From: a virus
Taxonomy: Duplodnaviria; Caudoviricetes
Strand: one strand, 5' to 3'
DNA length: 47,098 nt
Virus record (IMG/VR): IMGVR_UViG_3300037751_000128
Coordinates: 1-47,098 of that record
Part shown: one piece after another, positions 1 to 47,098 of the stretch
Numbering within the stretch: the first letter of the stretch is position 1
How the letters are laid out: each line of letters opens with the position of its first letter
Program-made: the position numbers and the translations under genes
The notes under the pieces: model-generated
The model's database searches: none
What the model saw: only the letters and a program-made list of their open reading frames with translations
Told to the model about the DNA's origin: nothing

Positions 1-127
1 GCCGGGCAACAAGGGCTCCAGGCCGGCATGCAGGCGCAGCAACTCCAGAATCAAACTAGCCTACAGGGGATTCAGTCGCAACTCTACCAAGCGCAGGTAG
101 CAAAGCTTAATGCTGAACAAGAAGCTG
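1..127. repeat. Terminal direct repeat (copy at 46972-47098); circular assembly overlap
   Basis: Bases 1-127 are identical to the last 127 bases, and an ORF reads through the junction. Confidence 0.95.
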
Positions 128-1188
128 AAAGGCGCAGACAAGAAGCCCTTGGGCGCGTAGGTCAGTATTTCAACCAGCCACAGCCGCAGGTCGGGGTGTC
201 GGATAAATCAGCGCAAGCCATCGGTGCTCCGTGGGCCGCTGCCTCTACCCTGCCGCAACCCCAGGGTCCAGGTCAGATTCCTCCGCAAGAACTGCTGAAC
301 CTCTACTCTGCTGGGGTTGATGTTGGCCCGCTGATGAATATCAACAAATCCATGCAGCCGGAAACTGAGCAGGTAGACGCTGGCAACGAGATCCTGATCC
401 GCGACAAGCGCACCGGACAGGTGATGCAAAGAGTTCCGAAACAAGGTGCTCCATCCGCTTTGCCGTTCTGGCTGCAGCGTGGCCCTGGTGGGCAGTCCAC
501 CATTGACCAAGTAGCCTTTGGTGGGGCCAAGGATCTTAAGAAGGCTGGCGCGACCACCGTAACGCAAACGGTGGGTGGCAAGGAGGTAGACAAAAAGTTT
601 GCCGCAGATCACGTCGCTTTTGCTACCGGAGGGTATGCGGACCTCGTAAAGCAGGTCGGGCAGTTGCAGGAGGTATCCAAGGCGCTTGAGACCGAGGAAG
701 GGCTCACAGGCCCGGTGGTGGGGAACATTCCTCGCGGCGTGCGGAATGTCTCTAACCCTAGGTCAGTTGCTGTAATGGAAGCGGTCGAGGAAGTCGTACA
801 GAGGAACCTGCGCCTTGTCCTTGGCGCTCAGTTCACCGAGAAGGAAGGCGAACGGCTGATTTCTCGTGCGTATAACCCAGTCCTCCCGCAAGCGGAAAAC
901 AAGAAGCGCGTAGACCGCCTCATCAAGCAGATCCAATCTGCCGCCGAGGCGAAGCTAGATGCCTCGCGTTACTTCATGGCGAACGGCACCCTTGAAGGCT
1001 GGAAGGGCAAGACGTGGACGATGAAGGACTTCAACCCAGAGGCGGATGTGGCCCCTAAAAAGGCTCCTGCACAGACTCGTCAGCCGCCTCAGGATGCGAT
1101 CCGCAGGCTGAAGATGAACCCTAAAGAGCGTGCCCAGTTCGATGAGGTATTCGGCGAGGGCGCTGCGGCGCGCGTGCTAGGAAAGTAA
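1..1188 (+). CDS. DNA ejection/internal virion protein, 3' part (gene starts at 46831 and spans the origin, ~442 aa)
   Basis: ATG 46831 with AGGAG RBS reads in frame through the overlap into the 28..1188 ORF. Q/G/A-rich; second of three genes after the tail nozzle. Confidence 0.65.
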   Translation, partial: AGQQGLQAGMQAQQLQNQTSLQGIQSQLYQAQVAKLNAEQEAERRRQEALGRVGQYFNQPQPQVGVSDKSAQAIGAPWAAASTLPQPQGPGQIPPQELLNLYSAGVDVGPLMNINKSMQPETEQVDAGNEILIRDKRTGQVMQRVPKQGAPSALPFWLQRGPGGQSTIDQVAFGGAKDLKKAGATTVTQTVGGKEVDKKFAADHVAFATGGYADLVKQVGQLQEVSKALETEEGLTGPVVGNIPRGVRNVSNPRSVAVMEAVEEVVQRNLRLVLGAQFTEKEGERLISRAYNPVLPQAENKKRVDRLIKQIQSAAEAKLDASRYFMANGTLEGWKGKTWTMKDFNPEADVAPKKAPAQTRQPPQDAIRRLKMNPKERAQFDEVFGEGAAARVLGK

Positions 1189-2283
1189 ATGGCAAACCCT
1201 TACGCTAAATACGCGGACAACCCTTACGCGAAGTATGCGACGGATGAACCGGAGACTCCACAAGCCCCGCAGGAGCATTGGGCTTACCGCGAGGTCATGG
1301 GGCCCGGTGGGTGGGGGACTGGCTTCCCGAAGCTTGCTTACGATATTGGAGGCAAGGTTACTGACGTAGCCTCGAACATTGGACTCCCACCGGAGGCGGC
1401 TGCGGGGGGCGGGTACCTTGCAAACCTGTTTACTCAATTCCTGCCTTCGCTCTTTGCTTCTGGTCGTGTCGCAGATGCTCCAGCTCAATCGCTTTTAGGA
1501 GGCCCGGCTAAATGGCTCATGCAAAGTGCGGTAAAGCCAAAGACAGCGGACCTGGCTTCTGGGGCAGCTAAAAAGGCCGTCAAGACCATGCTAGCCGAAA
1601 GAATCAAACCGACTGTAGGCGGTATGGAAAAGGCTTCAAAGATCACCAAAAATTTGGACGAGCAGGTCGAGAAACTCATCGCCGGATCTCAGGCCAAAGT
1701 AAAGGTATCTGATATCACAAAAAGCGTGAGAGAGCCGTACAAGAAAGCTATAAGGCAGTTCAACCCCAGAGCGGACATGAAAGCCGTGCGGGAGGTTTTC
1801 GAGGAAGCCAAAGCGGCTCCTCTGCTGGCCGGTAAGAAGGAGATTCCTGTCTCTCTTGCTCATGCGCTCAAGAAGGGTACTTATAAGTCACTTGGGGGCA
1901 AGTCCTACGGGGAGGTAGGAACCGCTTCCACAGAGGCCCAAAAAGCGCTTGCCAGTGGAGCGCGCCAGGCGGTTGCGCAGGCCGTCCCGGAAGTAGCTAA
2001 CCCCTTGGCACGGCAAGCTGCACTTATGAACGTGCGAGATGTAGCCGGGCACCGGGCTTTACTGGAGGCAAACAAGAACCCCATGGGGTTAGCTGCGCTT
2101 CGCATGGACAACCCGTTGTCTGCCGCATCGTTCATGGCGGACAGGTGGGCGTGGTTAAAAGCTGCGTTGGCTTTGCAGATGCAGACCGGGGCCGCGCCGC
2201 ATGCCCTAGCCCCGCTGGGGATTGCTGCGGCTCAGAAGCCTGATCCTGAACTACTCAGGCAACTGGGGAACTTGCAGCGCTAG
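1189..2283 (+). CDS. DNA ejection/internal virion protein
   Basis: N-terminal NPYAKYA repeat, Ala-rich helical sequence, position at the end of the ejection gene block. Confidence 0.55.
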   Translation: MANPYAKYADNPYAKYATDEPETPQAPQEHWAYREVMGPGGWGTGFPKLAYDIGGKVTDVASNIGLPPEAAAGGGYLANLFTQFLPSLFASGRVADAPAQSLLGGPAKWLMQSAVKPKTADLASGAAKKAVKTMLAERIKPTVGGMEKASKITKNLDEQVEKLIAGSQAKVKVSDITKSVREPYKKAIRQFNPRADMKAVREVFEEAKAAPLLAGKKEIPVSLAHALKKGTYKSLGGKSYGEVGTASTEAQKALASGARQAVAQAVPEVANPLARQAALMNVRDVAGHRALLEANKNPMGLAALRMDNPLSAASFMADRWAWLKAALALQMQTGAAPHALAPLGIAAAQKPDPELLRQLGNLQR

Positions 2284-2420
2284 TGAGTAAATAGCCAAGA
2301 GGCTGCGAGAACCAGCCACAGTATCAGAAGCGGGATAAGCAGAAGAGCAAGCAAGTCGCTCGGCGGGAGGTTAACTAGGGTCTCCCAGGAGAAGTCTGAA
2401 AGGATGTCCTTCAGGCTCAT
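2280..2420 (-). CDS. Small single-pass membrane protein (46 aa), possible superinfection exclusion
   Basis: MSLKDILSDFSWETLVNLPPSDLLALLLIPLLILWLVLAASWLFTH; fills most of the intergenic gap, antisense to late genes; not in the ORF track. Confidence 0.55.
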   Translation of the reverse strand: MSLKDILSDFSWETLVNLPPSDLLALLLIPLLILWLVLAASWLFTH

Positions 2421-2461
2421 TTAGCTAGCCTAGCACAACAACAAGAAGGGGAAAACCCAAA

Positions 2462-3535
2462 ATGGCCGTACCCACCATCCTTACTGATTTATCCGTTACT
2501 GCGGCGAATAACTCGCCCGGCGGGTCGGAGACCGTAGGTAGTTCCCTGGACGACTACCTGAGAGGTATCCAGGCGTCCATCCGTGCCGGCCTAGCCCACA
2601 AAGGGGCAGACATTGCCTCCGCGACTACCCCCGACCTGGGCGCGATTGCCGGGCTTATGCACGACATTACAGGGACCACCACGATAACCGGATTCGGAAC
2701 GGTCTCGGCTGGGATCTGGAAGTTCCTGAAATACGAAGGCGAGTTAACGCTCACGCATAACGCCACGTCCATGATTCTCCTCACGGGGGCGGACAGGACT
2801 ACAGCGGTCGGAGACGTTCAGATCGTCATATCCGAGGGGTCTGGAAACTGGCGTGAATTGTCTTACGCCAGTGCCGGTGGTAGTGGCGATTTGCAAAGCG
2901 TTCAAGTCTACACAACCTCGGATACGTGGACGAAACCAGCGGGGCTAGTAAGAGCGCTCATAAAAGTACAGGCCCCGGGTGGGGGCGGTGGTGGAGCTGA
3001 TTCCGATGGAAGCGGATATGGCGGTGGAGGCGGCGGTGGGGGAGGTGGTTTCTCTCAGGTTCTAGAAGCGGCTTCCGCTTTAGGCTCGACAGAAGTCGTA
3101 ACTATTGGTGCTGTCGGAGCCGCTGGTGCAGATACAGGAGGAAACGGCGGGGCTGGAGGGACAACTTCCTTCGGTGCTCATGCCTCGTGTACTGGAGGGG
3201 CTGGTGGCACAGGAACTGGGACGGCTGGTGCGGCCGTACCGTTCGCACATGGCGGGGCCGGTGGGGCTGGTTCTCTCGGTGACGCGAATTCAGAAGGCGG
3301 TGACGGGAACAACGGCATCGGTGGGGTCGCGAACAACGGCATTGGTGGGAACGGTGGTAGTTCGTTCTTCGGTTCTGGCGGCAGAGGTAGTGGAGCCGCA
3401 ACGACTGGTGTAGCGGGCCTTGCAGGCAATCCATACGGCGGTGGGGGTGGTGGGGCTGGGGTTGGGGCAAACACAACCGGAGCCGCTGGTGGTGCTGGTG
3501 GTGCGGGAATCATTATCGTGTACGAGTACTTTTAA
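2462..3535 (+). CDS. Tail fibre/spike with glycine-rich domain
   Basis: N-terminal virion-anchor-like segment (DDYLRGIQASIR), then TWTKPAG...GGGGGG and GGAGGAGIIIVYEY, typical of phage glycine-rich fibre domains. Confidence 0.75.
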   Translation: MAVPTILTDLSVTAANNSPGGSETVGSSLDDYLRGIQASIRAGLAHKGADIASATTPDLGAIAGLMHDITGTTTITGFGTVSAGIWKFLKYEGELTLTHNATSMILLTGADRTTAVGDVQIVISEGSGNWRELSYASAGGSGDLQSVQVYTTSDTWTKPAGLVRALIKVQAPGGGGGGADSDGSGYGGGGGGGGGGFSQVLEAASALGSTEVVTIGAVGAAGADTGGNGGAGGTTSFGAHASCTGGAGGTGTGTAGAAVPFAHGGAGGAGSLGDANSEGGDGNNGIGGVANNGIGGNGGSSFFGSGGRGSGAATTGVAGLAGNPYGGGGGGAGVGANTTGAAGGAGGAGIIIVYEYF

Positions 3536-4857
3536 TGGCCCTCACCCTAAGAACAACAACCGAGACCGGGGCGACAAACAAGGGCGATGAGCTGACCTAT
3601 GAAGAGCTGGACGCTAATTTCGTCCATCTCAACAAATTCGTCCACACCGCGCACTACGGCACTGCGGCGGAATACAACACTGCGCTTGCGGCGCTCACCG
3701 GGACATTCGGCGTCGGGAAACTGCAATCCGCCGACTACATCAACTTCGACGACGACAACCAGTCGATGTATGTAGGGCATAACGCCGGAGGCTTCCCTTA
3801 CGCGACCAACACTGCCATCGGCAACACGGTTCTCGGGCACAACGCACTTCCCAATGTCGATAGCAACTCAGTCGGGGACAACACGGCTATTGGCGTCAAT
3901 ACATTACTTATCCTGACTACTGGGACACAAAATACAGCCATCGGCGCTGACGTACTTGATAGCTTGACTACCGGCAGCAACAACACCGGTGTCGGCGACG
4001 CGGCGCTGCTTAGATGCGTGACTGGCGTAGGCAACACGGCTCTCGGCAAGAGCGCGCTGGAAAACTGCCTCGCAAGCGCTAACACGGCGGTAGGTATTTC
4101 GGCTTTGCAAGCGCTAACCGTAGCGGTCAAGTGTACTGCTGTCGGCGAGAACAGCCTCACCACGCTTACGACGGGCGACCGCAATACGGCTCTGGGCGCG
4201 CAGTCGGGCAATTTGCTGACGGAAGGCGCTGATAACACGTTCGTCGGATACGAGGCAGGGGATGCCATAACCACCGCGAGCTTTAATGTAGCGGTAGGTA
4301 GCGGTGCTCTCAGTGCGGTGGCCGGTAATCAGAACGTAGCTATTGGGGCGGATGCGCTGCTAGTAGCAACGAGCGCAGACAATACTGCTATCGGAACTGC
4401 TGCGGGTTCCGCGTTGACGAGTGGCATCAACAACATCTTCATTGGCTCGAACGTCGAGACGGTGATGACGACCGGCAGCAAGAACATCGTTATTGGCTAC
4501 AACATCGCGACGCCGTTAACGAACCCCGACAACATGATTGTCATCGGCAACCTGATCTACGGGGTAGCCGCGAATACCACTGGAACCACGATCGCCAACG
4601 GAAACGTAGGTATCGCGACATATACCTTTGGTGACAGCGCAATACACGTTTTGGGAATTGGGAGTGGCACGGCACCGACGACTGGTCCGGCTGACACGAT
4701 CCAGATCTACTCATCTGATGATGCAGCCGGGCACACCATACCGAGTTTTTTCTGCGAGGGCACGAATGTGCTTGCAACAGGCCAAGCTGATTCAGCCTCA
4801 AGCGTACGCGTAAAAATGCGCATCAACGGCACCGTAGTCACTTTACTGGCGATTTAA
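3535..4857 (+). CDS. Second tail fibre/adhesin with ~14-aa NTAIG beta-roll repeats
   Basis: N-terminal KGDELTYEELDANF attachment-like motif and many NTA(I/V/L)G repeats. Confidence 0.7.
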   Translation: MALTLRTTTETGATNKGDELTYEELDANFVHLNKFVHTAHYGTAAEYNTALAALTGTFGVGKLQSADYINFDDDNQSMYVGHNAGGFPYATNTAIGNTVLGHNALPNVDSNSVGDNTAIGVNTLLILTTGTQNTAIGADVLDSLTTGSNNTGVGDAALLRCVTGVGNTALGKSALENCLASANTAVGISALQALTVAVKCTAVGENSLTTLTTGDRNTALGAQSGNLLTEGADNTFVGYEAGDAITTASFNVAVGSGALSAVAGNQNVAIGADALLVATSADNTAIGTAAGSALTSGINNIFIGSNVETVMTTGSKNIVIGYNIATPLTNPDNMIVIGNLIYGVAANTTGTTIANGNVGIATYTFGDSAIHVLGIGSGTAPTTGPADTIQIYSSDDAAGHTIPSFFCEGTNVLATGQADSASSVRVKMRINGTVVTLLAI

Positions 4858-5019
4858 ATGGATATGCAAAAACAGATAGACGCAATGGCCGAAGAACTTG
4901 CCGTGCAGAGAAATATTCTCGGTGCCCGGGCGATGCAATTGGCCGTCGCCAATGCTCAACTGCGGGCCGACTTGGAGGCCGCGAACAAGCGCATCGCAGA
5001 GCTTGAGAAGCCAGCATGA
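4858..5019 (+). CDS. Small coiled-coil protein (53 aa), possible fibre chaperone
   Basis: MDMQKQIDAMAEELAVQRN...; starts immediately after the fibre stop; below track cutoff. Confidence 0.5.
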   Translation: MDMQKQIDAMAEELAVQRNILGARAMQLAVANAQLRADLEAANKRIAELEKPA

Positions 5020-5034
5020 ACAACTGGTGCGTAG

Positions 5035-5280
5035 ATGGATAGCTGGAAAGACGTAGCGGGCTGGCTTTGGGCGCTGCTCCTGCTGCCCTTCGGCTGGGCG
5101 TTCAAGCGGATAGAGGGGGCTGTTCAGAAGCCGGATTTCGCGAAGCACCGTGAGCTGGTGCGCGAGGACATCCGCCAGCTCTATGCGAACGCCGAAGCCG
5201 ACCGCAAGCTTGTGCGCGATTGCGTTGACCGCTTGAGCAAGGAGATGCACGAGATGGAAATCCGATTATTCAGAAAGTGA
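5035..5280 (+). CDS. Membrane protein with N-terminal TM and coiled coil (holin/antiholin-like)
   Basis: Hydrophobic WLWALLLLPFGWAF; start of the lysis region. Confidence 0.5.
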   Translation: MDSWKDVAGWLWALLLLPFGWAFKRIEGAVQKPDFAKHRELVREDIRQLYANAEADRKLVRDCVDRLSKEMHEMEIRLFRK

Positions 5281-5284
5281 CGCC

Positions 5285-5698
5285 ATGCTAGAAGACCGCG
5301 ATAACTACGAAGACAAACGCAGCCGCGAAGAACTGCGCCCGGTCATCGGTGCGATCCTCGTAGCGTTGCTGACCATTGTGGTGGCGGTGGTCGCGAGCTA
5401 CGCCTACGCCGCCCCGAAGGCGCAGAGCCCGCAAGAGTGCGGCGTTGCCGCTGACATGGCTATCGTGGCGCGCTCGCTCGCGGCCGAGGGAATCGACCGG
5501 CGAAAGGCCGACACCATCATGAGCCATATCTACGACGTGACCGACTCAGAGCGCGCGCAGCAGTTGATGAACGCCATCTTAGCGACGGCATACCGCATGA
5601 CCGATACCTCGCCGCCGAACTTCGCGACGGAGCTGCTCGGCCACTGCATGCGCTCCGGCGGCAACATGGACGCGATGATCGGCGGGGCGGGGACGTGA
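5285..5698 (+). CDS. Hypothetical membrane-anchored/secreted protein
   Basis: TM segment VIGAILVALLTIVVAVVASYAYA followed by a helical domain with two Cys. Confidence 0.55.
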   Translation: MLEDRDNYEDKRSREELRPVIGAILVALLTIVVAVVASYAYAAPKAQSPQECGVAADMAIVARSLAAEGIDRRKADTIMSHIYDVTDSERAQQLMNAILATAYRMTDTSPPNFATELLGHCMRSGGNMDAMIGGAGT

Positions 5699-5728
5699 GA
5701 CTCGCCGCCATTCTCCTGCCTGTACGCT

Positions 5729-5821
5729 TGGCGGAAGGTGAAGGAATCGAACCCTTGACCCTGCTTAGGTGTCAGCCCAGTTTTCGAGGCTGGTTGCCAG
5801 ACCGTTCTAGCGCCACCTTCC
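5729..5821 (-). tRNA. tRNA-Ser(CGA) with 8/4 acceptor/T-stem fold
   Basis: GGAAGGTG/CACCTTCC 8-bp acceptor, AGGG-TTCGATT-CCTT 4-bp T stem, long variable arm, loop CT-CGA-AA, G73, encoded CCA. Confidence 0.88.
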
Positions 5822-5859
5822 GTTTCCCGACAATCAGGACGATGATCGGGATCGGAAAT

Positions 5860-5935
5860 TGGTGGAGAAGGTGGGCATCGAACCCACGACATCCTGGTTG
5901 CAGGCCAGGCGCTCTCCCGACTGAGCTACATCCCC
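5860..5935 (-). tRNA. tRNA-Ala(TGC), C33 variant
   Basis: 76 nt; G3:U70 Ala identity pair; CCTGG-CCTGCAA-CCAGG anticodon arm; encoded CCA. Confidence 0.88.
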
Positions 5936-6023
5936 CGCAATACAGAACTTCGGCTGCGGTTTCATCCACATTTACCCTGCGGCCAACAACCTCCGCAGGC
6001 ACCGAAGAACATTCGCGAATTTC

Positions 6024-6100
6024 TGGTGCTGCTGGACCGGAATCGAACCGTCAACCTCGGAGTTACGGGCTCCGCGCTCTGCCATTTGAGCTACAGCAGC
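6024..6100 (-). tRNA. tRNA-Thr(CGT), C33 variant with bulged T stem
   Basis: GCTGCTG/CAGCAGC acceptor, GCTC/GAGC D stem, CGGAG-CCCGTAA-CTCCG anticodon arm, encoded CCA. Confidence 0.85.
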
Positions 6101-6124
6101 GGTTGCGGTTCGTGTTCGGTTCAT

Positions 6125-6143
6125 GGTGGCGCGCATTATATCA
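6125..6143 (-). promoter_or_regulatory. Extended -10 promoter with GC-rich discriminator for the tRNA cluster
   Basis: Minus strand reads TGA-TATAAT-GCGCGCCACC, resembling stable-RNA promoters, ~35 nt upstream of tRNA-Thr. Confidence 0.7.
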
Positions 6144-6147
6144 GGAT

Positions 6148-6171
6148 TGGTGCCCCGACCAGGATTCGAAC
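6148..6171 (-). pseudogene. Isolated tRNA 3' end (T loop to CCA)
   Basis: Minus strand GTTCGAATCCTGGTCGGGGCACCA with no matching 5' half upstream. Confidence 0.7.
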
Positions 6172-6223
6172 ATGGTGGATTGTACATGAGACTCACCGTC
6201 TACCGCCGGATGTGCGGCTGGCC

Positions 6224-6676
6224 GTGACGCATCGGCTCGAACTAAAGACCGTCGCGATCCGCGACGATGGTTGCTTCTCCGCGGCGTTGTGGGACGGGCG
6301 CCCGTTCGCAGTCGCGCTCGAGCGCACCTTCGAGCACGGCGAGGCGGCGCATGGTAAGCGCATCGTTGTGCAGGCCGGGCTGGTGCTGTGCCGGCGCGAC
6401 TTCTACCACAAGGGCGGCTACGAGACCTTCGAGATAGAGATCCCTGAGCACGACAGGGTGCTCTTCCATCGTGGCGCGATCGAGGAGCACAGCCTCGCGT
6501 GCGTGATTCTCGGCGAGTCGTTCGGCGGCTTCGATGCGCTCAACAAGGCCTACAGCCAGCACGCGATCGACGATAGCGCGCGCACGGCACTCCTGGGGAG
6601 CTCGGTCGCCTTCGCCGAGTTCATGAAGCTCGCCGAGGGGCTGCGGGAGTTTCACATGCTGGTGTCTGGAAGGTAA
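6224..6676 (+). CDS. DUF5675-family putative endolysin
   Basis: GTG start inferred. ALER...FHRG....S.ACVILG matches the family H-x-G...GC(I/V)LxG pattern; directly upstream of a holin-like gene. Confidence 0.65.
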   Translation: MTHRLELKTVAIRDDGCFSAALWDGRPFAVALERTFEHGEAAHGKRIVVQAGLVLCRRDFYHKGGYETFEIEIPEHDRVLFHRGAIEEHSLACVILGESFGGFDALNKAYSQHAIDDSARTALLGSSVAFAEFMKLAEGLREFHMLVSGR

Positions 6677-6694
6677 ACCCGAAAAGGAGACGTT

Positions 6695-6871
6695 ATGCAA
6701 GCCGCACTTGAATTTCTCGCAGGAAAGAAAACATACCTAGTCGCCGCCGGGGTTGCGGTAACGGCCCTTGGAGCGTTCGCCGCCGGGGAAATCGACCTCG
6801 CCACCGCGTTCTTCCGGGCGCTGGAAGCCGCTGGCCTGGCAACCCTTCGCGCGGGGGTATCCAAGGTATGA
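6695..6871 (+). CDS. Holin-like protein (58 aa)
   Basis: AGGAG RBS; MQAALEFLAGKKTYLVAAGVAVTALG...GLATLRAGVSKV, two hydrophobic segments; below track cutoff. Confidence 0.6.
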   Translation: MQAALEFLAGKKTYLVAAGVAVTALGAFAAGEIDLATAFFRALEAAGLATLRAGVSKV

Positions 6872-7209
6872 AAACCGCCCGCTATCTGGTACCTCTCCTG
6901 CTGCTGGCGCTCGCAGGATGCGCTGCAAAGGCACTGCAAGACCTCACCCCACAGGACGCCATCATCGAGGCCAAGCTCGTCCTGAAGGGCTCCCAGGACG
7001 TTCTGGAGGCCAATTTGGACGACGGGGTCTATACCGCTGACGAGGCGGCCAGGAAACTCGCCCAGCTCGAGGGCTACTGGAAGGACATCAAGGAAGCCGA
7101 GACGCTGTTAGCTCTCGGGAAGGGGCTGGAGGCGAAGACCAAGGCCGATTTGGTCAAGTCGCTGGCCTCGGCCCTACGCCGTGAACTTGCCGAAAGGGCC
7201 AGACAATGA
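6868..7209 (+). CDS. Lipoprotein (possible spanin-like)
   Basis: Signal peptide with lipobox LAGC. Confidence 0.65.
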   Translation: MKTARYLVPLLLLALAGCAAKALQDLTPQDAIIEAKLVLKGSQDVLEANLDDGVYTADEAARKLAQLEGYWKDIKEAETLLALGKGLEAKTKADLVKSLASALRRELAERARQ

Positions 7210-7385
7210 CCTGGGAATATTGGCTGCTGAAGGGAATGGACGTAGCTCTCATGCACTTCTCGAAAGAGGAGGTACGGGAAAGACTTGCCGGCAAGAGCGA
7301 CGAGGAAGCTAACCGGCTGCTGGACGAGATGATCGAGGAAGGCTTTACCCGCATCCGTGCCAAGATCGCCGAGAAACGGGGCTGA
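7206..7385 (+). CDS. Hypothetical protein (59 aa)
   Basis: ATGA overlap with the lipoprotein gene; last rightward gene before the convergence. Confidence 0.5.
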   Translation: MTWEYWLLKGMDVALMHFSKEEVRERLAGKSDEEANRLLDEMIEEGFTRIRAKIAEKRG

Positions 7386-7449
7386 CCTTCGCCTGCTGCT
7401 AGGACCTACGGCAACATCGGCCGGGCATGTGGAGAACCGTCGGTTAGCC

Positions 7450-7941
7450 TCACTTGTTACCTTTCTGGTTTGCGGCGGTGACACGACGTTCTTTATAGTA
7501 GTCCGTGAGCGCCGACAGCCGTACAACAGGAGCGCCATCTACGAATTCAAGCTTGACGCCACGAGCAAGCTCTCGGCAACCGTCGAAGTCCTCCTGCAGC
7601 GCATCAGCCATTGCCGCGCCTAGCATGCGTTCTACCGGCGTAGGTTCACCTTCCGGCTGTGCCGCCTCTCTAAGCGCCGAGCGGATTGCCGCCTCAACGC
7701 GCTCCATACTCGTCTCTGCGCGGAAACCACCAGGATAATTCCAGCATCCCTCGGCAATCTCGCGGATTCGCTTGTCGTCAATCAGTCCACCTTCCGGGTG
7801 AACCTTTTCAAGCTTCCGCACGTACTCCAGCACTGCTTGGCGCCTAGATGGGTAACCTGCCCTCCATGGGTCATCCTGCTGCGCGGCGTACTCCATCGCG
7901 TTGAGCAGGTAGTCGAACGGACTGTACTTGGATTTATCCAT
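7450..7941 (-). CDS. Hypothetical early protein
   Basis: Start MDKSKY after a GGGAG RBS, within the track ORF 7450..8028. Confidence 0.55.
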   Translation of the reverse strand: MDKSKYSPFDYLLNAMEYAAQQDDPWRAGYPSRRQAVLEYVRKLEKVHPEGGLIDDKRIREIAEGCWNYPGGFRAETSMERVEAAIRSALREAAQPEGEPTPVERMLGAAMADALQEDFDGCRELARGVKLEFVDGAPVVRLSALTDYYKERRVTAANQKGNK

Positions 7942-8147
7942 TGCTCCCATCTCCAGTCGAGCTATCCTCCACAGTGTCCACGTAGACGTTGCCGGGATCC
8001 ATGTTGTGCCCGCTCCACTTGATGTCATCGGAGCCGTCCACTAGGGGCCTCCATCGCGGCATCCCGCGCCTCATCTTCGTTAGGCGCTTCGACCTCGATC
8101 ATGCCGTGTTCTGTCCAATCCTTCGACACGTACACCTTGAACTTCAC
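7934..8147 (-). pseudogene. Frameshifted small early gene
   Basis: GTG start with RBS; 214 nt (3n+1). Removing one base of the 8044-8047 homopolymer gives an open 70-aa frame that overlaps the next start. Confidence 0.5.
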
Positions 8148-8188
8148 TGATCGCTCCCTATGTCGTGTGCATTCGGATTCTTTAACGC

Positions 8189-8998
8189 CTATTTGGTAGA
8201 GATCAATTGTTCTGGTCTTAGCATAGAGGCGCGCTTCTCAAACACTAGTTCGCTTATGCCGGAAGGAAGCTCGCTCGTAATCGCATCTTCCAGGGCATGA
8301 ATGTTGGCCTCAAGGTCACTGACGTGGTTCATCATTCGTGCCACCATGAGGGAGCCTCCTTCGGTACGCCCAACTCCCAGCGCCGCCGCGATTTTGTCCG
8401 CATCCCGACACTCGCGCTCTAACAATCCACGCAGCTTATTTGCCTCTGCCTCACTCTCGCGCCACTTTGCTTCCCAATGGAGAGCTTGGCGCGAGAGCGC
8501 TTCGTAACCTGCATCTGTTTGCCGTTCGGTCATGATTTTCGCGGCGGTGAAGCGTTGCAGAGCCTCTTTCAGCGCTTCCGGCGTAGCATAAGGCGCAGCG
8601 GCCTCGTACCAGCGTCTAGCTGCATCATCCGCCGCATCTCCAGTCGAACGTCGTTGCAGCACCTTGATGGCCTCTGGCAATTGATCGTCGGTGAGCACGA
8701 TGTCTGCCTCGACGTTCCCAGGCTTCCGCACGATCAGCGTGAGCCGGCAATCCGGCGTGACCAGCTTTTTGATGTGGCTCATGAGTTCGTCGGCTTGCTC
8801 GTGAAACATGGCGGCCATCATCTTCTGCTGGTGGTTCATCATTTCTCCCCGATCCAGAACAGCGGCCGCCACCGAGGTTAGCTTCTCGTCGGCCAAGACG
8901 ATAAAGCGCTCTAGGATGCTCTCCAGCAAAACCCGCTGCAACTCCTCTCCGCTGCAGTAGGCATCGGCAAGGTCACGCAGCTTGTCGAGATCAGCCAT
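8189..8998 (-). CDS. Mosaic hypothetical early protein (Ea22/ead-like position)
   Basis: GGAGA RBS, coiled-coil content, an internal RBS and an internal cassette-boundary motif. Confidence 0.6.
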   Translation of the reverse strand: MADLDKLRDLADAYCSGEELQRVLLESILERFIVLADEKLTSVAAAVLDRGEMMNHQQKMMAAMFHEQADELMSHIKKLVTPDCRLTLIVRKPGNVEADIVLTDDQLPEAIKVLQRRSTGDAADDAARRWYEAAAPYATPEALKEALQRFTAAKIMTERQTDAGYEALSRQALHWEAKWRESEAEANKLRGLLERECRDADKIAAALGVGRTEGGSLMVARMMNHVSDLEANIHALEDAITSELPSGISELVFEKRASMLRPEQLISTK

Positions 8999-9221
8999 TG
9001 TTCACATCTCCATACTGGCGTTCTGGCTTCCTGCCGATACATTTGAGGGCAACCGTGAAATAACCATCTTTGTCCATTGGAAACACCTGGATCTGGAGGG
9101 GGCCAGATACCAGAACTTTTCCGCCGAGATGGGCAATGTACGCGGCGACAACCCTGTGAACGCTGCGCACCAGTGCCTCTGTTTTCATCGCCTTCTTTTG
9201 TGCTGCTGTCGTTTTTCTCAT
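8991..9221 (-). CDS. Hypothetical protein
   Basis: Start MRKTT overlaps the upstream stop; RBS present. Confidence 0.55.
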   Translation of the reverse strand: MRKTTAAQKKAMKTEALVRSVHRVVAAYIAHLGGKVLVSGPLQIQVFPMDKDGYFTVALKCIGRKPERQYGDVNNG

Positions 9222-9562
9222 TTGCCTCGGCTCCCTGCGGCGGTGGGCTGATTGTCCTGCTTCTCTGCCTGCTGAATGTACCGCAGCGCGGTCTGGTGGC
9301 GCGTTTCTTCTGGGTGCTTTTTGGATACCGCGTAGAGTAATTCCCAATAGAGCGCCCGGAGTTCGTCCCGCGACGGCGCACCTTCCGGGTGAGGCGTTCT
9401 TCGCTCGTAGAGCGGGATGATCGTTGTGTCCTTGCCGTTGATGCGCCATTCGTGGGCATCCTGCTCGGCGTCGGCGAGGCGAATCCAGACCGTAGAAGCG
9501 AGGAAGCCACCCTCACCGGACGCTAGAACCTGATAGGCGTTCGGCAGATCGTCGTCAGTCAT
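9218..9562 (-). CDS. Hypothetical protein
   Basis: GGAGA RBS; translational coupling on both sides. Confidence 0.6.
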   Translation of the reverse strand: MTDDDLPNAYQVLASGEGGFLASTVWIRLADAEQDAHEWRINGKDTTIIPLYERRTPHPEGAPSRDELRALYWELLYAVSKKHPEETRHQTALRYIQQAEKQDNQPTAAGSRGK

Positions 9563-9839
9563 TGTTCACATCTCCAGTGGAGCGTAGTTGGCGAATGCGC
9601 TCGGCTTCCTCGGCAACATACTCCCAGCCTTTCGGGAAGCGCATTGCCGATACGGCCTCGATGAACGTGCGCGCGTCCAATGGCGGCGCAGCCGAGACAT
9701 CGTTCGACAGCCGCACTACCTCGCCCGCCAATAAGGTGATGACTTCGCTTAGATCGCCCTCGACTGGGGGCGGAGCGCCAGTGGCGCAATGCTTCGCAAG
9801 CTCTAAGACAGCCTGCGCTGTGTAGCGGTTCTCAGTCAC
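9555..9839 (-). CDS. Hypothetical protein
   Basis: GGGAG RBS, GTG start, coupled to neighbours. Confidence 0.55.
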   Translation of the reverse strand: MTENRYTAQAVLELAKHCATGAPPPVEGDLSEVITLLAGEVVRLSNDVSAAPPLDARTFIEAVSAMRFPKGWEYVAEEAERIRQLRSTGDVNND

Positions 9840-10146
9840 GTTTGCTCCCTATGTCGGTTAGACGACGCACGCATTTTGAGCAACGCGCTCGGTAGATCGC
9901 ACCGGAGGACGCTAAAACGGTATGCCCGCACGACAGCGCTACCTTCTGCTTGTCGAACAGCCCGTACGCTGGGCGTGTTACGTCCACGATCTCCCGCAGT
10001 GGGCCTTTAGATTGCTTCCTCATGCACAAAGGACCTCGCGCGTTACAACTGGCGGCACGACCAGCGGGACGGCATTGCTCATCCCCCGATATTTTTGCAG
10101 CCGCACCCTCGGGGCTAGCGGGGGCCTGCTGGCGTGCCATAGTCAT
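9832..10146 (-). CDS. Hypothetical Cys-containing protein
   Basis: ATGA coupling at 10143-10146; LSCGH...CSKC motif. Confidence 0.5.
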   Translation of the reverse strand: MTMARQQAPASPEGAAAKISGDEQCRPAGRAASCNARGPLCMRKQSKGPLREIVDVTRPAYGLFDKQKVALSCGHTVLASSGAIYRARCSKCVRRLTDIGSKRD

Positions 10147-11222
10147 TTTCGATTCACCACTACGTATTGCGACTGAAGTTCGCGAATGGCAGCCACGGCA
10201 TCGTCCAGGGCTTCGATCCGCTCGGCATGGCGGTGGTGGATCTCCCATACGTTCGTGCTCGGGTCGTAGCTGCCGTGCTCGTGCATGTAGTCATGGCCGA
10301 TCTTCTCGACCTTGTGAGCGGCCGCCTCCAGCACGTCGATTGGTCGTATTGCGGATTGCGCTTTCATAGGAGCAGCGCCAGCAGGCGAGGACGGGGCCCC
10401 GCCTCCAGCTACGGACTCATCGCTGTTTGCCTGCGGCGCCGCGTGCGATTCGACAGTCGGAAGTGGTGCTTGATGCGGGCAGGCTTCACCGCTATCGCAA
10501 TTGCGCGCGGCCTCGGGGAGCGCGCCACGGCAGGTGCCGCAGATGTCCGGTAACCTCTCTCCCCTTGCGGATTGCAGCTTTTCCAGCTCTGCGTTCAGCC
10601 GCTCGATCTCGGCGTCGTCCTTCGCGATGTGGTCGAGCGCTACGGATAGGTCGCGCTCAAGCTGTCCGGCTAGGTCGCGCCACCGTTGGAAGTATCCTGG
10701 TCCGAACACGGCCCACGGCTCCCTGCTGTTGGCAAGCGCATCCGTCTGCGGCGTCTGACGTTCGTCCTTATCGTGGAGGCGTCGATGCGGGCAGGCTTCA
10801 CCGCTATCGCAATTGCGCGCGGCCTCGGGGAGCGCGCCACGGCAGGTGCCGCAGAGCTCTGGTTTCTCCGAGTGTGGCATCTGTAGGGCAGCCGCCGCTC
10901 TGCGAAGCATTATTCTCCATAGTGCCGATGCCTCTCCTTCGACCTTGAACCCCTCGGTTGGGTGGTCGGCAACGTATTCGCAAGACGCCGCAAGTTTCGC
11001 TACGTGCTCCAATTGGACGGTCTTCGTTACCGGATTTAGTTTAGCTATGAAATCTGGTGAGTTATCGCAGCACCCCTCTGGGGACTGATGCCAGTCAGCG
11101 CGCGACCAAGTGCCGTCGCTCCACTGCCGCCAATACGTTCCGCAGGTTCGGCATTCTTGGATGCTCAATGTACGACTTGTGGTGGGTTGCTCGTCCACTA
11201 GAACCCCCTCGTCATGAAGCAT
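10143..11222 (-). CDS. Mosaic hypothetical protein with duplicated Cys-rich module
   Basis: 359-aa ORF; CGTCRGALPEAARNCDSGEACPH occurs twice. Confidence 0.6.
   Translation of the reverse strand: MLHDEGVLVDEQPTTSRTLSIQECRTCGTYWRQWSDGTWSRADWHQSPEGCCDNSPDFIAKLNPVTKTVQLEHVAKLAASCEYVADHPTEGFKVEGEASALWRIMLRRAAAALQMPHSEKPELCGTCRGALPEAARNCDSGEACPHRRLHDKDERQTPQTDALANSREPWAVFGPGYFQRWRDLAGQLERDLSVALDHIAKDDAEIERLNAELEKLQSARGERLPDICGTCRGALPEAARNCDSGEACPHQAPLPTVESHAAPQANSDESVAGGGAPSSPAGAAPMKAQSAIRPIDVLEAAAHKVEKIGHDYMHEHGSYDPSTNVWEIHHRHAERIEALDDAVAAIRELQSQYVVVNRK
10472..10855. repeat. 72-bp exact direct repeat (10472-10543 and 10784-10855)
   Basis: Read directly from the sequence. Confidence 0.95.
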
Positions 11223-11385
11223 ATCCAGCTTTTTGAGCAGATCAGCGATCTGGCCTATGTCTATGGCCTCGCCCTTGCGTCCAGCTTCCGCCGCGCTTAC
11301 CCCACGTCACGTTTTTGATCGCGCTTTCATCTGTCCTCCAGCTCCATTGCCTCTCGGACGCACGCTTGGGCCAGTTCATCAGTGT

Positions 11386-11568
11386 TCATGGGACATACTC
11401 CGGGCCGCCATCGGACAGCAGCAGCCGATCCTCTGGTGGTAGTTCCAACATCAGATTGTTGATAGCCCGCTTGATGTCCCTGACGAGAGTCAGTTTCGTC
11501 GGAGAGTACGGCAGTTCGTTGGCGAACAGCAGGCGAGCTTGAAGGTTGGCTATTATGGTGTCGTTCAT
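11386..11568 (-). CDS. Hypothetical protein
   Basis: Track ORF in the leftward operon. Confidence 0.5.
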   Translation of the reverse strand: MNDTIIANLQARLLFANELPYSPTKLTLVRDIKRAINNLMLELPPEDRLLLSDGGPEYVP

Positions 11569-11578
11569 CGTGTGTCTC

Positions 11579-11809
11579 TCATGCCGTCCTCAGAGTGTAG
11601 GAGCGATCAACCCCGTAACCGAGGTCAGTAATGCGCGCCTTGGCGAAGTCCTTGCCGGTGAACACACGGCCGTTGAACAGCACGCCGCCGGGCTTGCGGG
11701 CGTATTCCTTGATCTCGCGGACGATGTAGCCGGCGTCAGTCTTATAGATATTCCCGATGGTCGATTCGTCGGCCCTGACCAGCCTACCGCAGAATTTTTC
11801 GTTTCCCAT
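11579..11809 (-). CDS. Hypothetical protein
   Basis: Track ORF starting directly after an upstream small-gene stop. Confidence 0.5.
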   Translation of the reverse strand: MGNEKFCGRLVRADESTIGNIYKTDAGYIVREIKEYARKPGGVLFNGRVFTGKDFAKARITDLGYGVDRSYTLRTA

Positions 11810-11941
11810 TTAACTGGCTGTCAAGGGTTCTTTTGTGGCGTACCAATTCCAAGGGCGAACGAGTGGGATATATCGAGCTTTCCCACGCCACAGGTAGACG
11901 CCCCACCAGCGCCCGAAGACGAAAGAGTCGCCTATATACAT
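11810..11941 (-). CDS. Hypothetical Trp-rich peptide (43 aa)
   Basis: TGATG coupling to the upstream gene; below cutoff. Confidence 0.4.
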   Translation of the reverse strand: MYIGDSFVFGRWWGVYLWRGKARYIPLVRPWNWYATKEPLTAS

Positions 11942-12114
11942 CACGGCTTGCAACGTGCCTCCAAGAACCGCTCGAACACGGACGCTGTCTTAGCCACGTC
12001 ATGCGGCGTGTACTGTTTGTGGTCCTTAGAGGGCCATCCTGCCGCAGCCTTTGCATAAGCAGAGGCATGGAACTGAAGGGCTTGCAGAAGTGCTTCCCGT
12101 TTTGCGTCCGTCAT
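11941..12114 (-). CDS. Hypothetical protein (57 aa)
   Basis: AGGAG RBS; MTDAKREALLQALQF...; below cutoff. Confidence 0.5.
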   Translation of the reverse strand: MTDAKREALLQALQFHASAYAKAAAGWPSKDHKQYTPHDVAKTASVFERFLEARCKP

Positions 12115-12122
12115 GATTTCTC

Positions 12123-12344
12123 CTATGGAACCTTTGTAGTATTGGCGTGTGCGCTAATGCGCTCGAGTCGCGGGTCGCCGGCCTGCAGAAACAGGTTCTT
12201 GCGCCCGACCTTGACGGTGATCCTGTGCCCGGTCATGGAGAGCATCACGCCGCTCTTGCCGTCCAGCGTTATCGGCGTGCCCTCGGGGATGGCTTTGACG
12301 CGCTCGTAAGGATGGCGCTGGGCGAGCTTGAGGTTCGGCTTCAT
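12123..12344 (-). CDS. Hypothetical protein
   Basis: ATGA coupling with the upstream gene. Confidence 0.5.
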   Translation of the reverse strand: MKPNLKLAQRHPYERVKAIPEGTPITLDGKSGVMLSMTGHRITVKVGRKNLFLQAGDPRLERISAHANTTKVP

Positions 12345-12679
12345 GCTGCCCACTTGAGCCTTCCTTCCCAGATAGCCCGCAGCATGTAGATAGCCGCCCG
12401 CTGCATCCGGTAGTCTTCATCCGTGTAGCCATTGCGCTCGTATTCAGCATGGCAAGCGGGGCACTCCGGTAATGCCAAGGGGTCGGGTCCCTTGTTCTTC
12501 TGGGATTTGTAGAAGTTGGGATGCGAGGCTTGGCTGGGAGCGGGTCTTTTGCAGTGGTCGCAAGGTAATGTCCTGATCCACTCCAAATACCTCGGCATGC
12601 GGATCTCCCCGGTATAGCCGAAGCGCAATGCCTGATCGAAGGGCATCGTGGGCGGGATGATTTTGGGAGATGCGCTCAT
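12341..12679 (-). CDS. DUF968-like Zn-finger/HNH-related protein
   Basis: YLEWIRTLPCDHC...H...LPECPACHAEYE. Confidence 0.6.
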   Translation of the reverse strand: MSASPKIIPPTMPFDQALRFGYTGEIRMPRYLEWIRTLPCDHCKRPAPSQASHPNFYKSQKNKGPDPLALPECPACHAEYERNGYTDEDYRMQRAAIYMLRAIWEGRLKWAA

Positions 12680-12897
12680 CAGAACGGGGTCGGCTCTTCT
12701 TTCTTGCCCTGCGCAGGCTTGACCGAAAGGCTCATGAACTTCGTGCCCTTCTTGGAGTCCCTGATCCAGCCTGCAATGTAGTAATCCTTACCGTCTACAT
12801 TCAGTTTTCCGGTGTAGTCTGGGTGCTTGTCGGATTCCTTATTCAGCTCACGGAACAGCACACCCCTATTTGTGTCATCGAAATCGGGCTTAGGCAT
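12679..12897 (-). CDS. Small ssDNA-binding-like protein
   Basis: RGVLF...KHPDYTG...GW...FMSLSV with C-terminal PF; adjacent to the recombinase. Confidence 0.6.
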   Translation of the reverse strand: MPKPDFDDTNRGVLFRELNKESDKHPDYTGKLNVDGKDYYIAGWIRDSKKGTKFMSLSVKPAQGKKEEPTPF

Positions 12898-13576
12898 TTG
12901 CTACAGGCTCCTTGTTCGCGTCCTTCATCTTCTTAAGCTGGTTCCTGATCTTGGAGTGGGGTCTCAGGATCTCCCATATTCCAAGCATCATCTCGTTGGA
13001 GAGGTTGCCTTCGTAGAACAACTCATAAGCTGCTAGCTCTTTCCCCTCGTCCCAGCAGTCCACGATGCCGCTGGCGATTTGCTTGGCCCTGACCTGTTCG
13101 TCGGGTTCCAATGCGTCTAAACACCCGTCGCTGGCAGAGCGCCCAGCCTTCGCTGTGGTGGCCTTGGCGACGTTCCCTTCAGCGGCATTACCATCGTCAT
13201 CGTCCTCGGTCACGAGCCCCAGGAGCGCCGTCAGGGCGTATCTGCGGGCATATGTGATAGCTGACCCAAGGGCCTGCGGGCCGGAGTCCACGGCCCGGAT
13301 AGGCATGGCGTCGGTGGCCAGCCACTCCCCCGAGGTATGTAGCAGGGTGGTGGTCAGGGACTCGCCGTTGAGGGACTGCATGAAAGCCAACCCGTTAGCC
13401 TTCAAGGCGGGGCGGATCTTCTCCATGATCGTGTCCAGGGGGGCGTAGGCGAAGGTGTAAGTCCCGCCAGACTTGGTCTTGACCTGCACGGTCTTGTCCC
13501 TCGGGATGGATGGGAACTCAGCCTGAGCCTTCGCCAGCGCAGCCGCTAAACTCTTGATGCTTTCCGACCTGTTCAT
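12890..13576 (-). CDS. erf: ERF-family single-strand annealing recombinase
   Basis: LAAALAKAQ N-terminus and GSAITYARRYAL signature followed by an acidic DDDDGN tract. Confidence 0.9.
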   Translation of the reverse strand: MNRSESIKSLAAALAKAQAEFPSIPRDKTVQVKTKSGGTYTFAYAPLDTIMEKIRPALKANGLAFMQSLNGESLTTTLLHTSGEWLATDAMPIRAVDSGPQALGSAITYARRYALTALLGLVTEDDDDGNAAEGNVAKATTAKAGRSASDGCLDALEPDEQVRAKQIASGIVDCWDEGKELAAYELFYEGNLSNEMMLGIWEILRPHSKIRNQLKKMKDANKEPVANA

Positions 13577-13610
13577 CTGACTCCCTTCATTATCGTTTTT
13601 TACAGGTTAT

Positions 13611-14123
13611 CTACGCAGCCTCTTTGGCTCGCGCCTTTGCGGACTGGATGCGCTCCAGGTTGGTCAGGTAGTAGAGGCATGCCTCGATCTCATCGTCAGT
13701 GAGCTTCCCTTCGCGCTTTCGCGCCTCGCCCGTCAGGCCGATTTCGAAGATCATGGAGCCGTGCTTTGGGCCGTAGGCATAGCGATGGCTCTGCCACTGC
13801 CCGTGCCAGTGCGCGTAGTCCTTGGTCCCCTGGTACTCATCCTTCAGAGTCCCGCCACCAGCGAGCAGTGCCGCCTTGGCGTTGCTCATCGCGGTGCCGC
13901 GCTCGGCACCAGCGCTCGCATACGCCCCCCTGACGTAAATGACGTGCTCTGCGTGCAGGATCTTGTCCTCGTCCAGATCGCCAGAGGCAAGCTGGATGCG
14001 CTCCTCGGCGAGCCGGAATTCATCCTTGAACCCTTGCATAGCCTTCTCATGGCGCTCCTTTTCCAGCTTCATCTCGTTGCGCAGCGCGGCCTTCCTGTGC
14101 TCCATCTCGGTGATGACGTTCAC
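13611..14123 (-). CDS. Hypothetical protein
   Basis: AGGAG RBS, GTG start, 170 aa. Confidence 0.65.
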   Translation of the reverse strand: MNVITEMEHRKAALRNEMKLEKERHEKAMQGFKDEFRLAEERIQLASGDLDEDKILHAEHVIYVRGAYASAGAERGTAMSNAKAALLAGGGTLKDEYQGTKDYAHWHGQWQSHRYAYGPKHGSMIFEIGLTGEARKREGKLTDDEIEACLYYLTNLERIQSAKARAKEAA

Positions 14124-14168
14124 GGGTTTTCTCCTATGACATTCGTATTGGCGTGTGCGCTTCTCAAT

Positions 14169-14450
14169 TCATTCCGGTTGGTAAGGGTCCGGTTCATAGG
14201 GAATCTTGTCGTCCGCCTCGTCCAAGGCTTCTCTCAGCCTCTTGAACGCATGCGCAAGGTCGGGGTCTAAATCTCCAATCCTTCCCTCTAGACCGCATTG
14301 CATGGCGTCCAAGAGTTCCATGGCCTCACAGTAGTCGGCGGCGAACAGTGCCAGCTCGTTCTCCAGCATCTGCTGCCTAGCAAAGCGGTGGGGCTTCACC
14401 GGAGTTTCCAGAGGCGCGAGGATGGCTTTAAACAACGGATGCAGGCTCAT
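14169..14450 (-). CDS. Hypothetical protein
   Basis: Start MSLHPL, ATGA-coupled. Confidence 0.55.
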   Translation of the reverse strand: MSLHPLFKAILAPLETPVKPHRFARQQMLENELALFAADYCEAMELLDAMQCGLEGRIGDLDPDLAHAFKRLREALDEADDKIPYEPDPYQPE

Positions 14451-14746
14451 CGCTTCTCCGCAATCGGCAGTGACATGATCCAAGGGGGAGGCTCTTGCGC
14501 CCACAGAGCGCAATGCTCGTTAGCTTTTCTCAGCCATCTTTCTGTAGCTCCGTACTGGGCGATGGTGACTTCGCAGGGGTGAGCCGGGGGCATTACCTGG
14601 GCGGTGATCTCGGCGGATTCCAGGTCGTTCCGTAGAGGGCCCGCAAGCAGCAGGGCAAGGGCAATTGCCATGTAGACGTATTCCCGCTTGCGGAAGTGGC
14701 GGGGAGTTGAGTTCTCCGCGCCGACTAGCCAGTCGTGTTCGCGCAT
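14447..14746 (-). CDS. Hypothetical membrane protein
   Basis: GGGAGG RBS; TM YVYMAIALALLLAGPL. Confidence 0.55.
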   Translation of the reverse strand: MREHDWLVGAENSTPRHFRKREYVYMAIALALLLAGPLRNDLESAEITAQVMPPAHPCEVTIAQYGATERWLRKANEHCALWAQEPPPWIMSLPIAEKR

Positions 14747-14909
14747 TACGCAGCCTCCCCGAGTTTGCTTTGTAGGTCGCGACCTTCCGCGCGGAGCCGG
14801 TCGCAAGCGACGCGGTCACCATGCCGATGCGCCATTACGCAACCGCGATTCGGTATCCAGGCGCGCACAAGGGGGCGCCCGCAGTACCGGCAGCGGGCGT
14901 TTGTCAGTT

Positions 14910-15176
14910 TCATGCGTACTCCCCGAGTTCACGCAAGATGGCGCGGGCTGATTCCGCCTTATCGGTAATGAGGTCGCCGTGCTTAAGCCCAGTGTCCTCT
15001 ACGAACTGATCGCTCGCATCTATGAATTCCGCAAGCGCCTCGACTAGCTTCGGGTAGGCGTTCGCGGCGTGTCTGGCATATATCGCGTCTTGGCCTCCGC
15101 GCATCAGTCGCGTACCACCGGTCTTGTCGTCATTCGTCCACGGCAGCGGCGTTACAGGCTTGTACTTAGGTTCCAT
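14910..15176 (-). CDS. First gene of the pL operon, hypothetical
   Basis: GGGAGG RBS, just downstream of the predicted pL. Confidence 0.55.
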   Translation of the reverse strand: MEPKYKPVTPLPWTNDDKTGGTRLMRGGQDAIYARHAANAYPKLVEALAEFIDASDQFVEDTGLKHGDLITDKAESARAILRELGEYA

Positions 15177-15223
15177 CTGCCCGCCCTCCCTATTCAGGCC
15201 CCGTACAGCAGGGGATGACGACA

Positions 15224-15267
15224 ACTGTACACCTATCGTGTTCGAAATGCAAGCACGACTCGTGTAC
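15224..15267 (-). promoter_or_regulatory. pL promoter with two operators (15227-15243, 15251-15267)
   Basis: TTGCAT-17-TACAGT on the minus strand overlapping two copies of consensus GTACACG-N3-CGTGTAC. Confidence 0.7.
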
Positions 15268-15327
15268 GTAGGGGGCGAAACGGGACAGGCGGGTAAGACC
15301 CGCTGTCAGGAAACCTTGATCGTGGAC

Positions 15328-15714
15328 CTAGCCCCTGACCTTCTTTAACACCTTGGGGCGCCCCTGAATGGGCTCATCTGGTACGGGCTGACGGTAGGCA
15401 AGAGCCAATACTTCGATCCGGCGGAAGTAGTCCATGCGGTCGTTCTCGGGGAGGGCCTGCCAGTTCCTCATCAGCTCGATAGCCTGGGCCGTAAAGACCG
15501 ACTGCAGGCACATAAGCCAAGCTGCGTCTACCCCTAAAACCTTAGCCAGCACGTTAGCCTCTTGTGGGCCCGGCATTCTTAGTCCCTGTTCGTAGTTGCT
15601 GATGCGGGACTTCGACAGCTTTCCGTCTGTAGCCTTGGCAAGGGCCTCCAGGCTCAATTGATGCTGTTTACGCATCAGCCTGATACGCCTGCCTATCTCA
15701 TTCTTGTAGTTCAT
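15328..15714 (-). CDS. cI: CI-like XRE-family HTH repressor
   Basis: IGRRIRLMRKQHQLSLEALA...ISNYEQGLRMP HTH; divergent from cro; no S24 autopeptidase domain evident. Confidence 0.85.
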   Translation of the reverse strand: MNYKNEIGRRIRLMRKQHQLSLEALAKATDGKLSKSRISNYEQGLRMPGPQEANVLAKVLGVDAAWLMCLQSVFTAQAIELMRNWQALPENDRMDYFRRIEVLALAYRQPVPDEPIQGRPKVLKKVRG

Positions 15715-15748
15715 GTGGAGACAGTAGGTCAAGGCCGGAGTTCCGTCC

Positions 15749-15802
15749 GCAAACTTGTCGTGTACGTACCCCCTTGCGGGACGTAAACGTATCGTGTATA
15801 TA
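15749..15802 (+). promoter_or_regulatory. pR promoter with two operators (15749-15765, 15783-15799)
   Basis: TTGCGG-17-TATATA; same 17-bp imperfect palindromes as at pL. Confidence 0.7.
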
Positions 15803-15808
15803 TCTGGA

Positions 15809-16015
15809 ATGCGGCTGCAGGAATACATTCGGATGGTTGGACCGAGCGGGTTCGCAAAGGCTATCGAAGAGAACGAGCGGACGGTTAAATCGTGGCTATA
15901 CGGGGCCAGATTACCCAAGACATCGGCTGCCAGAAAGATTGTTGAGCGGACCCCCGTAACCATGGACGGCATCTACGGGGTGCCGGAGCCCAAGCGCAAC
16001 GGTCGCCGCCGATGA
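15809..16015 (+). CDS. cro: Cro-like HTH protein (probably leaderless)
   Basis: MRLQEYI...FAKAI...TVKSWLYGARLP; 68 aa; divergent from the repressor. Confidence 0.8.
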   Translation: MRLQEYIRMVGPSGFAKAIEENERTVKSWLYGARLPKTSAARKIVERTPVTMDGIYGVPEPKRNGRRR

Positions 16016-16023
16016 CCCAATAC

Positions 16024-16101
16024 CCGCGTACGTTTCTACCCTCCTCCCATGTACGTACGCGGTTTTGCCCCGGGCGTGTTTACCTCCGCCCTGGGGTTTT
16101 T
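16024..16101 (+). ncRNA. Two-hairpin RNA with anti-SD loops ending in an intrinsic terminator (tR1-like)
   Basis: CCGCGTACGT/ACGTACGCGG stem with CCTCCTCCC loop; CCCCGGGCG/CGCCCTGGGG stem followed by T5. Confidence 0.55.
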
Positions 16102-16112
16102 CTTCCCAGACC

Positions 16113-16313
16113 ATGCGCGAGAAACGCACGGCACAAGTGAAGGCGCATATCACCCCGACCATGCGAGAGCAGCTAGAGCTGTTCGTCGCAGAGCAGGGGA
16201 TCGTGATCTCCATGTCCGATTACCTGTTCGGGGTGATCGAGGAGCACATGAAACTACGTGAGGTCATGCGCATATCTCACCAAAGAATCGGGAGGCGTTT
16301 TGGGAATCAGTAA
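16113..16313 (+). CDS. Ribbon-helix-helix regulator in the cII position
   Basis: Alternating VKAHIT strand then helices SMSDYLFGVIEEH. Confidence 0.55.
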   Translation: MREKRTAQVKAHITPTMREQLELFVAEQGIVISMSDYLFGVIEEHMKLREVMRISHQRIGRRFGNQ

Positions 16314-16382
16314 GCCCGAACTGGCCCACAACTTTTTTTTAAGCCTCCGGTGGCCCACTTCGGCCCGGATTTCGCAGCCGTC

Positions 16383-16820
16383 ATGAAAAGCATCCACGTT
16401 CGCCTGTCTGAGCACGGCGCGCACGCCGCACTTCGCATGTTCGCTAAACGGCGCGGTATGACGCTTGCGAACGCCGCCGCCCACTTAGTGGAAGAGTTTA
16501 TCTTCGGACGCGATTATGTTGCAGCAACCGCGCCGAAACCACACAAACAGGAAGCTTGTGCTGGGCAAATCTACGTCATCAGAGCCGGTCATTACTACAA
16601 GATAGGCAAAGCCAAGAACGCAAAAGAGCGCGTTCGTAGGCTCCGGCTTCCTTTCAAAGAAAAGATCGTCTTGATTGCTGATGTCGCTGACCGACACGCG
16701 ACAGAGCGTGCATTGCACAAGCAATTCGCTCACAAAAGGGTAAACGGGGAGTGGTTCCGCCTATCAAATTCAGATGTCAGCGGGATTAGCGGGGATTTGG
16801 AGGGATTGAAAGGAAAATGA
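16383..16820 (+). CDS. RHH + GIY-YIG (T5orf172/MUG113-like) protein
   Basis: IYVI...YKIGKA...ERALHKQFAHKRVNGEWF motif. Confidence 0.8.
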   Translation: MKSIHVRLSEHGAHAALRMFAKRRGMTLANAAAHLVEEFIFGRDYVAATAPKPHKQEACAGQIYVIRAGHYYKIGKAKNAKERVRRLRLPFKEKIVLIADVADRHATERALHKQFAHKRVNGEWFRLSNSDVSGISGDLEGLKGK

Positions 16821-16996
16821 TGAGCCCCAAAGCCCTAGCCGAGCGACGGCCTCATTGGTATCTGATTTGCCGCGAGGAGTGCGCGATATGCGGATGCGGA
16901 GATGAATACCGCGTAAGAATGTTCACGCCTAAGCCTCAAGATCCGCTGAAGCGCCATAAATTTCACCAGTACGCCTGTAATGACCACTTCCTTTAA
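16817..16996 (+). CDS. Small Cys/His protein (59 aa) sharing its N-terminus with Xis
   Basis: MMSPKALAERRPHWYLICREECAICG...; ATGA-coupled; below cutoff. Confidence 0.5.
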   Translation: MMSPKALAERRPHWYLICREECAICGCGDEYRVRMFTPKPQDPLKRHKFHQYACNDHFL

Positions 16997-17000
16997 GCCG

Positions 17001-17318
17001 ATGCTCAGCCCCAAAGCCCTGGCCGCGAAGCTAAACACGTCCCTGCGTTCGGTCTACCGGATGATCCAGGACGGACTCCCCTACTACCAAATTCCGGGAG
17101 GGATTAAAGTCTCAGAGTCCGACTTGCAGGACTACCTACAGCGGAGGAAGAAATGTCTGTCTGGCGAGACAAGAAAGGCCGGTATCACGTATCCGTCCAG
17201 CGAGGGGGAAAGCGCGTTCATCGAATATGCCCGGAGTCGGCGACGTGGCGGGACGCGAAACGGCGCGAAGCGGAAGTCATCTCAAGTTTTGACTCTATCC
17301 AATCGGGAAAGGTTCTGA
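17001..17318 (+). CDS. xis: Excisionase/AlpA-like HTH
   Basis: MLSPKALAAKLNTSLRSVYRMIQDGLP; C-terminus overlaps the integrase start. Confidence 0.7.
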   Translation: MLSPKALAAKLNTSLRSVYRMIQDGLPYYQIPGGIKVSESDLQDYLQRRKKCLSGETRKAGITYPSSEGESAFIEYARSRRRGGTRNGAKRKSSQVLTLSNRERF

Positions 17319-18088
17319 TAGCCGATGCCATCCAGCACTGGCTCAACACCGAGGTTGCCTACCAGCTCGCCAGGAAGACGACAACCGGAAATGCGTTCGC
17401 GCTCACCGAGTGGATCAAGGGTAAGACGCTCAACGAGAGCGTTGCGGTAGCGAATGCGTACAAGAATGAAAATAGAGGACGGCTCACAAACTCCACCATC
17501 AACCGCCGGCTTGCGGTGCTTCGCAGGGTTGCCAACCTCGCCTATCGGCGTTGGGGTTGGTTATCGGAGCACGTCGCAGAGAAGATCGAGCTACTACCGG
17601 AAAACCCCGCCAGGGAATCCTTCCTCAACCGCAACGAGCTGGCGAAGCTTCTCAAAGCCATCCCCGACAGGACGATCAGGAGGGTGGTGCTGGTGGCTGC
17701 ATTTACTGGACTTAGAAGGGGCGAGATCGTGGGGCTGAGGCCGATCAACGTCCAGGAGGACATCATCATGCTAAAGACCTCCAAGAATGGCCGGCCTCGC
17801 AGCGTCCCGGTTGTGCACCATGTTGCGTTCGCGTTAAAGCGCCTCCCGTTCGGGGCTGCGCCGGAAGCCTTGTCTTTGGCGGTGCACAAGGCAATGCCCA
17901 ACTTCAGATTTCACGACCTCAGGCACACAGCAGCATCATTCCTCGTGCAAGCCGGGGTGGATATCTACAGGGTAGGGGCGATCCTGGGGCACTCGAACAC
18001 GCAGACCACAAAGAGATACGCCCACCTTGGGGTGGACACCCTGAGGCTGGCAATTGCGACCCTGGGACGCAAGAAAAGGGTGGCATAA
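17153..18088 (+). CDS. int: Tyrosine integrase
   Basis: TGLRRGE, KNG, HDLRHT, LGH and RYAH catalytic motifs. Confidence 0.95.
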   Translation: MSVWRDKKGRYHVSVQRGGKRVHRICPESATWRDAKRREAEVISSFDSIQSGKVLIADAIQHWLNTEVAYQLARKTTTGNAFALTEWIKGKTLNESVAVANAYKNENRGRLTNSTINRRLAVLRRVANLAYRRWGWLSEHVAEKIELLPENPARESFLNRNELAKLLKAIPDRTIRRVVLVAAFTGLRRGEIVGLRPINVQEDIIMLKTSKNGRPRSVPVVHHVAFALKRLPFGAAPEALSLAVHKAMPNFRFHDLRHTAASFLVQAGVDIYRVGAILGHSNTQTTKRYAHLGVDTLRLAIATLGRKKRVA

Positions 18089-18250
18089 GTGCACAGAGGC
18101 TGCACCAAAAATGCGCTGACGCCCCGCAACTCAGGGGATCGTTGAGAAGTTTTGGCAACCACGTAAGAACAGGAGCTTATAGCTAAACAGCTCGGCAGGA
18201 AAGGCGCAAATGGACGCGGCCTGCCGGGATTTGCACCAGGAAACGCACAG
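18089..18250. other. Candidate attP region
   Basis: Non-coding gap after int with paired arm-like repeats (GCACAG 18091/18245; TGCACCA 18101/18232) flanking a central segment. Confidence 0.5.
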
Positions 18251-18284
18251 GGTTTAGGCCGGTAAGGCCAGAAGGGATTAGCTG

Positions 18285-18545
18285 GTGAGCAACGACAAAT
18301 CCTCCTCAGGCGAGAAATCTCCTGGGGGGGTAGGGGGGGAGATGGGAGGGAGGGGGGGAAATATCCCCCAGCAGGAGCACTTGTTCTACAACACGGAACC
18401 ACTCTGGGAAATATTGAAGGTGGAAAAAAAAGAACTGTGGAACGAGCAAGCAAAGATGTTTATGTCTCTTGTTACTTACATTCATACGCGCCCGCTGAAT
18501 TGGCGAGAGCCTGAATCGAGCGATAAGTTGCCTTGGGAGGATTGA
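18285..18545 (+). CDS. Hypothetical replication-region protein
   Basis: Track ORF containing long G tracts. Confidence 0.45.
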   Translation: MSNDKSSSGEKSPGGVGGEMGGRGGNIPQQEHLFYNTEPLWEILKVEKKELWNEQAKMFMSLVTYIHTRPLNWREPESSDKLPWED

Positions 18546-18551
18546 TGGGAG

Positions 18552-19013
18552 ATGGAGGATAAATGGGCAAAGCTAGAAGAGATAGTAAGGAGGGTCGTGA
18601 GAGAAGAACTTGCTGGATTTGGAAAGAAACCAAAGCTCGGATTTGAAAATGGCCGCTGGACTAATTTGACGAAAGAGCAGATGGAAGCGTGGAAGGAAGC
18701 TTACGGGGCTGTGGATATCGAGACTGAGCTTAAGAGAGCTGCGGCCTGGATTGTGAGCAATCCAAATTTAGCGCCGAAGTCTCAACATGGCCGATTTCTC
18801 AATACATGGCTCTCACGTCAGCAGAACCAAAGCTCCATTAGATCCATTCCTGCCAAGCAAGAACAGCCGAAGAAGCTATGCGCTTATTGCGACCAAGTAG
18901 CGACCGGCTCGGCAAACGGAATATGTCACTGCCGGGCGCATACGGTGGATGCGATGGATGAGAGACCGAGAGCAAACGCCAAGTGCAACGTCGTTGGTAA
19001 GAGTGGAGCATGA
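18552..19013 (+). CDS. Replication initiator-like protein (DnaT/O C-terminal-like) with Zn finger
   Basis: AYGAVDIETELKRAAAW...RFLNTWLSR; CAYC...CRAH. Confidence 0.55.
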   Translation: MEDKWAKLEEIVRRVVREELAGFGKKPKLGFENGRWTNLTKEQMEAWKEAYGAVDIETELKRAAAWIVSNPNLAPKSQHGRFLNTWLSRQQNQSSIRSIPAKQEQPKKLCAYCDQVATGSANGICHCRAHTVDAMDERPRANAKCNVVGKSGA

Positions 19014-19715
19014 GAGTTTTGATCGCCTGCGAATTTTCTGGAGTGGTACGGCGAGCCTTCAGGAGCGTTGGGCATGAAGCTTGGTCGTGCGACCTATTGC
19101 CTTCAGAGGATATGGCGCGCGCCCATCACATCGAAGGGGACGTGCTGAAGGTGCTGGACCGTGGATGGGACCTGATGATCGCGCACCCTCCATGCACTCA
19201 CTTGGCGACTTCCGGGGCGCGGTGGTTTCCGCGCAAGGTCAAGGAGCAGGAGGAAGCCTTGGCGTTCGTCAGGGACCTTCTGGACGCGCCCATACCGCGC
19301 ATTTGCCTGGAGAACCCGCGCAGCGTGATTTCAACGCGCATACGGCCAAAGGATCAGGTCATTCGCCCTTTCCAGTTTGGCGAGCGTGAAGTCCGGCAGA
19401 CCTGGCTGTGGCTGAAGGGCCTTCCAAAACTGGAGCCCACCGAGAACCTTGAAGTCCCTGAGTACGGGTCTTCCGAATGGAAGAGTTGGAACCGTATCCA
19501 CCGCCACCATGCGCCGGGGCCAAACCGCTGGAAGGAACGCAGTCGCACACTTCCAGGGATCGCAGCGGCAATGGCGGAACAGTGGGGAGCATAAGTTAAA
19601 GGAAGAACATGGAATTCGAGAGAACTGATGCGGTACGCAAACGGTACAAGCCTGCTCGCCTCGGCAAACGGAATATGTCACTGCCGGGCGCATACGGTGG
19701 ATGCGATGGATGAGA
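18908..19715. repeat. 56-bp exact direct repeat (18908-18963 and 19660-19715) flanking the methylase
   Basis: Read directly from the sequence. Confidence 0.95.
19010..19594 (+). CDS. Short phage C5-cytosine DNA methyltransferase-like protein
   Basis: VLIACEFSG (motif I variant), AHPPC (motif IV), LENP (motif VI). Confidence 0.8.
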   Translation: MRVLIACEFSGVVRRAFRSVGHEAWSCDLLPSEDMARAHHIEGDVLKVLDRGWDLMIAHPPCTHLATSGARWFPRKVKEQEEALAFVRDLLDAPIPRICLENPRSVISTRIRPKDQVIRPFQFGEREVRQTWLWLKGLPKLEPTENLEVPEYGSSEWKSWNRIHRHHAPGPNRWKERSRTLPGIAAAMAEQWGA

Positions 19716-19757
19716 AAACACCGATGAAGAAAACTGGAACTTAACAAGGAGTAAATC

Positions 19758-19967
19758 ATGGCTCCACGCTTGTCGGTAATTGGGCGCTTGTTCCAAGCTC
19801 GTATGTGGCGCGAGTACGCGCTGGCGTGGGACGGGAAAAAGACTGCTACCGGCGTAGGACGCTCATGGGTCGCGCACATTTTGCGCATACCTCGCAGCGG
19901 ATGCCTGCGTCGCGCGCGAATCAACGTGTACCTCGCCCGCCGACTAAACCGGAGGCCAGCACGATGA
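19758..19967 (+). CDS. Hypothetical protein
   Basis: AAGGAG RBS. Confidence 0.45.
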   Translation: MAPRLSVIGRLFQARMWREYALAWDGKKTATGVGRSWVAHILRIPRSGCLRRARINVYLARRLNRRPAR

Positions 19968-20170
19968 CGACAGACCGCCTGCAACTGTGCATAGAGAGCG
20001 TGAACGCGCGGCTGGAGTCCATCACCACAGCTCTACGCCGCGAGGTCATCTTCGCGGAGGACATGAAGATGCCGCATGTCGTGGTCGAGCGCGCCGAAGC
20101 ATTGGTAGAGTCGGCGCAACTGCTGCTCGCGGTCGCCATGGAGCGGGACAAGGCTCGCAAAGGAGGCTGA
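19964..20170 (+). CDS. Hypothetical protein
   Basis: GGAGG RBS, ATGA coupling. Confidence 0.55.
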   Translation: MTTDRLQLCIESVNARLESITTALRREVIFAEDMKMPHVVVERAEALVESAQLLLAVAMERDKARKGG

Positions 20171-20171
20171 T

Positions 20172-20399
20172 ATGGCCGGATCCCCACAATATAAGGTCTA
20201 TCGAGGCAAAGAGTACGTTGCCAGCGTAAAACACCTGGAGGATGCGGCGGCACTCTGCGCCATATCACCAACTGGGACCACGGTTCGGTTAGGGCATTCG
20301 ACGGTCCTTTGGACCGAGGGAGCAGAGGAACTCCTAGCCGGGGAAAGTCACTACCGCGCTGCAGAGATCATGCGCGGTCGCGAAAATGCCCTTCCTTGA
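20172..20399 (+). CDS. Hypothetical protein
   Basis: AGGAGG RBS. Confidence 0.6.
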   Translation: MAGSPQYKVYRGKEYVASVKHLEDAAALCAISPTGTTVRLGHSTVLWTEGAEELLAGESHYRAAEIMRGRENALP

Positions 20400-20680
20400 G
20401 CGTGTGCGCCATAAGATCAACCCACTAAATCAGTGAAAACTAAATGGCCCTGCGACTGGAACCGCCCGTTAAGTAGAGAGGAGCGAGAGATTGCGAAAAG
20501 GCTCGACAGGGCCCCCGAGGGAGCGAGTTGGCGAGTGGGTGAGGTACTACAAAGCGAGCCCTCTGAAGTACGAAATGAACGCGCTTCTGGCGGTGCTGGA
20601 GAGCGACGGAGAGCAGATGTTGCGAGCGGTCCTAAACGAACTTGGTTTGATGTCGAGTGTTGACTTGGTGAAAGACGCCC

Positions 20681-21052
20681 TTGCTTCCGGCAATCATATT
20701 CCGTGACGAGCAGACAAAGGAGAGGGCAATTGCGCGCATCAAAGCTATCAGGCCGGACCAGGAAAACCCGCTCGCGATCTGGATCGGGCCGTACAAGAAA
20801 ATCAGGAGCCTCGAGCAAAACGCGCTCTACTGGAGCCTCATATCTCGGGTGGTTGATTGTACAGGACACCAACGGTACGTTTTGCATTCCTATTTCAAGC
20901 GGCGAGCTTTCGGTGTTTTATGCGAATCCATTTGCGGAGAAGTGGTTGAGGTTGTCCCATCTTCAGCAAAAGCGAGTCGCGGCGACTTTAGCGAGCTTAT
21001 CGAGCACGTACAAGCGTTTATTGCCGAGCACGGGATAGAGGAATCAGCCTGA
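20681..21052 (+). CDS. ninB: NinB-like recombination protein
   Basis: RSLEQNALYW motif and FSELIEHVQAF..EHG C-terminus. Confidence 0.75.
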   Translation: MLPAIIFRDEQTKERAIARIKAIRPDQENPLAIWIGPYKKIRSLEQNALYWSLISRVVDCTGHQRYVLHSYFKRRAFGVLCESICGEVVEVVPSSAKASRGDFSELIEHVQAFIAEHGIEESA

Positions 21053-21384
21053 AACGGTCGAGTTTAGAAACCCTCTTTGACCTTCACCTAAAGGCATCAG
21101 GACTAAGGCTCGAAAGGGAGTACAGATTTCACCCCACGAGGAAATGGAGACTGGACTATGCAGACCCCAAAAGAAAACTCGGGGTCGAGCTTGAGGGCGG
21201 GATATGGACAGGGGGCCGGCACACGCGCGGCTCTGGCTTCGAGAAAGACGCCGAAAAGTACAACGCCCTTGCCTGCCTCGGCTGGAGACTGCTCAGGTTC
21301 ACGCCTTCGATGGTCAAGTCTGGGGAAGCTTTGGTCATTCTTGAAAATGCGTTAGGCAATGACTCCCCTACAAGCAGCATTTAG
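21049..21384 (+). CDS. PD-(D/E)XK endonuclease (DUF559/Vsr-like), CTG start
   Basis: EYRFHPTRKWRLDYA...VELEGGIW.GGRHTRG.GFEKD.EKYN...GWRLLRF; absent from the track because the frame starts at CTG overlapping the ninB stop. Confidence 0.8.
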   Translation: MKRSSLETLFDLHLKASGLRLEREYRFHPTRKWRLDYADPKRKLGVELEGGIWTGGRHTRGSGFEKDAEKYNALACLGWRLLRFTPSMVKSGEALVILENALGNDSPTSSI

Positions 21385-21492
21385 CTTACTAGAGCGCTCC
21401 AAGAAACAGGGGCGTGTAAAGGTGCATGAGAAACAGCCACCCCAAACAAGGGGCAACAAGAGCGGGAAGAAGAGGGACAAATGGAGCCAGAA

Positions 21493-21651
21493 ATGACGGA
21501 CGAAGAAAAGAAGCAAAAGAGACATGAAGCGTGGAAGCGCTGGTATGAGGGTCCCAAGGGCTTGGCCTACAGACAGAGGCTTAAGCTTGAGCGGGCTGGT
21601 ATAACTCAGGAGCAAGAGCCTGATCCTGCCCACAACCCGGACGCAGAGTGA
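21493..21651 (+). CDS. Hypothetical protein (52 aa)
   Basis: GGAG RBS; GTGA coupling to the next gene. Confidence 0.45.
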   Translation: MTDEEKKQKRHEAWKRWYEGPKGLAYRQRLKLERAGITQEQEPDPAHNPDAE

Positions 21652-22055
21652 AAAGGCAGGACCTCTGCCCTCCCGAGCTGGACGAGCTGCTAAATGAGTG
21701 GAGTCGTTATTTTAAGGACCGCCACAAGTGGGAGCGAGCTAAATCCCTGGAAGGCCAGTTTAATGCCTTTTCTCCGGGCGCCTGGGACACGGGCTGGGGA
21801 GACAAGGGGGAGATACCCCCAGACCCTTTAAAACCGCCTGTAGAGCTTCGTAGGGTGCTTAAAACGCATCAGGCTGTACAGGAGTTGGAGAAGCGCTATA
21901 AATGGTCAATCACCTTGAGCTATTGCTATCCTTCGCTAAACCGCTGGCGAGTGCTGAAGCTGATGAAGAAGTACACCGGCCGGCGGTTTAGCTGGAACGG
22001 GTATTTAGATTTGCTGGAGATTGCGAGGGTAAGGGTATGGGCGAGGGTTCGATGA
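21648..22055 (+). CDS. Q-like late antiterminator/sigma-region-4-like regulator
   Basis: LDELLNEWSRY N-terminus; position just upstream of a consensus promoter that precedes the late genes. Confidence 0.5.
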   Translation: MKRQDLCPPELDELLNEWSRYFKDRHKWERAKSLEGQFNAFSPGAWDTGWGDKGEIPPDPLKPPVELRRVLKTHQAVQELEKRYKWSITLSYCYPSLNRWRVLKLMKKYTGRRFSWNGYLDLLEIARVRVWARVR

Positions 22056-22077
22056 CCTTTACGGGTAAGGACAGGAT

Positions 22078-22266
22078 ATGAAGACATTTCGCAAATGGCT
22101 CGCCAACACACTAGCGCGCTGGGCTCGGCGCATTTACCCGCAGAGCGAGGAAGTGATGGCCTTCTGGGCGGATCGAATGACGGAGCTGGTTATCACCGGC
22201 CAGTCCACCATCAAGATTGAGTATGTTCCGCTAAGCAAGCAGCTAGACGCGGACACAACCCCTTGA
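22078..22266 (+). CDS. Hypothetical protein
   Basis: Track ORF with RBS. Confidence 0.5.
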   Translation: MKTFRKWLANTLARWARRIYPQSEEVMAFWADRMTELVITGQSTIKIEYVPLSKQLDADTTP

Positions 22267-22290
22267 CATGGCAGGAACTATCTGTACTAT
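22263..22290 (+). promoter_or_regulatory. Late promoter (pR'-like)
   Basis: TTGACA-16-TACTAT followed by a hairpin-rich leader at ~22302-22385. Confidence 0.7.
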
Positions 22291-22390
22291 ATCTAGTCTG
22301 TAAGCCAATTCGAGTAGTTATCGGCCTCGGCCGGTTCGACTAAATAGTCGGCTTCCTATTCTCTGTTCTCCCCCGAACAGAAGAAGCTAA

Positions 22391-22462
22391 CGCGGGGATT
22401 GTGTTGGTTCAAAGCCAGGTCTCATAAGCCTGGTAACGCGCGTTCGATTCGCGCCCCCGCTA
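22391..22462 (+). tRNA. Atypical tRNA with CAT anticodon (initiator-like acceptor, degenerate D arm, no CCA)
   Basis: CGCGGGG/CCCCGCT acceptor with unpaired 1:72; CAGGT-CTCATAA-GCCTG; GCGCG-TTCGATT-CGCGC. Confidence 0.7.
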
Positions 22463-22554
22463 CCCAATCTTCAACCCACATGCCCCGGCTGGAGCACAGT
22501 CCTAATAACCTATTTCCTAACGACTGGTTTGCGTCCTAGACCCGGGGCATTCCC

Positions 22555-22782
22555 ATGCTGAACGACAACGAGATCGCCCAATACTCGGTCTTAGCCACCA
22601 AAGCCGCTAGGAAGCTGAACGAGACCATAGCCAAAGGCTCACCAGATGAGCTAATCACTCTGGCTGCTGATCTTGAGTTCTTTGCGAGGAAACTAGGATG
22701 GAGAGCGCGAGATCTGAAGTATGGACATGCGCTAAGTGCGGAGAAGTCTGCAAATGGGGCACAAGCTACGGGGACTACATAG
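22555..22782 (+). CDS. Hypothetical protein
   Basis: Track ORF at the start of the late operon. Confidence 0.45.
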   Translation: MLNDNEIAQYSVLATKAARKLNETIAKGSPDELITLAADLEFFARKLGWRARDLKYGHALSAEKSANGAQATGTT

Positions 22783-23009
22783 ACCTGGAGTGCAAATGCG
22801 GAGCGATAACCAAGCACTGGTTTACAAGCCCCCAGGAACCAAGTTCTGCTGCGGTGCAAGACACCCAAACCCCCAGTGCGAAGACTGCCCGATGAGGGAG
22901 TGGGACAAGCTGGCTCACCAGCAACTACCGGGAGGCAGGCAGAACTGGCGAACATCGTCGCCGCTGTCACAGCGGCGCCTGCCTCACCGTCCAAACTCAG
23001 GGAAAGCAG

Positions 23010-23501
23010 ATGACTGAACTAGCGGTGATAGACATAGAGCTGCCAACTCTCCCAGAACTCCCCGATGCCTGGCACGCCATCAAAGCCCTACCAGAGAAGC
23101 AAAGACTCGTGCTTCTGGACGCCATCCTAGACCACTACGAGAACGGCGCTTCCATCTACGCCATCGCCGAACAACTCGGCGTCCACAACGCCACTCTCTA
23201 CCGCAACCTCAAGAAGTACAGACTGGAAGACTGGAAAGAAATAGCAACCTCAAGGTATGAGTGCGAGATAGAAGAAGCCGAAAAAGAACTGAAAGAAGCC
23301 CCTGACAATAACGCAGTTACGCGCGCTCGGGAACGCATCGCATCAGCTCGCTGGAGGCTGGAGCGCCTGGATCGCCGCATCTACGGCCAAGAGCGCGAGG
23401 CTGGAAGTACTGAACGTATATCCATCAACCTCTACCTTGGTGCAGCTCAGACTGCACAGGACAGCACGCAAGTGGTTGATGGCACAGTGATTCGCGACTG
23501 A
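23010..23501 (+). CDS. terS: Terminase small subunit
   Basis: HTH (SIYAIAEQLGVHNATLYR), ARERIASARWRLERL...YG; upstream of terL. Confidence 0.75.
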   Translation: MTELAVIDIELPTLPELPDAWHAIKALPEKQRLVLLDAILDHYENGASIYAIAEQLGVHNATLYRNLKKYRLEDWKEIATSRYECEIEEAEKELKEAPDNNAVTRARERIASARWRLERLDRRIYGQEREAGSTERISINLYLGAAQTAQDSTQVVDGTVIRD

Positions 23502-23640
23502 TTAGAAATCCGTCGCTCAGGAAAAGCATGCTTGAGGGCTCCCTTTTCCGAGGGGGTGGGGAGGGGGTCCGAAAAGCACCGGGGAGGGGAGGGCGCCCGT
23601 AACCGTCCCTTGCCCTCCCACACATTTCCTAGGGTTTTAG

Positions 23641-24144
23641 ATGCCAGTCTGCTGTAAATGCCGGCTCGAGAAGCCGTCCGCCGAGTTCTACGCTGGCAGG
23701 ACCGAGTGCAAGCCCTGCAAGAAGGCTATTTCGTGGGCTTCCAAGAAAAAGCGCATGGAACGGGACTCTGCTTACAGGGAGGCCCGCAATGCGGAGATCA
23801 GCGAGTGGAAGCGTCTAAACCCTGAGAAGGTGAGGGCTTGGAAAGCGGCGTGGCGGCGCACTCCGGTTGCAAGGGTAGCTAGTCGCCTGAGGGAGCGTTT
23901 GGCGCGTCCGGTTGGGCGTGGTGTGGCGAGGCATTGCCGTGACTTGTTAGTGCGCCAGAAGTGGTTGTGTGCGGTTTGTGCTGGCGATTTAAGGGATGGC
24001 AAGCACCTTGACCACATTATCCCGATTGCCGCTGGTGGTGGGAGTGTGGCTGGGAATTTCCAGTGGTTATGCCAGCCATGTAATTTAGCCAAATCGGCGA
24101 GGAATCCCATTGAGTTCATGCAGTCGCGCGGGCTGCTGCTCTAG
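23641..24144 (+). CDS. HNH endonuclease
   Basis: CAVC...HLDHIIPIAAGG...N...LCQPCNLAK, plus N-terminal CxxC pairs. Confidence 0.9.
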   Translation: MPVCCKCRLEKPSAEFYAGRTECKPCKKAISWASKKKRMERDSAYREARNAEISEWKRLNPEKVRAWKAAWRRTPVARVASRLRERLARPVGRGVARHCRDLLVRQKWLCAVCAGDLRDGKHLDHIIPIAAGGGSVAGNFQWLCQPCNLAKSARNPIEFMQSRGLLL

Positions 24145-25556
24145 TGGACATCAGCTACACCCCTCCCGGTCCTATTTGTCGGGAGTACCTGCTCGACCGT
24201 TCGTTCGTAAGCCTCATAGCCGGTCCGGTGGGCTCGGGAAAGACCGTTGGTTCCATTATGAAGGGCATGGCCGTCAGCATGGCCCAGGAGCCCTACGAAC
24301 GGACCAGATATACCAGGGGGATGATCCTACGGAATACCTACCCTGAGCTGAGAAGCACGGTCATAAAGTCTTTCCAGGAGTGGTTCCCGGAGGAGGTCGC
24401 CCCGATAAATTGGGCTTCACCTATTTCGGCCAAGTTGGACTTCTGGCTCCCGGATAAAACGAGGGTGAAGTGTGAGGTCCTGTTTTTAGCCCTGGACCGT
24501 CCGGAGGATGTTGGAAAGCTGAAGTCTTTGGAATTGACCTGGGCGGCTATTTCGGAGATGTCGGAGGTCCCGAAAGCTGTGTTTGACATGTGTTCTCAAA
24601 GGGTAGGTAGATATCCCCCCCAAAGATGGGGAGGGCCGACTTGGTATGGAATGTTTGGGGATACAAACTTTCCGGATGACGATCATTTTATCTACAGGTT
24701 GTTCGAGGAAGAAAAGCCGGAAGGGTTCAAGTTCTTCCGACAACCAGGTGGTTTGTTGGATAAAGGCGGGATTTACGTACCCAATTCAGAAGCCGAAAAC
24801 ATCCCCAATTTACCCGGTGGGCACGAGTACTACTTAAGACAAATTCAGGGCAAGAACAAAGAGTGGATCAAGGTCTATGCTTTAGCTCAATGGGGAACCA
24901 TAGCCTCTGGAAAGCCGGTTTACCCGGAGTGGAATGACGAGCTTCATTCCAGGGAGGTCAAACCATATGTTGGGCTACCCCTTTTACTGGGTTTCGACTA
25001 CGGACTGACGCCAGCTTGCGTGGTTGGTCAAGTTACTCCTAGGGGCCAGCTTCGTGTTTTTTCTGATCTGCTTGGTAATGACATGGGCATTCGCCAATTT
25101 GCCAGGGACGCTGTCAAGCCGTTTCTGGCGATGAACTTCCCGGGTTATAAGATTCAAGCGACTGGAGATCCTGCCGGAAATAGAAGGGCGGATTCGGACG
25201 AGAAAACTTGCTTCATGGAACTTGCTGAAGCAGGCATACCGGCAATGCCGGCAATCACGAATGAGTTTGTCGCCCGCAGAGAGGCTGTTGCTGGGTATCT
25301 CACGAAGCTTATTGATGGGCAGCCGGGGCTGGCGGTATCACCAAACGCGAGATTCATCCGGAAGGGCTTTAACGGCGGCTATCACTACAAAAGAGTCCAG
25401 GTAACCGGCGACGAGAGGTATAGAGACGTTCCGGAAAAGAACGACTTTAGTCACCCGCATGATGCTCTCCAGTACATGGCCTTATTCAGCAAGACCTACC
25501 ACGCAGCACAAGATTTCGGAAAGAAGATTGAATATCCAAAGTTAGGCGTCGTGTGA
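24144..25556 (+). CDS. terL: Terminase large subunit
   Basis: Walker A GPVGSGKT; RNase H-like GFDYG, GDPAG and HPHDALQY. Confidence 0.92.
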   Translation: MDISYTPPGPICREYLLDRSFVSLIAGPVGSGKTVGSIMKGMAVSMAQEPYERTRYTRGMILRNTYPELRSTVIKSFQEWFPEEVAPINWASPISAKLDFWLPDKTRVKCEVLFLALDRPEDVGKLKSLELTWAAISEMSEVPKAVFDMCSQRVGRYPPQRWGGPTWYGMFGDTNFPDDDHFIYRLFEEEKPEGFKFFRQPGGLLDKGGIYVPNSEAENIPNLPGGHEYYLRQIQGKNKEWIKVYALAQWGTIASGKPVYPEWNDELHSREVKPYVGLPLLLGFDYGLTPACVVGQVTPRGQLRVFSDLLGNDMGIRQFARDAVKPFLAMNFPGYKIQATGDPAGNRRADSDEKTCFMELAEAGIPAMPAITNEFVARREAVAGYLTKLIDGQPGLAVSPNARFIRKGFNGGYHYKRVQVTGDERYRDVPEKNDFSHPHDALQYMALFSKTYHAAQDFGKKIEYPKLGVV

Positions 25557-26362
25557 TCCTCGTTTGTGGGGATGCGATGCTGGATGAGTACTGGTTCGGG
25601 GAGGTAACGAGGATATCTCCCGAGGCTCCGGTGCCCATTATCTCGGTTGAAAGAACAGAAAGACGAGATGGGGCAGCTTCTAACGTCGCTAACAACGTGG
25701 AAGCGATGGGAGTAGGAGTAAGAAGGGTTTTTGGAAGCGGTGGGCGGATAAGAAAACTCAGGGTCGTGAGCAAAAAGCAGCAGATGCTCAGGATAGATTT
25801 CGATTCGCCCCAGGAACCGATTACCAGACTGGATTTGTCGGGAATAGATATCGTCGTGTTTGTTGACTACGGGAAGGGCTCTTTAGCGAGGGTCCAGGAC
25901 CTGATTCAGCAGTGCAAGAGAGAGGGGAAAACCGTCTTGGTAGACCCTAAGGGCTATGACTACGAGCGCTACAGAGGCGCGGATCTGGTTAAACCAAACC
26001 TGGATGAGATGAAAGTCATGGTTGGAGGTTGGAAGGACGAAGAGGATTTAGCGAACAAGGTACAGGAGATAAAAAGAAGGGCAGAGATTCGAGCGATTCT
26101 TCTTACAAGGGCATCTGAAGGCATGACCCTGTACGAAGACTGGTCTACCAGGATCTACGCAGAGTCCAGAGAACTGGTTGACGTATCTGGGGCTGGAGAA
26201 ACAGCTATAGCGGCTTTTGCAGTTGCCGTTCACGAGGGGCATGACTTTTATCAGGCGGCTAAATTCGCCAACAAGGCCGCTGGGGTTGCGGTTGGTAGAT
26301 TTGGAACAGCCGTAGTGGGGAGAGATGAAGTCTTCACTCTCGGAACTTGTCAGGAAGGCTAA
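25553..26362 (+). CDS. hldE: HldE/RfaE-type heptose-7-phosphate kinase (PfkB family)
   Basis: GDAMLDEYWFGEVTRISPEAPVP, DYGKG, VLVDPKG, DVSGAGET. Confidence 0.88.
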   Translation: MILVCGDAMLDEYWFGEVTRISPEAPVPIISVERTERRDGAASNVANNVEAMGVGVRRVFGSGGRIRKLRVVSKKQQMLRIDFDSPQEPITRLDLSGIDIVVFVDYGKGSLARVQDLIQQCKREGKTVLVDPKGYDYERYRGADLVKPNLDEMKVMVGGWKDEEDLANKVQEIKRRAEIRAILLTRASEGMTLYEDWSTRIYAESRELVDVSGAGETAIAAFAVAVHEGHDFYQAAKFANKAAGVAVGRFGTAVVGRDEVFTLGTCQEG

Positions 26363-26732
26363 GAGGGTTTATCTCATTGGAAATGGAGGGAGTTACGCGA
26401 ATGCTGTTCATATCGCGAACGATCTTCTCTCTGTTGGCATAAAAGCCTTCACGCTCGACCCCGCGACTTTGACTGCTTTTGCCAACGACTACGGGTATGA
26501 AACCGTTTTTGCCCGGTGGATCGAGAAAGTAGGAGAACCCGGAGATTTGCTAATAGCTCTCTCCGGGTCTGGTAAGTCCCCGAACATCCTGTCTGCGGTG
26601 TGGACTGCGGAAAATATAGGAATGATGGCTGTGCTAGTCACCCATTATCTAAATGGGGTGGATATGCAGCAGTCAGAAGAGGAGCAATTGGTACTTGGTC
26701 ATCAGGTGCTGAAGGAGCTGCGTGACCGTTGA
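26325..26732 (+). CDS. gmhA: GmhA-like SIS sedoheptulose-7-phosphate isomerase (compact)
   Basis: GNGGS..NA.HIA.D, TAFANDYGYE.VF, GDLLIALSGSGKSPN. Confidence 0.85.
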   Translation: MKSSLSELVRKAKRVYLIGNGGSYANAVHIANDLLSVGIKAFTLDPATLTAFANDYGYETVFARWIEKVGEPGDLLIALSGSGKSPNILSAVWTAENIGMMAVLVTHYLNGVDMQQSEEEQLVLGHQVLKELRDR

Positions 26733-27291
26733 CGAGCTGATAGATTTCGAGACCGACATAGCGCGAGAGTTCGAGGCTGGGCGCATTCATGCTCCGGTCC
26801 ATCTCAGCGGCGGGAACGAACTTCAGCTAATCGAAATCTTCAGAGACATCCGCCCGAATGACTGGGTGCTGTCCACATGGCGCTCGCATTATCACGCGCT
26901 GCTGAAAGGAATCCCCGCCACGGAGGTCAAGGCGCAGATCATCTCCGGGCGATCCATGTTTATCAGCAGCGTAGAGCATCGGTTCATGTCCTCTGCCATT
27001 ATGGGCGGCATGTTACCCATAGCGTGCGGACTGGGTTATTCAGGGGAGAGGGTGTGGTGCTTCGTGGGGGATATGTGTGAAAGTATCGGGGCGTTTCATG
27101 ATGCGGTGAAGTTCGCTGACGGCTACGGCCTCGATATCCGCTTCGTAGTGGAGGACAACGGCCTCAGCACGAATACGCCGACTAAGGCAGCGTGGCGCTA
27201 CGGGAGGGTCAGAGAAACCAGGGTTACGCGCTACACCTACACGCGCAGATGGCCGCACTATCAGCCGTTACCCGGGCAGCATGGATTTTAA
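26722..27291 (+). CDS. ThDP-dependent enzyme, E1 alpha-like subunit
   Basis: PVHLSGGNE, WRSHYHALLKG, GDM...EDN ThDP-binding motif variant. Confidence 0.8.
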   Translation: MTVDELIDFETDIAREFEAGRIHAPVHLSGGNELQLIEIFRDIRPNDWVLSTWRSHYHALLKGIPATEVKAQIISGRSMFISSVEHRFMSSAIMGGMLPIACGLGYSGERVWCFVGDMCESIGAFHDAVKFADGYGLDIRFVVEDNGLSTNTPTKAAWRYGRVRETRVTRYTYTRRWPHYQPLPGQHGF

Positions 27292-27787
27292 CGAAGCCGT
27301 CAACGCCGCCATGCTGATGCTGGCAGCAGAGGAGCGCACGTTATTTGTGGGTCAGTCCGTGCTGTGGGACGGCGCGACGATGTATCACAGCCTGAAAGGT
27401 GTGCCATTAGAGAAACGTTTGGAAATGCCGGTTATAGAGGACTTCCAACTAGGTTTTTGCGTCGGCCTGTCGCTGTCGGGGAAGATTCCAATTTGCATCT
27501 ATCCGAGAATGGACTTTCTGTTACTTGGCATGAATCAACTGGTCAACCACTTGGACCGCTTCTGTGAGATGGGAGACTTCAGGCCAAAGGTGATAGTCCG
27601 AACGCGGGTAGGGCCGAAGCGTCCGCTTAACGCGGGGCCGCAGCACACGAACGACTACACTGGGGCTTTCGAGCGAATGCTGCGCAATGTGGAGGTAGTA
27701 GAGCTGAACCACTCAGCAGATGTGATGCCGGGATATCGTGATGCGCTGTCGAGTACGCATTCGACTTTGATTGTGGAAAATGGCTGA
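27281..27787 (+). CDS. ThDP-dependent enzyme, E1 beta/transketolase pyrimidine-binding subunit
   Basis: FVGQSV, LEMPVIE.FQLG...G, NQLVNH, GPQH; lacks the C-terminal domain. Confidence 0.8.
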   Translation: MDFNEAVNAAMLMLAAEERTLFVGQSVLWDGATMYHSLKGVPLEKRLEMPVIEDFQLGFCVGLSLSGKIPICIYPRMDFLLLGMNQLVNHLDRFCEMGDFRPKVIVRTRVGPKRPLNAGPQHTNDYTGAFERMLRNVEVVELNHSADVMPGYRDALSSTHSTLIVENG

Positions 27788-27977
27788 GAATGGACTTCAG
27801 GTAGTTGTTCGTTTCCCAGAAACTATCTCACATGAAGTACAAGGTCCTGCTCTGCTATGGCTGGAGCTGACGCTTCGTACTCTTACGAAGCTCGATATCC
27901 GTGTTGTGAAGGACCTTCAGGGCGACGACAGCAAACTGCGCAAGCTAATGACGATCCACCAGCGGGAGAAACTCTAA
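27780..27977 (+). CDS. Hypothetical protein in the sugar cluster
   Basis: Coupled to both neighbours. Confidence 0.5.
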   Translation: MAENGLQVVVRFPETISHEVQGPALLWLELTLRTLTKLDIRVVKDLQGDDSKLRKLMTIHQREKL

Positions 27978-29107
27978 TATTCGATGAACATGCAGAACTA
28001 GTCGCCGGCAAGGAAATGACGCTGGACGGCTCCAACATCGGCTACCACCGAGAGCGTGTTGAAGCCTGGGAGCGCGGAGAACGGGTAGCGCCTATCTTCA
28101 TGGACATAGCCTGGACTCGGAAGTGTCAGGCTGCTTGTCATTTCTGTTATGCGCAGGCGCAGGCCTCGGAAGGCGGCGAGATCACTCGTGATATCGCCAT
28201 GCAGTTTTTAGAGGATGCCGCCGAGATCGGCGTACTCGCCATGAATTACATATCGGACGGCGAGTCAACGATGGTGCCTTATTACGCCGAGGCTGTTGAG
28301 AAGGCTACAGACCTGGGCATTGCAATCGGAGCGGGTACTAATGGAATTGCTCTACCCCAGGAAGTGCTGGAGAGAATCCTGCCGCGCTTGATGTCACTTA
28401 GAGTTAACTTCTCTGCCGGCGAGAAGAAGCGCTATGCAGAGATCATGGGCCTCAAGCAAGCGGTCTATGACATCGTAGTCAGGAATATCCGCAATGCTGT
28501 TCGTCTGGTAAGAGACAACGGCTGGCCGTGCGTCGTGAACATGAATCTCGTCTGCGACCCGAAGGACGCCGACCAGTTGCTGCCGTTTGCCAAGCTCGCC
28601 AAGGATTTAGGGGTCCACTACGCGATCATCAAGCACTGTGCTGTAGATACCGATGGCGTTCTGGACGTGGATTACAAGGCGTATGACCAGATCGAGGAAA
28701 CGCTGCGCCAGTGCGAGGAACTGTCGAATGACGATACCAAGATCGTCGTCAAGTGGAACAAGCTAAAGCACAAAGGCATCAGGCAATATTCGCGGTGTTT
28801 TGGACCTCCGTTTGCTCTGCAGATGTCGGGGAATGGGCTCATAGCCCCGTGTGGACCTTTGTTCAACGAGAAGTACCGTGCTTTCCATATCGGCAACATT
28901 ACTACTCAGCGCTTCAAGGATATGTTTCATGGAGAACGGTATTGGGAGGTCATGAGATACCTCGCCTCTGACGAGTTCGACCCCAGAAAGCGCTGCCCCT
29001 CAGACTGCATGCAGAACCTCACAAACGACTGGCTATACCGATATCTTGATGGCAAGGTGACGTTCCCGCTCACTCCAGCGCCGGCCAACGTGAGGTTCCT
29101 TGCTTGA
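27977..29107 (+). CDS. Radical SAM enzyme with SPASM/twitch-like C-terminus
   Basis: CQAACHFC (CxxxCxxC); C...G.IAPC...C...C. Start uncertain: ATA 27977 has a GGGAG RBS; first ATG is 28016; track start is 27857. Confidence 0.88.
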   Translation: MFDEHAELVAGKEMTLDGSNIGYHRERVEAWERGERVAPIFMDIAWTRKCQAACHFCYAQAQASEGGEITRDIAMQFLEDAAEIGVLAMNYISDGESTMVPYYAEAVEKATDLGIAIGAGTNGIALPQEVLERILPRLMSLRVNFSAGEKKRYAEIMGLKQAVYDIVVRNIRNAVRLVRDNGWPCVVNMNLVCDPKDADQLLPFAKLAKDLGVHYAIIKHCAVDTDGVLDVDYKAYDQIEETLRQCEELSNDDTKIVVKWNKLKHKGIRQYSRCFGPPFALQMSGNGLIAPCGPLFNEKYRAFHIGNITTQRFKDMFHGERYWEVMRYLASDEFDPRKRCPSDCMQNLTNDWLYRYLDGKVTFPLTPAPANVRFLA

Positions 29108-29556
29108 TTCTCATAGTTGGGCATCGCGGGATTCTTGGTTCAGCGCTGGAGCGGCATGGGAGAACTACACGCTACGAGAGGCGGCTTGGAGAAAATCACC
29201 ACATTACGGACGCTTATACCTCGGCTATCCTCTGCGCCGGCACTAAGGGCTTTCACGAGTGCGACGGTAATGATGGAGTATTCCGGGACGACGTAGACGG
29301 CAATATCAGCCTCATCCGTGCGCTTCTGAAAAACCAGGTATTTGTGGTGTTCATCTCCACCGAAGCGGTGGAGCGGATAGGGCATCGTGCCGCCTACTCC
29401 AGCAACCGGCTGCTGGTGGAGCAATACCTGTGGGGGCAGGAGAACAACGCGATTGTGAGACCCGGGAGGTTCGATAAGTCCAACGTAGATGATCTGGCCA
29501 TATTCTGTCTACGCATTGCACAGAGTAAACAACAGGGGATTCATCGCTGGCCATGA
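29104..29556 (+). CDS. Short NAD(P)-binding sugar epimerase/reductase (RmlD-like)
   Basis: LIVGHRGILG Rossmann motif, FIST, AAY, IVRPG. Confidence 0.65.
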   Translation: MILIVGHRGILGSALERHGRTTRYERRLGENHHITDAYTSAILCAGTKGFHECDGNDGVFRDDVDGNISLIRALLKNQVFVVFISTEAVERIGHRAAYSSNRLLVEQYLWGQENNAIVRPGRFDKSNVDDLAIFCLRIAQSKQQGIHRWP

Positions 29557-30317
29557 GCGACCTGGAGCGCGATGGAGTGTTTGTACGCCGTAGAGCAGTT
29601 ACACCCGATGCTCTGGCGCGCGTGATAGACGAATATCAGAGTGCTGACCATGACCTTGCAGAGCCTGTCAAGCATCAACCGATTGTAGGGTTTTGGACTT
29701 TCGTTGAGGGCGACAAAAAGAGATTCCGCCTGTTAGAGAAGATGCCTGCTCTACAGGCGCTAGCTCATGACGTGGCCGAATATGTCTCAACGATCTCTCA
29801 AGGCAAGCTGCGGCTTCTGGAGAGCATCGTATTCAACAAACCCCCTAAGAGGGCTGGGCTGCTGCACTGGCATCAGGACGTGAGTTACTTCCCTTTGGAG
29901 CCCAACAACCAGATAGCGTGCTGGATGCCGTTTGACGTTGTTACAGAGAACTCGGGAGCTATGCTCTACGCTCTACGCTCGCATCTTGACGGCACTAGGG
30001 GATCTAGCAACCTGCTCTCCGGAGTTCCGTTAAACGGCGAGACACGAGATCCTTTGCCCAAGGACCCGCGTCTGGAGGGATACGAGGTTAAGTGCTTCGA
30101 GATGTTCCCTGGCGACATGCTGATCCACGATGGCCGGACGTGGCACGCAAGCGGACCTAATACGTCTACGCGCGAGCGCCGTGGATTGTCGTTTCGCTAC
30201 ATCGTGGGCGATACATGGTACATGCGGCGTGGTGGTTCGGCTGGGCCGTTCACGAAACAGACTGACTTGAGGGACGGTGAACTGGTAGATGATCCTGCGT
30301 TCCCGGTCATGGCGTGA
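29553..30317 (+). CDS. 2OG-Fe(II) dioxygenase (PhyH family)
   Basis: FNKPP, HWHQD, GDMLIH...WHASGPN...RR. Confidence 0.88.
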   Translation: MSDLERDGVFVRRRAVTPDALARVIDEYQSADHDLAEPVKHQPIVGFWTFVEGDKKRFRLLEKMPALQALAHDVAEYVSTISQGKLRLLESIVFNKPPKRAGLLHWHQDVSYFPLEPNNQIACWMPFDVVTENSGAMLYALRSHLDGTRGSSNLLSGVPLNGETRDPLPKDPRLEGYEVKCFEMFPGDMLIHDGRTWHASGPNTSTRERRGLSFRYIVGDTWYMRRGGSAGPFTKQTDLRDGELVDDPAFPVMA

Positions 30318-30718
30318 AAGTAGTCCTCTGCCACGGCATATTCGATCTCCTGCACATGGGGCATATCGTGCATTTGAGGGGAGCCAGGAAGTTCGGGGAC
30401 TGGGTGGTTGTTTCAGTGGTGGCTGATAAGTACGTAACGAAGACGACTTTGGTGTATGACCAAGTAGAGCGTCTGGCTTTGCTGGCTGCCGTCAGGTACG
30501 TGGATGAGGTTATTCTTTGCGAGGCCCCAACCCCGGAAATGGTTATTGAAAAGCTACGGCCTGACGTGTACGTGAGAGGGTCGGACTATATCGGTAAGAG
30601 AATGCCGGAGGATGGAATCCTTGGACAGTTGTGGATTCCGGTGCGGCACACAGAGTCCATTCCAATACACACATCGGACATCATAGAGAGAATCAGGAAT
30701 GTGGTTACTTCCGAGTAG
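30314..30718 (+). CDS. Cytidylyltransferase-family nucleotidyltransferase (HldE-II/TagD-like)
   Basis: GIFDLLHMGH (HxGH), RYVDEV, RPDVYVRGSDY, TSDIIERI. Confidence 0.85.
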   Translation: MKVVLCHGIFDLLHMGHIVHLRGARKFGDWVVVSVVADKYVTKTTLVYDQVERLALLAAVRYVDEVILCEAPTPEMVIEKLRPDVYVRGSDYIGKRMPEDGILGQLWIPVRHTESIPIHTSDIIERIRNVVTSE

Positions 30719-31352
30719 AGGAAGACCTCATTTAGCGCAGAGGTTGTTCGACAAAGGCAACTTTCAGACACAGGGTTTGTTGATTCTGTGCCACGACGAT
30801 TCAACCCAGTACGACAAGGTAAGACTCCCGGATAAGTGGGAGAAGGTCGTTTTCAGGAAAGATTTTCTTTCCGGGAAGATAAACAAAGGGTTTAGGTACA
30901 GACCCAACGAGACTTGGTATGGGCTTCTGAACGACGACCACCTACCAAAGACCGAGAACTGGGATACTAAATTAGTAGACGCCCTTAAATGGCCTATAGT
31001 CTGGCCGCAGGACAACTACGCAGACCGCATATCTACGCCAGTGATGAGCGGGGACTTCGTAAGAAAACTGGGATGGTTTGCGTGTCCCGACCTGAAGCAT
31101 TTTTATATAGATGACGTCCACGAGCTGATAGCTAGAGAATTCGGCTGCAAGAGGCTGGATTCAGTGATGGTGTCTCACGAACATGTGAACAAGGGGAGGA
31201 TGCCGCCTGACAGGACCTATATGGAAAGGCCGTCCATGATGGCGGATCGACAAGCTTACTTTGTGTGGCTTAAGGAGAAGTGGCCTGATATCCGCGAAAG
31301 GATTGGTTGTCCCGAACGAATGCTGGCGCTGGATAAAGCTTCAGAGGACTGA
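30699..31352 (+). CDS. GT-A fold glycosyltransferase
   Basis: LLPSRGRP, LLNDD metal-binding motif, HFYIDD, HEH. Confidence 0.65.
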   Translation: MWLLPSRGRPHLAQRLFDKGNFQTQGLLILCHDDSTQYDKVRLPDKWEKVVFRKDFLSGKINKGFRYRPNETWYGLLNDDHLPKTENWDTKLVDALKWPIVWPQDNYADRISTPVMSGDFVRKLGWFACPDLKHFYIDDVHELIAREFGCKRLDSVMVSHEHVNKGRMPPDRTYMERPSMMADRQAYFVWLKEKWPDIRERIGCPERMLALDKASED

Positions 31353-31800
31353 CGGCTACGCCATAGAAGAAGACTTCAGGATGATCGAGCCCTACCTTCC
31401 GGATAGGGTCGAATCCATACTGGATATAGGTTGCGGCATGGCTGGGATTGATGTCTTGCTGAAGCGCAAATTTCCACATGCAAGGCTGGAACTGCTGGAC
31501 GGAGACGGCGAGGTTGGAAGTTGCGGGTTTACCAGCGTGATAGGAAACTCGCGCAAAGCTACTGAAGCTTTGTTGAAGGCAAACGGGGTCGAGTGCGACA
31601 GGTGGCACGAGGTAGGAACAAAAGAGGAGCTGAAGGCTGATCTGGTGATTTCTCTGCTCTCGTGGGGATTTCACTACCCGCTAGACACATACCGAGTCAA
31701 GGGCTTCTGCATCGCGGACCTTAGACGTGGAAAGGAAGACACAAGGGGCGTTGTGATAGCGGCGGCGCAAAAATACAGGCGCTGCGCTTTTGTATGCTGA
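31303..31800 (+). CDS. Class I SAM-dependent methyltransferase
   Basis: ILDIGCGMAG, DLVISLLSWGFHY; start inferred at TTG (track start 31261). Confidence 0.8.
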   Translation: MVVPNECWRWIKLQRTDGYAIEEDFRMIEPYLPDRVESILDIGCGMAGIDVLLKRKFPHARLELLDGDGEVGSCGFTSVIGNSRKATEALLKANGVECDRWHEVGTKEELKADLVISLLSWGFHYPLDTYRVKGFCIADLRRGKEDTRGVVIAAAQKYRRCAFVC

Positions 31801-32414
31801 CGGTTCTTTGTGTTCTTAGGACTGGAGAGGAATACACCCCTGAGTGGGTTAGAAAACTACGGGATGGCGTAGCGAGGAATCTGACGGTTCCCTATACGTT
31901 CAAGTGCCTCTCGGACGTAGACGTACCTTGCGAGCGGATACCTTTAGTTCATAACTGGCCTGGCTGGTGGTCGAAGATCGAGCTATTCAGGGTGGTAGAC
32001 GGCCCTACCCTTTACCTCGATCTAGACACCGTGGTAACCGGCAGTCTGGATCACCTTGCAGACCTGGACATGGACTTTGCGATGCTGAGCAACTTCCACG
32101 TCCCATCGTTTGTAGGTTCCGGTGTGATGTGGTTCAGGAAGCCTTTAAAACGCGTCTACCTGAGATTTTGCGAGAAGCCGTACAAGTGGATCGACTACCA
32201 CGAGAAAAAGAGGAATGGGCCTTATCTGGGAGATCAAGCTTTCATATGGGATTCGCTGAGACAGAGAGTTGACCATCTCCCGATGGAAACTATCAAGTCA
32301 TACAAGTTTCATTGCGTGAGCGGACTTCCCTCGGAAACCTCGATTGTCTGTTTCCATGGTCTTCCGAAGCTCACTGACGTTAAAGCGGATTGGATAGAGG
32401 AAAACTGGAAATGA
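31794..32414 (+). CDS. GT-A fold glycosyltransferase (GT8-like)
   Basis: WWSKIELF, LYLDLD (DxD), GDQAFI, VCFHGLPK. Confidence 0.8.
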   Translation: MLTVLCVLRTGEEYTPEWVRKLRDGVARNLTVPYTFKCLSDVDVPCERIPLVHNWPGWWSKIELFRVVDGPTLYLDLDTVVTGSLDHLADLDMDFAMLSNFHVPSFVGSGVMWFRKPLKRVYLRFCEKPYKWIDYHEKKRNGPYLGDQAFIWDSLRQRVDHLPMETIKSYKFHCVSGLPSETSIVCFHGLPKLTDVKADWIEENWK

Positions 32415-32674
32415 GTCTGGCGATGCTGAATCGGATTAAGGCGCTGGAAGTAAAGGTAACGGCGCTGGAGGGCAAGATCTCAGAGCAGGCAAAGTATGCT
32501 GAGGTAGTCAGGCAAATCATAGACAGTCAAACCCTTGCCAGCAAGCCGTTACGCAAGATGTGCCCCAAGTGCGGGGTGATGCCCGCGTACTTCTTCCACG
32601 TTAAGAACTGCAACGCCGATAAGAACAAAAATAATGGCGAAACTGACGGAAACGGAGCTCCGGGCTCTACTTGA
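32411..32674 (+). CDS. Hypothetical coiled-coil/Zn-finger protein
   Basis: ATGA coupling; CPKC...H..C. Confidence 0.5.
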   Translation: MSLAMLNRIKALEVKVTALEGKISEQAKYAEVVRQIIDSQTLASKPLRKMCPKCGVMPAYFFHVKNCNADKNKNNGETDGNGAPGST

Positions 32675-34850
32675 CGACGAGATAAGGGGGGCGGTTGGTT
32701 ACAGCTCCTCTGAACTCTCACACCAAAGGCAAACCGCTCTTGAGTATTACTACGGGCAGCCTTTTGGCAACGAAGTAGAGGGAAGGTCGTCGTACGTCTC
32801 CCGGGATGTGGCGGACACCATCGAGTGGATCATGCCCTCCCTCATGCGTATTTTCACTGGGGGAGACACGATTGTTCGCTTCGAGCCGCAAGGTCCGGAA
32901 GACGAGAAGAACGCCCAACAGGCTACAGATTACGTCAACTACATATTCCAGCGGCAGAACGATGGGTTCCTGTCTCTATATACCTGGTTCAAGGACGCCC
33001 TCCTATCTAAAAACGGTTTCGTAAAGGTCTATTGGGAGAAGTACACCGAATACAAAACGGAGACCTATGAGTACCTGACTGATGATGAATTCGCGATGAT
33101 CCTTCAGGATAAGGATGTCGAGCCTGTGGAGCATACAGAGGATGTACAGGTGGACCCCATGACCGGGGTTGCTACCAAGGCCCATTCTCTGAAGGTCAGG
33201 AAGAAGACCGAAAACGGCAAGTGTTGTGTAGAACCTGTACCCCCGGAAGAGGTTTTGATAAACCGCTATCCGGTAGCTCCGCTAAAGAAGAACAGATTTA
33301 TCTGCCATCGTCGCAGAGTCACCATCTCAGAGCTTAAGGAGATGGGGTTCGAGGATGTTGATGATGTTACCTCCTACGAAGAAAACGACTTCAACGAGGA
33401 GAGAATCGCCAGATATGCGTTCGATGAGACCGACCAGAGCGACCGCTCGGATTCCACTCCAGGAAATAGGTACGTCTGGCTGGCTGAGGCTTACTGGAAG
33501 ATAGACAGGGATGGAGATGGTATTGCTGAGCTTAGGCATACCATCATGGCGGGGGACAGGATTCTGGAGGATGAAGAAGCCGACTCCTGCCCGTTCGTAA
33601 CCCTCACTCCCATAATTCTCCCCCACAAGCTTTACGGAATGTCTGTCGCCGATCTGGTGATGGATATCCAGTTACTAAAGTCTACGGTCTTCCGTCAGAT
33701 CCTGGACAACATGTACCTCGCCAACAATGGGAGATACATGGCCCTGGACGGGATGGTGAACATAGACGACCTTCTCACCAGCCGTCCGGGCGGGATTGTC
33801 AGGGTCAAGACGTTCGATGCGGTGAAGCCGATGCAACCTCCTCTTTTGGGAGCGCCGGCTTTTAATCTTCTGGAATACATCGACCAGATAAAAGAGAACA
33901 GGACCGGGGTGAACCGAGCCCCGTTAGATCCGGATTCAATCAGCAAGCATGCGACTGGGGCTGCGATTATCGACCAAGCCACACAGGCGAGGGTTGAGCT
34001 GATCGCTAGAGTCTTTGCCGAGACCGGGGTCAAGGACTTGTTCTACGCAATTTTGGAGAACGTCCAGAAGTATCAGGACCAGTCGAAAGTCATAAGGCTC
34101 AGAAACGAGTGGGTCAAGATGGACCCGAGGGAATGGACGAACAAGTTCGACCTTACCGTCATGGTTGGACTTGGTACTGGGTCGAAGCAAACCCAGCTAG
34201 CTGCTTTGAACGAAGAGACCCAATTCCAGTTGGCTGCGTTGCAAGGCGGTTTACCCATCGTCACCCCGGAAAACGTCTATCACCTGCGCATGAAGGCCTT
34301 GGAGGCTAAGAACATCAAGGGTGGAGACTTGTTCTACACCCATCCTGACAAGATGCCGCCACAACCGCCTCAGCAAGATCCTGCTATTGCCAAGGCTGAA
34401 ATGGACGCTCAAGTGGATCAAATGAAGATCCAGGCCAAGAGCGAGGGCGACCAGATGAAGCAGGAATTCCAGGCTGCCATGACCGAGTTCAAGGAATCCA
34501 TCGAATATCAGAAGCACCAGGAAAAACTGGCTGTGGACCTTGAGAAGCAAAGGGAACAGCAGGTAGCTCAGTCCGCCGAGAGCGATAAGGCTAGTGAGAA
34601 GGAAAGGGACATGAAGCTGATTGACATGATCTGGGAAAGGGGTCAATCGGAGCAACAGAGGGGTGCTGAGGAGCAGAAGGCGAAGCTGGATGCCGTGTTG
34701 AACATGGTCCAGGAAAACAGCAAGTCCCAGAACGAGATGCTGATCAAGGTCCTGGAAGCTGCGATGGCCGAAAGAGAGAGTGAAGTTGCCGAAAGGGATG
34801 CGAAGGGCAAGGTCAAAAAGACTGTAAGCAGGGTGAAGAAAAAGGAGTGA
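32634..34850 (+). CDS. Portal protein (P22-like, long C-terminal barrel)
   Basis: ALEYYYG...VS.DVADTIEWIMPSLMRIF, WFKDALL.KNG, coiled-coil tail. Confidence 0.92.
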   Translation: MAKLTETELRALLDDEIRGAVGYSSSELSHQRQTALEYYYGQPFGNEVEGRSSYVSRDVADTIEWIMPSLMRIFTGGDTIVRFEPQGPEDEKNAQQATDYVNYIFQRQNDGFLSLYTWFKDALLSKNGFVKVYWEKYTEYKTETYEYLTDDEFAMILQDKDVEPVEHTEDVQVDPMTGVATKAHSLKVRKKTENGKCCVEPVPPEEVLINRYPVAPLKKNRFICHRRRVTISELKEMGFEDVDDVTSYEENDFNEERIARYAFDETDQSDRSDSTPGNRYVWLAEAYWKIDRDGDGIAELRHTIMAGDRILEDEEADSCPFVTLTPIILPHKLYGMSVADLVMDIQLLKSTVFRQILDNMYLANNGRYMALDGMVNIDDLLTSRPGGIVRVKTFDAVKPMQPPLLGAPAFNLLEYIDQIKENRTGVNRAPLDPDSISKHATGAAIIDQATQARVELIARVFAETGVKDLFYAILENVQKYQDQSKVIRLRNEWVKMDPREWTNKFDLTVMVGLGTGSKQTQLAALNEETQFQLAALQGGLPIVTPENVYHLRMKALEAKNIKGGDLFYTHPDKMPPQPPQQDPAIAKAEMDAQVDQMKIQAKSEGDQMKQEFQAAMTEFKESIEYQKHQEKLAVDLEKQREQQVAQSAESDKASEKERDMKLIDMIWERGQSEQQRGAEEQKAKLDAVLNMVQENSKSQNEMLIKVLEAAMAERESEVAERDAKGKVKKTVSRVKKKE

Positions 34851-36226
34851 GCCGCGCTCAATACGAGAAGCTTTACGCAGGGACAGGCTACCGTGAGTTT
34901 TCGCCCGGCGAGACTCGCGTCAACGATTTCAGGAACCTCGTCAAGACGACCGGGGACGATGTAATCATCGACTTCGGATGTGGAACCGGGAGGGCGGCGA
35001 AGCAGCTCGGCGCCATCGGGCTCGATTTCGTAAAGGCAATCGAGACAGATATCGAGTTCCACCAGCACGACCTGAGAAAGCCGCTGCCGGTCCGGGGTAC
35101 GGTCGGCTTCTGCACCGACGTTATGGAGCACATCGCTACTCGTGATGTAAAGCGAGTGCTTAAAAACATCATGTCGGCGGTGAAGAAGTGCTACTTCCAG
35201 ATATGCACCGTTCCTGACGAGTTCGGCGGCGGGGCGCTGCATCTCACGGTAAAACCCTTTTGGTGGTGGGCGAAGCGCATGCAGGAAGTGGGGCTAGTCC
35301 GCTACGCGCGCCAGGAGAAACACCACGCGATATTCGTGGTCGGCACGCAAACGGTGCGCGAGCTTGAAAAGCGCCTGGTGCTGATGGAGCCGGAAGAAGT
35401 CCTGCGAAAGAACATCATCGCGAACATGGAAGCCGGCTACGAGGAAGCCCGGCCATTCCAGATCCAGCAGACCGAAGTGGCTCTACTCGCGGGCGGTCCG
35501 AGCCTAGAGCAATTCGACCGGCCTGATCTACCGATCATCACGGTGAACGGGGCTTACAACTGGGCTGTCGAGCGCGGGTATAAGCCAAAGGCGCAGCTTA
35601 TCGTTGATCCTCGCTACTGGAACAAGCGCTTCGCTCATCCGGCGGTGGAGGGTTGCAAGTACCTGATTGCCTCGCAGTGCCATCCAGGGGTCGCGCAGTC
35701 TGTGCCGAAGGACCAGGTGTGGCTGTGGCACTCGGGAGACGTAGCGGCCCCGGTGATGCGCGAGCTGGGCGAGGAGAACGGACACCGGGAATGGATGGCG
35801 ATATTCGGAGGCTCGACCATCATGCTGCGGGCGTTTCCGCTGCTCGCGATGCTGGGGTTACGGAAGTTCCACGTGTGGGGCTTCGATTCATGTCTCGGTG
35901 AACGAGGGGTGCATCACGCCTACGCGCAGCCGGAGAACGACGGCGACAAGACGATGGACATCACAGTTGGCGGGCGGACGTTCGTTTGCCACCCGTGGAT
36001 GGCGGTTCAAGCGCAGGAGTACGTGGACCTCGTGAAGCACATGCTGCCCGAGGATCTTGAGATGGTGTTGTACGGCAACGGGCTGATAGCCCACATTCTG
36101 AAGACAGGAGCGGTATATGGCGGCGAGCGCATGGCGGGTCTACTCGGAAGCGAAGAAATACATTCAGACGGGGGACATCGACCTCAACACGAGCGTAATT
36201 GTAATGGGGTTGTTCAAGACGTCTAG
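34847..36226 (+). CDS. Methyltransferase fused to a DUF115/MptE-like (Maf-type) transferase domain
   Basis: IDFGCGTG and CTDVMEH at the N-terminus; LLAGGPSL, IITVNG and GFDSC at the C-terminus. Confidence 0.75.
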   Translation: MSRAQYEKLYAGTGYREFSPGETRVNDFRNLVKTTGDDVIIDFGCGTGRAAKQLGAIGLDFVKAIETDIEFHQHDLRKPLPVRGTVGFCTDVMEHIATRDVKRVLKNIMSAVKKCYFQICTVPDEFGGGALHLTVKPFWWWAKRMQEVGLVRYARQEKHHAIFVVGTQTVRELEKRLVLMEPEEVLRKNIIANMEAGYEEARPFQIQQTEVALLAGGPSLEQFDRPDLPIITVNGAYNWAVERGYKPKAQLIVDPRYWNKRFAHPAVEGCKYLIASQCHPGVAQSVPKDQVWLWHSGDVAAPVMRELGEENGHREWMAIFGGSTIMLRAFPLLAMLGLRKFHVWGFDSCLGERGVHHAYAQPENDGDKTMDITVGGRTFVCHPWMAVQAQEYVDLVKHMLPEDLEMVLYGNGLIAHILKTGAVYGGERMAGLLGSEEIHSDGGHRPQHERNCNGVVQDV

Positions 36227-36557
36227 CAACGCCTCTACCTACACGCTCTCGACCGGGGCGAGCGTCACGGTTGCGTGCTCGCAAGGGTTGCTTACGCAGA
36301 AGAAGACGCTACCGTCCATCACGGTGACGGCCGGTGCTTCGGCGAAGGTGATCCGCTTCGACGCCGCGGACCTTGTGTTTACGGCCTCTACTGCGTCGGC
36401 GTTCTCGGTGCTCTACGCGGTGATCTACGTGTCGGGCGGGAAGGCGATCTGCTGGTCGAAGCTCTCGACATCGGGTTTCTCGGTGACGGCGACTAACACG
36501 CTCACGGTCGGGATAAATGCATCCGGCATCTGGGAACTGACCGGCGGCGTGACGTGA
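36117..36557 (+). CDS. Virion structural protein
   Basis: AGGAG RBS; GDIDL..., FDAAD..F, beta-rich and Ser/Thr-rich. Confidence 0.6.
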   Translation: MAASAWRVYSEAKKYIQTGDIDLNTSVIVMGLFKTSSNASTYTLSTGASVTVACSQGLLTQKKTLPSITVTAGASAKVIRFDAADLVFTASTASAFSVLYAVIYVSGGKAICWSKLSTSGFSVTATNTLTVGINASGIWELTGGVT

Positions 36558-36806
36558 GTGGACGGACCACTTGTAGGAAATTGCTGGACCCACGCGCTGC
36601 GCAAGTGGTGGCGGCGACCTAGGGAGACTTACTTGATCGTCAGGCTCTCGAAACACACGTTCTGGCCGCATGTTTTCTTCTGTGAGTCGATAGAGAACAC
36701 TGAGGTAGAGGAGTTCAAGCCGGTGGAGCCGCAGGAGGGCTTCTGGGCGGCATTCGCTGCGCTTGTATTTCGTGGGCGTATCAGGAAAGGGATGGGCGAG
36801 GAATGA
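36558..36806 (+). CDS. Hypothetical protein
   Basis: Coupled ORF. Confidence 0.5.
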   Translation: MDGPLVGNCWTHALRKWWRRPRETYLIVRLSKHTFWPHVFFCESIENTEVEEFKPVEPQEGFWAAFAALVFRGRIRKGMGEE

Positions 36807-37063
36807 TCGTCACGGAGTGGGAGGTCTGGCTCGCCGACGAGTCCACGCGCGACTCCAGGCGTCACACCTGGGACGACGATTGGGATGGCGTGTTGGTGGT
36901 GCGCTGGTGGGGCCCGAGCGGCAAGGGCATCAACTGGGGCGATGGTCGTTACGGTCTTTCGCGCACGATCAAGAACGGCGTACTCGTGGCAGATGATGTG
37001 TTCGCGCGCGTGATGCGCGCCTCTCGAGCCGCGAACGTGCCGCCGTCGAAGAGAAAGCGATGA
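36803..37063 (+). CDS. Hypothetical protein
   Basis: Coupled ORF. Confidence 0.5.
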   Translation: MIVTEWEVWLADESTRDSRRHTWDDDWDGVLVVRWWGPSGKGINWGDGRYGLSRTIKNGVLVADDVFARVMRASRAANVPPSKRKR

Positions 37064-37425
37064 AGACGCAGCGCATCGACCAGGAGAATTGGCATCTGCA
37101 CCAGGGCGGCTTCGTCAACTTCGGCGGGTTCTACATCCGCCCGATGGGGCCGTACCAGAAGGGTGAGCGCCAGTTCGGCCACTCCCACGCCATCGACCAT
37201 CTATCCAACATCGTGCGCGGCAAGGTGCGCGTGCATTGGAAGAATCCGAAGGGAGACGAGGCTGGGGTTATCGAGGTGCTCGTTCCCGCGAAGCTCTCGA
37301 TCCGCGCGGAGTATTGGCACGAGTTTGAAGTCCTAGAGGACGACACCTACTGGGAATGCTGGTTCGCCGCTGCGGAGGCCGACAAGCTCGTGGGCGGGCG
37401 CAACAGCGTCGATTGGACCGCCTGA
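37060..37425 (+). CDS. Cupin-fold protein
   Basis: GHSHAIDH...GKVRV...HEFEVLEDDT. Confidence 0.65.
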   Translation: MKTQRIDQENWHLHQGGFVNFGGFYIRPMGPYQKGERQFGHSHAIDHLSNIVRGKVRVHWKNPKGDEAGVIEVLVPAKLSIRAEYWHEFEVLEDDTYWECWFAAAEADKLVGGRNSVDWTA

Positions 37426-37796
37426 TGGAAATGCTCGTCAGGGTGCTAGACCGAAAGGGGTTCGACGCGAAGACCAACACGGTCTCCCTGCGTCCGGGCG
37501 ATGTCGTCACCGTGCAGGCTGATGGCTGGAAGTGGAGCGAGAAGGAAAGGACGAACCCCGAATGGTGCATCGTCAAGCTGCCCGGGGTTCATCCGCTCCT
37601 GCACAAGGACATGGAGCAGCCCGCCCTGGATGCTCTCGGCGGCCTTCTGCTCAAGCGCGCGAGGAAGCTAGACCTGACGGCCGCTATCTTCAATGGGAAG
37701 CTCGCCGCGAGAGAAGTGACGTTCTCGACGCAGATCGAGAAGTCTGCGGTGCTCGCCACTAGGACGGTTAAGGAACTTGCCGTGGCGGTAGGCTAG
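37425..37796 (+). CDS. Hypothetical virion-associated protein
   Basis: TGATG coupling; RPGDVVTVQADGWKW. Confidence 0.55.
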   Translation: MEMLVRVLDRKGFDAKTNTVSLRPGDVVTVQADGWKWSEKERTNPEWCIVKLPGVHPLLHKDMEQPALDALGGLLLKRARKLDLTAAIFNGKLAAREVTFSTQIEKSAVLATRTVKELAVAVG

Positions 37797-39521
37797 ATGC
37801 CGACGACCGTTACCTCGACCATCGGCACGGCGACCCGCGACTACTCCACCATCGCGGCGTGGGAGGATGCGACCGATGTAAATATCGTCACCGCCGACGA
37901 GCTGCACGTCGGGGAGTGCTACAACGATGCCGAGTTCGCGGAAGCGGTGACGATAGCCGGGGCGACGACGGACGCGACGCGCTATCGGCACCTGACGGTT
38001 GCGGCGGGAGAGTCGTTCGCGGATCACGCGGATAAGCTGACCAACGCGCTCAAGTACGACCAGACCAAGGGTGTGGGGATTAGCTCCAGCACCTTCGGAG
38101 CCCAGGTGGTCTACCTGCAGGAGAACTACGCGAGGGTAAGCCGGGTCCAGATCGAGGCCATCAGCACGGCGGATCGCGGTGTTCGGATGGATAACACGAA
38201 TAACCTTGCTAGTGGCGTGCTGGTTGATGGAACGTACAGGCAGCAGGGATTCTATCTTTCCTCGACAACTGCGAAGTGCGTTAACTGCCTCGCCATTGTT
38301 CGCAACACCGCTGGGGCGGTGACTGGTTTTCACTTTCAATACTTCAACGTAAGCACGTGGGGAACATTCAACTGCACTGCAGTTCGCCCTTCTGATCTTA
38401 CGGGGACGGTCGGGGGAGGATTCAGGCATAGCAATAGTGGGCGTGCGGCGGTAGCGAAGAACTGCGCGGCATTTGGTTTCGTAGGAGGCAATGAGGGATT
38501 CTCGAATGCTGCGTGGGCAAGCTCTGATTACAACGCGACCGACAGCGCCACGGCGACCGGCGGGGGTAACGACCTTGTTGAGCTCACTTACGCCAACCAG
38601 TTCGAGAACGTAGAGGACTCAACCAGCGATTTCAGGGTCAAGTCCGGCTCTGACCTTGACGGTGCCGGCGTAACCGATTCGAGCAACACGAACGACCTCG
38701 ACATCGTAGAGCAGACGCGGGAAGCGAACCCGACGATAGGGGCGTGGGAGTTCATTGCGGGCAGTGGTTCTGGCATCACGGTAACGCCTGACAAGGCTGA
38801 TCTCACCCTAACCGGCAACGCCCCAACAGTCTCGGCGACGGCGAACCATCGTGTCACCCCGTCAGTCGGTGCGCTAGCGATTACCGGCTTCGCGCCGACC
38901 ATCACCGTGGCATCGCAGAGTATCACCGCCACCCCGGGGAAAGCCGACCTCACGCTTACGGCAAATGCCCCTACCGTAGCGGTAACGCAGCATCAGTCGG
39001 TAGCGCCGGGGAAAGCCGATCTCGCGATCACGGGATTCGCCCCGAGCGTACTCGTCGGGATAGTGACGCAACCTGGGGCTGGAGCGCTGGCAATTACGGG
39101 GCACGCGCCGACAGTCGCGGTAACCGCGAATCACCTGGTCAATCCGGGGACGGCGGCGATAGAGGTAACTGGTTTCGCGCCGACCGTTTCAGGTGGCGAG
39201 GCTCCTGTTGTTGACGTACAGACCAGGGGTGTCTCCGGCAGGAAATACCGGGTTATCTGGGAAGAAGACGAAATCCTGGAGGAGATCCAGGAGGAAGAAA
39301 AGGCAGTCGCCAAGGAGAAGAAGAAGCTAAAGATCCTGATAAAGCAGGCTAAGAAGCTTCCCAAAACCGGGATTCTCTACAGGCAGGCAGAAGCAAGAAT
39401 CGAGAGGTTCGAGCAGAAGATAGACGACAGGCTGGCAAAGATTGCCGAGCTTCTGTCGATCATCAACGAAGGCATAAACGCAATAGCAGACGACGATGAG
39501 GAAGTGTTGCTTTTGAGCTAA
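37797..39521 (+). CDS. Head fibre/decoration-like protein: beta-helix domain, six Thr/Pro-rich repeats, coiled-coil tail
   Basis: Beta-solenoid-like N-terminal half; six P-x-x-x-x-(L/I)-x-x-T-x-x-A-P repeats; ends DDDEEVLLLS. Confidence 0.6.
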   Translation: MPTTVTSTIGTATRDYSTIAAWEDATDVNIVTADELHVGECYNDAEFAEAVTIAGATTDATRYRHLTVAAGESFADHADKLTNALKYDQTKGVGISSSTFGAQVVYLQENYARVSRVQIEAISTADRGVRMDNTNNLASGVLVDGTYRQQGFYLSSTTAKCVNCLAIVRNTAGAVTGFHFQYFNVSTWGTFNCTAVRPSDLTGTVGGGFRHSNSGRAAVAKNCAAFGFVGGNEGFSNAAWASSDYNATDSATATGGGNDLVELTYANQFENVEDSTSDFRVKSGSDLDGAGVTDSSNTNDLDIVEQTREANPTIGAWEFIAGSGSGITVTPDKADLTLTGNAPTVSATANHRVTPSVGALAITGFAPTITVASQSITATPGKADLTLTANAPTVAVTQHQSVAPGKADLAITGFAPSVLVGIVTQPGAGALAITGHAPTVAVTANHLVNPGTAAIEVTGFAPTVSGGEAPVVDVQTRGVSGRKYRVIWEEDEILEEIQEEEKAVAKEKKKLKILIKQAKKLPKTGILYRQAEARIERFEQKIDDRLAKIAELLSIINEGINAIADDDEEVLLLS

Positions 39522-39524
39522 ATC

Positions 39525-39794
39525 ATGAATCCAGAAGAAGCCAAGATAAGGGCCGAGAGGGCCAAGCAACTGCTGAACGATCCGCTACTTAAGGAGTCGT
39601 TCGAGCTAGCCAATACCGCTTTACTTCAAGCCTTGAGGGTCGCTAAAACGGATGCCGAAGCCTTCAAGGCGACGATAGCTTTTCAGGTGTTCGAGGTCAT
39701 CAGGGACAGCATCAGAACCCATATTGAGACCGGGAAGATCATCGAATACAACTTCCGTGAAAAGACTCTCCTGGAGCGCATTTCAGGGAGATAG
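39525..39794 (+). CDS. Small head-module protein
   Basis: AERAKQLLNDPLLKE, directly before the scaffold. Confidence 0.6.
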   Translation: MNPEEAKIRAERAKQLLNDPLLKESFELANTALLQALRVAKTDAEAFKATIAFQVFEVIRDSIRTHIETGKIIEYNFREKTLLERISGR

Positions 39795-39855
39795 GTTTCC
39801 CCGCAAGGGGCGCAGTCAAGCGGACATAGAAGCCGCTCTTTAAAACAGGTGAAAA

Positions 39856-40869
39856 ATGGAACAGACCCAAGCCAGTGCGCCGGGGCAACCCCAAGCGCAA
39901 GCGCCGGTTCATCCAGTCCACGAAGAAACAGCGACGGTAGAAGCCCTTACCAAGTGGGTTGGCGAGAATCCGGACAACGACCCACACGCAGGAACCGACC
40001 TAGAGGCTCCCCCGCAGGAGCAGAAGGTAGAAGAAAAAACAGAAGAAAAGACAGAGGAAAAGGCTGAGGAAGCAGAGACCATCGAAATAGACGATGAGGC
40101 TCCGCTATTCGAAGTCCAAGATCCGGATGACAAGACCAAGACGGTAAAGGTCTCGCTCAAGCAGCTCCGCGAAGAGCGGATGATGAAGGCGGACTATCAC
40201 CGCAATATCCAGCGGGTAAAGCAGCAAGAGGCCGAGATTCAGGAGAAGGTCAAGCAAGCCTCTCTACAGGCCCAAGGCGATTACCTGAAGCAACTGGAGA
40301 CCCACAAGCAACTGGTACTAAAAACGGTTGCTCCTGAGCTCCAGAACGTGGATTTGAACAAGCTGGCGCAGGAAGACCCCGCAGAGGCTCAGAGGCTGTT
40401 CTTCCGCCAGATTCAACTAACGCAGACTTTACAGGCTATCGAGACTGAGCAGCGCCAAGCCCAGGAGAAGCTTCAAAAAGACCAGGAGGCCGCGTTATCT
40501 CAGGCAGTCGAGAAGTCGCGCCAGACCCTAGAAGCAGACATCCAGGGCTGGAATAGCGATGTGTACCAGAAGGTGTTGGGGTCGGTAGCTAAAGACTACG
40601 GCTTCGACAAGAAGGATGTCGAGAGTGTGTACGACGCGAGGTTGATCAAGGTTTTCCACGATGCCTACCAATACAGGCAGCTCCAACGAGCCAAGCCCGA
40701 GGTTAGTAAGCGAGTCGTGGCAGTTCCCAAGGTTGTAAAACCCGGAAGTGCAGAAAAGCCAAGTCCCCGCAGTGATGCAGACGACGCCTTCAACCGGCTC
40801 AAGAAGTCCGGTTCGCTGGATGACGCTGCTAATTGGTATCTACAAAAACAAAAAGGGAATAAGCGATGA
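39856..40869 (+). CDS. Scaffolding protein
   Basis: Acidic N-terminus, ADYHR, coiled coil, C-terminal RLKKSGSLDDAA; precedes the capsid gene. Confidence 0.8.
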   Translation: MEQTQASAPGQPQAQAPVHPVHEETATVEALTKWVGENPDNDPHAGTDLEAPPQEQKVEEKTEEKTEEKAEEAETIEIDDEAPLFEVQDPDDKTKTVKVSLKQLREERMMKADYHRNIQRVKQQEAEIQEKVKQASLQAQGDYLKQLETHKQLVLKTVAPELQNVDLNKLAQEDPAEAQRLFFRQIQLTQTLQAIETEQRQAQEKLQKDQEAALSQAVEKSRQTLEADIQGWNSDVYQKVLGSVAKDYGFDKKDVESVYDARLIKVFHDAYQYRQLQRAKPEVSKRVVAVPKVVKPGSAEKPSPRSDADDAFNRLKKSGSLDDAANWYLQKQKGNKR

Positions 40870-41843
40870 CTGCACCAACTGGAACTCTCCAGACGTATCA
40901 GGCTATCGGCAACAGGGAAGACCTGACCGACGCCATTTACAACATCTCTCCCATGGAGACGCCGTTTGTCTCCCGTGCGCCGAGGGTCAAGGCAAAGGCT
41001 CGCACGCATGAATGGCAGACCGATGCGCTCGCCGCCGCTGCTGCCAACGCCCACATTGAGGGCGATGACTCGGCGGTAAACACCGCAGTTCCGACCACCA
41101 GGCTCTCTAACGTCACCCAGATTTTCAAGAAGACCATTCAGGTCTCTGGAACTCAGGAAACCGTTGACAAGGCAGGTCGGGACTCGGAGATCGCCTACCA
41201 ACTGATGAAACGAGGCAAAGAGCTGAAGCGAGATATTGAGTACGCTTTGACTCAGAACCAAGGGACCGAGGTTGGTGATAGCGCATCTGCCAGGAAGCTT
41301 GCATCGGTGGAATCGTGGCTTGCCACGAACCACACGAACAAGTCTTCGGGTACTGGGGCGTATACCTCCGGCGGCTGGAACGGGACTCTTGTAGGAGCCC
41401 CGACCGAGAAGACGCACCTTGGGTCATTCAGTGAAACCGACCTCAAGAACGTCATTTCTGAGGTTTGGACTGCAGGGGGTGATCCGAGGCTAGTTCTTGT
41501 CGGCCCCAACGCCAAGAAGCGCATCTCCGGCTTTGTAGGTATTGCGGACGTTACCAAAGAGGCCGGTAATACCGCGAGGGCCACCAGGATCATCGGTGGC
41601 GCGGATGTGTATGTGTCGGACTTCGGGGAACACTTGGTTGTGCCAAGCCGCTTTAGCCGTGACCGGACGGTTCACCTTCTGGACATGGACTACTGGGCGG
41701 TTGCGAATCTGCGCGGGATGACGAAGGAAAAGCTCGCGAAGACCGGAGACTCGGAGAAGTGGCACCTTCTGACGGAACTCACCCTCGTTTCCAGGAACGA
41801 GGCGGCTTCCGGGAAGATTGCCGGCGTAGACGGAACCATCTAG
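40866..41843 (+). CDS. Major capsid protein (DUF5309/SU10 type)
   Basis: GNREDL.D.IYNISP.ETPF, HEWQTD, N.TQI, ELKRD.E, LAKTGDSEK. Confidence 0.92.
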   Translation: MTAPTGTLQTYQAIGNREDLTDAIYNISPMETPFVSRAPRVKAKARTHEWQTDALAAAAANAHIEGDDSAVNTAVPTTRLSNVTQIFKKTIQVSGTQETVDKAGRDSEIAYQLMKRGKELKRDIEYALTQNQGTEVGDSASARKLASVESWLATNHTNKSSGTGAYTSGGWNGTLVGAPTEKTHLGSFSETDLKNVISEVWTAGGDPRLVLVGPNAKKRISGFVGIADVTKEAGNTARATRIIGGADVYVSDFGEHLVVPSRFSRDRTVHLLDMDYWAVANLRGMTKEKLAKTGDSEKWHLLTELTLVSRNEAASGKIAGVDGTI

Positions 41844-41850
41844 TAAAGGG

Positions 41851-41880
41851 TGGGAGGGGCCAACAACCCCTCCCTTTTTC
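41851..41880 (+). terminator. Intrinsic terminator after the capsid gene
   Basis: GGGAGGGG-ccaacaa-CCCCTCCC then TTTTT. Confidence 0.75.
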
Positions 41881-41882
41881 CT

Positions 41883-42227
41883 TTGAAAAGACTATTCGAC
41901 CGAGACCCTTTAACCGGGGTGACGGAGATCTTCCATTACGACAACCTGACTGGCGACTCTCACATAGAGACCATTCAGGACGTAGAGCCCATCCTCGATC
42001 AGAACGCGGAGCACAGGAACGACGACGAATATACGAAGAACGGCATCAAAAACGAGATGTGGCATTACTCGTTTATTCCCATTGTGATTCAGTTGCGATG
42101 GCTTACCGAATACGGGATTGAAGACTGGCCGATGCACCCGAGGAATTCAAAGCTTCTCTTCAGGCTATTAAATAGTCCGGAATGGAAATATCTAAAAACG
42201 ACAAACAAGATTCACTTAGGAAGGTAA
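41883..42227 (+). CDS. Hypothetical head-module protein
   Basis: TTG start inferred; ETIQDVEPILD.N...LN.PEWKYLKT. Confidence 0.6.
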   Translation: MKRLFDRDPLTGVTEIFHYDNLTGDSHIETIQDVEPILDQNAEHRNDDEYTKNGIKNEMWHYSFIPIVIQLRWLTEYGIEDWPMHPRNSKLLFRLLNSPEWKYLKTTNKIHLGR

Positions 42228-43618
42228 AGCTAGCTGGGGAGGTAATCAAAGAGGGGAGATACGAGGAGGGTATCAAGCTAGCCGGAGACGCTCTAAGCAT
42301 CGACTTCCTGAATGCGGAGGCGTTGTTCTACATCGGCTATGCGCTGATGAAGACGCAGAGGTTTGGCCTCGCGTACAACCTCTTCCGAAGGGCTGCGCAG
42401 CTAAACCAGTCAAAACCTGAGCTGTGGAACAACATGGGCATGTGTCATCAGGAGACGTGGGATCTTGATGCTGCAGAGGCTTGCTTTAAAGAAGCTCTGA
42501 AGAAAAACCCAGACTACTACCAAGCGCTGGAGAACCTAGCCCTTATAAGCGTGAACAGGTGTCACCCTGAAGAAGCTTTGAAGTGGCTGGCGAGGGTAGA
42601 GAAGATCGGGAAGTCTAGTTGGGAGTCCAAGGATACCAAGGCCATGGCGCTTCTCATGAAGCGCGATTGGTCGGGGTGGAAGCTATACAGAGAGACTGTA
42701 GGAACGACTAAACAGAGGGAGATAAGGACCTATAACGACCCTGAAGAGCCGATGTGGAACGGCGAGCAAGGATCTGTAGTGGTGTATGGGAACCAGGGCA
42801 TAGGAGATGAAATAGCGTTTGCGTCCTGTATTCCCGATGCCTCGAATAAGGCAGACATCATCATAGATTGCGATGCGAGGTTGGAGGGTCTGTTCAAAAG
42901 GTCCTTCCCGGAAGCACGAGTCTACGGGACCAGATTCACCACTGAGAGGGAGTGGGATCACAAGATCGACTACTCCATTCCCTCTGATTGTCTTCCCTCA
43001 ATGTTCAGGGAGAAGGACGAGGACTTTCCCGGGACTGCGTTTCTAAAAGCCGATCCGGAGAGAAGGCTTCAGTGGCGGGCGTTGTTCGATACCTTCAAGA
43101 AGCCGGTAATAGGAATTGCCTGGAGCGGTGGCTTAAAGATTACTGGTAGCAACAAACGAAGCCTTCCGCTGGAGGCGTTTTTACCCTTGTTCAAGTCTAT
43201 AGACGCAACCTGGGTGAGTCTCGAATACAAGGACAAGTCTGAGGAGATTGAGGAGCTTGAACTGGAGCATGGGATCAAGATCCTCGATTATCCAAGGGCC
43301 ACGAGAGCACAGGATTACGACGATACCGCTGGCTTGGTGGCTGAGCTGGATCTTGTCGTATCGGTAACGACCGCAGTAGTTCATTTGTCCGGTGCTTTGG
43401 GTAAAGAGTGCTGGTGCGTCGCACCGGGGCGTCCACGTTTTTTTTACGGGGTGAAGGGCGACGATCTTCCGTGGTATCGGTCGATAAGAATGTTTCGCCA
43501 GGCCAAGGATGGAACGTGGCCTCTAGAAGAACTAACAACAAAGCTAAGGCTAAAGTATGGCGATCTCGACGTATGCGGAGCTACAAACCGCTTGCACGAA
43601 CTGGCTAGCTCGCGCTGA
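42182..43618 (+). CDS. TPR-repeat glycosyltransferase (GT9/heptosyltransferase-like GT-B domain)
   Basis: N-terminal TPRs; QGIGDEI, IGIAWSGG, DTAGLVAELDLVVSVTTAVVHLSGALGK, PWY.S.R.FRQ. Confidence 0.82.
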   Translation: MEISKNDKQDSLRKVKLAGEVIKEGRYEEGIKLAGDALSIDFLNAEALFYIGYALMKTQRFGLAYNLFRRAAQLNQSKPELWNNMGMCHQETWDLDAAEACFKEALKKNPDYYQALENLALISVNRCHPEEALKWLARVEKIGKSSWESKDTKAMALLMKRDWSGWKLYRETVGTTKQREIRTYNDPEEPMWNGEQGSVVVYGNQGIGDEIAFASCIPDASNKADIIIDCDARLEGLFKRSFPEARVYGTRFTTEREWDHKIDYSIPSDCLPSMFREKDEDFPGTAFLKADPERRLQWRALFDTFKKPVIGIAWSGGLKITGSNKRSLPLEAFLPLFKSIDATWVSLEYKDKSEEIEELELEHGIKILDYPRATRAQDYDDTAGLVAELDLVVSVTTAVVHLSGALGKECWCVAPGRPRFFYGVKGDDLPWYRSIRMFRQAKDGTWPLEELTTKLRLKYGDLDVCGATNRLHELASSR

Positions 43619-44171
43619 CCTCTCCAGTCGGATTCCGGAATTTATCGCTCTAGCGGAGGACACGCTAAACAAGCGTCTCCGTATCAGAGCTATGGAACAA
43701 CGGTCCACGGCTGCGGTGAGCACGGAGTACGTTGCTCTGCCGACTGGGTTCCTGCAGATGCGCAATTTCCAGTTGAATACCAGTCCCAAGCAGACGCTAC
43801 GGTTCGTCACTCCTGAATATATAGATACCTTTCACGCTGGTTCGACCACGGGGAAACCGGTGATCTATACGTTCATCGGTGGAGAGATCCAACTAGCTCC
43901 AGCCCCTGATGGCTCCTACACAGCGGAGATGGACTTCTATAAGAAGTGGGACATCGCCACGGATTTAACCAACTGGCTTTTGACGAACGCCCCCAGTGCG
44001 TATCTCTACGGGAGCCTTTTGCAAGCAGAGCCTTTTCTGAAGAACGATAAGCGTATCGGTGTGTGGGAGAGACGGTTCGAGACATCGCTAAACGATATCG
44101 AGAATGCAGACAAGGGAGACAGGTGGAGCGGTAACTCCCTTGCGATCAGGGCGGATATCACACCGGTATGA
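43557..44171 (+). CDS. Head-tail adaptor/tail tubular protein
   Basis: MAISTYAELQ...IPEFI.LAE..LN.RLR, TNWLL..AP..YLYGSL. Confidence 0.75.
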   Translation: MAISTYAELQTACTNWLARADLSSRIPEFIALAEDTLNKRLRIRAMEQRSTAAVSTEYVALPTGFLQMRNFQLNTSPKQTLRFVTPEYIDTFHAGSTTGKPVIYTFIGGEIQLAPAPDGSYTAEMDFYKKWDIATDLTNWLLTNAPSAYLYGSLLQAEPFLKNDKRIGVWERRFETSLNDIENADKGDRWSGNSLAIRADITPV

Positions 44172-44326
44172 CCTGGGTTGATGTAGATGCCGTCTCTACC
44201 TCCTGGGCAGAGATCAGTTCTTATGTCGTGGATGGTTACGTGGCGGAAGGCTACGTAACAGGCGACAAACTATCTGGTAATTGGGCCGCTGAAGGCTCAG
44301 ATTCAACTACCTGGGTGGACGAGTAA
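44168..44326 (+). CDS. Small acidic tail-region protein (52 aa)
   Basis: ATGA and TAATG coupling; below cutoff. Confidence 0.5.
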   Translation: MTWVDVDAVSTSWAEISSYVVDGYVAEGYVTGDKLSGNWAAEGSDSTTWVDE

Positions 44327-45810
44327 TGGACGTTGGCTTTCTGGGTCTATTGCCTGATGAAGATCCGACTAAACCGGGAGTCTTCACGTCATGCTCTGTG
44401 GTCATTCCCACTTTACGAGGATTCAAGGCAGCCCCATCTCCCAGGGCGTCGGGGTTGGATGCTCTAGCTGCGGCTTGTAAGGGTGCGGTTGCTATCGAGA
44501 AGCTTGACAAGTCACACCGGATTTTCGCAGGGACGACAACCAAGATTTATGAGAATGCGTCCGGTACCACATGGACCGACCGCACGAGGGCTTCAGGCGG
44601 AGACTATGGACTGGCTGTTGATACTCGCTGGAGGTTCGCGCAGTTTGGAGATGTAACTCTAGCGGCTGCCAAGTCGGACATTCTCCAGTCCTCTACTACA
44701 GGCGCCTTTGCGAATGTCGGGGCGAGCATCCCGATGTTCGGGGTCATAGAGACTGTAGGCCAGTTCGTAATTGCAGGGAATGTATCCGACCAGGGAGGGT
44801 TGGAGGATTCCGCAGATTCTCCCGACAGGGTCTGGTGGTGTGCCAAAGGCGATCACACAAACTGGACCCCGGATATAGACCTTGAGTGCGGGACGATAAG
44901 ACTTACAAGTACTCCCGGAAAGATCGTCGGGCTCAAGAGATTTGGCGAGAGGATTGTTGCCTACAAAGCAAAGGCGGTATACGAAGGCATTTATCAGGGT
45001 GGTGCTCAAGCCTGGGACTTTAGAGAACTCCCTGGGAATGTAGGGGCCGCGTCTCACGAGTCGATTGTCGATGTTGGGACCCCTGATAACCCAAGACATA
45101 TTTTCATGGGGTTTGACGACTTCTACAGCTTCGATGGATCTCGACCCGTTCCGTTGGGGCTTAACAAGATCAAGATTTCAGTCTTCTCCGAGTTAAACAA
45201 GAAGAGAGCTGAGCAGTGTACGTCTCTGCATGACCGCATAAACGGGGTGATCTACTTCTACTATCCCGTTGCAGATACGGTCGATCCAGCGAAGTGCGTT
45301 GTCTATAACTACAGAGCTAATACCTGGGGGAGAGACGACAGGACCATAGAGGCGGTGCTTGACTATATAACTGCCGGGACGGCGTATGACGACCTTGGAG
45401 GTCTTTACACTACCTACGCAGATTTTCCTGAGTTCTCCTATGACACCGCTTTTCTTCTGGACAGCTTCCCGAGGATTGCAATCTTCAATACCTCGCATGC
45501 CCTACAGACTTTAGACGGGACTCCTGAGACTTCAAGCTTTACGACTGGCGACTATGGGGACGATGCTAATTTCGTCTACTTCTCCAGGGCTAAGTTTCGG
45601 TTCTTCACCAAACCGACTTCAGCGACGATGCAGAACTTCTTCCGGGATGATCTTGGTGAAGACCTGACGACAGGCGTTACGACCTCTATGTCGAGCAACA
45701 GGTTCGATGTAAGGCGTGAGTCTAGGTGGCACCGCATGACGTTCGAGTTCTCAGGGGCGTGGGAGTCTCCCGGGATGGTGCTTGATATGGAAAGACAGGG
45801 AAGTGAGTAA
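44326..45810 (+). CDS. Tail nozzle/stabilisation protein (P22 gp10-like)
   Basis: Beta-propeller-like; follows the adaptor; VYNY...W motif. Confidence 0.7.
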   Translation: MDVGFLGLLPDEDPTKPGVFTSCSVVIPTLRGFKAAPSPRASGLDALAAACKGAVAIEKLDKSHRIFAGTTTKIYENASGTTWTDRTRASGGDYGLAVDTRWRFAQFGDVTLAAAKSDILQSSTTGAFANVGASIPMFGVIETVGQFVIAGNVSDQGGLEDSADSPDRVWWCAKGDHTNWTPDIDLECGTIRLTSTPGKIVGLKRFGERIVAYKAKAVYEGIYQGGAQAWDFRELPGNVGAASHESIVDVGTPDNPRHIFMGFDDFYSFDGSRPVPLGLNKIKISVFSELNKKRAEQCTSLHDRINGVIYFYYPVADTVDPAKCVVYNYRANTWGRDDRTIEAVLDYITAGTAYDDLGGLYTTYADFPEFSYDTAFLLDSFPRIAIFNTSHALQTLDGTPETSSFTTGDYGDDANFVYFSRAKFRFFTKPTSATMQNFFRDDLGEDLTTGVTTSMSSNRFDVRRESRWHRMTFEFSGAWESPGMVLDMERQGSE

Positions 45811-46099
45811 GGTCGGGATTACGTGGAAAGTCCCAAGGACTTATAACCCGGAGAGGATGGAGGAGCTGTTCAAGCAGTTGGAAGAACAGGTCAATGCGTT
45901 ATCCGAGGGGAAGATCACCGCTCGATATACCTCCAGGAGCGCAACCCCGACTGGGACGGGTTTTGCCAAGGGTGATTTCGTAATCAACTCCGAACCTGCA
46001 GAGCTTGGAACGACAGGCGGGAAGTATGTTGTCGGCGGGTGGATCTGTACAAGTTCAGGCGGACAGTTCGTAGAGTCACGGTGGTTGACAGGTAACTAA
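45803..46099 (+). CDS. Hypothetical tail protein
   Basis: GTG start overlapping the nozzle gene. Confidence 0.55.
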   Translation: MSKVGITWKVPRTYNPERMEELFKQLEEQVNALSEGKITARYTSRSATPTGTGFAKGDFVINSEPAELGTTGGKYVVGGWICTSSGGQFVESRWLTGN

Positions 46100-46123
46100 C
46101 AAGATCCCTGGAAAGGGGACGAT

Positions 46124-46822
46124 ATGGCACTAAATCCAATGTTGATTGGCGGGCTCGCCGGCGGGCTGTTGGGTGGGCTGGGTGGCTCCAAGCAAGCCGG
46201 AACTACCACAGTAACCAATGACGTTCCGGAGTGGTTGCGCCCATATGTCACCGGGCTTCTGGACCAAGCGCAGCCTCTCTTTAACCAGCAGGCGCAGGCA
46301 GGTCCTAGCCCCGTTGCTGGAGCAGCTCAGGGCGAGATGCTTAAAACCATCGGCGGCAACTATCTAGACCCGCGCACCAATCCGTACCTTCAAGAGACAT
46401 TCCAGCAGGGCGCGAATCAGATCCGGGGTGCGCTCTCCCCTTCGTTCGGCCATATGCAGGCGTTCGGAGGTAACTCAGGCGCCAACCAAGCATTAGGCCG
46501 TTCGCTGGGTAACTTCGCCACCAATCTCTACGGTGGTAACTACGGCCAGGAGAGGGATAGGCAATTTGGCGCGACGATGGGCGGGCCTGGGTTTGCGAGC
46601 GGGCAGACTGAATCCGCCTTTGCTCCGTTCAACCAATACTCAAACCTGTTGAGGGGTTGGGGATCTCAACAAACACAACCGTATTTCGACAATAAGACTG
46701 GGAACATGCTTGGTGGCGCTGTCACGGGCGCGACGATGGGCCGCATGTTTGGTGGCGGAGGCGGAGCCGGGCTGAATCTGACCGGGCTTAGCTTGCCACG
46801 CGGATTTACTGGGATGTTCTAG
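46124..46822 (+). CDS. DNA ejection/pilot protein
   Basis: Gly-rich hydrophobic termini, NPYL motif, Q/G/N-rich. Confidence 0.65.
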   Translation: MALNPMLIGGLAGGLLGGLGGSKQAGTTTVTNDVPEWLRPYVTGLLDQAQPLFNQQAQAGPSPVAGAAQGEMLKTIGGNYLDPRTNPYLQETFQQGANQIRGALSPSFGHMQAFGGNSGANQALGRSLGNFATNLYGGNYGQERDRQFGATMGGPGFASGQTESAFAPFNQYSNLLRGWGSQQTQPYFDNKTGNMLGGAVTGATMGRMFGGGGGAGLNLTGLSLPRGFTGMF

Positions 46823-46830
46823 GAGCAAAA

Positions 46831-47098
46831 ATGGCTAACGGCGTCCTTAGTGGACTTCCTAACGGGATTCTAGATCCCGCCAACATGGCGCTTCTGCAGA
46901 CTGGTCTGGGCATGATGGCTGGCAGTGGACCATCGCGCATGCCGCAGTCAGTTGGGAATATCTTCGGTCAGGCCGGGCAACAAGGGCTCCAGGCCGGCAT
47001 GCAGGCGCAGCAACTCCAGAATCAAACTAGCCTACAGGGGATTCAGTCGCAACTCTACCAAGCGCAGGTAGCAAAGCTTAATGCTGAACAAGAAGCTG
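46831..47098 (+). CDS. 5' part of the origin-spanning ejection protein (continues at 1..1188)
   Basis: MANGVLSGLPNGILDPANMALLQTGLGMMAGSG... with no stop before the window end. Confidence 0.75.
   Translation, partial: MANGVLSGLPNGILDPANMALLQTGLGMMAGSGPSRMPQSVGNIFGQAGQQGLQAGMQAQQLQNQTSLQGIQSQLYQAQVAKLNAEQEA
46972..47098. repeat. Terminal direct repeat copy of 1-127
   Basis: Exact match. Confidence 0.95.

Follow-up and report, generated by a model that had tools for sequence, protein, structure and literature searches.

The window analysed here, a stretch of 47,098 nt, spans an entire virus record whose ends are 127-bp direct terminal repeats, and CheckV puts its completeness at an estimated 38% despite these repeats. 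The encoded phage is an SU10-like temperate podophage with an integrase and a repressor. Twelve ORFs, all on the plus strand and mostly overlapping their neighbors, occupy positions 25553..32414 immediately 3' of the large terminase gene terL (24144-25556). The cluster, its flanks and the relevant genes farther downstream are as follows.

24144..25556, +, terminase large subunit, left flank (phrog_979, E 0.0016; identity 95% in locus L003 and 72% in L007)
25553..26362, +, HldE/HldA-like sugar-phosphate kinase (TIGR02198, E 3.6e-80; PDB 4e84, E 1.3e-62)
26325..26732, +, short GmhA-like SIS isomerase, 135 aa (TIGR00441, E 3.9e-23; PDB phosphoheptose isomerases, E 2e-19; alignment)
26722..27291, +, ThDP enzyme, truncated E1-alpha-like subunit (PF00676, E 1.1e-9; phrog_34187; GD..N motif at 116)
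27281..27787, +, ThDP enzyme, truncated E1-beta-like subunit (phrog_34187, E 1.1e-22; PF02779, weak)
27780..27977, +, 65-aa protein of no known family, predicted radical SAM partner (5' of the radical SAM gene in 27 of 29 loci)
28016..29107 (start may be ATA 27977), +, radical SAM/SPASM enzyme (PF04055, PF13186; CxxxCxxC at 37-44)
29104..29556, +, short Rossmann/SDR-like protein (PF01370, E 0.006, weak; GxxGxxG and YxxxR)
29553..30317, +, PhyH-family Fe/2OG dioxygenase (PF05721, E 7.5e-22)
30314..30718, +, HldE/HldC-like nucleotidyltransferase (TIGR02199, E 3.7e-25; phrog_7878; PDB 5x9q)
30699..31352, +, GT-A-type glycosyltransferase (phrog_14945, E 3.2e-17)
31303..31800, +, SAM methyltransferase-like protein, weak, start uncertain (PF05175, E 0.008; DIGCG motif)
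31794..32414, +, GT8-fold glycosyltransferase of the phage P1 PmgQ family (phrog_1962, E 3e-42; PmgQ matches)
32634..34850, +, SU10-type portal, right flank (PF23899, E 3e-215)
34847..36226, +, methyltransferase fused to a PF01973 domain, Maf/DUF115-like (PF01973, 35.9 bits vs 34.6 cut-off)
37797..39521, +, 574-aa Thr/Ser-rich protein (S+T 17.6%; no family match)
40866..41843, +, major capsid protein, MCP (PF17236; Ser/Thr/Gly-rich loop, residues ~152-188)
42182..43618, +, TPR domain fused to a GT9-fold, heptosyltransferase-like domain, TPR-GT (TPR Pfams; model pLDDT 93.5)

The ORF coordinates bear out the original prediction of twelve co-oriented genes from terL to the portal, and the two further transferases that it placed near the portal and capsid genes are real ORFs (34847-36226 and 42182-43618). 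A 13th ORF (32411-32674) upstream of the portal is also found in the cluster-less relative L007. The predicted lack of a flippase, GtrABC or obvious TM protein was confirmed: no cluster protein has a Pfam or PHROG match to a GtrABC-type membrane flippase or transferase, and neither the 12 cluster proteins (top 19-residue Kyte-Doolittle mean 1.55) nor the outlying transferases (maxima 1.61 and 1.67) show a clear TM stretch, so that the encoded glycosyltransferases appear soluble by sequence. The claim of no internal promoter gap stood in part. No plus-strand sigma70-like site lies within the cluster, the sole one in 21000-40000 being at 22263, 5' of terS, in a scan of little power because it detected 4 sites where shuffles gave an expectation of 9.2; a single possible gap of 38 bp precedes the radical SAM gene if its start is ATG 28016, and the alternative start, ATA 27977, overlaps the preceding stop codon. 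Among the predicted gene labels, support is good for the kinase (PfkB/HldE), the isomerase (SIS/GmhA), the ThDP alpha subunit (E1_dh), the radical SAM enzyme with its SPASM domain, the dioxygenase (PhyH), the nucleotidyltransferase (CTP_transf) and, by PHROGs, both cluster glycosyltransferases, and weak for the Rossmann protein (Pfam E 0.006), the methyltransferase (E 0.008) and the ThDP beta subunit (Pfam E 0.033; PHROG E 1e-22).

The locus has homologues of GmhA, the kinase and the nucleotidyltransferase, and a GT9 fold, in common with the ADP-heptose pathway (GmhA, HldE, GmhB, HldD). It differs by having no GmhB found, no clear HldD, sub-cut-off scores and a kinase GAGE motif, and it adds the radical SAM enzyme, the partner ORF, the ThDP enzyme, PhyH and methyltransferases, with the GT9 domain fused to TPRs. 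The kinase scores 269 bits with TIGR02198 (cut-off 345), the isomerase 82 bits with TIGR00441 (cut-off 209) and the nucleotidyltransferase 88 bits with TIGR02199 (cut-off 181.5); since none of the heptose-pathway scores reaches its NCBIfam cut-off, the sugar may be something other than a heptose. In the isomerase HIANDL replaces HIAGEF. The kinase has GAGE where GAGD is usual, and this Glu, present in 3 of 9 aligned kinases, occupies what we take to be the position of the catalytic Asp. A GmhB-type phosphatase (TIGR01656) was found in none of 5 phage records (control positive in 14/14), and the host may supply this activity. No usual 4-keto-acceptor dehydratase was recognised among the 12 ORFs. 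The truncated GmhA, E1-alpha/beta and SDR proteins, the GAGE motif and the missing GmhB could mark the block as recently acquired, partly non-functional cargo. We find this extremely doubtful: every ORF is intact and coupled to the next, the GC content matches that of terL and the portal, the short forms are seen again in many loci, and L003 and L019 also have GAGE.

Modeling with ESMFold2 gave the complex of the 65-aa protein and the radical SAM enzyme a score of 0.83, whereas the best of 3 controls scored 0.00; runs share at least 73% of contacts, partner pLDDT is at least 77, and 116 of the 157 solved pairs and 2 of the 215 mismatched ones attain the mark that this model met. The 65-aa protein is, on this model, predicted to be a partner subunit of the enzyme. 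Its Atlas clusters are mostly viral and lack a Pfam assignment. A RiPP precursor is disfavored, as the sequence is conserved and looks folded and an interface is predicted. A PDB sequence search with the radical SAM profile returned no match, and the phage collection held only 2 distant matches (23%). The ThDP gene, assigned to the carboligases by family and motif, adjoins NDP-sugar genes. Making acyl-branched sugars is an established or proposed role of both ThDP types, split E1 and acetolactate-synthase (ALS) type: YerE has been shown to act in such synthesis (PMC9306805), and a corresponding role of EvdU5/EvdS3 has been hypothesised (PMC10338323). As with YerE/YerF of yersiniose, ErwE and EvdU5/EvdS3 (proposed, eurekanate), a ThDP enzyme (ALS or E1-alpha/beta) stands beside sugar-nucleotide genes and a possible reductase; those pathways start from keto-hexoses or pentoses made by dehydratases or decarboxylases, whereas here the radical SAM enzyme would have to supply the ketone on a heptose-type sugar.

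The weakly supported Rossmann/SDR-like protein is a possible reductase and has no match in the related loci compared. Homologues of the PhyH dioxygenase lie near cellular versions of the same radical SAM enzyme. Relatives of the GT-A enzyme occur in 69 actinophage records and adjoin a nucleotidyltransferase gene in both regions inspected. The model of the GT8-fold enzyme (pLDDT 96.5) best matches Gat1 (6mw8; Z 18.0, rmsd 2.9, 193 aligned), with which glycogenin, GlyE and LgtC tie at Z 17.1-17.2.

The two outlying transferases belong to the head operon itself. The methyltransferase fusion carries PF01973, presumably a Maf domain; it falls in Atlas viral PF01973 clusters at 0.91, has no PDB sequence match for this domain, and is absent from the same site in L006. 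The N-terminal TPR and C-terminal GT-B layout of the TPR-GT protein was confirmed. Residues ~190-460 of its model match 3tov (Z 17.5, rmsd 3.3, 252 aligned), WaaF (Z 16.9), WaaC (Z 16.2) and TibC (Z 15.9), the last a protein heptosyltransferase of GT9, and a heptose donor fits because the catalytic domain has this fold. A GT41 assignment was rejected: the top Foldseek matches were SPINDLY and OGT, but with TM-scores of 0.3-0.37, and the GT9 fold is preferred. The best 60 matches of the TPR-GT profile to PDB sequences all fall on the TPR portion, and the C-terminal domains of both outlying proteins have no NCBIfam match at E 0.01. The protein O-glycosyltransferase FlmG likewise combines TPR with GT-B (PMC7591256). 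The phage shares this layout, and the PF01973 domain, with the FlmG/Maf flagellin O-glycosyltransferases, the likeness to FlmG being at the level of layout; FlmG and Maf use CMP-nonulosonates on flagellin, whereas this genome shows no Neu/Pse synthesis genes.

Relatives of TPR-GT were found in 470 viral stretches. Of the best 80 of these loci, 73 have MCP 0.3-2.1 kb upstream and 71 have the adaptor gene downstream; between TPR-GT and the adaptor there is usually a swappable cassette of variable GT8-like, GT9, methyltransferase and aminotransferase genes. The heptose-type module was seen in 1 of these 80 loci (L045), the module of the L003 phage lying outside the flank compared; TPR-GT is therefore normally independent of the module, and its use of a module-made donor in this phage is putative.

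The mobile module comprises six components: the HldE-like kinase, the GmhA-like isomerase, the ThDP enzyme, the 65-aa ORF, the radical SAM/SPASM enzyme and the nucleotidyltransferase. We surveyed 29 distinct loci with radical SAM identity of at least 52% and at least 3 kb of upstream sequence. The ThDP enzyme is present in all 29 (20 split E1, 9 ALS type), the small ORF in 27, the nucleotidyltransferase in 26, and the kinase and GmhA in 25 each; a GT gene occurs in 24/24 loci having at least 2 kb downstream. Same-strand terminase, portal, capsid or adaptor genes lie near the module in 13 of 17 viral loci, these 13 representing about four head types with 7 of them in one lineage, and a structural gene lies within 11 kb in only 14/24 loci, opposite-strand matches included. 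In the SU10-like family the module sits between terL and portal (window, L003) or directly before the adaptor (L045, L009). Its nearest relatives (79-92% radical SAM identity) are often outside head operons: the module follows primase or polymerase genes in L004, L005, L118 and L119, and closes an early arm with nonulosonate genes in L001 and L019, while in the unrelated phages L015 and L016 it adjoins TPR-GT41 genes instead. The phage-like L019 contig belongs to a MAG of Sulfuricaulis, and the short L020 contig to one of Rhodospirillaceae. Cellular versions lie in glycan clusters, and the family-wide head-operon transferases usually occur without the module. The block is a composite of a mobile heptose-type module, of cellular glycan-cluster origin and also found in early arms, and family-wide head-operon transferases.

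The position directly 3' of terL, the 2OG dioxygenase and the polymerase and primase neighbors of close module relatives would also suit addition of the sugar to phage DNA before or during packaging, blocking restriction. In the work on contig 53 (10.1101/2023.12.21.572611), a phage kinase/HAD, cytidylyltransferase and GT set modifies 5hmC with heptose, and clusters of this kind are found near terminase genes; both phages encode a kinase and a nucleotidyltransferase linked, here by prediction, to a heptose modification. That work deals with 5hmC made via a C5-methyltransferase and 5mYOX, and a T4-beta-GT-like enzyme, none of which was detected in this phage. DNA glycosylation is disfavored, and we consider it quite unlikely, because neither a C5-methyltransferase (0/5 records; control 9/14) nor a ThyA-family gene (0/5; control 10/14) was found. 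Furthermore, the dioxygenase matches PhyH only and occurs in just 1 of 29 other module copies, and where DNA GTs are reported to carry a DDD...EDY motif, the GT-A enzyme shows NDD and IDDV. A Tet_JBP dioxygenase (PF12851) was found in 0/6 records, but the control was silent.

Placement of the sugar on the host surface (LPS core or O-unit on the cytoplasmic face, flagellin or pilin), altering receptors against other phages, appears rather unlikely. In its favor, the phage is temperate, WaaC, WaaF and LgtC are LPS enzymes with GT9 or GT8 folds, cellular module copies lie in glycan clusters, and TPR-GT-B and Maf enzymes act on flagellin. It is also the view published for the pelagimyophage and cyanomyophage 'LPS' islands, which share an HldE-like kinase and nucleotidyltransferase (36 phage records) and many GTs with our locus; these belong to large myoviruses and, in the available text of the reports, are read as host-surface modifiers without test (PMC7029224, PMC12801897). 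Against it, overlapping ORFs tie the genes into the packaging/head operon, where they have no promoter-like site of their own, membrane proteins are not apparent, TPR-GT is kept beside MCP family-wide, and late lytic expression, as position suggests, would leave little time for receptor change. The soluble enzymes, the protein-directed TPR-GT enzymes and the P1 homologue PmgQ, for which the matching records state no function, could also fit counter-defence, with the transferases modifying a cytoplasmic host protein, or a heptose metabolite being released, and no virion coat. No host target is indicated, and the head-operon site and swappable cassettes better fit a surface trait under diversifying selection; we hold counter-defence to be very unlikely.

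For a virion acceptor, the Ser/Thr/Gly-rich MCP loop is the lead candidate predicted from sequence, with the 574-aa Thr/Ser-rich protein as an alternative candidate. The loop averages 39.5 aa with 13.8 S+T in TPR-GT-positive capsids (n=60) and 31.1 aa with 8.1 S+T in negative ones (n=16), a contrast drawn from 3 independent pairs in total, of which 2 are supported (sign test p 0.5), with loop limits set after viewing the data; the loop of negative capsids is still 26% S+T. N-glycosylation was rejected: the window's loop has three N-x-S/T sequons, but the median across 50 capsids is 1.

Own-sugar synthesis with virion glycosylation is best supported because of the synteny, the TPR-GT9 fold and the lack of known DNA-modification partners. 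We think it reasonably probable that a tailored and probably C-branched NDP-heptose is made by the phage late in infection and attached to virion protein by soluble head-operon transferases. Counting against this are the frequent siting of the nearest module relatives in early arms, the lack of a GmhB, the Glu of the kinase and the sub-cut-off heptose-pathway scores. The isomerase, kinase and nucleotidyltransferase, with a host phosphatase, would yield NDP-heptose; the radical SAM/SPASM enzyme and its predicted 65-aa partner would oxidise or dehydrate one carbon to a ketone; the ThDP enzyme would draw on a 2-oxo acid to add an acyl branch, like YerE in yersiniose synthesis; and the SDR-like protein, PhyH dioxygenase and methyltransferases would trim the product further. 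TPR-GT9 would then dock on a head protein and prime it, the capsid loop being the predicted acceptor, and the GT-A, GT8 and Maf-like enzymes may extend or cap it. More tentatively, a large family of uncultured SU10-like podophages may practice cytoplasmic protein O-glycosylation, with TPR-GT9 heptosylating the capsid loop and swappable 'serotype' cassettes, this member's branched heptose coming from a previously undescribed two-subunit radical SAM enzyme and the ThDP carboligase. The original prediction of a self-made sugar on the virion thus remains the preferred reading, argued from synteny and fold, although it missed the composite nature of the block.

Its statement that no characterised equivalent exists holds for the sugar chemistry, radical SAM and ThDP enzymes acting on a heptose-type sugar, which is undescribed in the literature searched; no description of this system was found there. 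It does not hold for the general idea, since virion glycosylation and DNA heptose activation are in print. Virion glycosylation is documented for mycobacteriophages Che8, Rita and cluster O (Freeman et al. 2023, as described in PMC11600133 and PMC11256854). Glycosyltransferases and a methyltransferase are encoded in both systems, with the capsid acceptor shown there and inferred here; those secondary descriptions give transferases and an O-methyltransferase, with no donor synthesis, whereas this phage adds a sugar-building module and TPR-GT9. In tblastn searches with GT8, TPR-GT and GT-A, no Mycobacterium phage appeared among 32, 3 and 69 records, a result compatible with remote homology.

The locus offers a small, soluble and testable pathway for new radical SAM/ThDP sugar chemistry, including a radical SAM enzyme for which a dedicated partner is predicted, and TPR-GT9 and the capsid loop form a candidate enzyme-acceptor pair. 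The long-held view of phage 'LPS genes' as tools for remodeling the host could be tested here as well. If the proposed reading is true, some phages make rare sugars that their hosts may lack, and glycan coats on capsids would be widespread and diversified among environmental podophages, well beyond the mycobacteriophages.

The window is an entire virus record ending in 127-bp direct terminal repeats; its estimated CheckV completeness is 38%, yet its relatives measure 42.8-47.1 kb. The portal, capsid, and adaptor match SU10-type families, and the phage is regarded as temperate because it encodes an integrase and a repressor. The regions concerned are:

25553-32414: cluster of twelve ORFs between terL and portal, including the sugar module (kinase, isomerase, ThDP, 65-aa ORF, radical SAM, and nucleotidyltransferase genes)
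30699-31352: GT-A glycosyltransferase
31794-32414: 206-aa GT8-fold transferase
34847-36226: Maf-like gene, methyltransferase fused to a PF01973 domain
40866-41843: major capsid protein
42182-43618: TPR-GT, TPR domain plus GT9-fold domain

As originally predicted, the twelve ORFs are co-oriented with overlapping ends, their proteins carry no clear membrane segment, and no promoter-like site was seen on the plus strand inside the cluster in a scan of low power. They fill the stretch from terL to an 87-aa ORF before the portal. Family searches back a kinase and a nucleotidyltransferase that are both HldE-like, a short isomerase resembling GmhA, a ThDP enzyme with truncated E1-alpha and E1-beta subunits, a PhyH dioxygenase, a radical SAM/SPASM enzyme, and two glycosyltransferases; the labels SDR and methyltransferase have weak backing. 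All heptose-pathway scores of the window proteins fall below curated cut-offs, and no GmhB-type phosphatase was found in the window record or four related records. The kinase motif is GAGE, with GAGD in six of nine aligned kinases; HldE-like genes are already known from cyanophages. An HNH endonuclease gene (23641-24144) is flanked by terS and terL, and a DNA methyltransferase of phrog_757, outside the C5 family, lies at 19010-19594. At 27975-27979, TAATA combines the stop of the 65-aa ORF with an in-frame ATA of the radical SAM gene, possibly its start codon, with a GGGAGA element upstream.

Radical SAM homologs were located in viral (16), genome (7), and metagenome loci (the best 80 of 98); together with L045 this made 104 examined loci, of which 92 had a near-full match. 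Merging near-identical copies left 82 (the long locus L017 was dropped and its short twin kept), among which 29 distinct loci had a radical SAM identity of at least 52% and 3 kb available upstream. All 29 carry a ThDP enzyme, split E1 in 20 and acetolactate-synthase (ALS) type in 9, together with the 65-aa ORF (27/29), kinase (25/29), GmhA (25/29), and nucleotidyltransferase (26/29), and a glycosyltransferase is present in all 24 with 2 kb downstream. A quick radical SAM tree, supported by SH-aLRT only, separates a 55-row clade with small-ORF loci from a 27-row, apparently cellular clade without the small ORF. In the latter clade, most of the ThDP enzymes that could be seen are full-length E1, and several loci adjoin PhyH homologs. 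No close radical SAM relative occurs among 50,697 GenBank phage records. In the closest phage (terL 95%, capsid protein 95-96%) the module occupies the same site with an ALS-type enzyme in the ThDP slot and a nucleotidyltransferase 42% identical to that of the window, and the SDR, PhyH, and Maf-like genes are all missing. In a more distant relative (portal 68%) the cluster is missing at the site, and the TPR-GT and the GT8 gene are kept downstream of the capsid gene. The region is a hypervariable cassette.

The ALS-type enzymes YerE and ErwE place acyl branches on keto-sugars (PMC9306805, in excerpt), and available text of PMC10338323 hypothesizes an E1-like heterodimer for the same kind of branching in eurekanate. 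The interchange of both types in one slot suggests acyl branching of a keto-sugar. Since no dehydratase was recognized in the window cluster, the ketone may be supplied by the radical SAM enzyme; sugar oxidation or dehydration is within the reach of such enzymes. The ThDP enzyme would then add an acyl branch to a keto-sugar supplied by the radical SAM enzyme. Alternatively, it may produce a ketose phosphate at some point before the isomerase acts. Modeling predicts that the 65-aa protein docks on the SPASM region of the radical SAM enzyme: the modeled complex scored 0.83, whereas the best of three controls scored 0.00, contacts agreed between runs to at least 73%, and partner pLDDT was at least 77. 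Of 157 solved complexes 116 attained the same mark, as did 2 of 215 mismatched pairs; this calibration applies only roughly to the self-made alignments used.

We consider it fairly probable that the sugar is placed on a virion protein. Terminase, portal, capsid, or adaptor genes lie near the module on the same strand in 13 of 17 viral loci; these 13 represent about four head types, seven of them coming from a single lineage; in two others (L004, L005) the module follows primase or polymerase genes, and in L001 and L016 structural-protein queries matched nothing. Transfer to the host surface, the usual reading of similar genes in marine myoviruses in the portions consulted of PMC7029224 and PMC12801897, is rather unlikely: the module's closest relatives are frequently located in early arms, in several cases together with WbuX, TIGR04372, and NeuABC genes, but the window genes are coupled to terL and membrane parts are apparently missing. 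Phage or phage-like contigs (L001:5970-16726, L019, L113-L131) join the module to acetyltransferase, DegT, WbuX, TIGR04372 transferase, NeuA/B/C, and HisF genes, an apparent phage nonulosonic-acid pathway. DNA as the target is improbable; a phage set of kinase, cytidylyltransferase, and GT-B enzyme heptosylates 5hmC (10.1101/2023.12.21.572611, partial text), but profile searches with working controls found neither a C5-methyltransferase nor a ThyA-family gene here. A TET/JBP dioxygenase profile gave no hit, with a positive control that was silent too. Another host protein as target, or decay of the cluster, is very improbable.

Attachment to the virion would have a candidate enzyme in the TPR-GT. 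In a confident fold model, its predicted C-terminal domain resembles 3tov (Z 17.5, rmsd 3.3, 252 aligned) and other GT9 enzymes (WaaF Z 16.9, WaaC 16.2, protein heptosyltransferase TibC 15.9). It shares the TPR plus GT-B layout with FlmG, which uses this layout to bind flagellin and glycosylate it (PMC7591256, as excerpted). Among the best 80 of 470 viral relatives, which are related and non-independent phages, 73 have a capsid gene whose end lies 0.3-2.1 kb upstream, and 71 have an adaptor downstream. The 0-6.4 kb gap to the adaptor holds variable genes (GT8-like, GT9, methyltransferase, aminotransferase), in L045 also the module itself; in other family members (L048:8468-9508 and L053) it contains a more distant radical SAM gene. 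OGT-like TPR-GT41 genes adjoin the module in structural regions of other phages (L015:11398-13233, L015:18445-20232, L016:18270-19970). The modeled 206-aa transferase has a GT8-like fold (Gat1 Z 18.0, tied with glycogenin, GlyE, and LgtC; PBCV-1 capsid transferase Z 13.0) and belongs to the PmgQ family of P1, labeled putative morphogenetic. In Citrobacter phage phiNP (L029:5463-7300), a PmgQ-family gene adjoins a labeled alpha-2,3-sialyltransferase gene directly before terS. In Streptomyces phages Samisti12 (L026:5369-7069) and Stigma (L027:5369-7087), a nucleotidyltransferase gene adjoins two glycosyltransferase genes, the second homologous to the window GT-A gene.

In phages that carry TPR-GT, the capsid protein has a loop rich in Ser, Thr, and Gly (Ser plus Thr 34% versus 16% elsewhere, 50 sequences). 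For control, 88 loci were selected for their similar capsids, 86 of them full length; 20 with too short a flank were dropped, and the rest were merged. The loop averages 39.5 aa with 13.8 Ser plus Thr in 60 carriers and 31.1 aa with 8.1 in 16 non-carriers, absence being called from 2.5-4 kb of flank. The carrier label switches just three times on the capsid tree, leaving two supported independent pairs and none in the opposite direction (p 0.5). The comparison is no more than suggestive of the loop as acceptor. The stretch from the Maf-like gene to the scaffold (36117-39521) encodes a 146-aa protein with 27% Ser plus Thr (phrog_644) and a Thr-rich ORF of 574 aa, along with four small ORFs rich in GC3, possibly head decoration or fiber proteins and further acceptors; this stretch differs strongly in locus L006 and is missing in L007.

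The claim that no equivalent is characterized holds in part: we found no publications on the module or the TPR-GT9 family in a search that left subscription literature mostly uncovered, whereas virion glycosylation itself is already reported for mycobacteriophages (Freeman 2023, via partial texts of PMC11600133 and PMC11256854). The window adds an exchange of ThDP type between phages that are nearly identical, a predicted partner of the radical SAM enzyme, a TPR-GT9 present across the family, and a concrete acceptor candidate; phiNP and P1 offer cultured models for tests of virion glycosylation.
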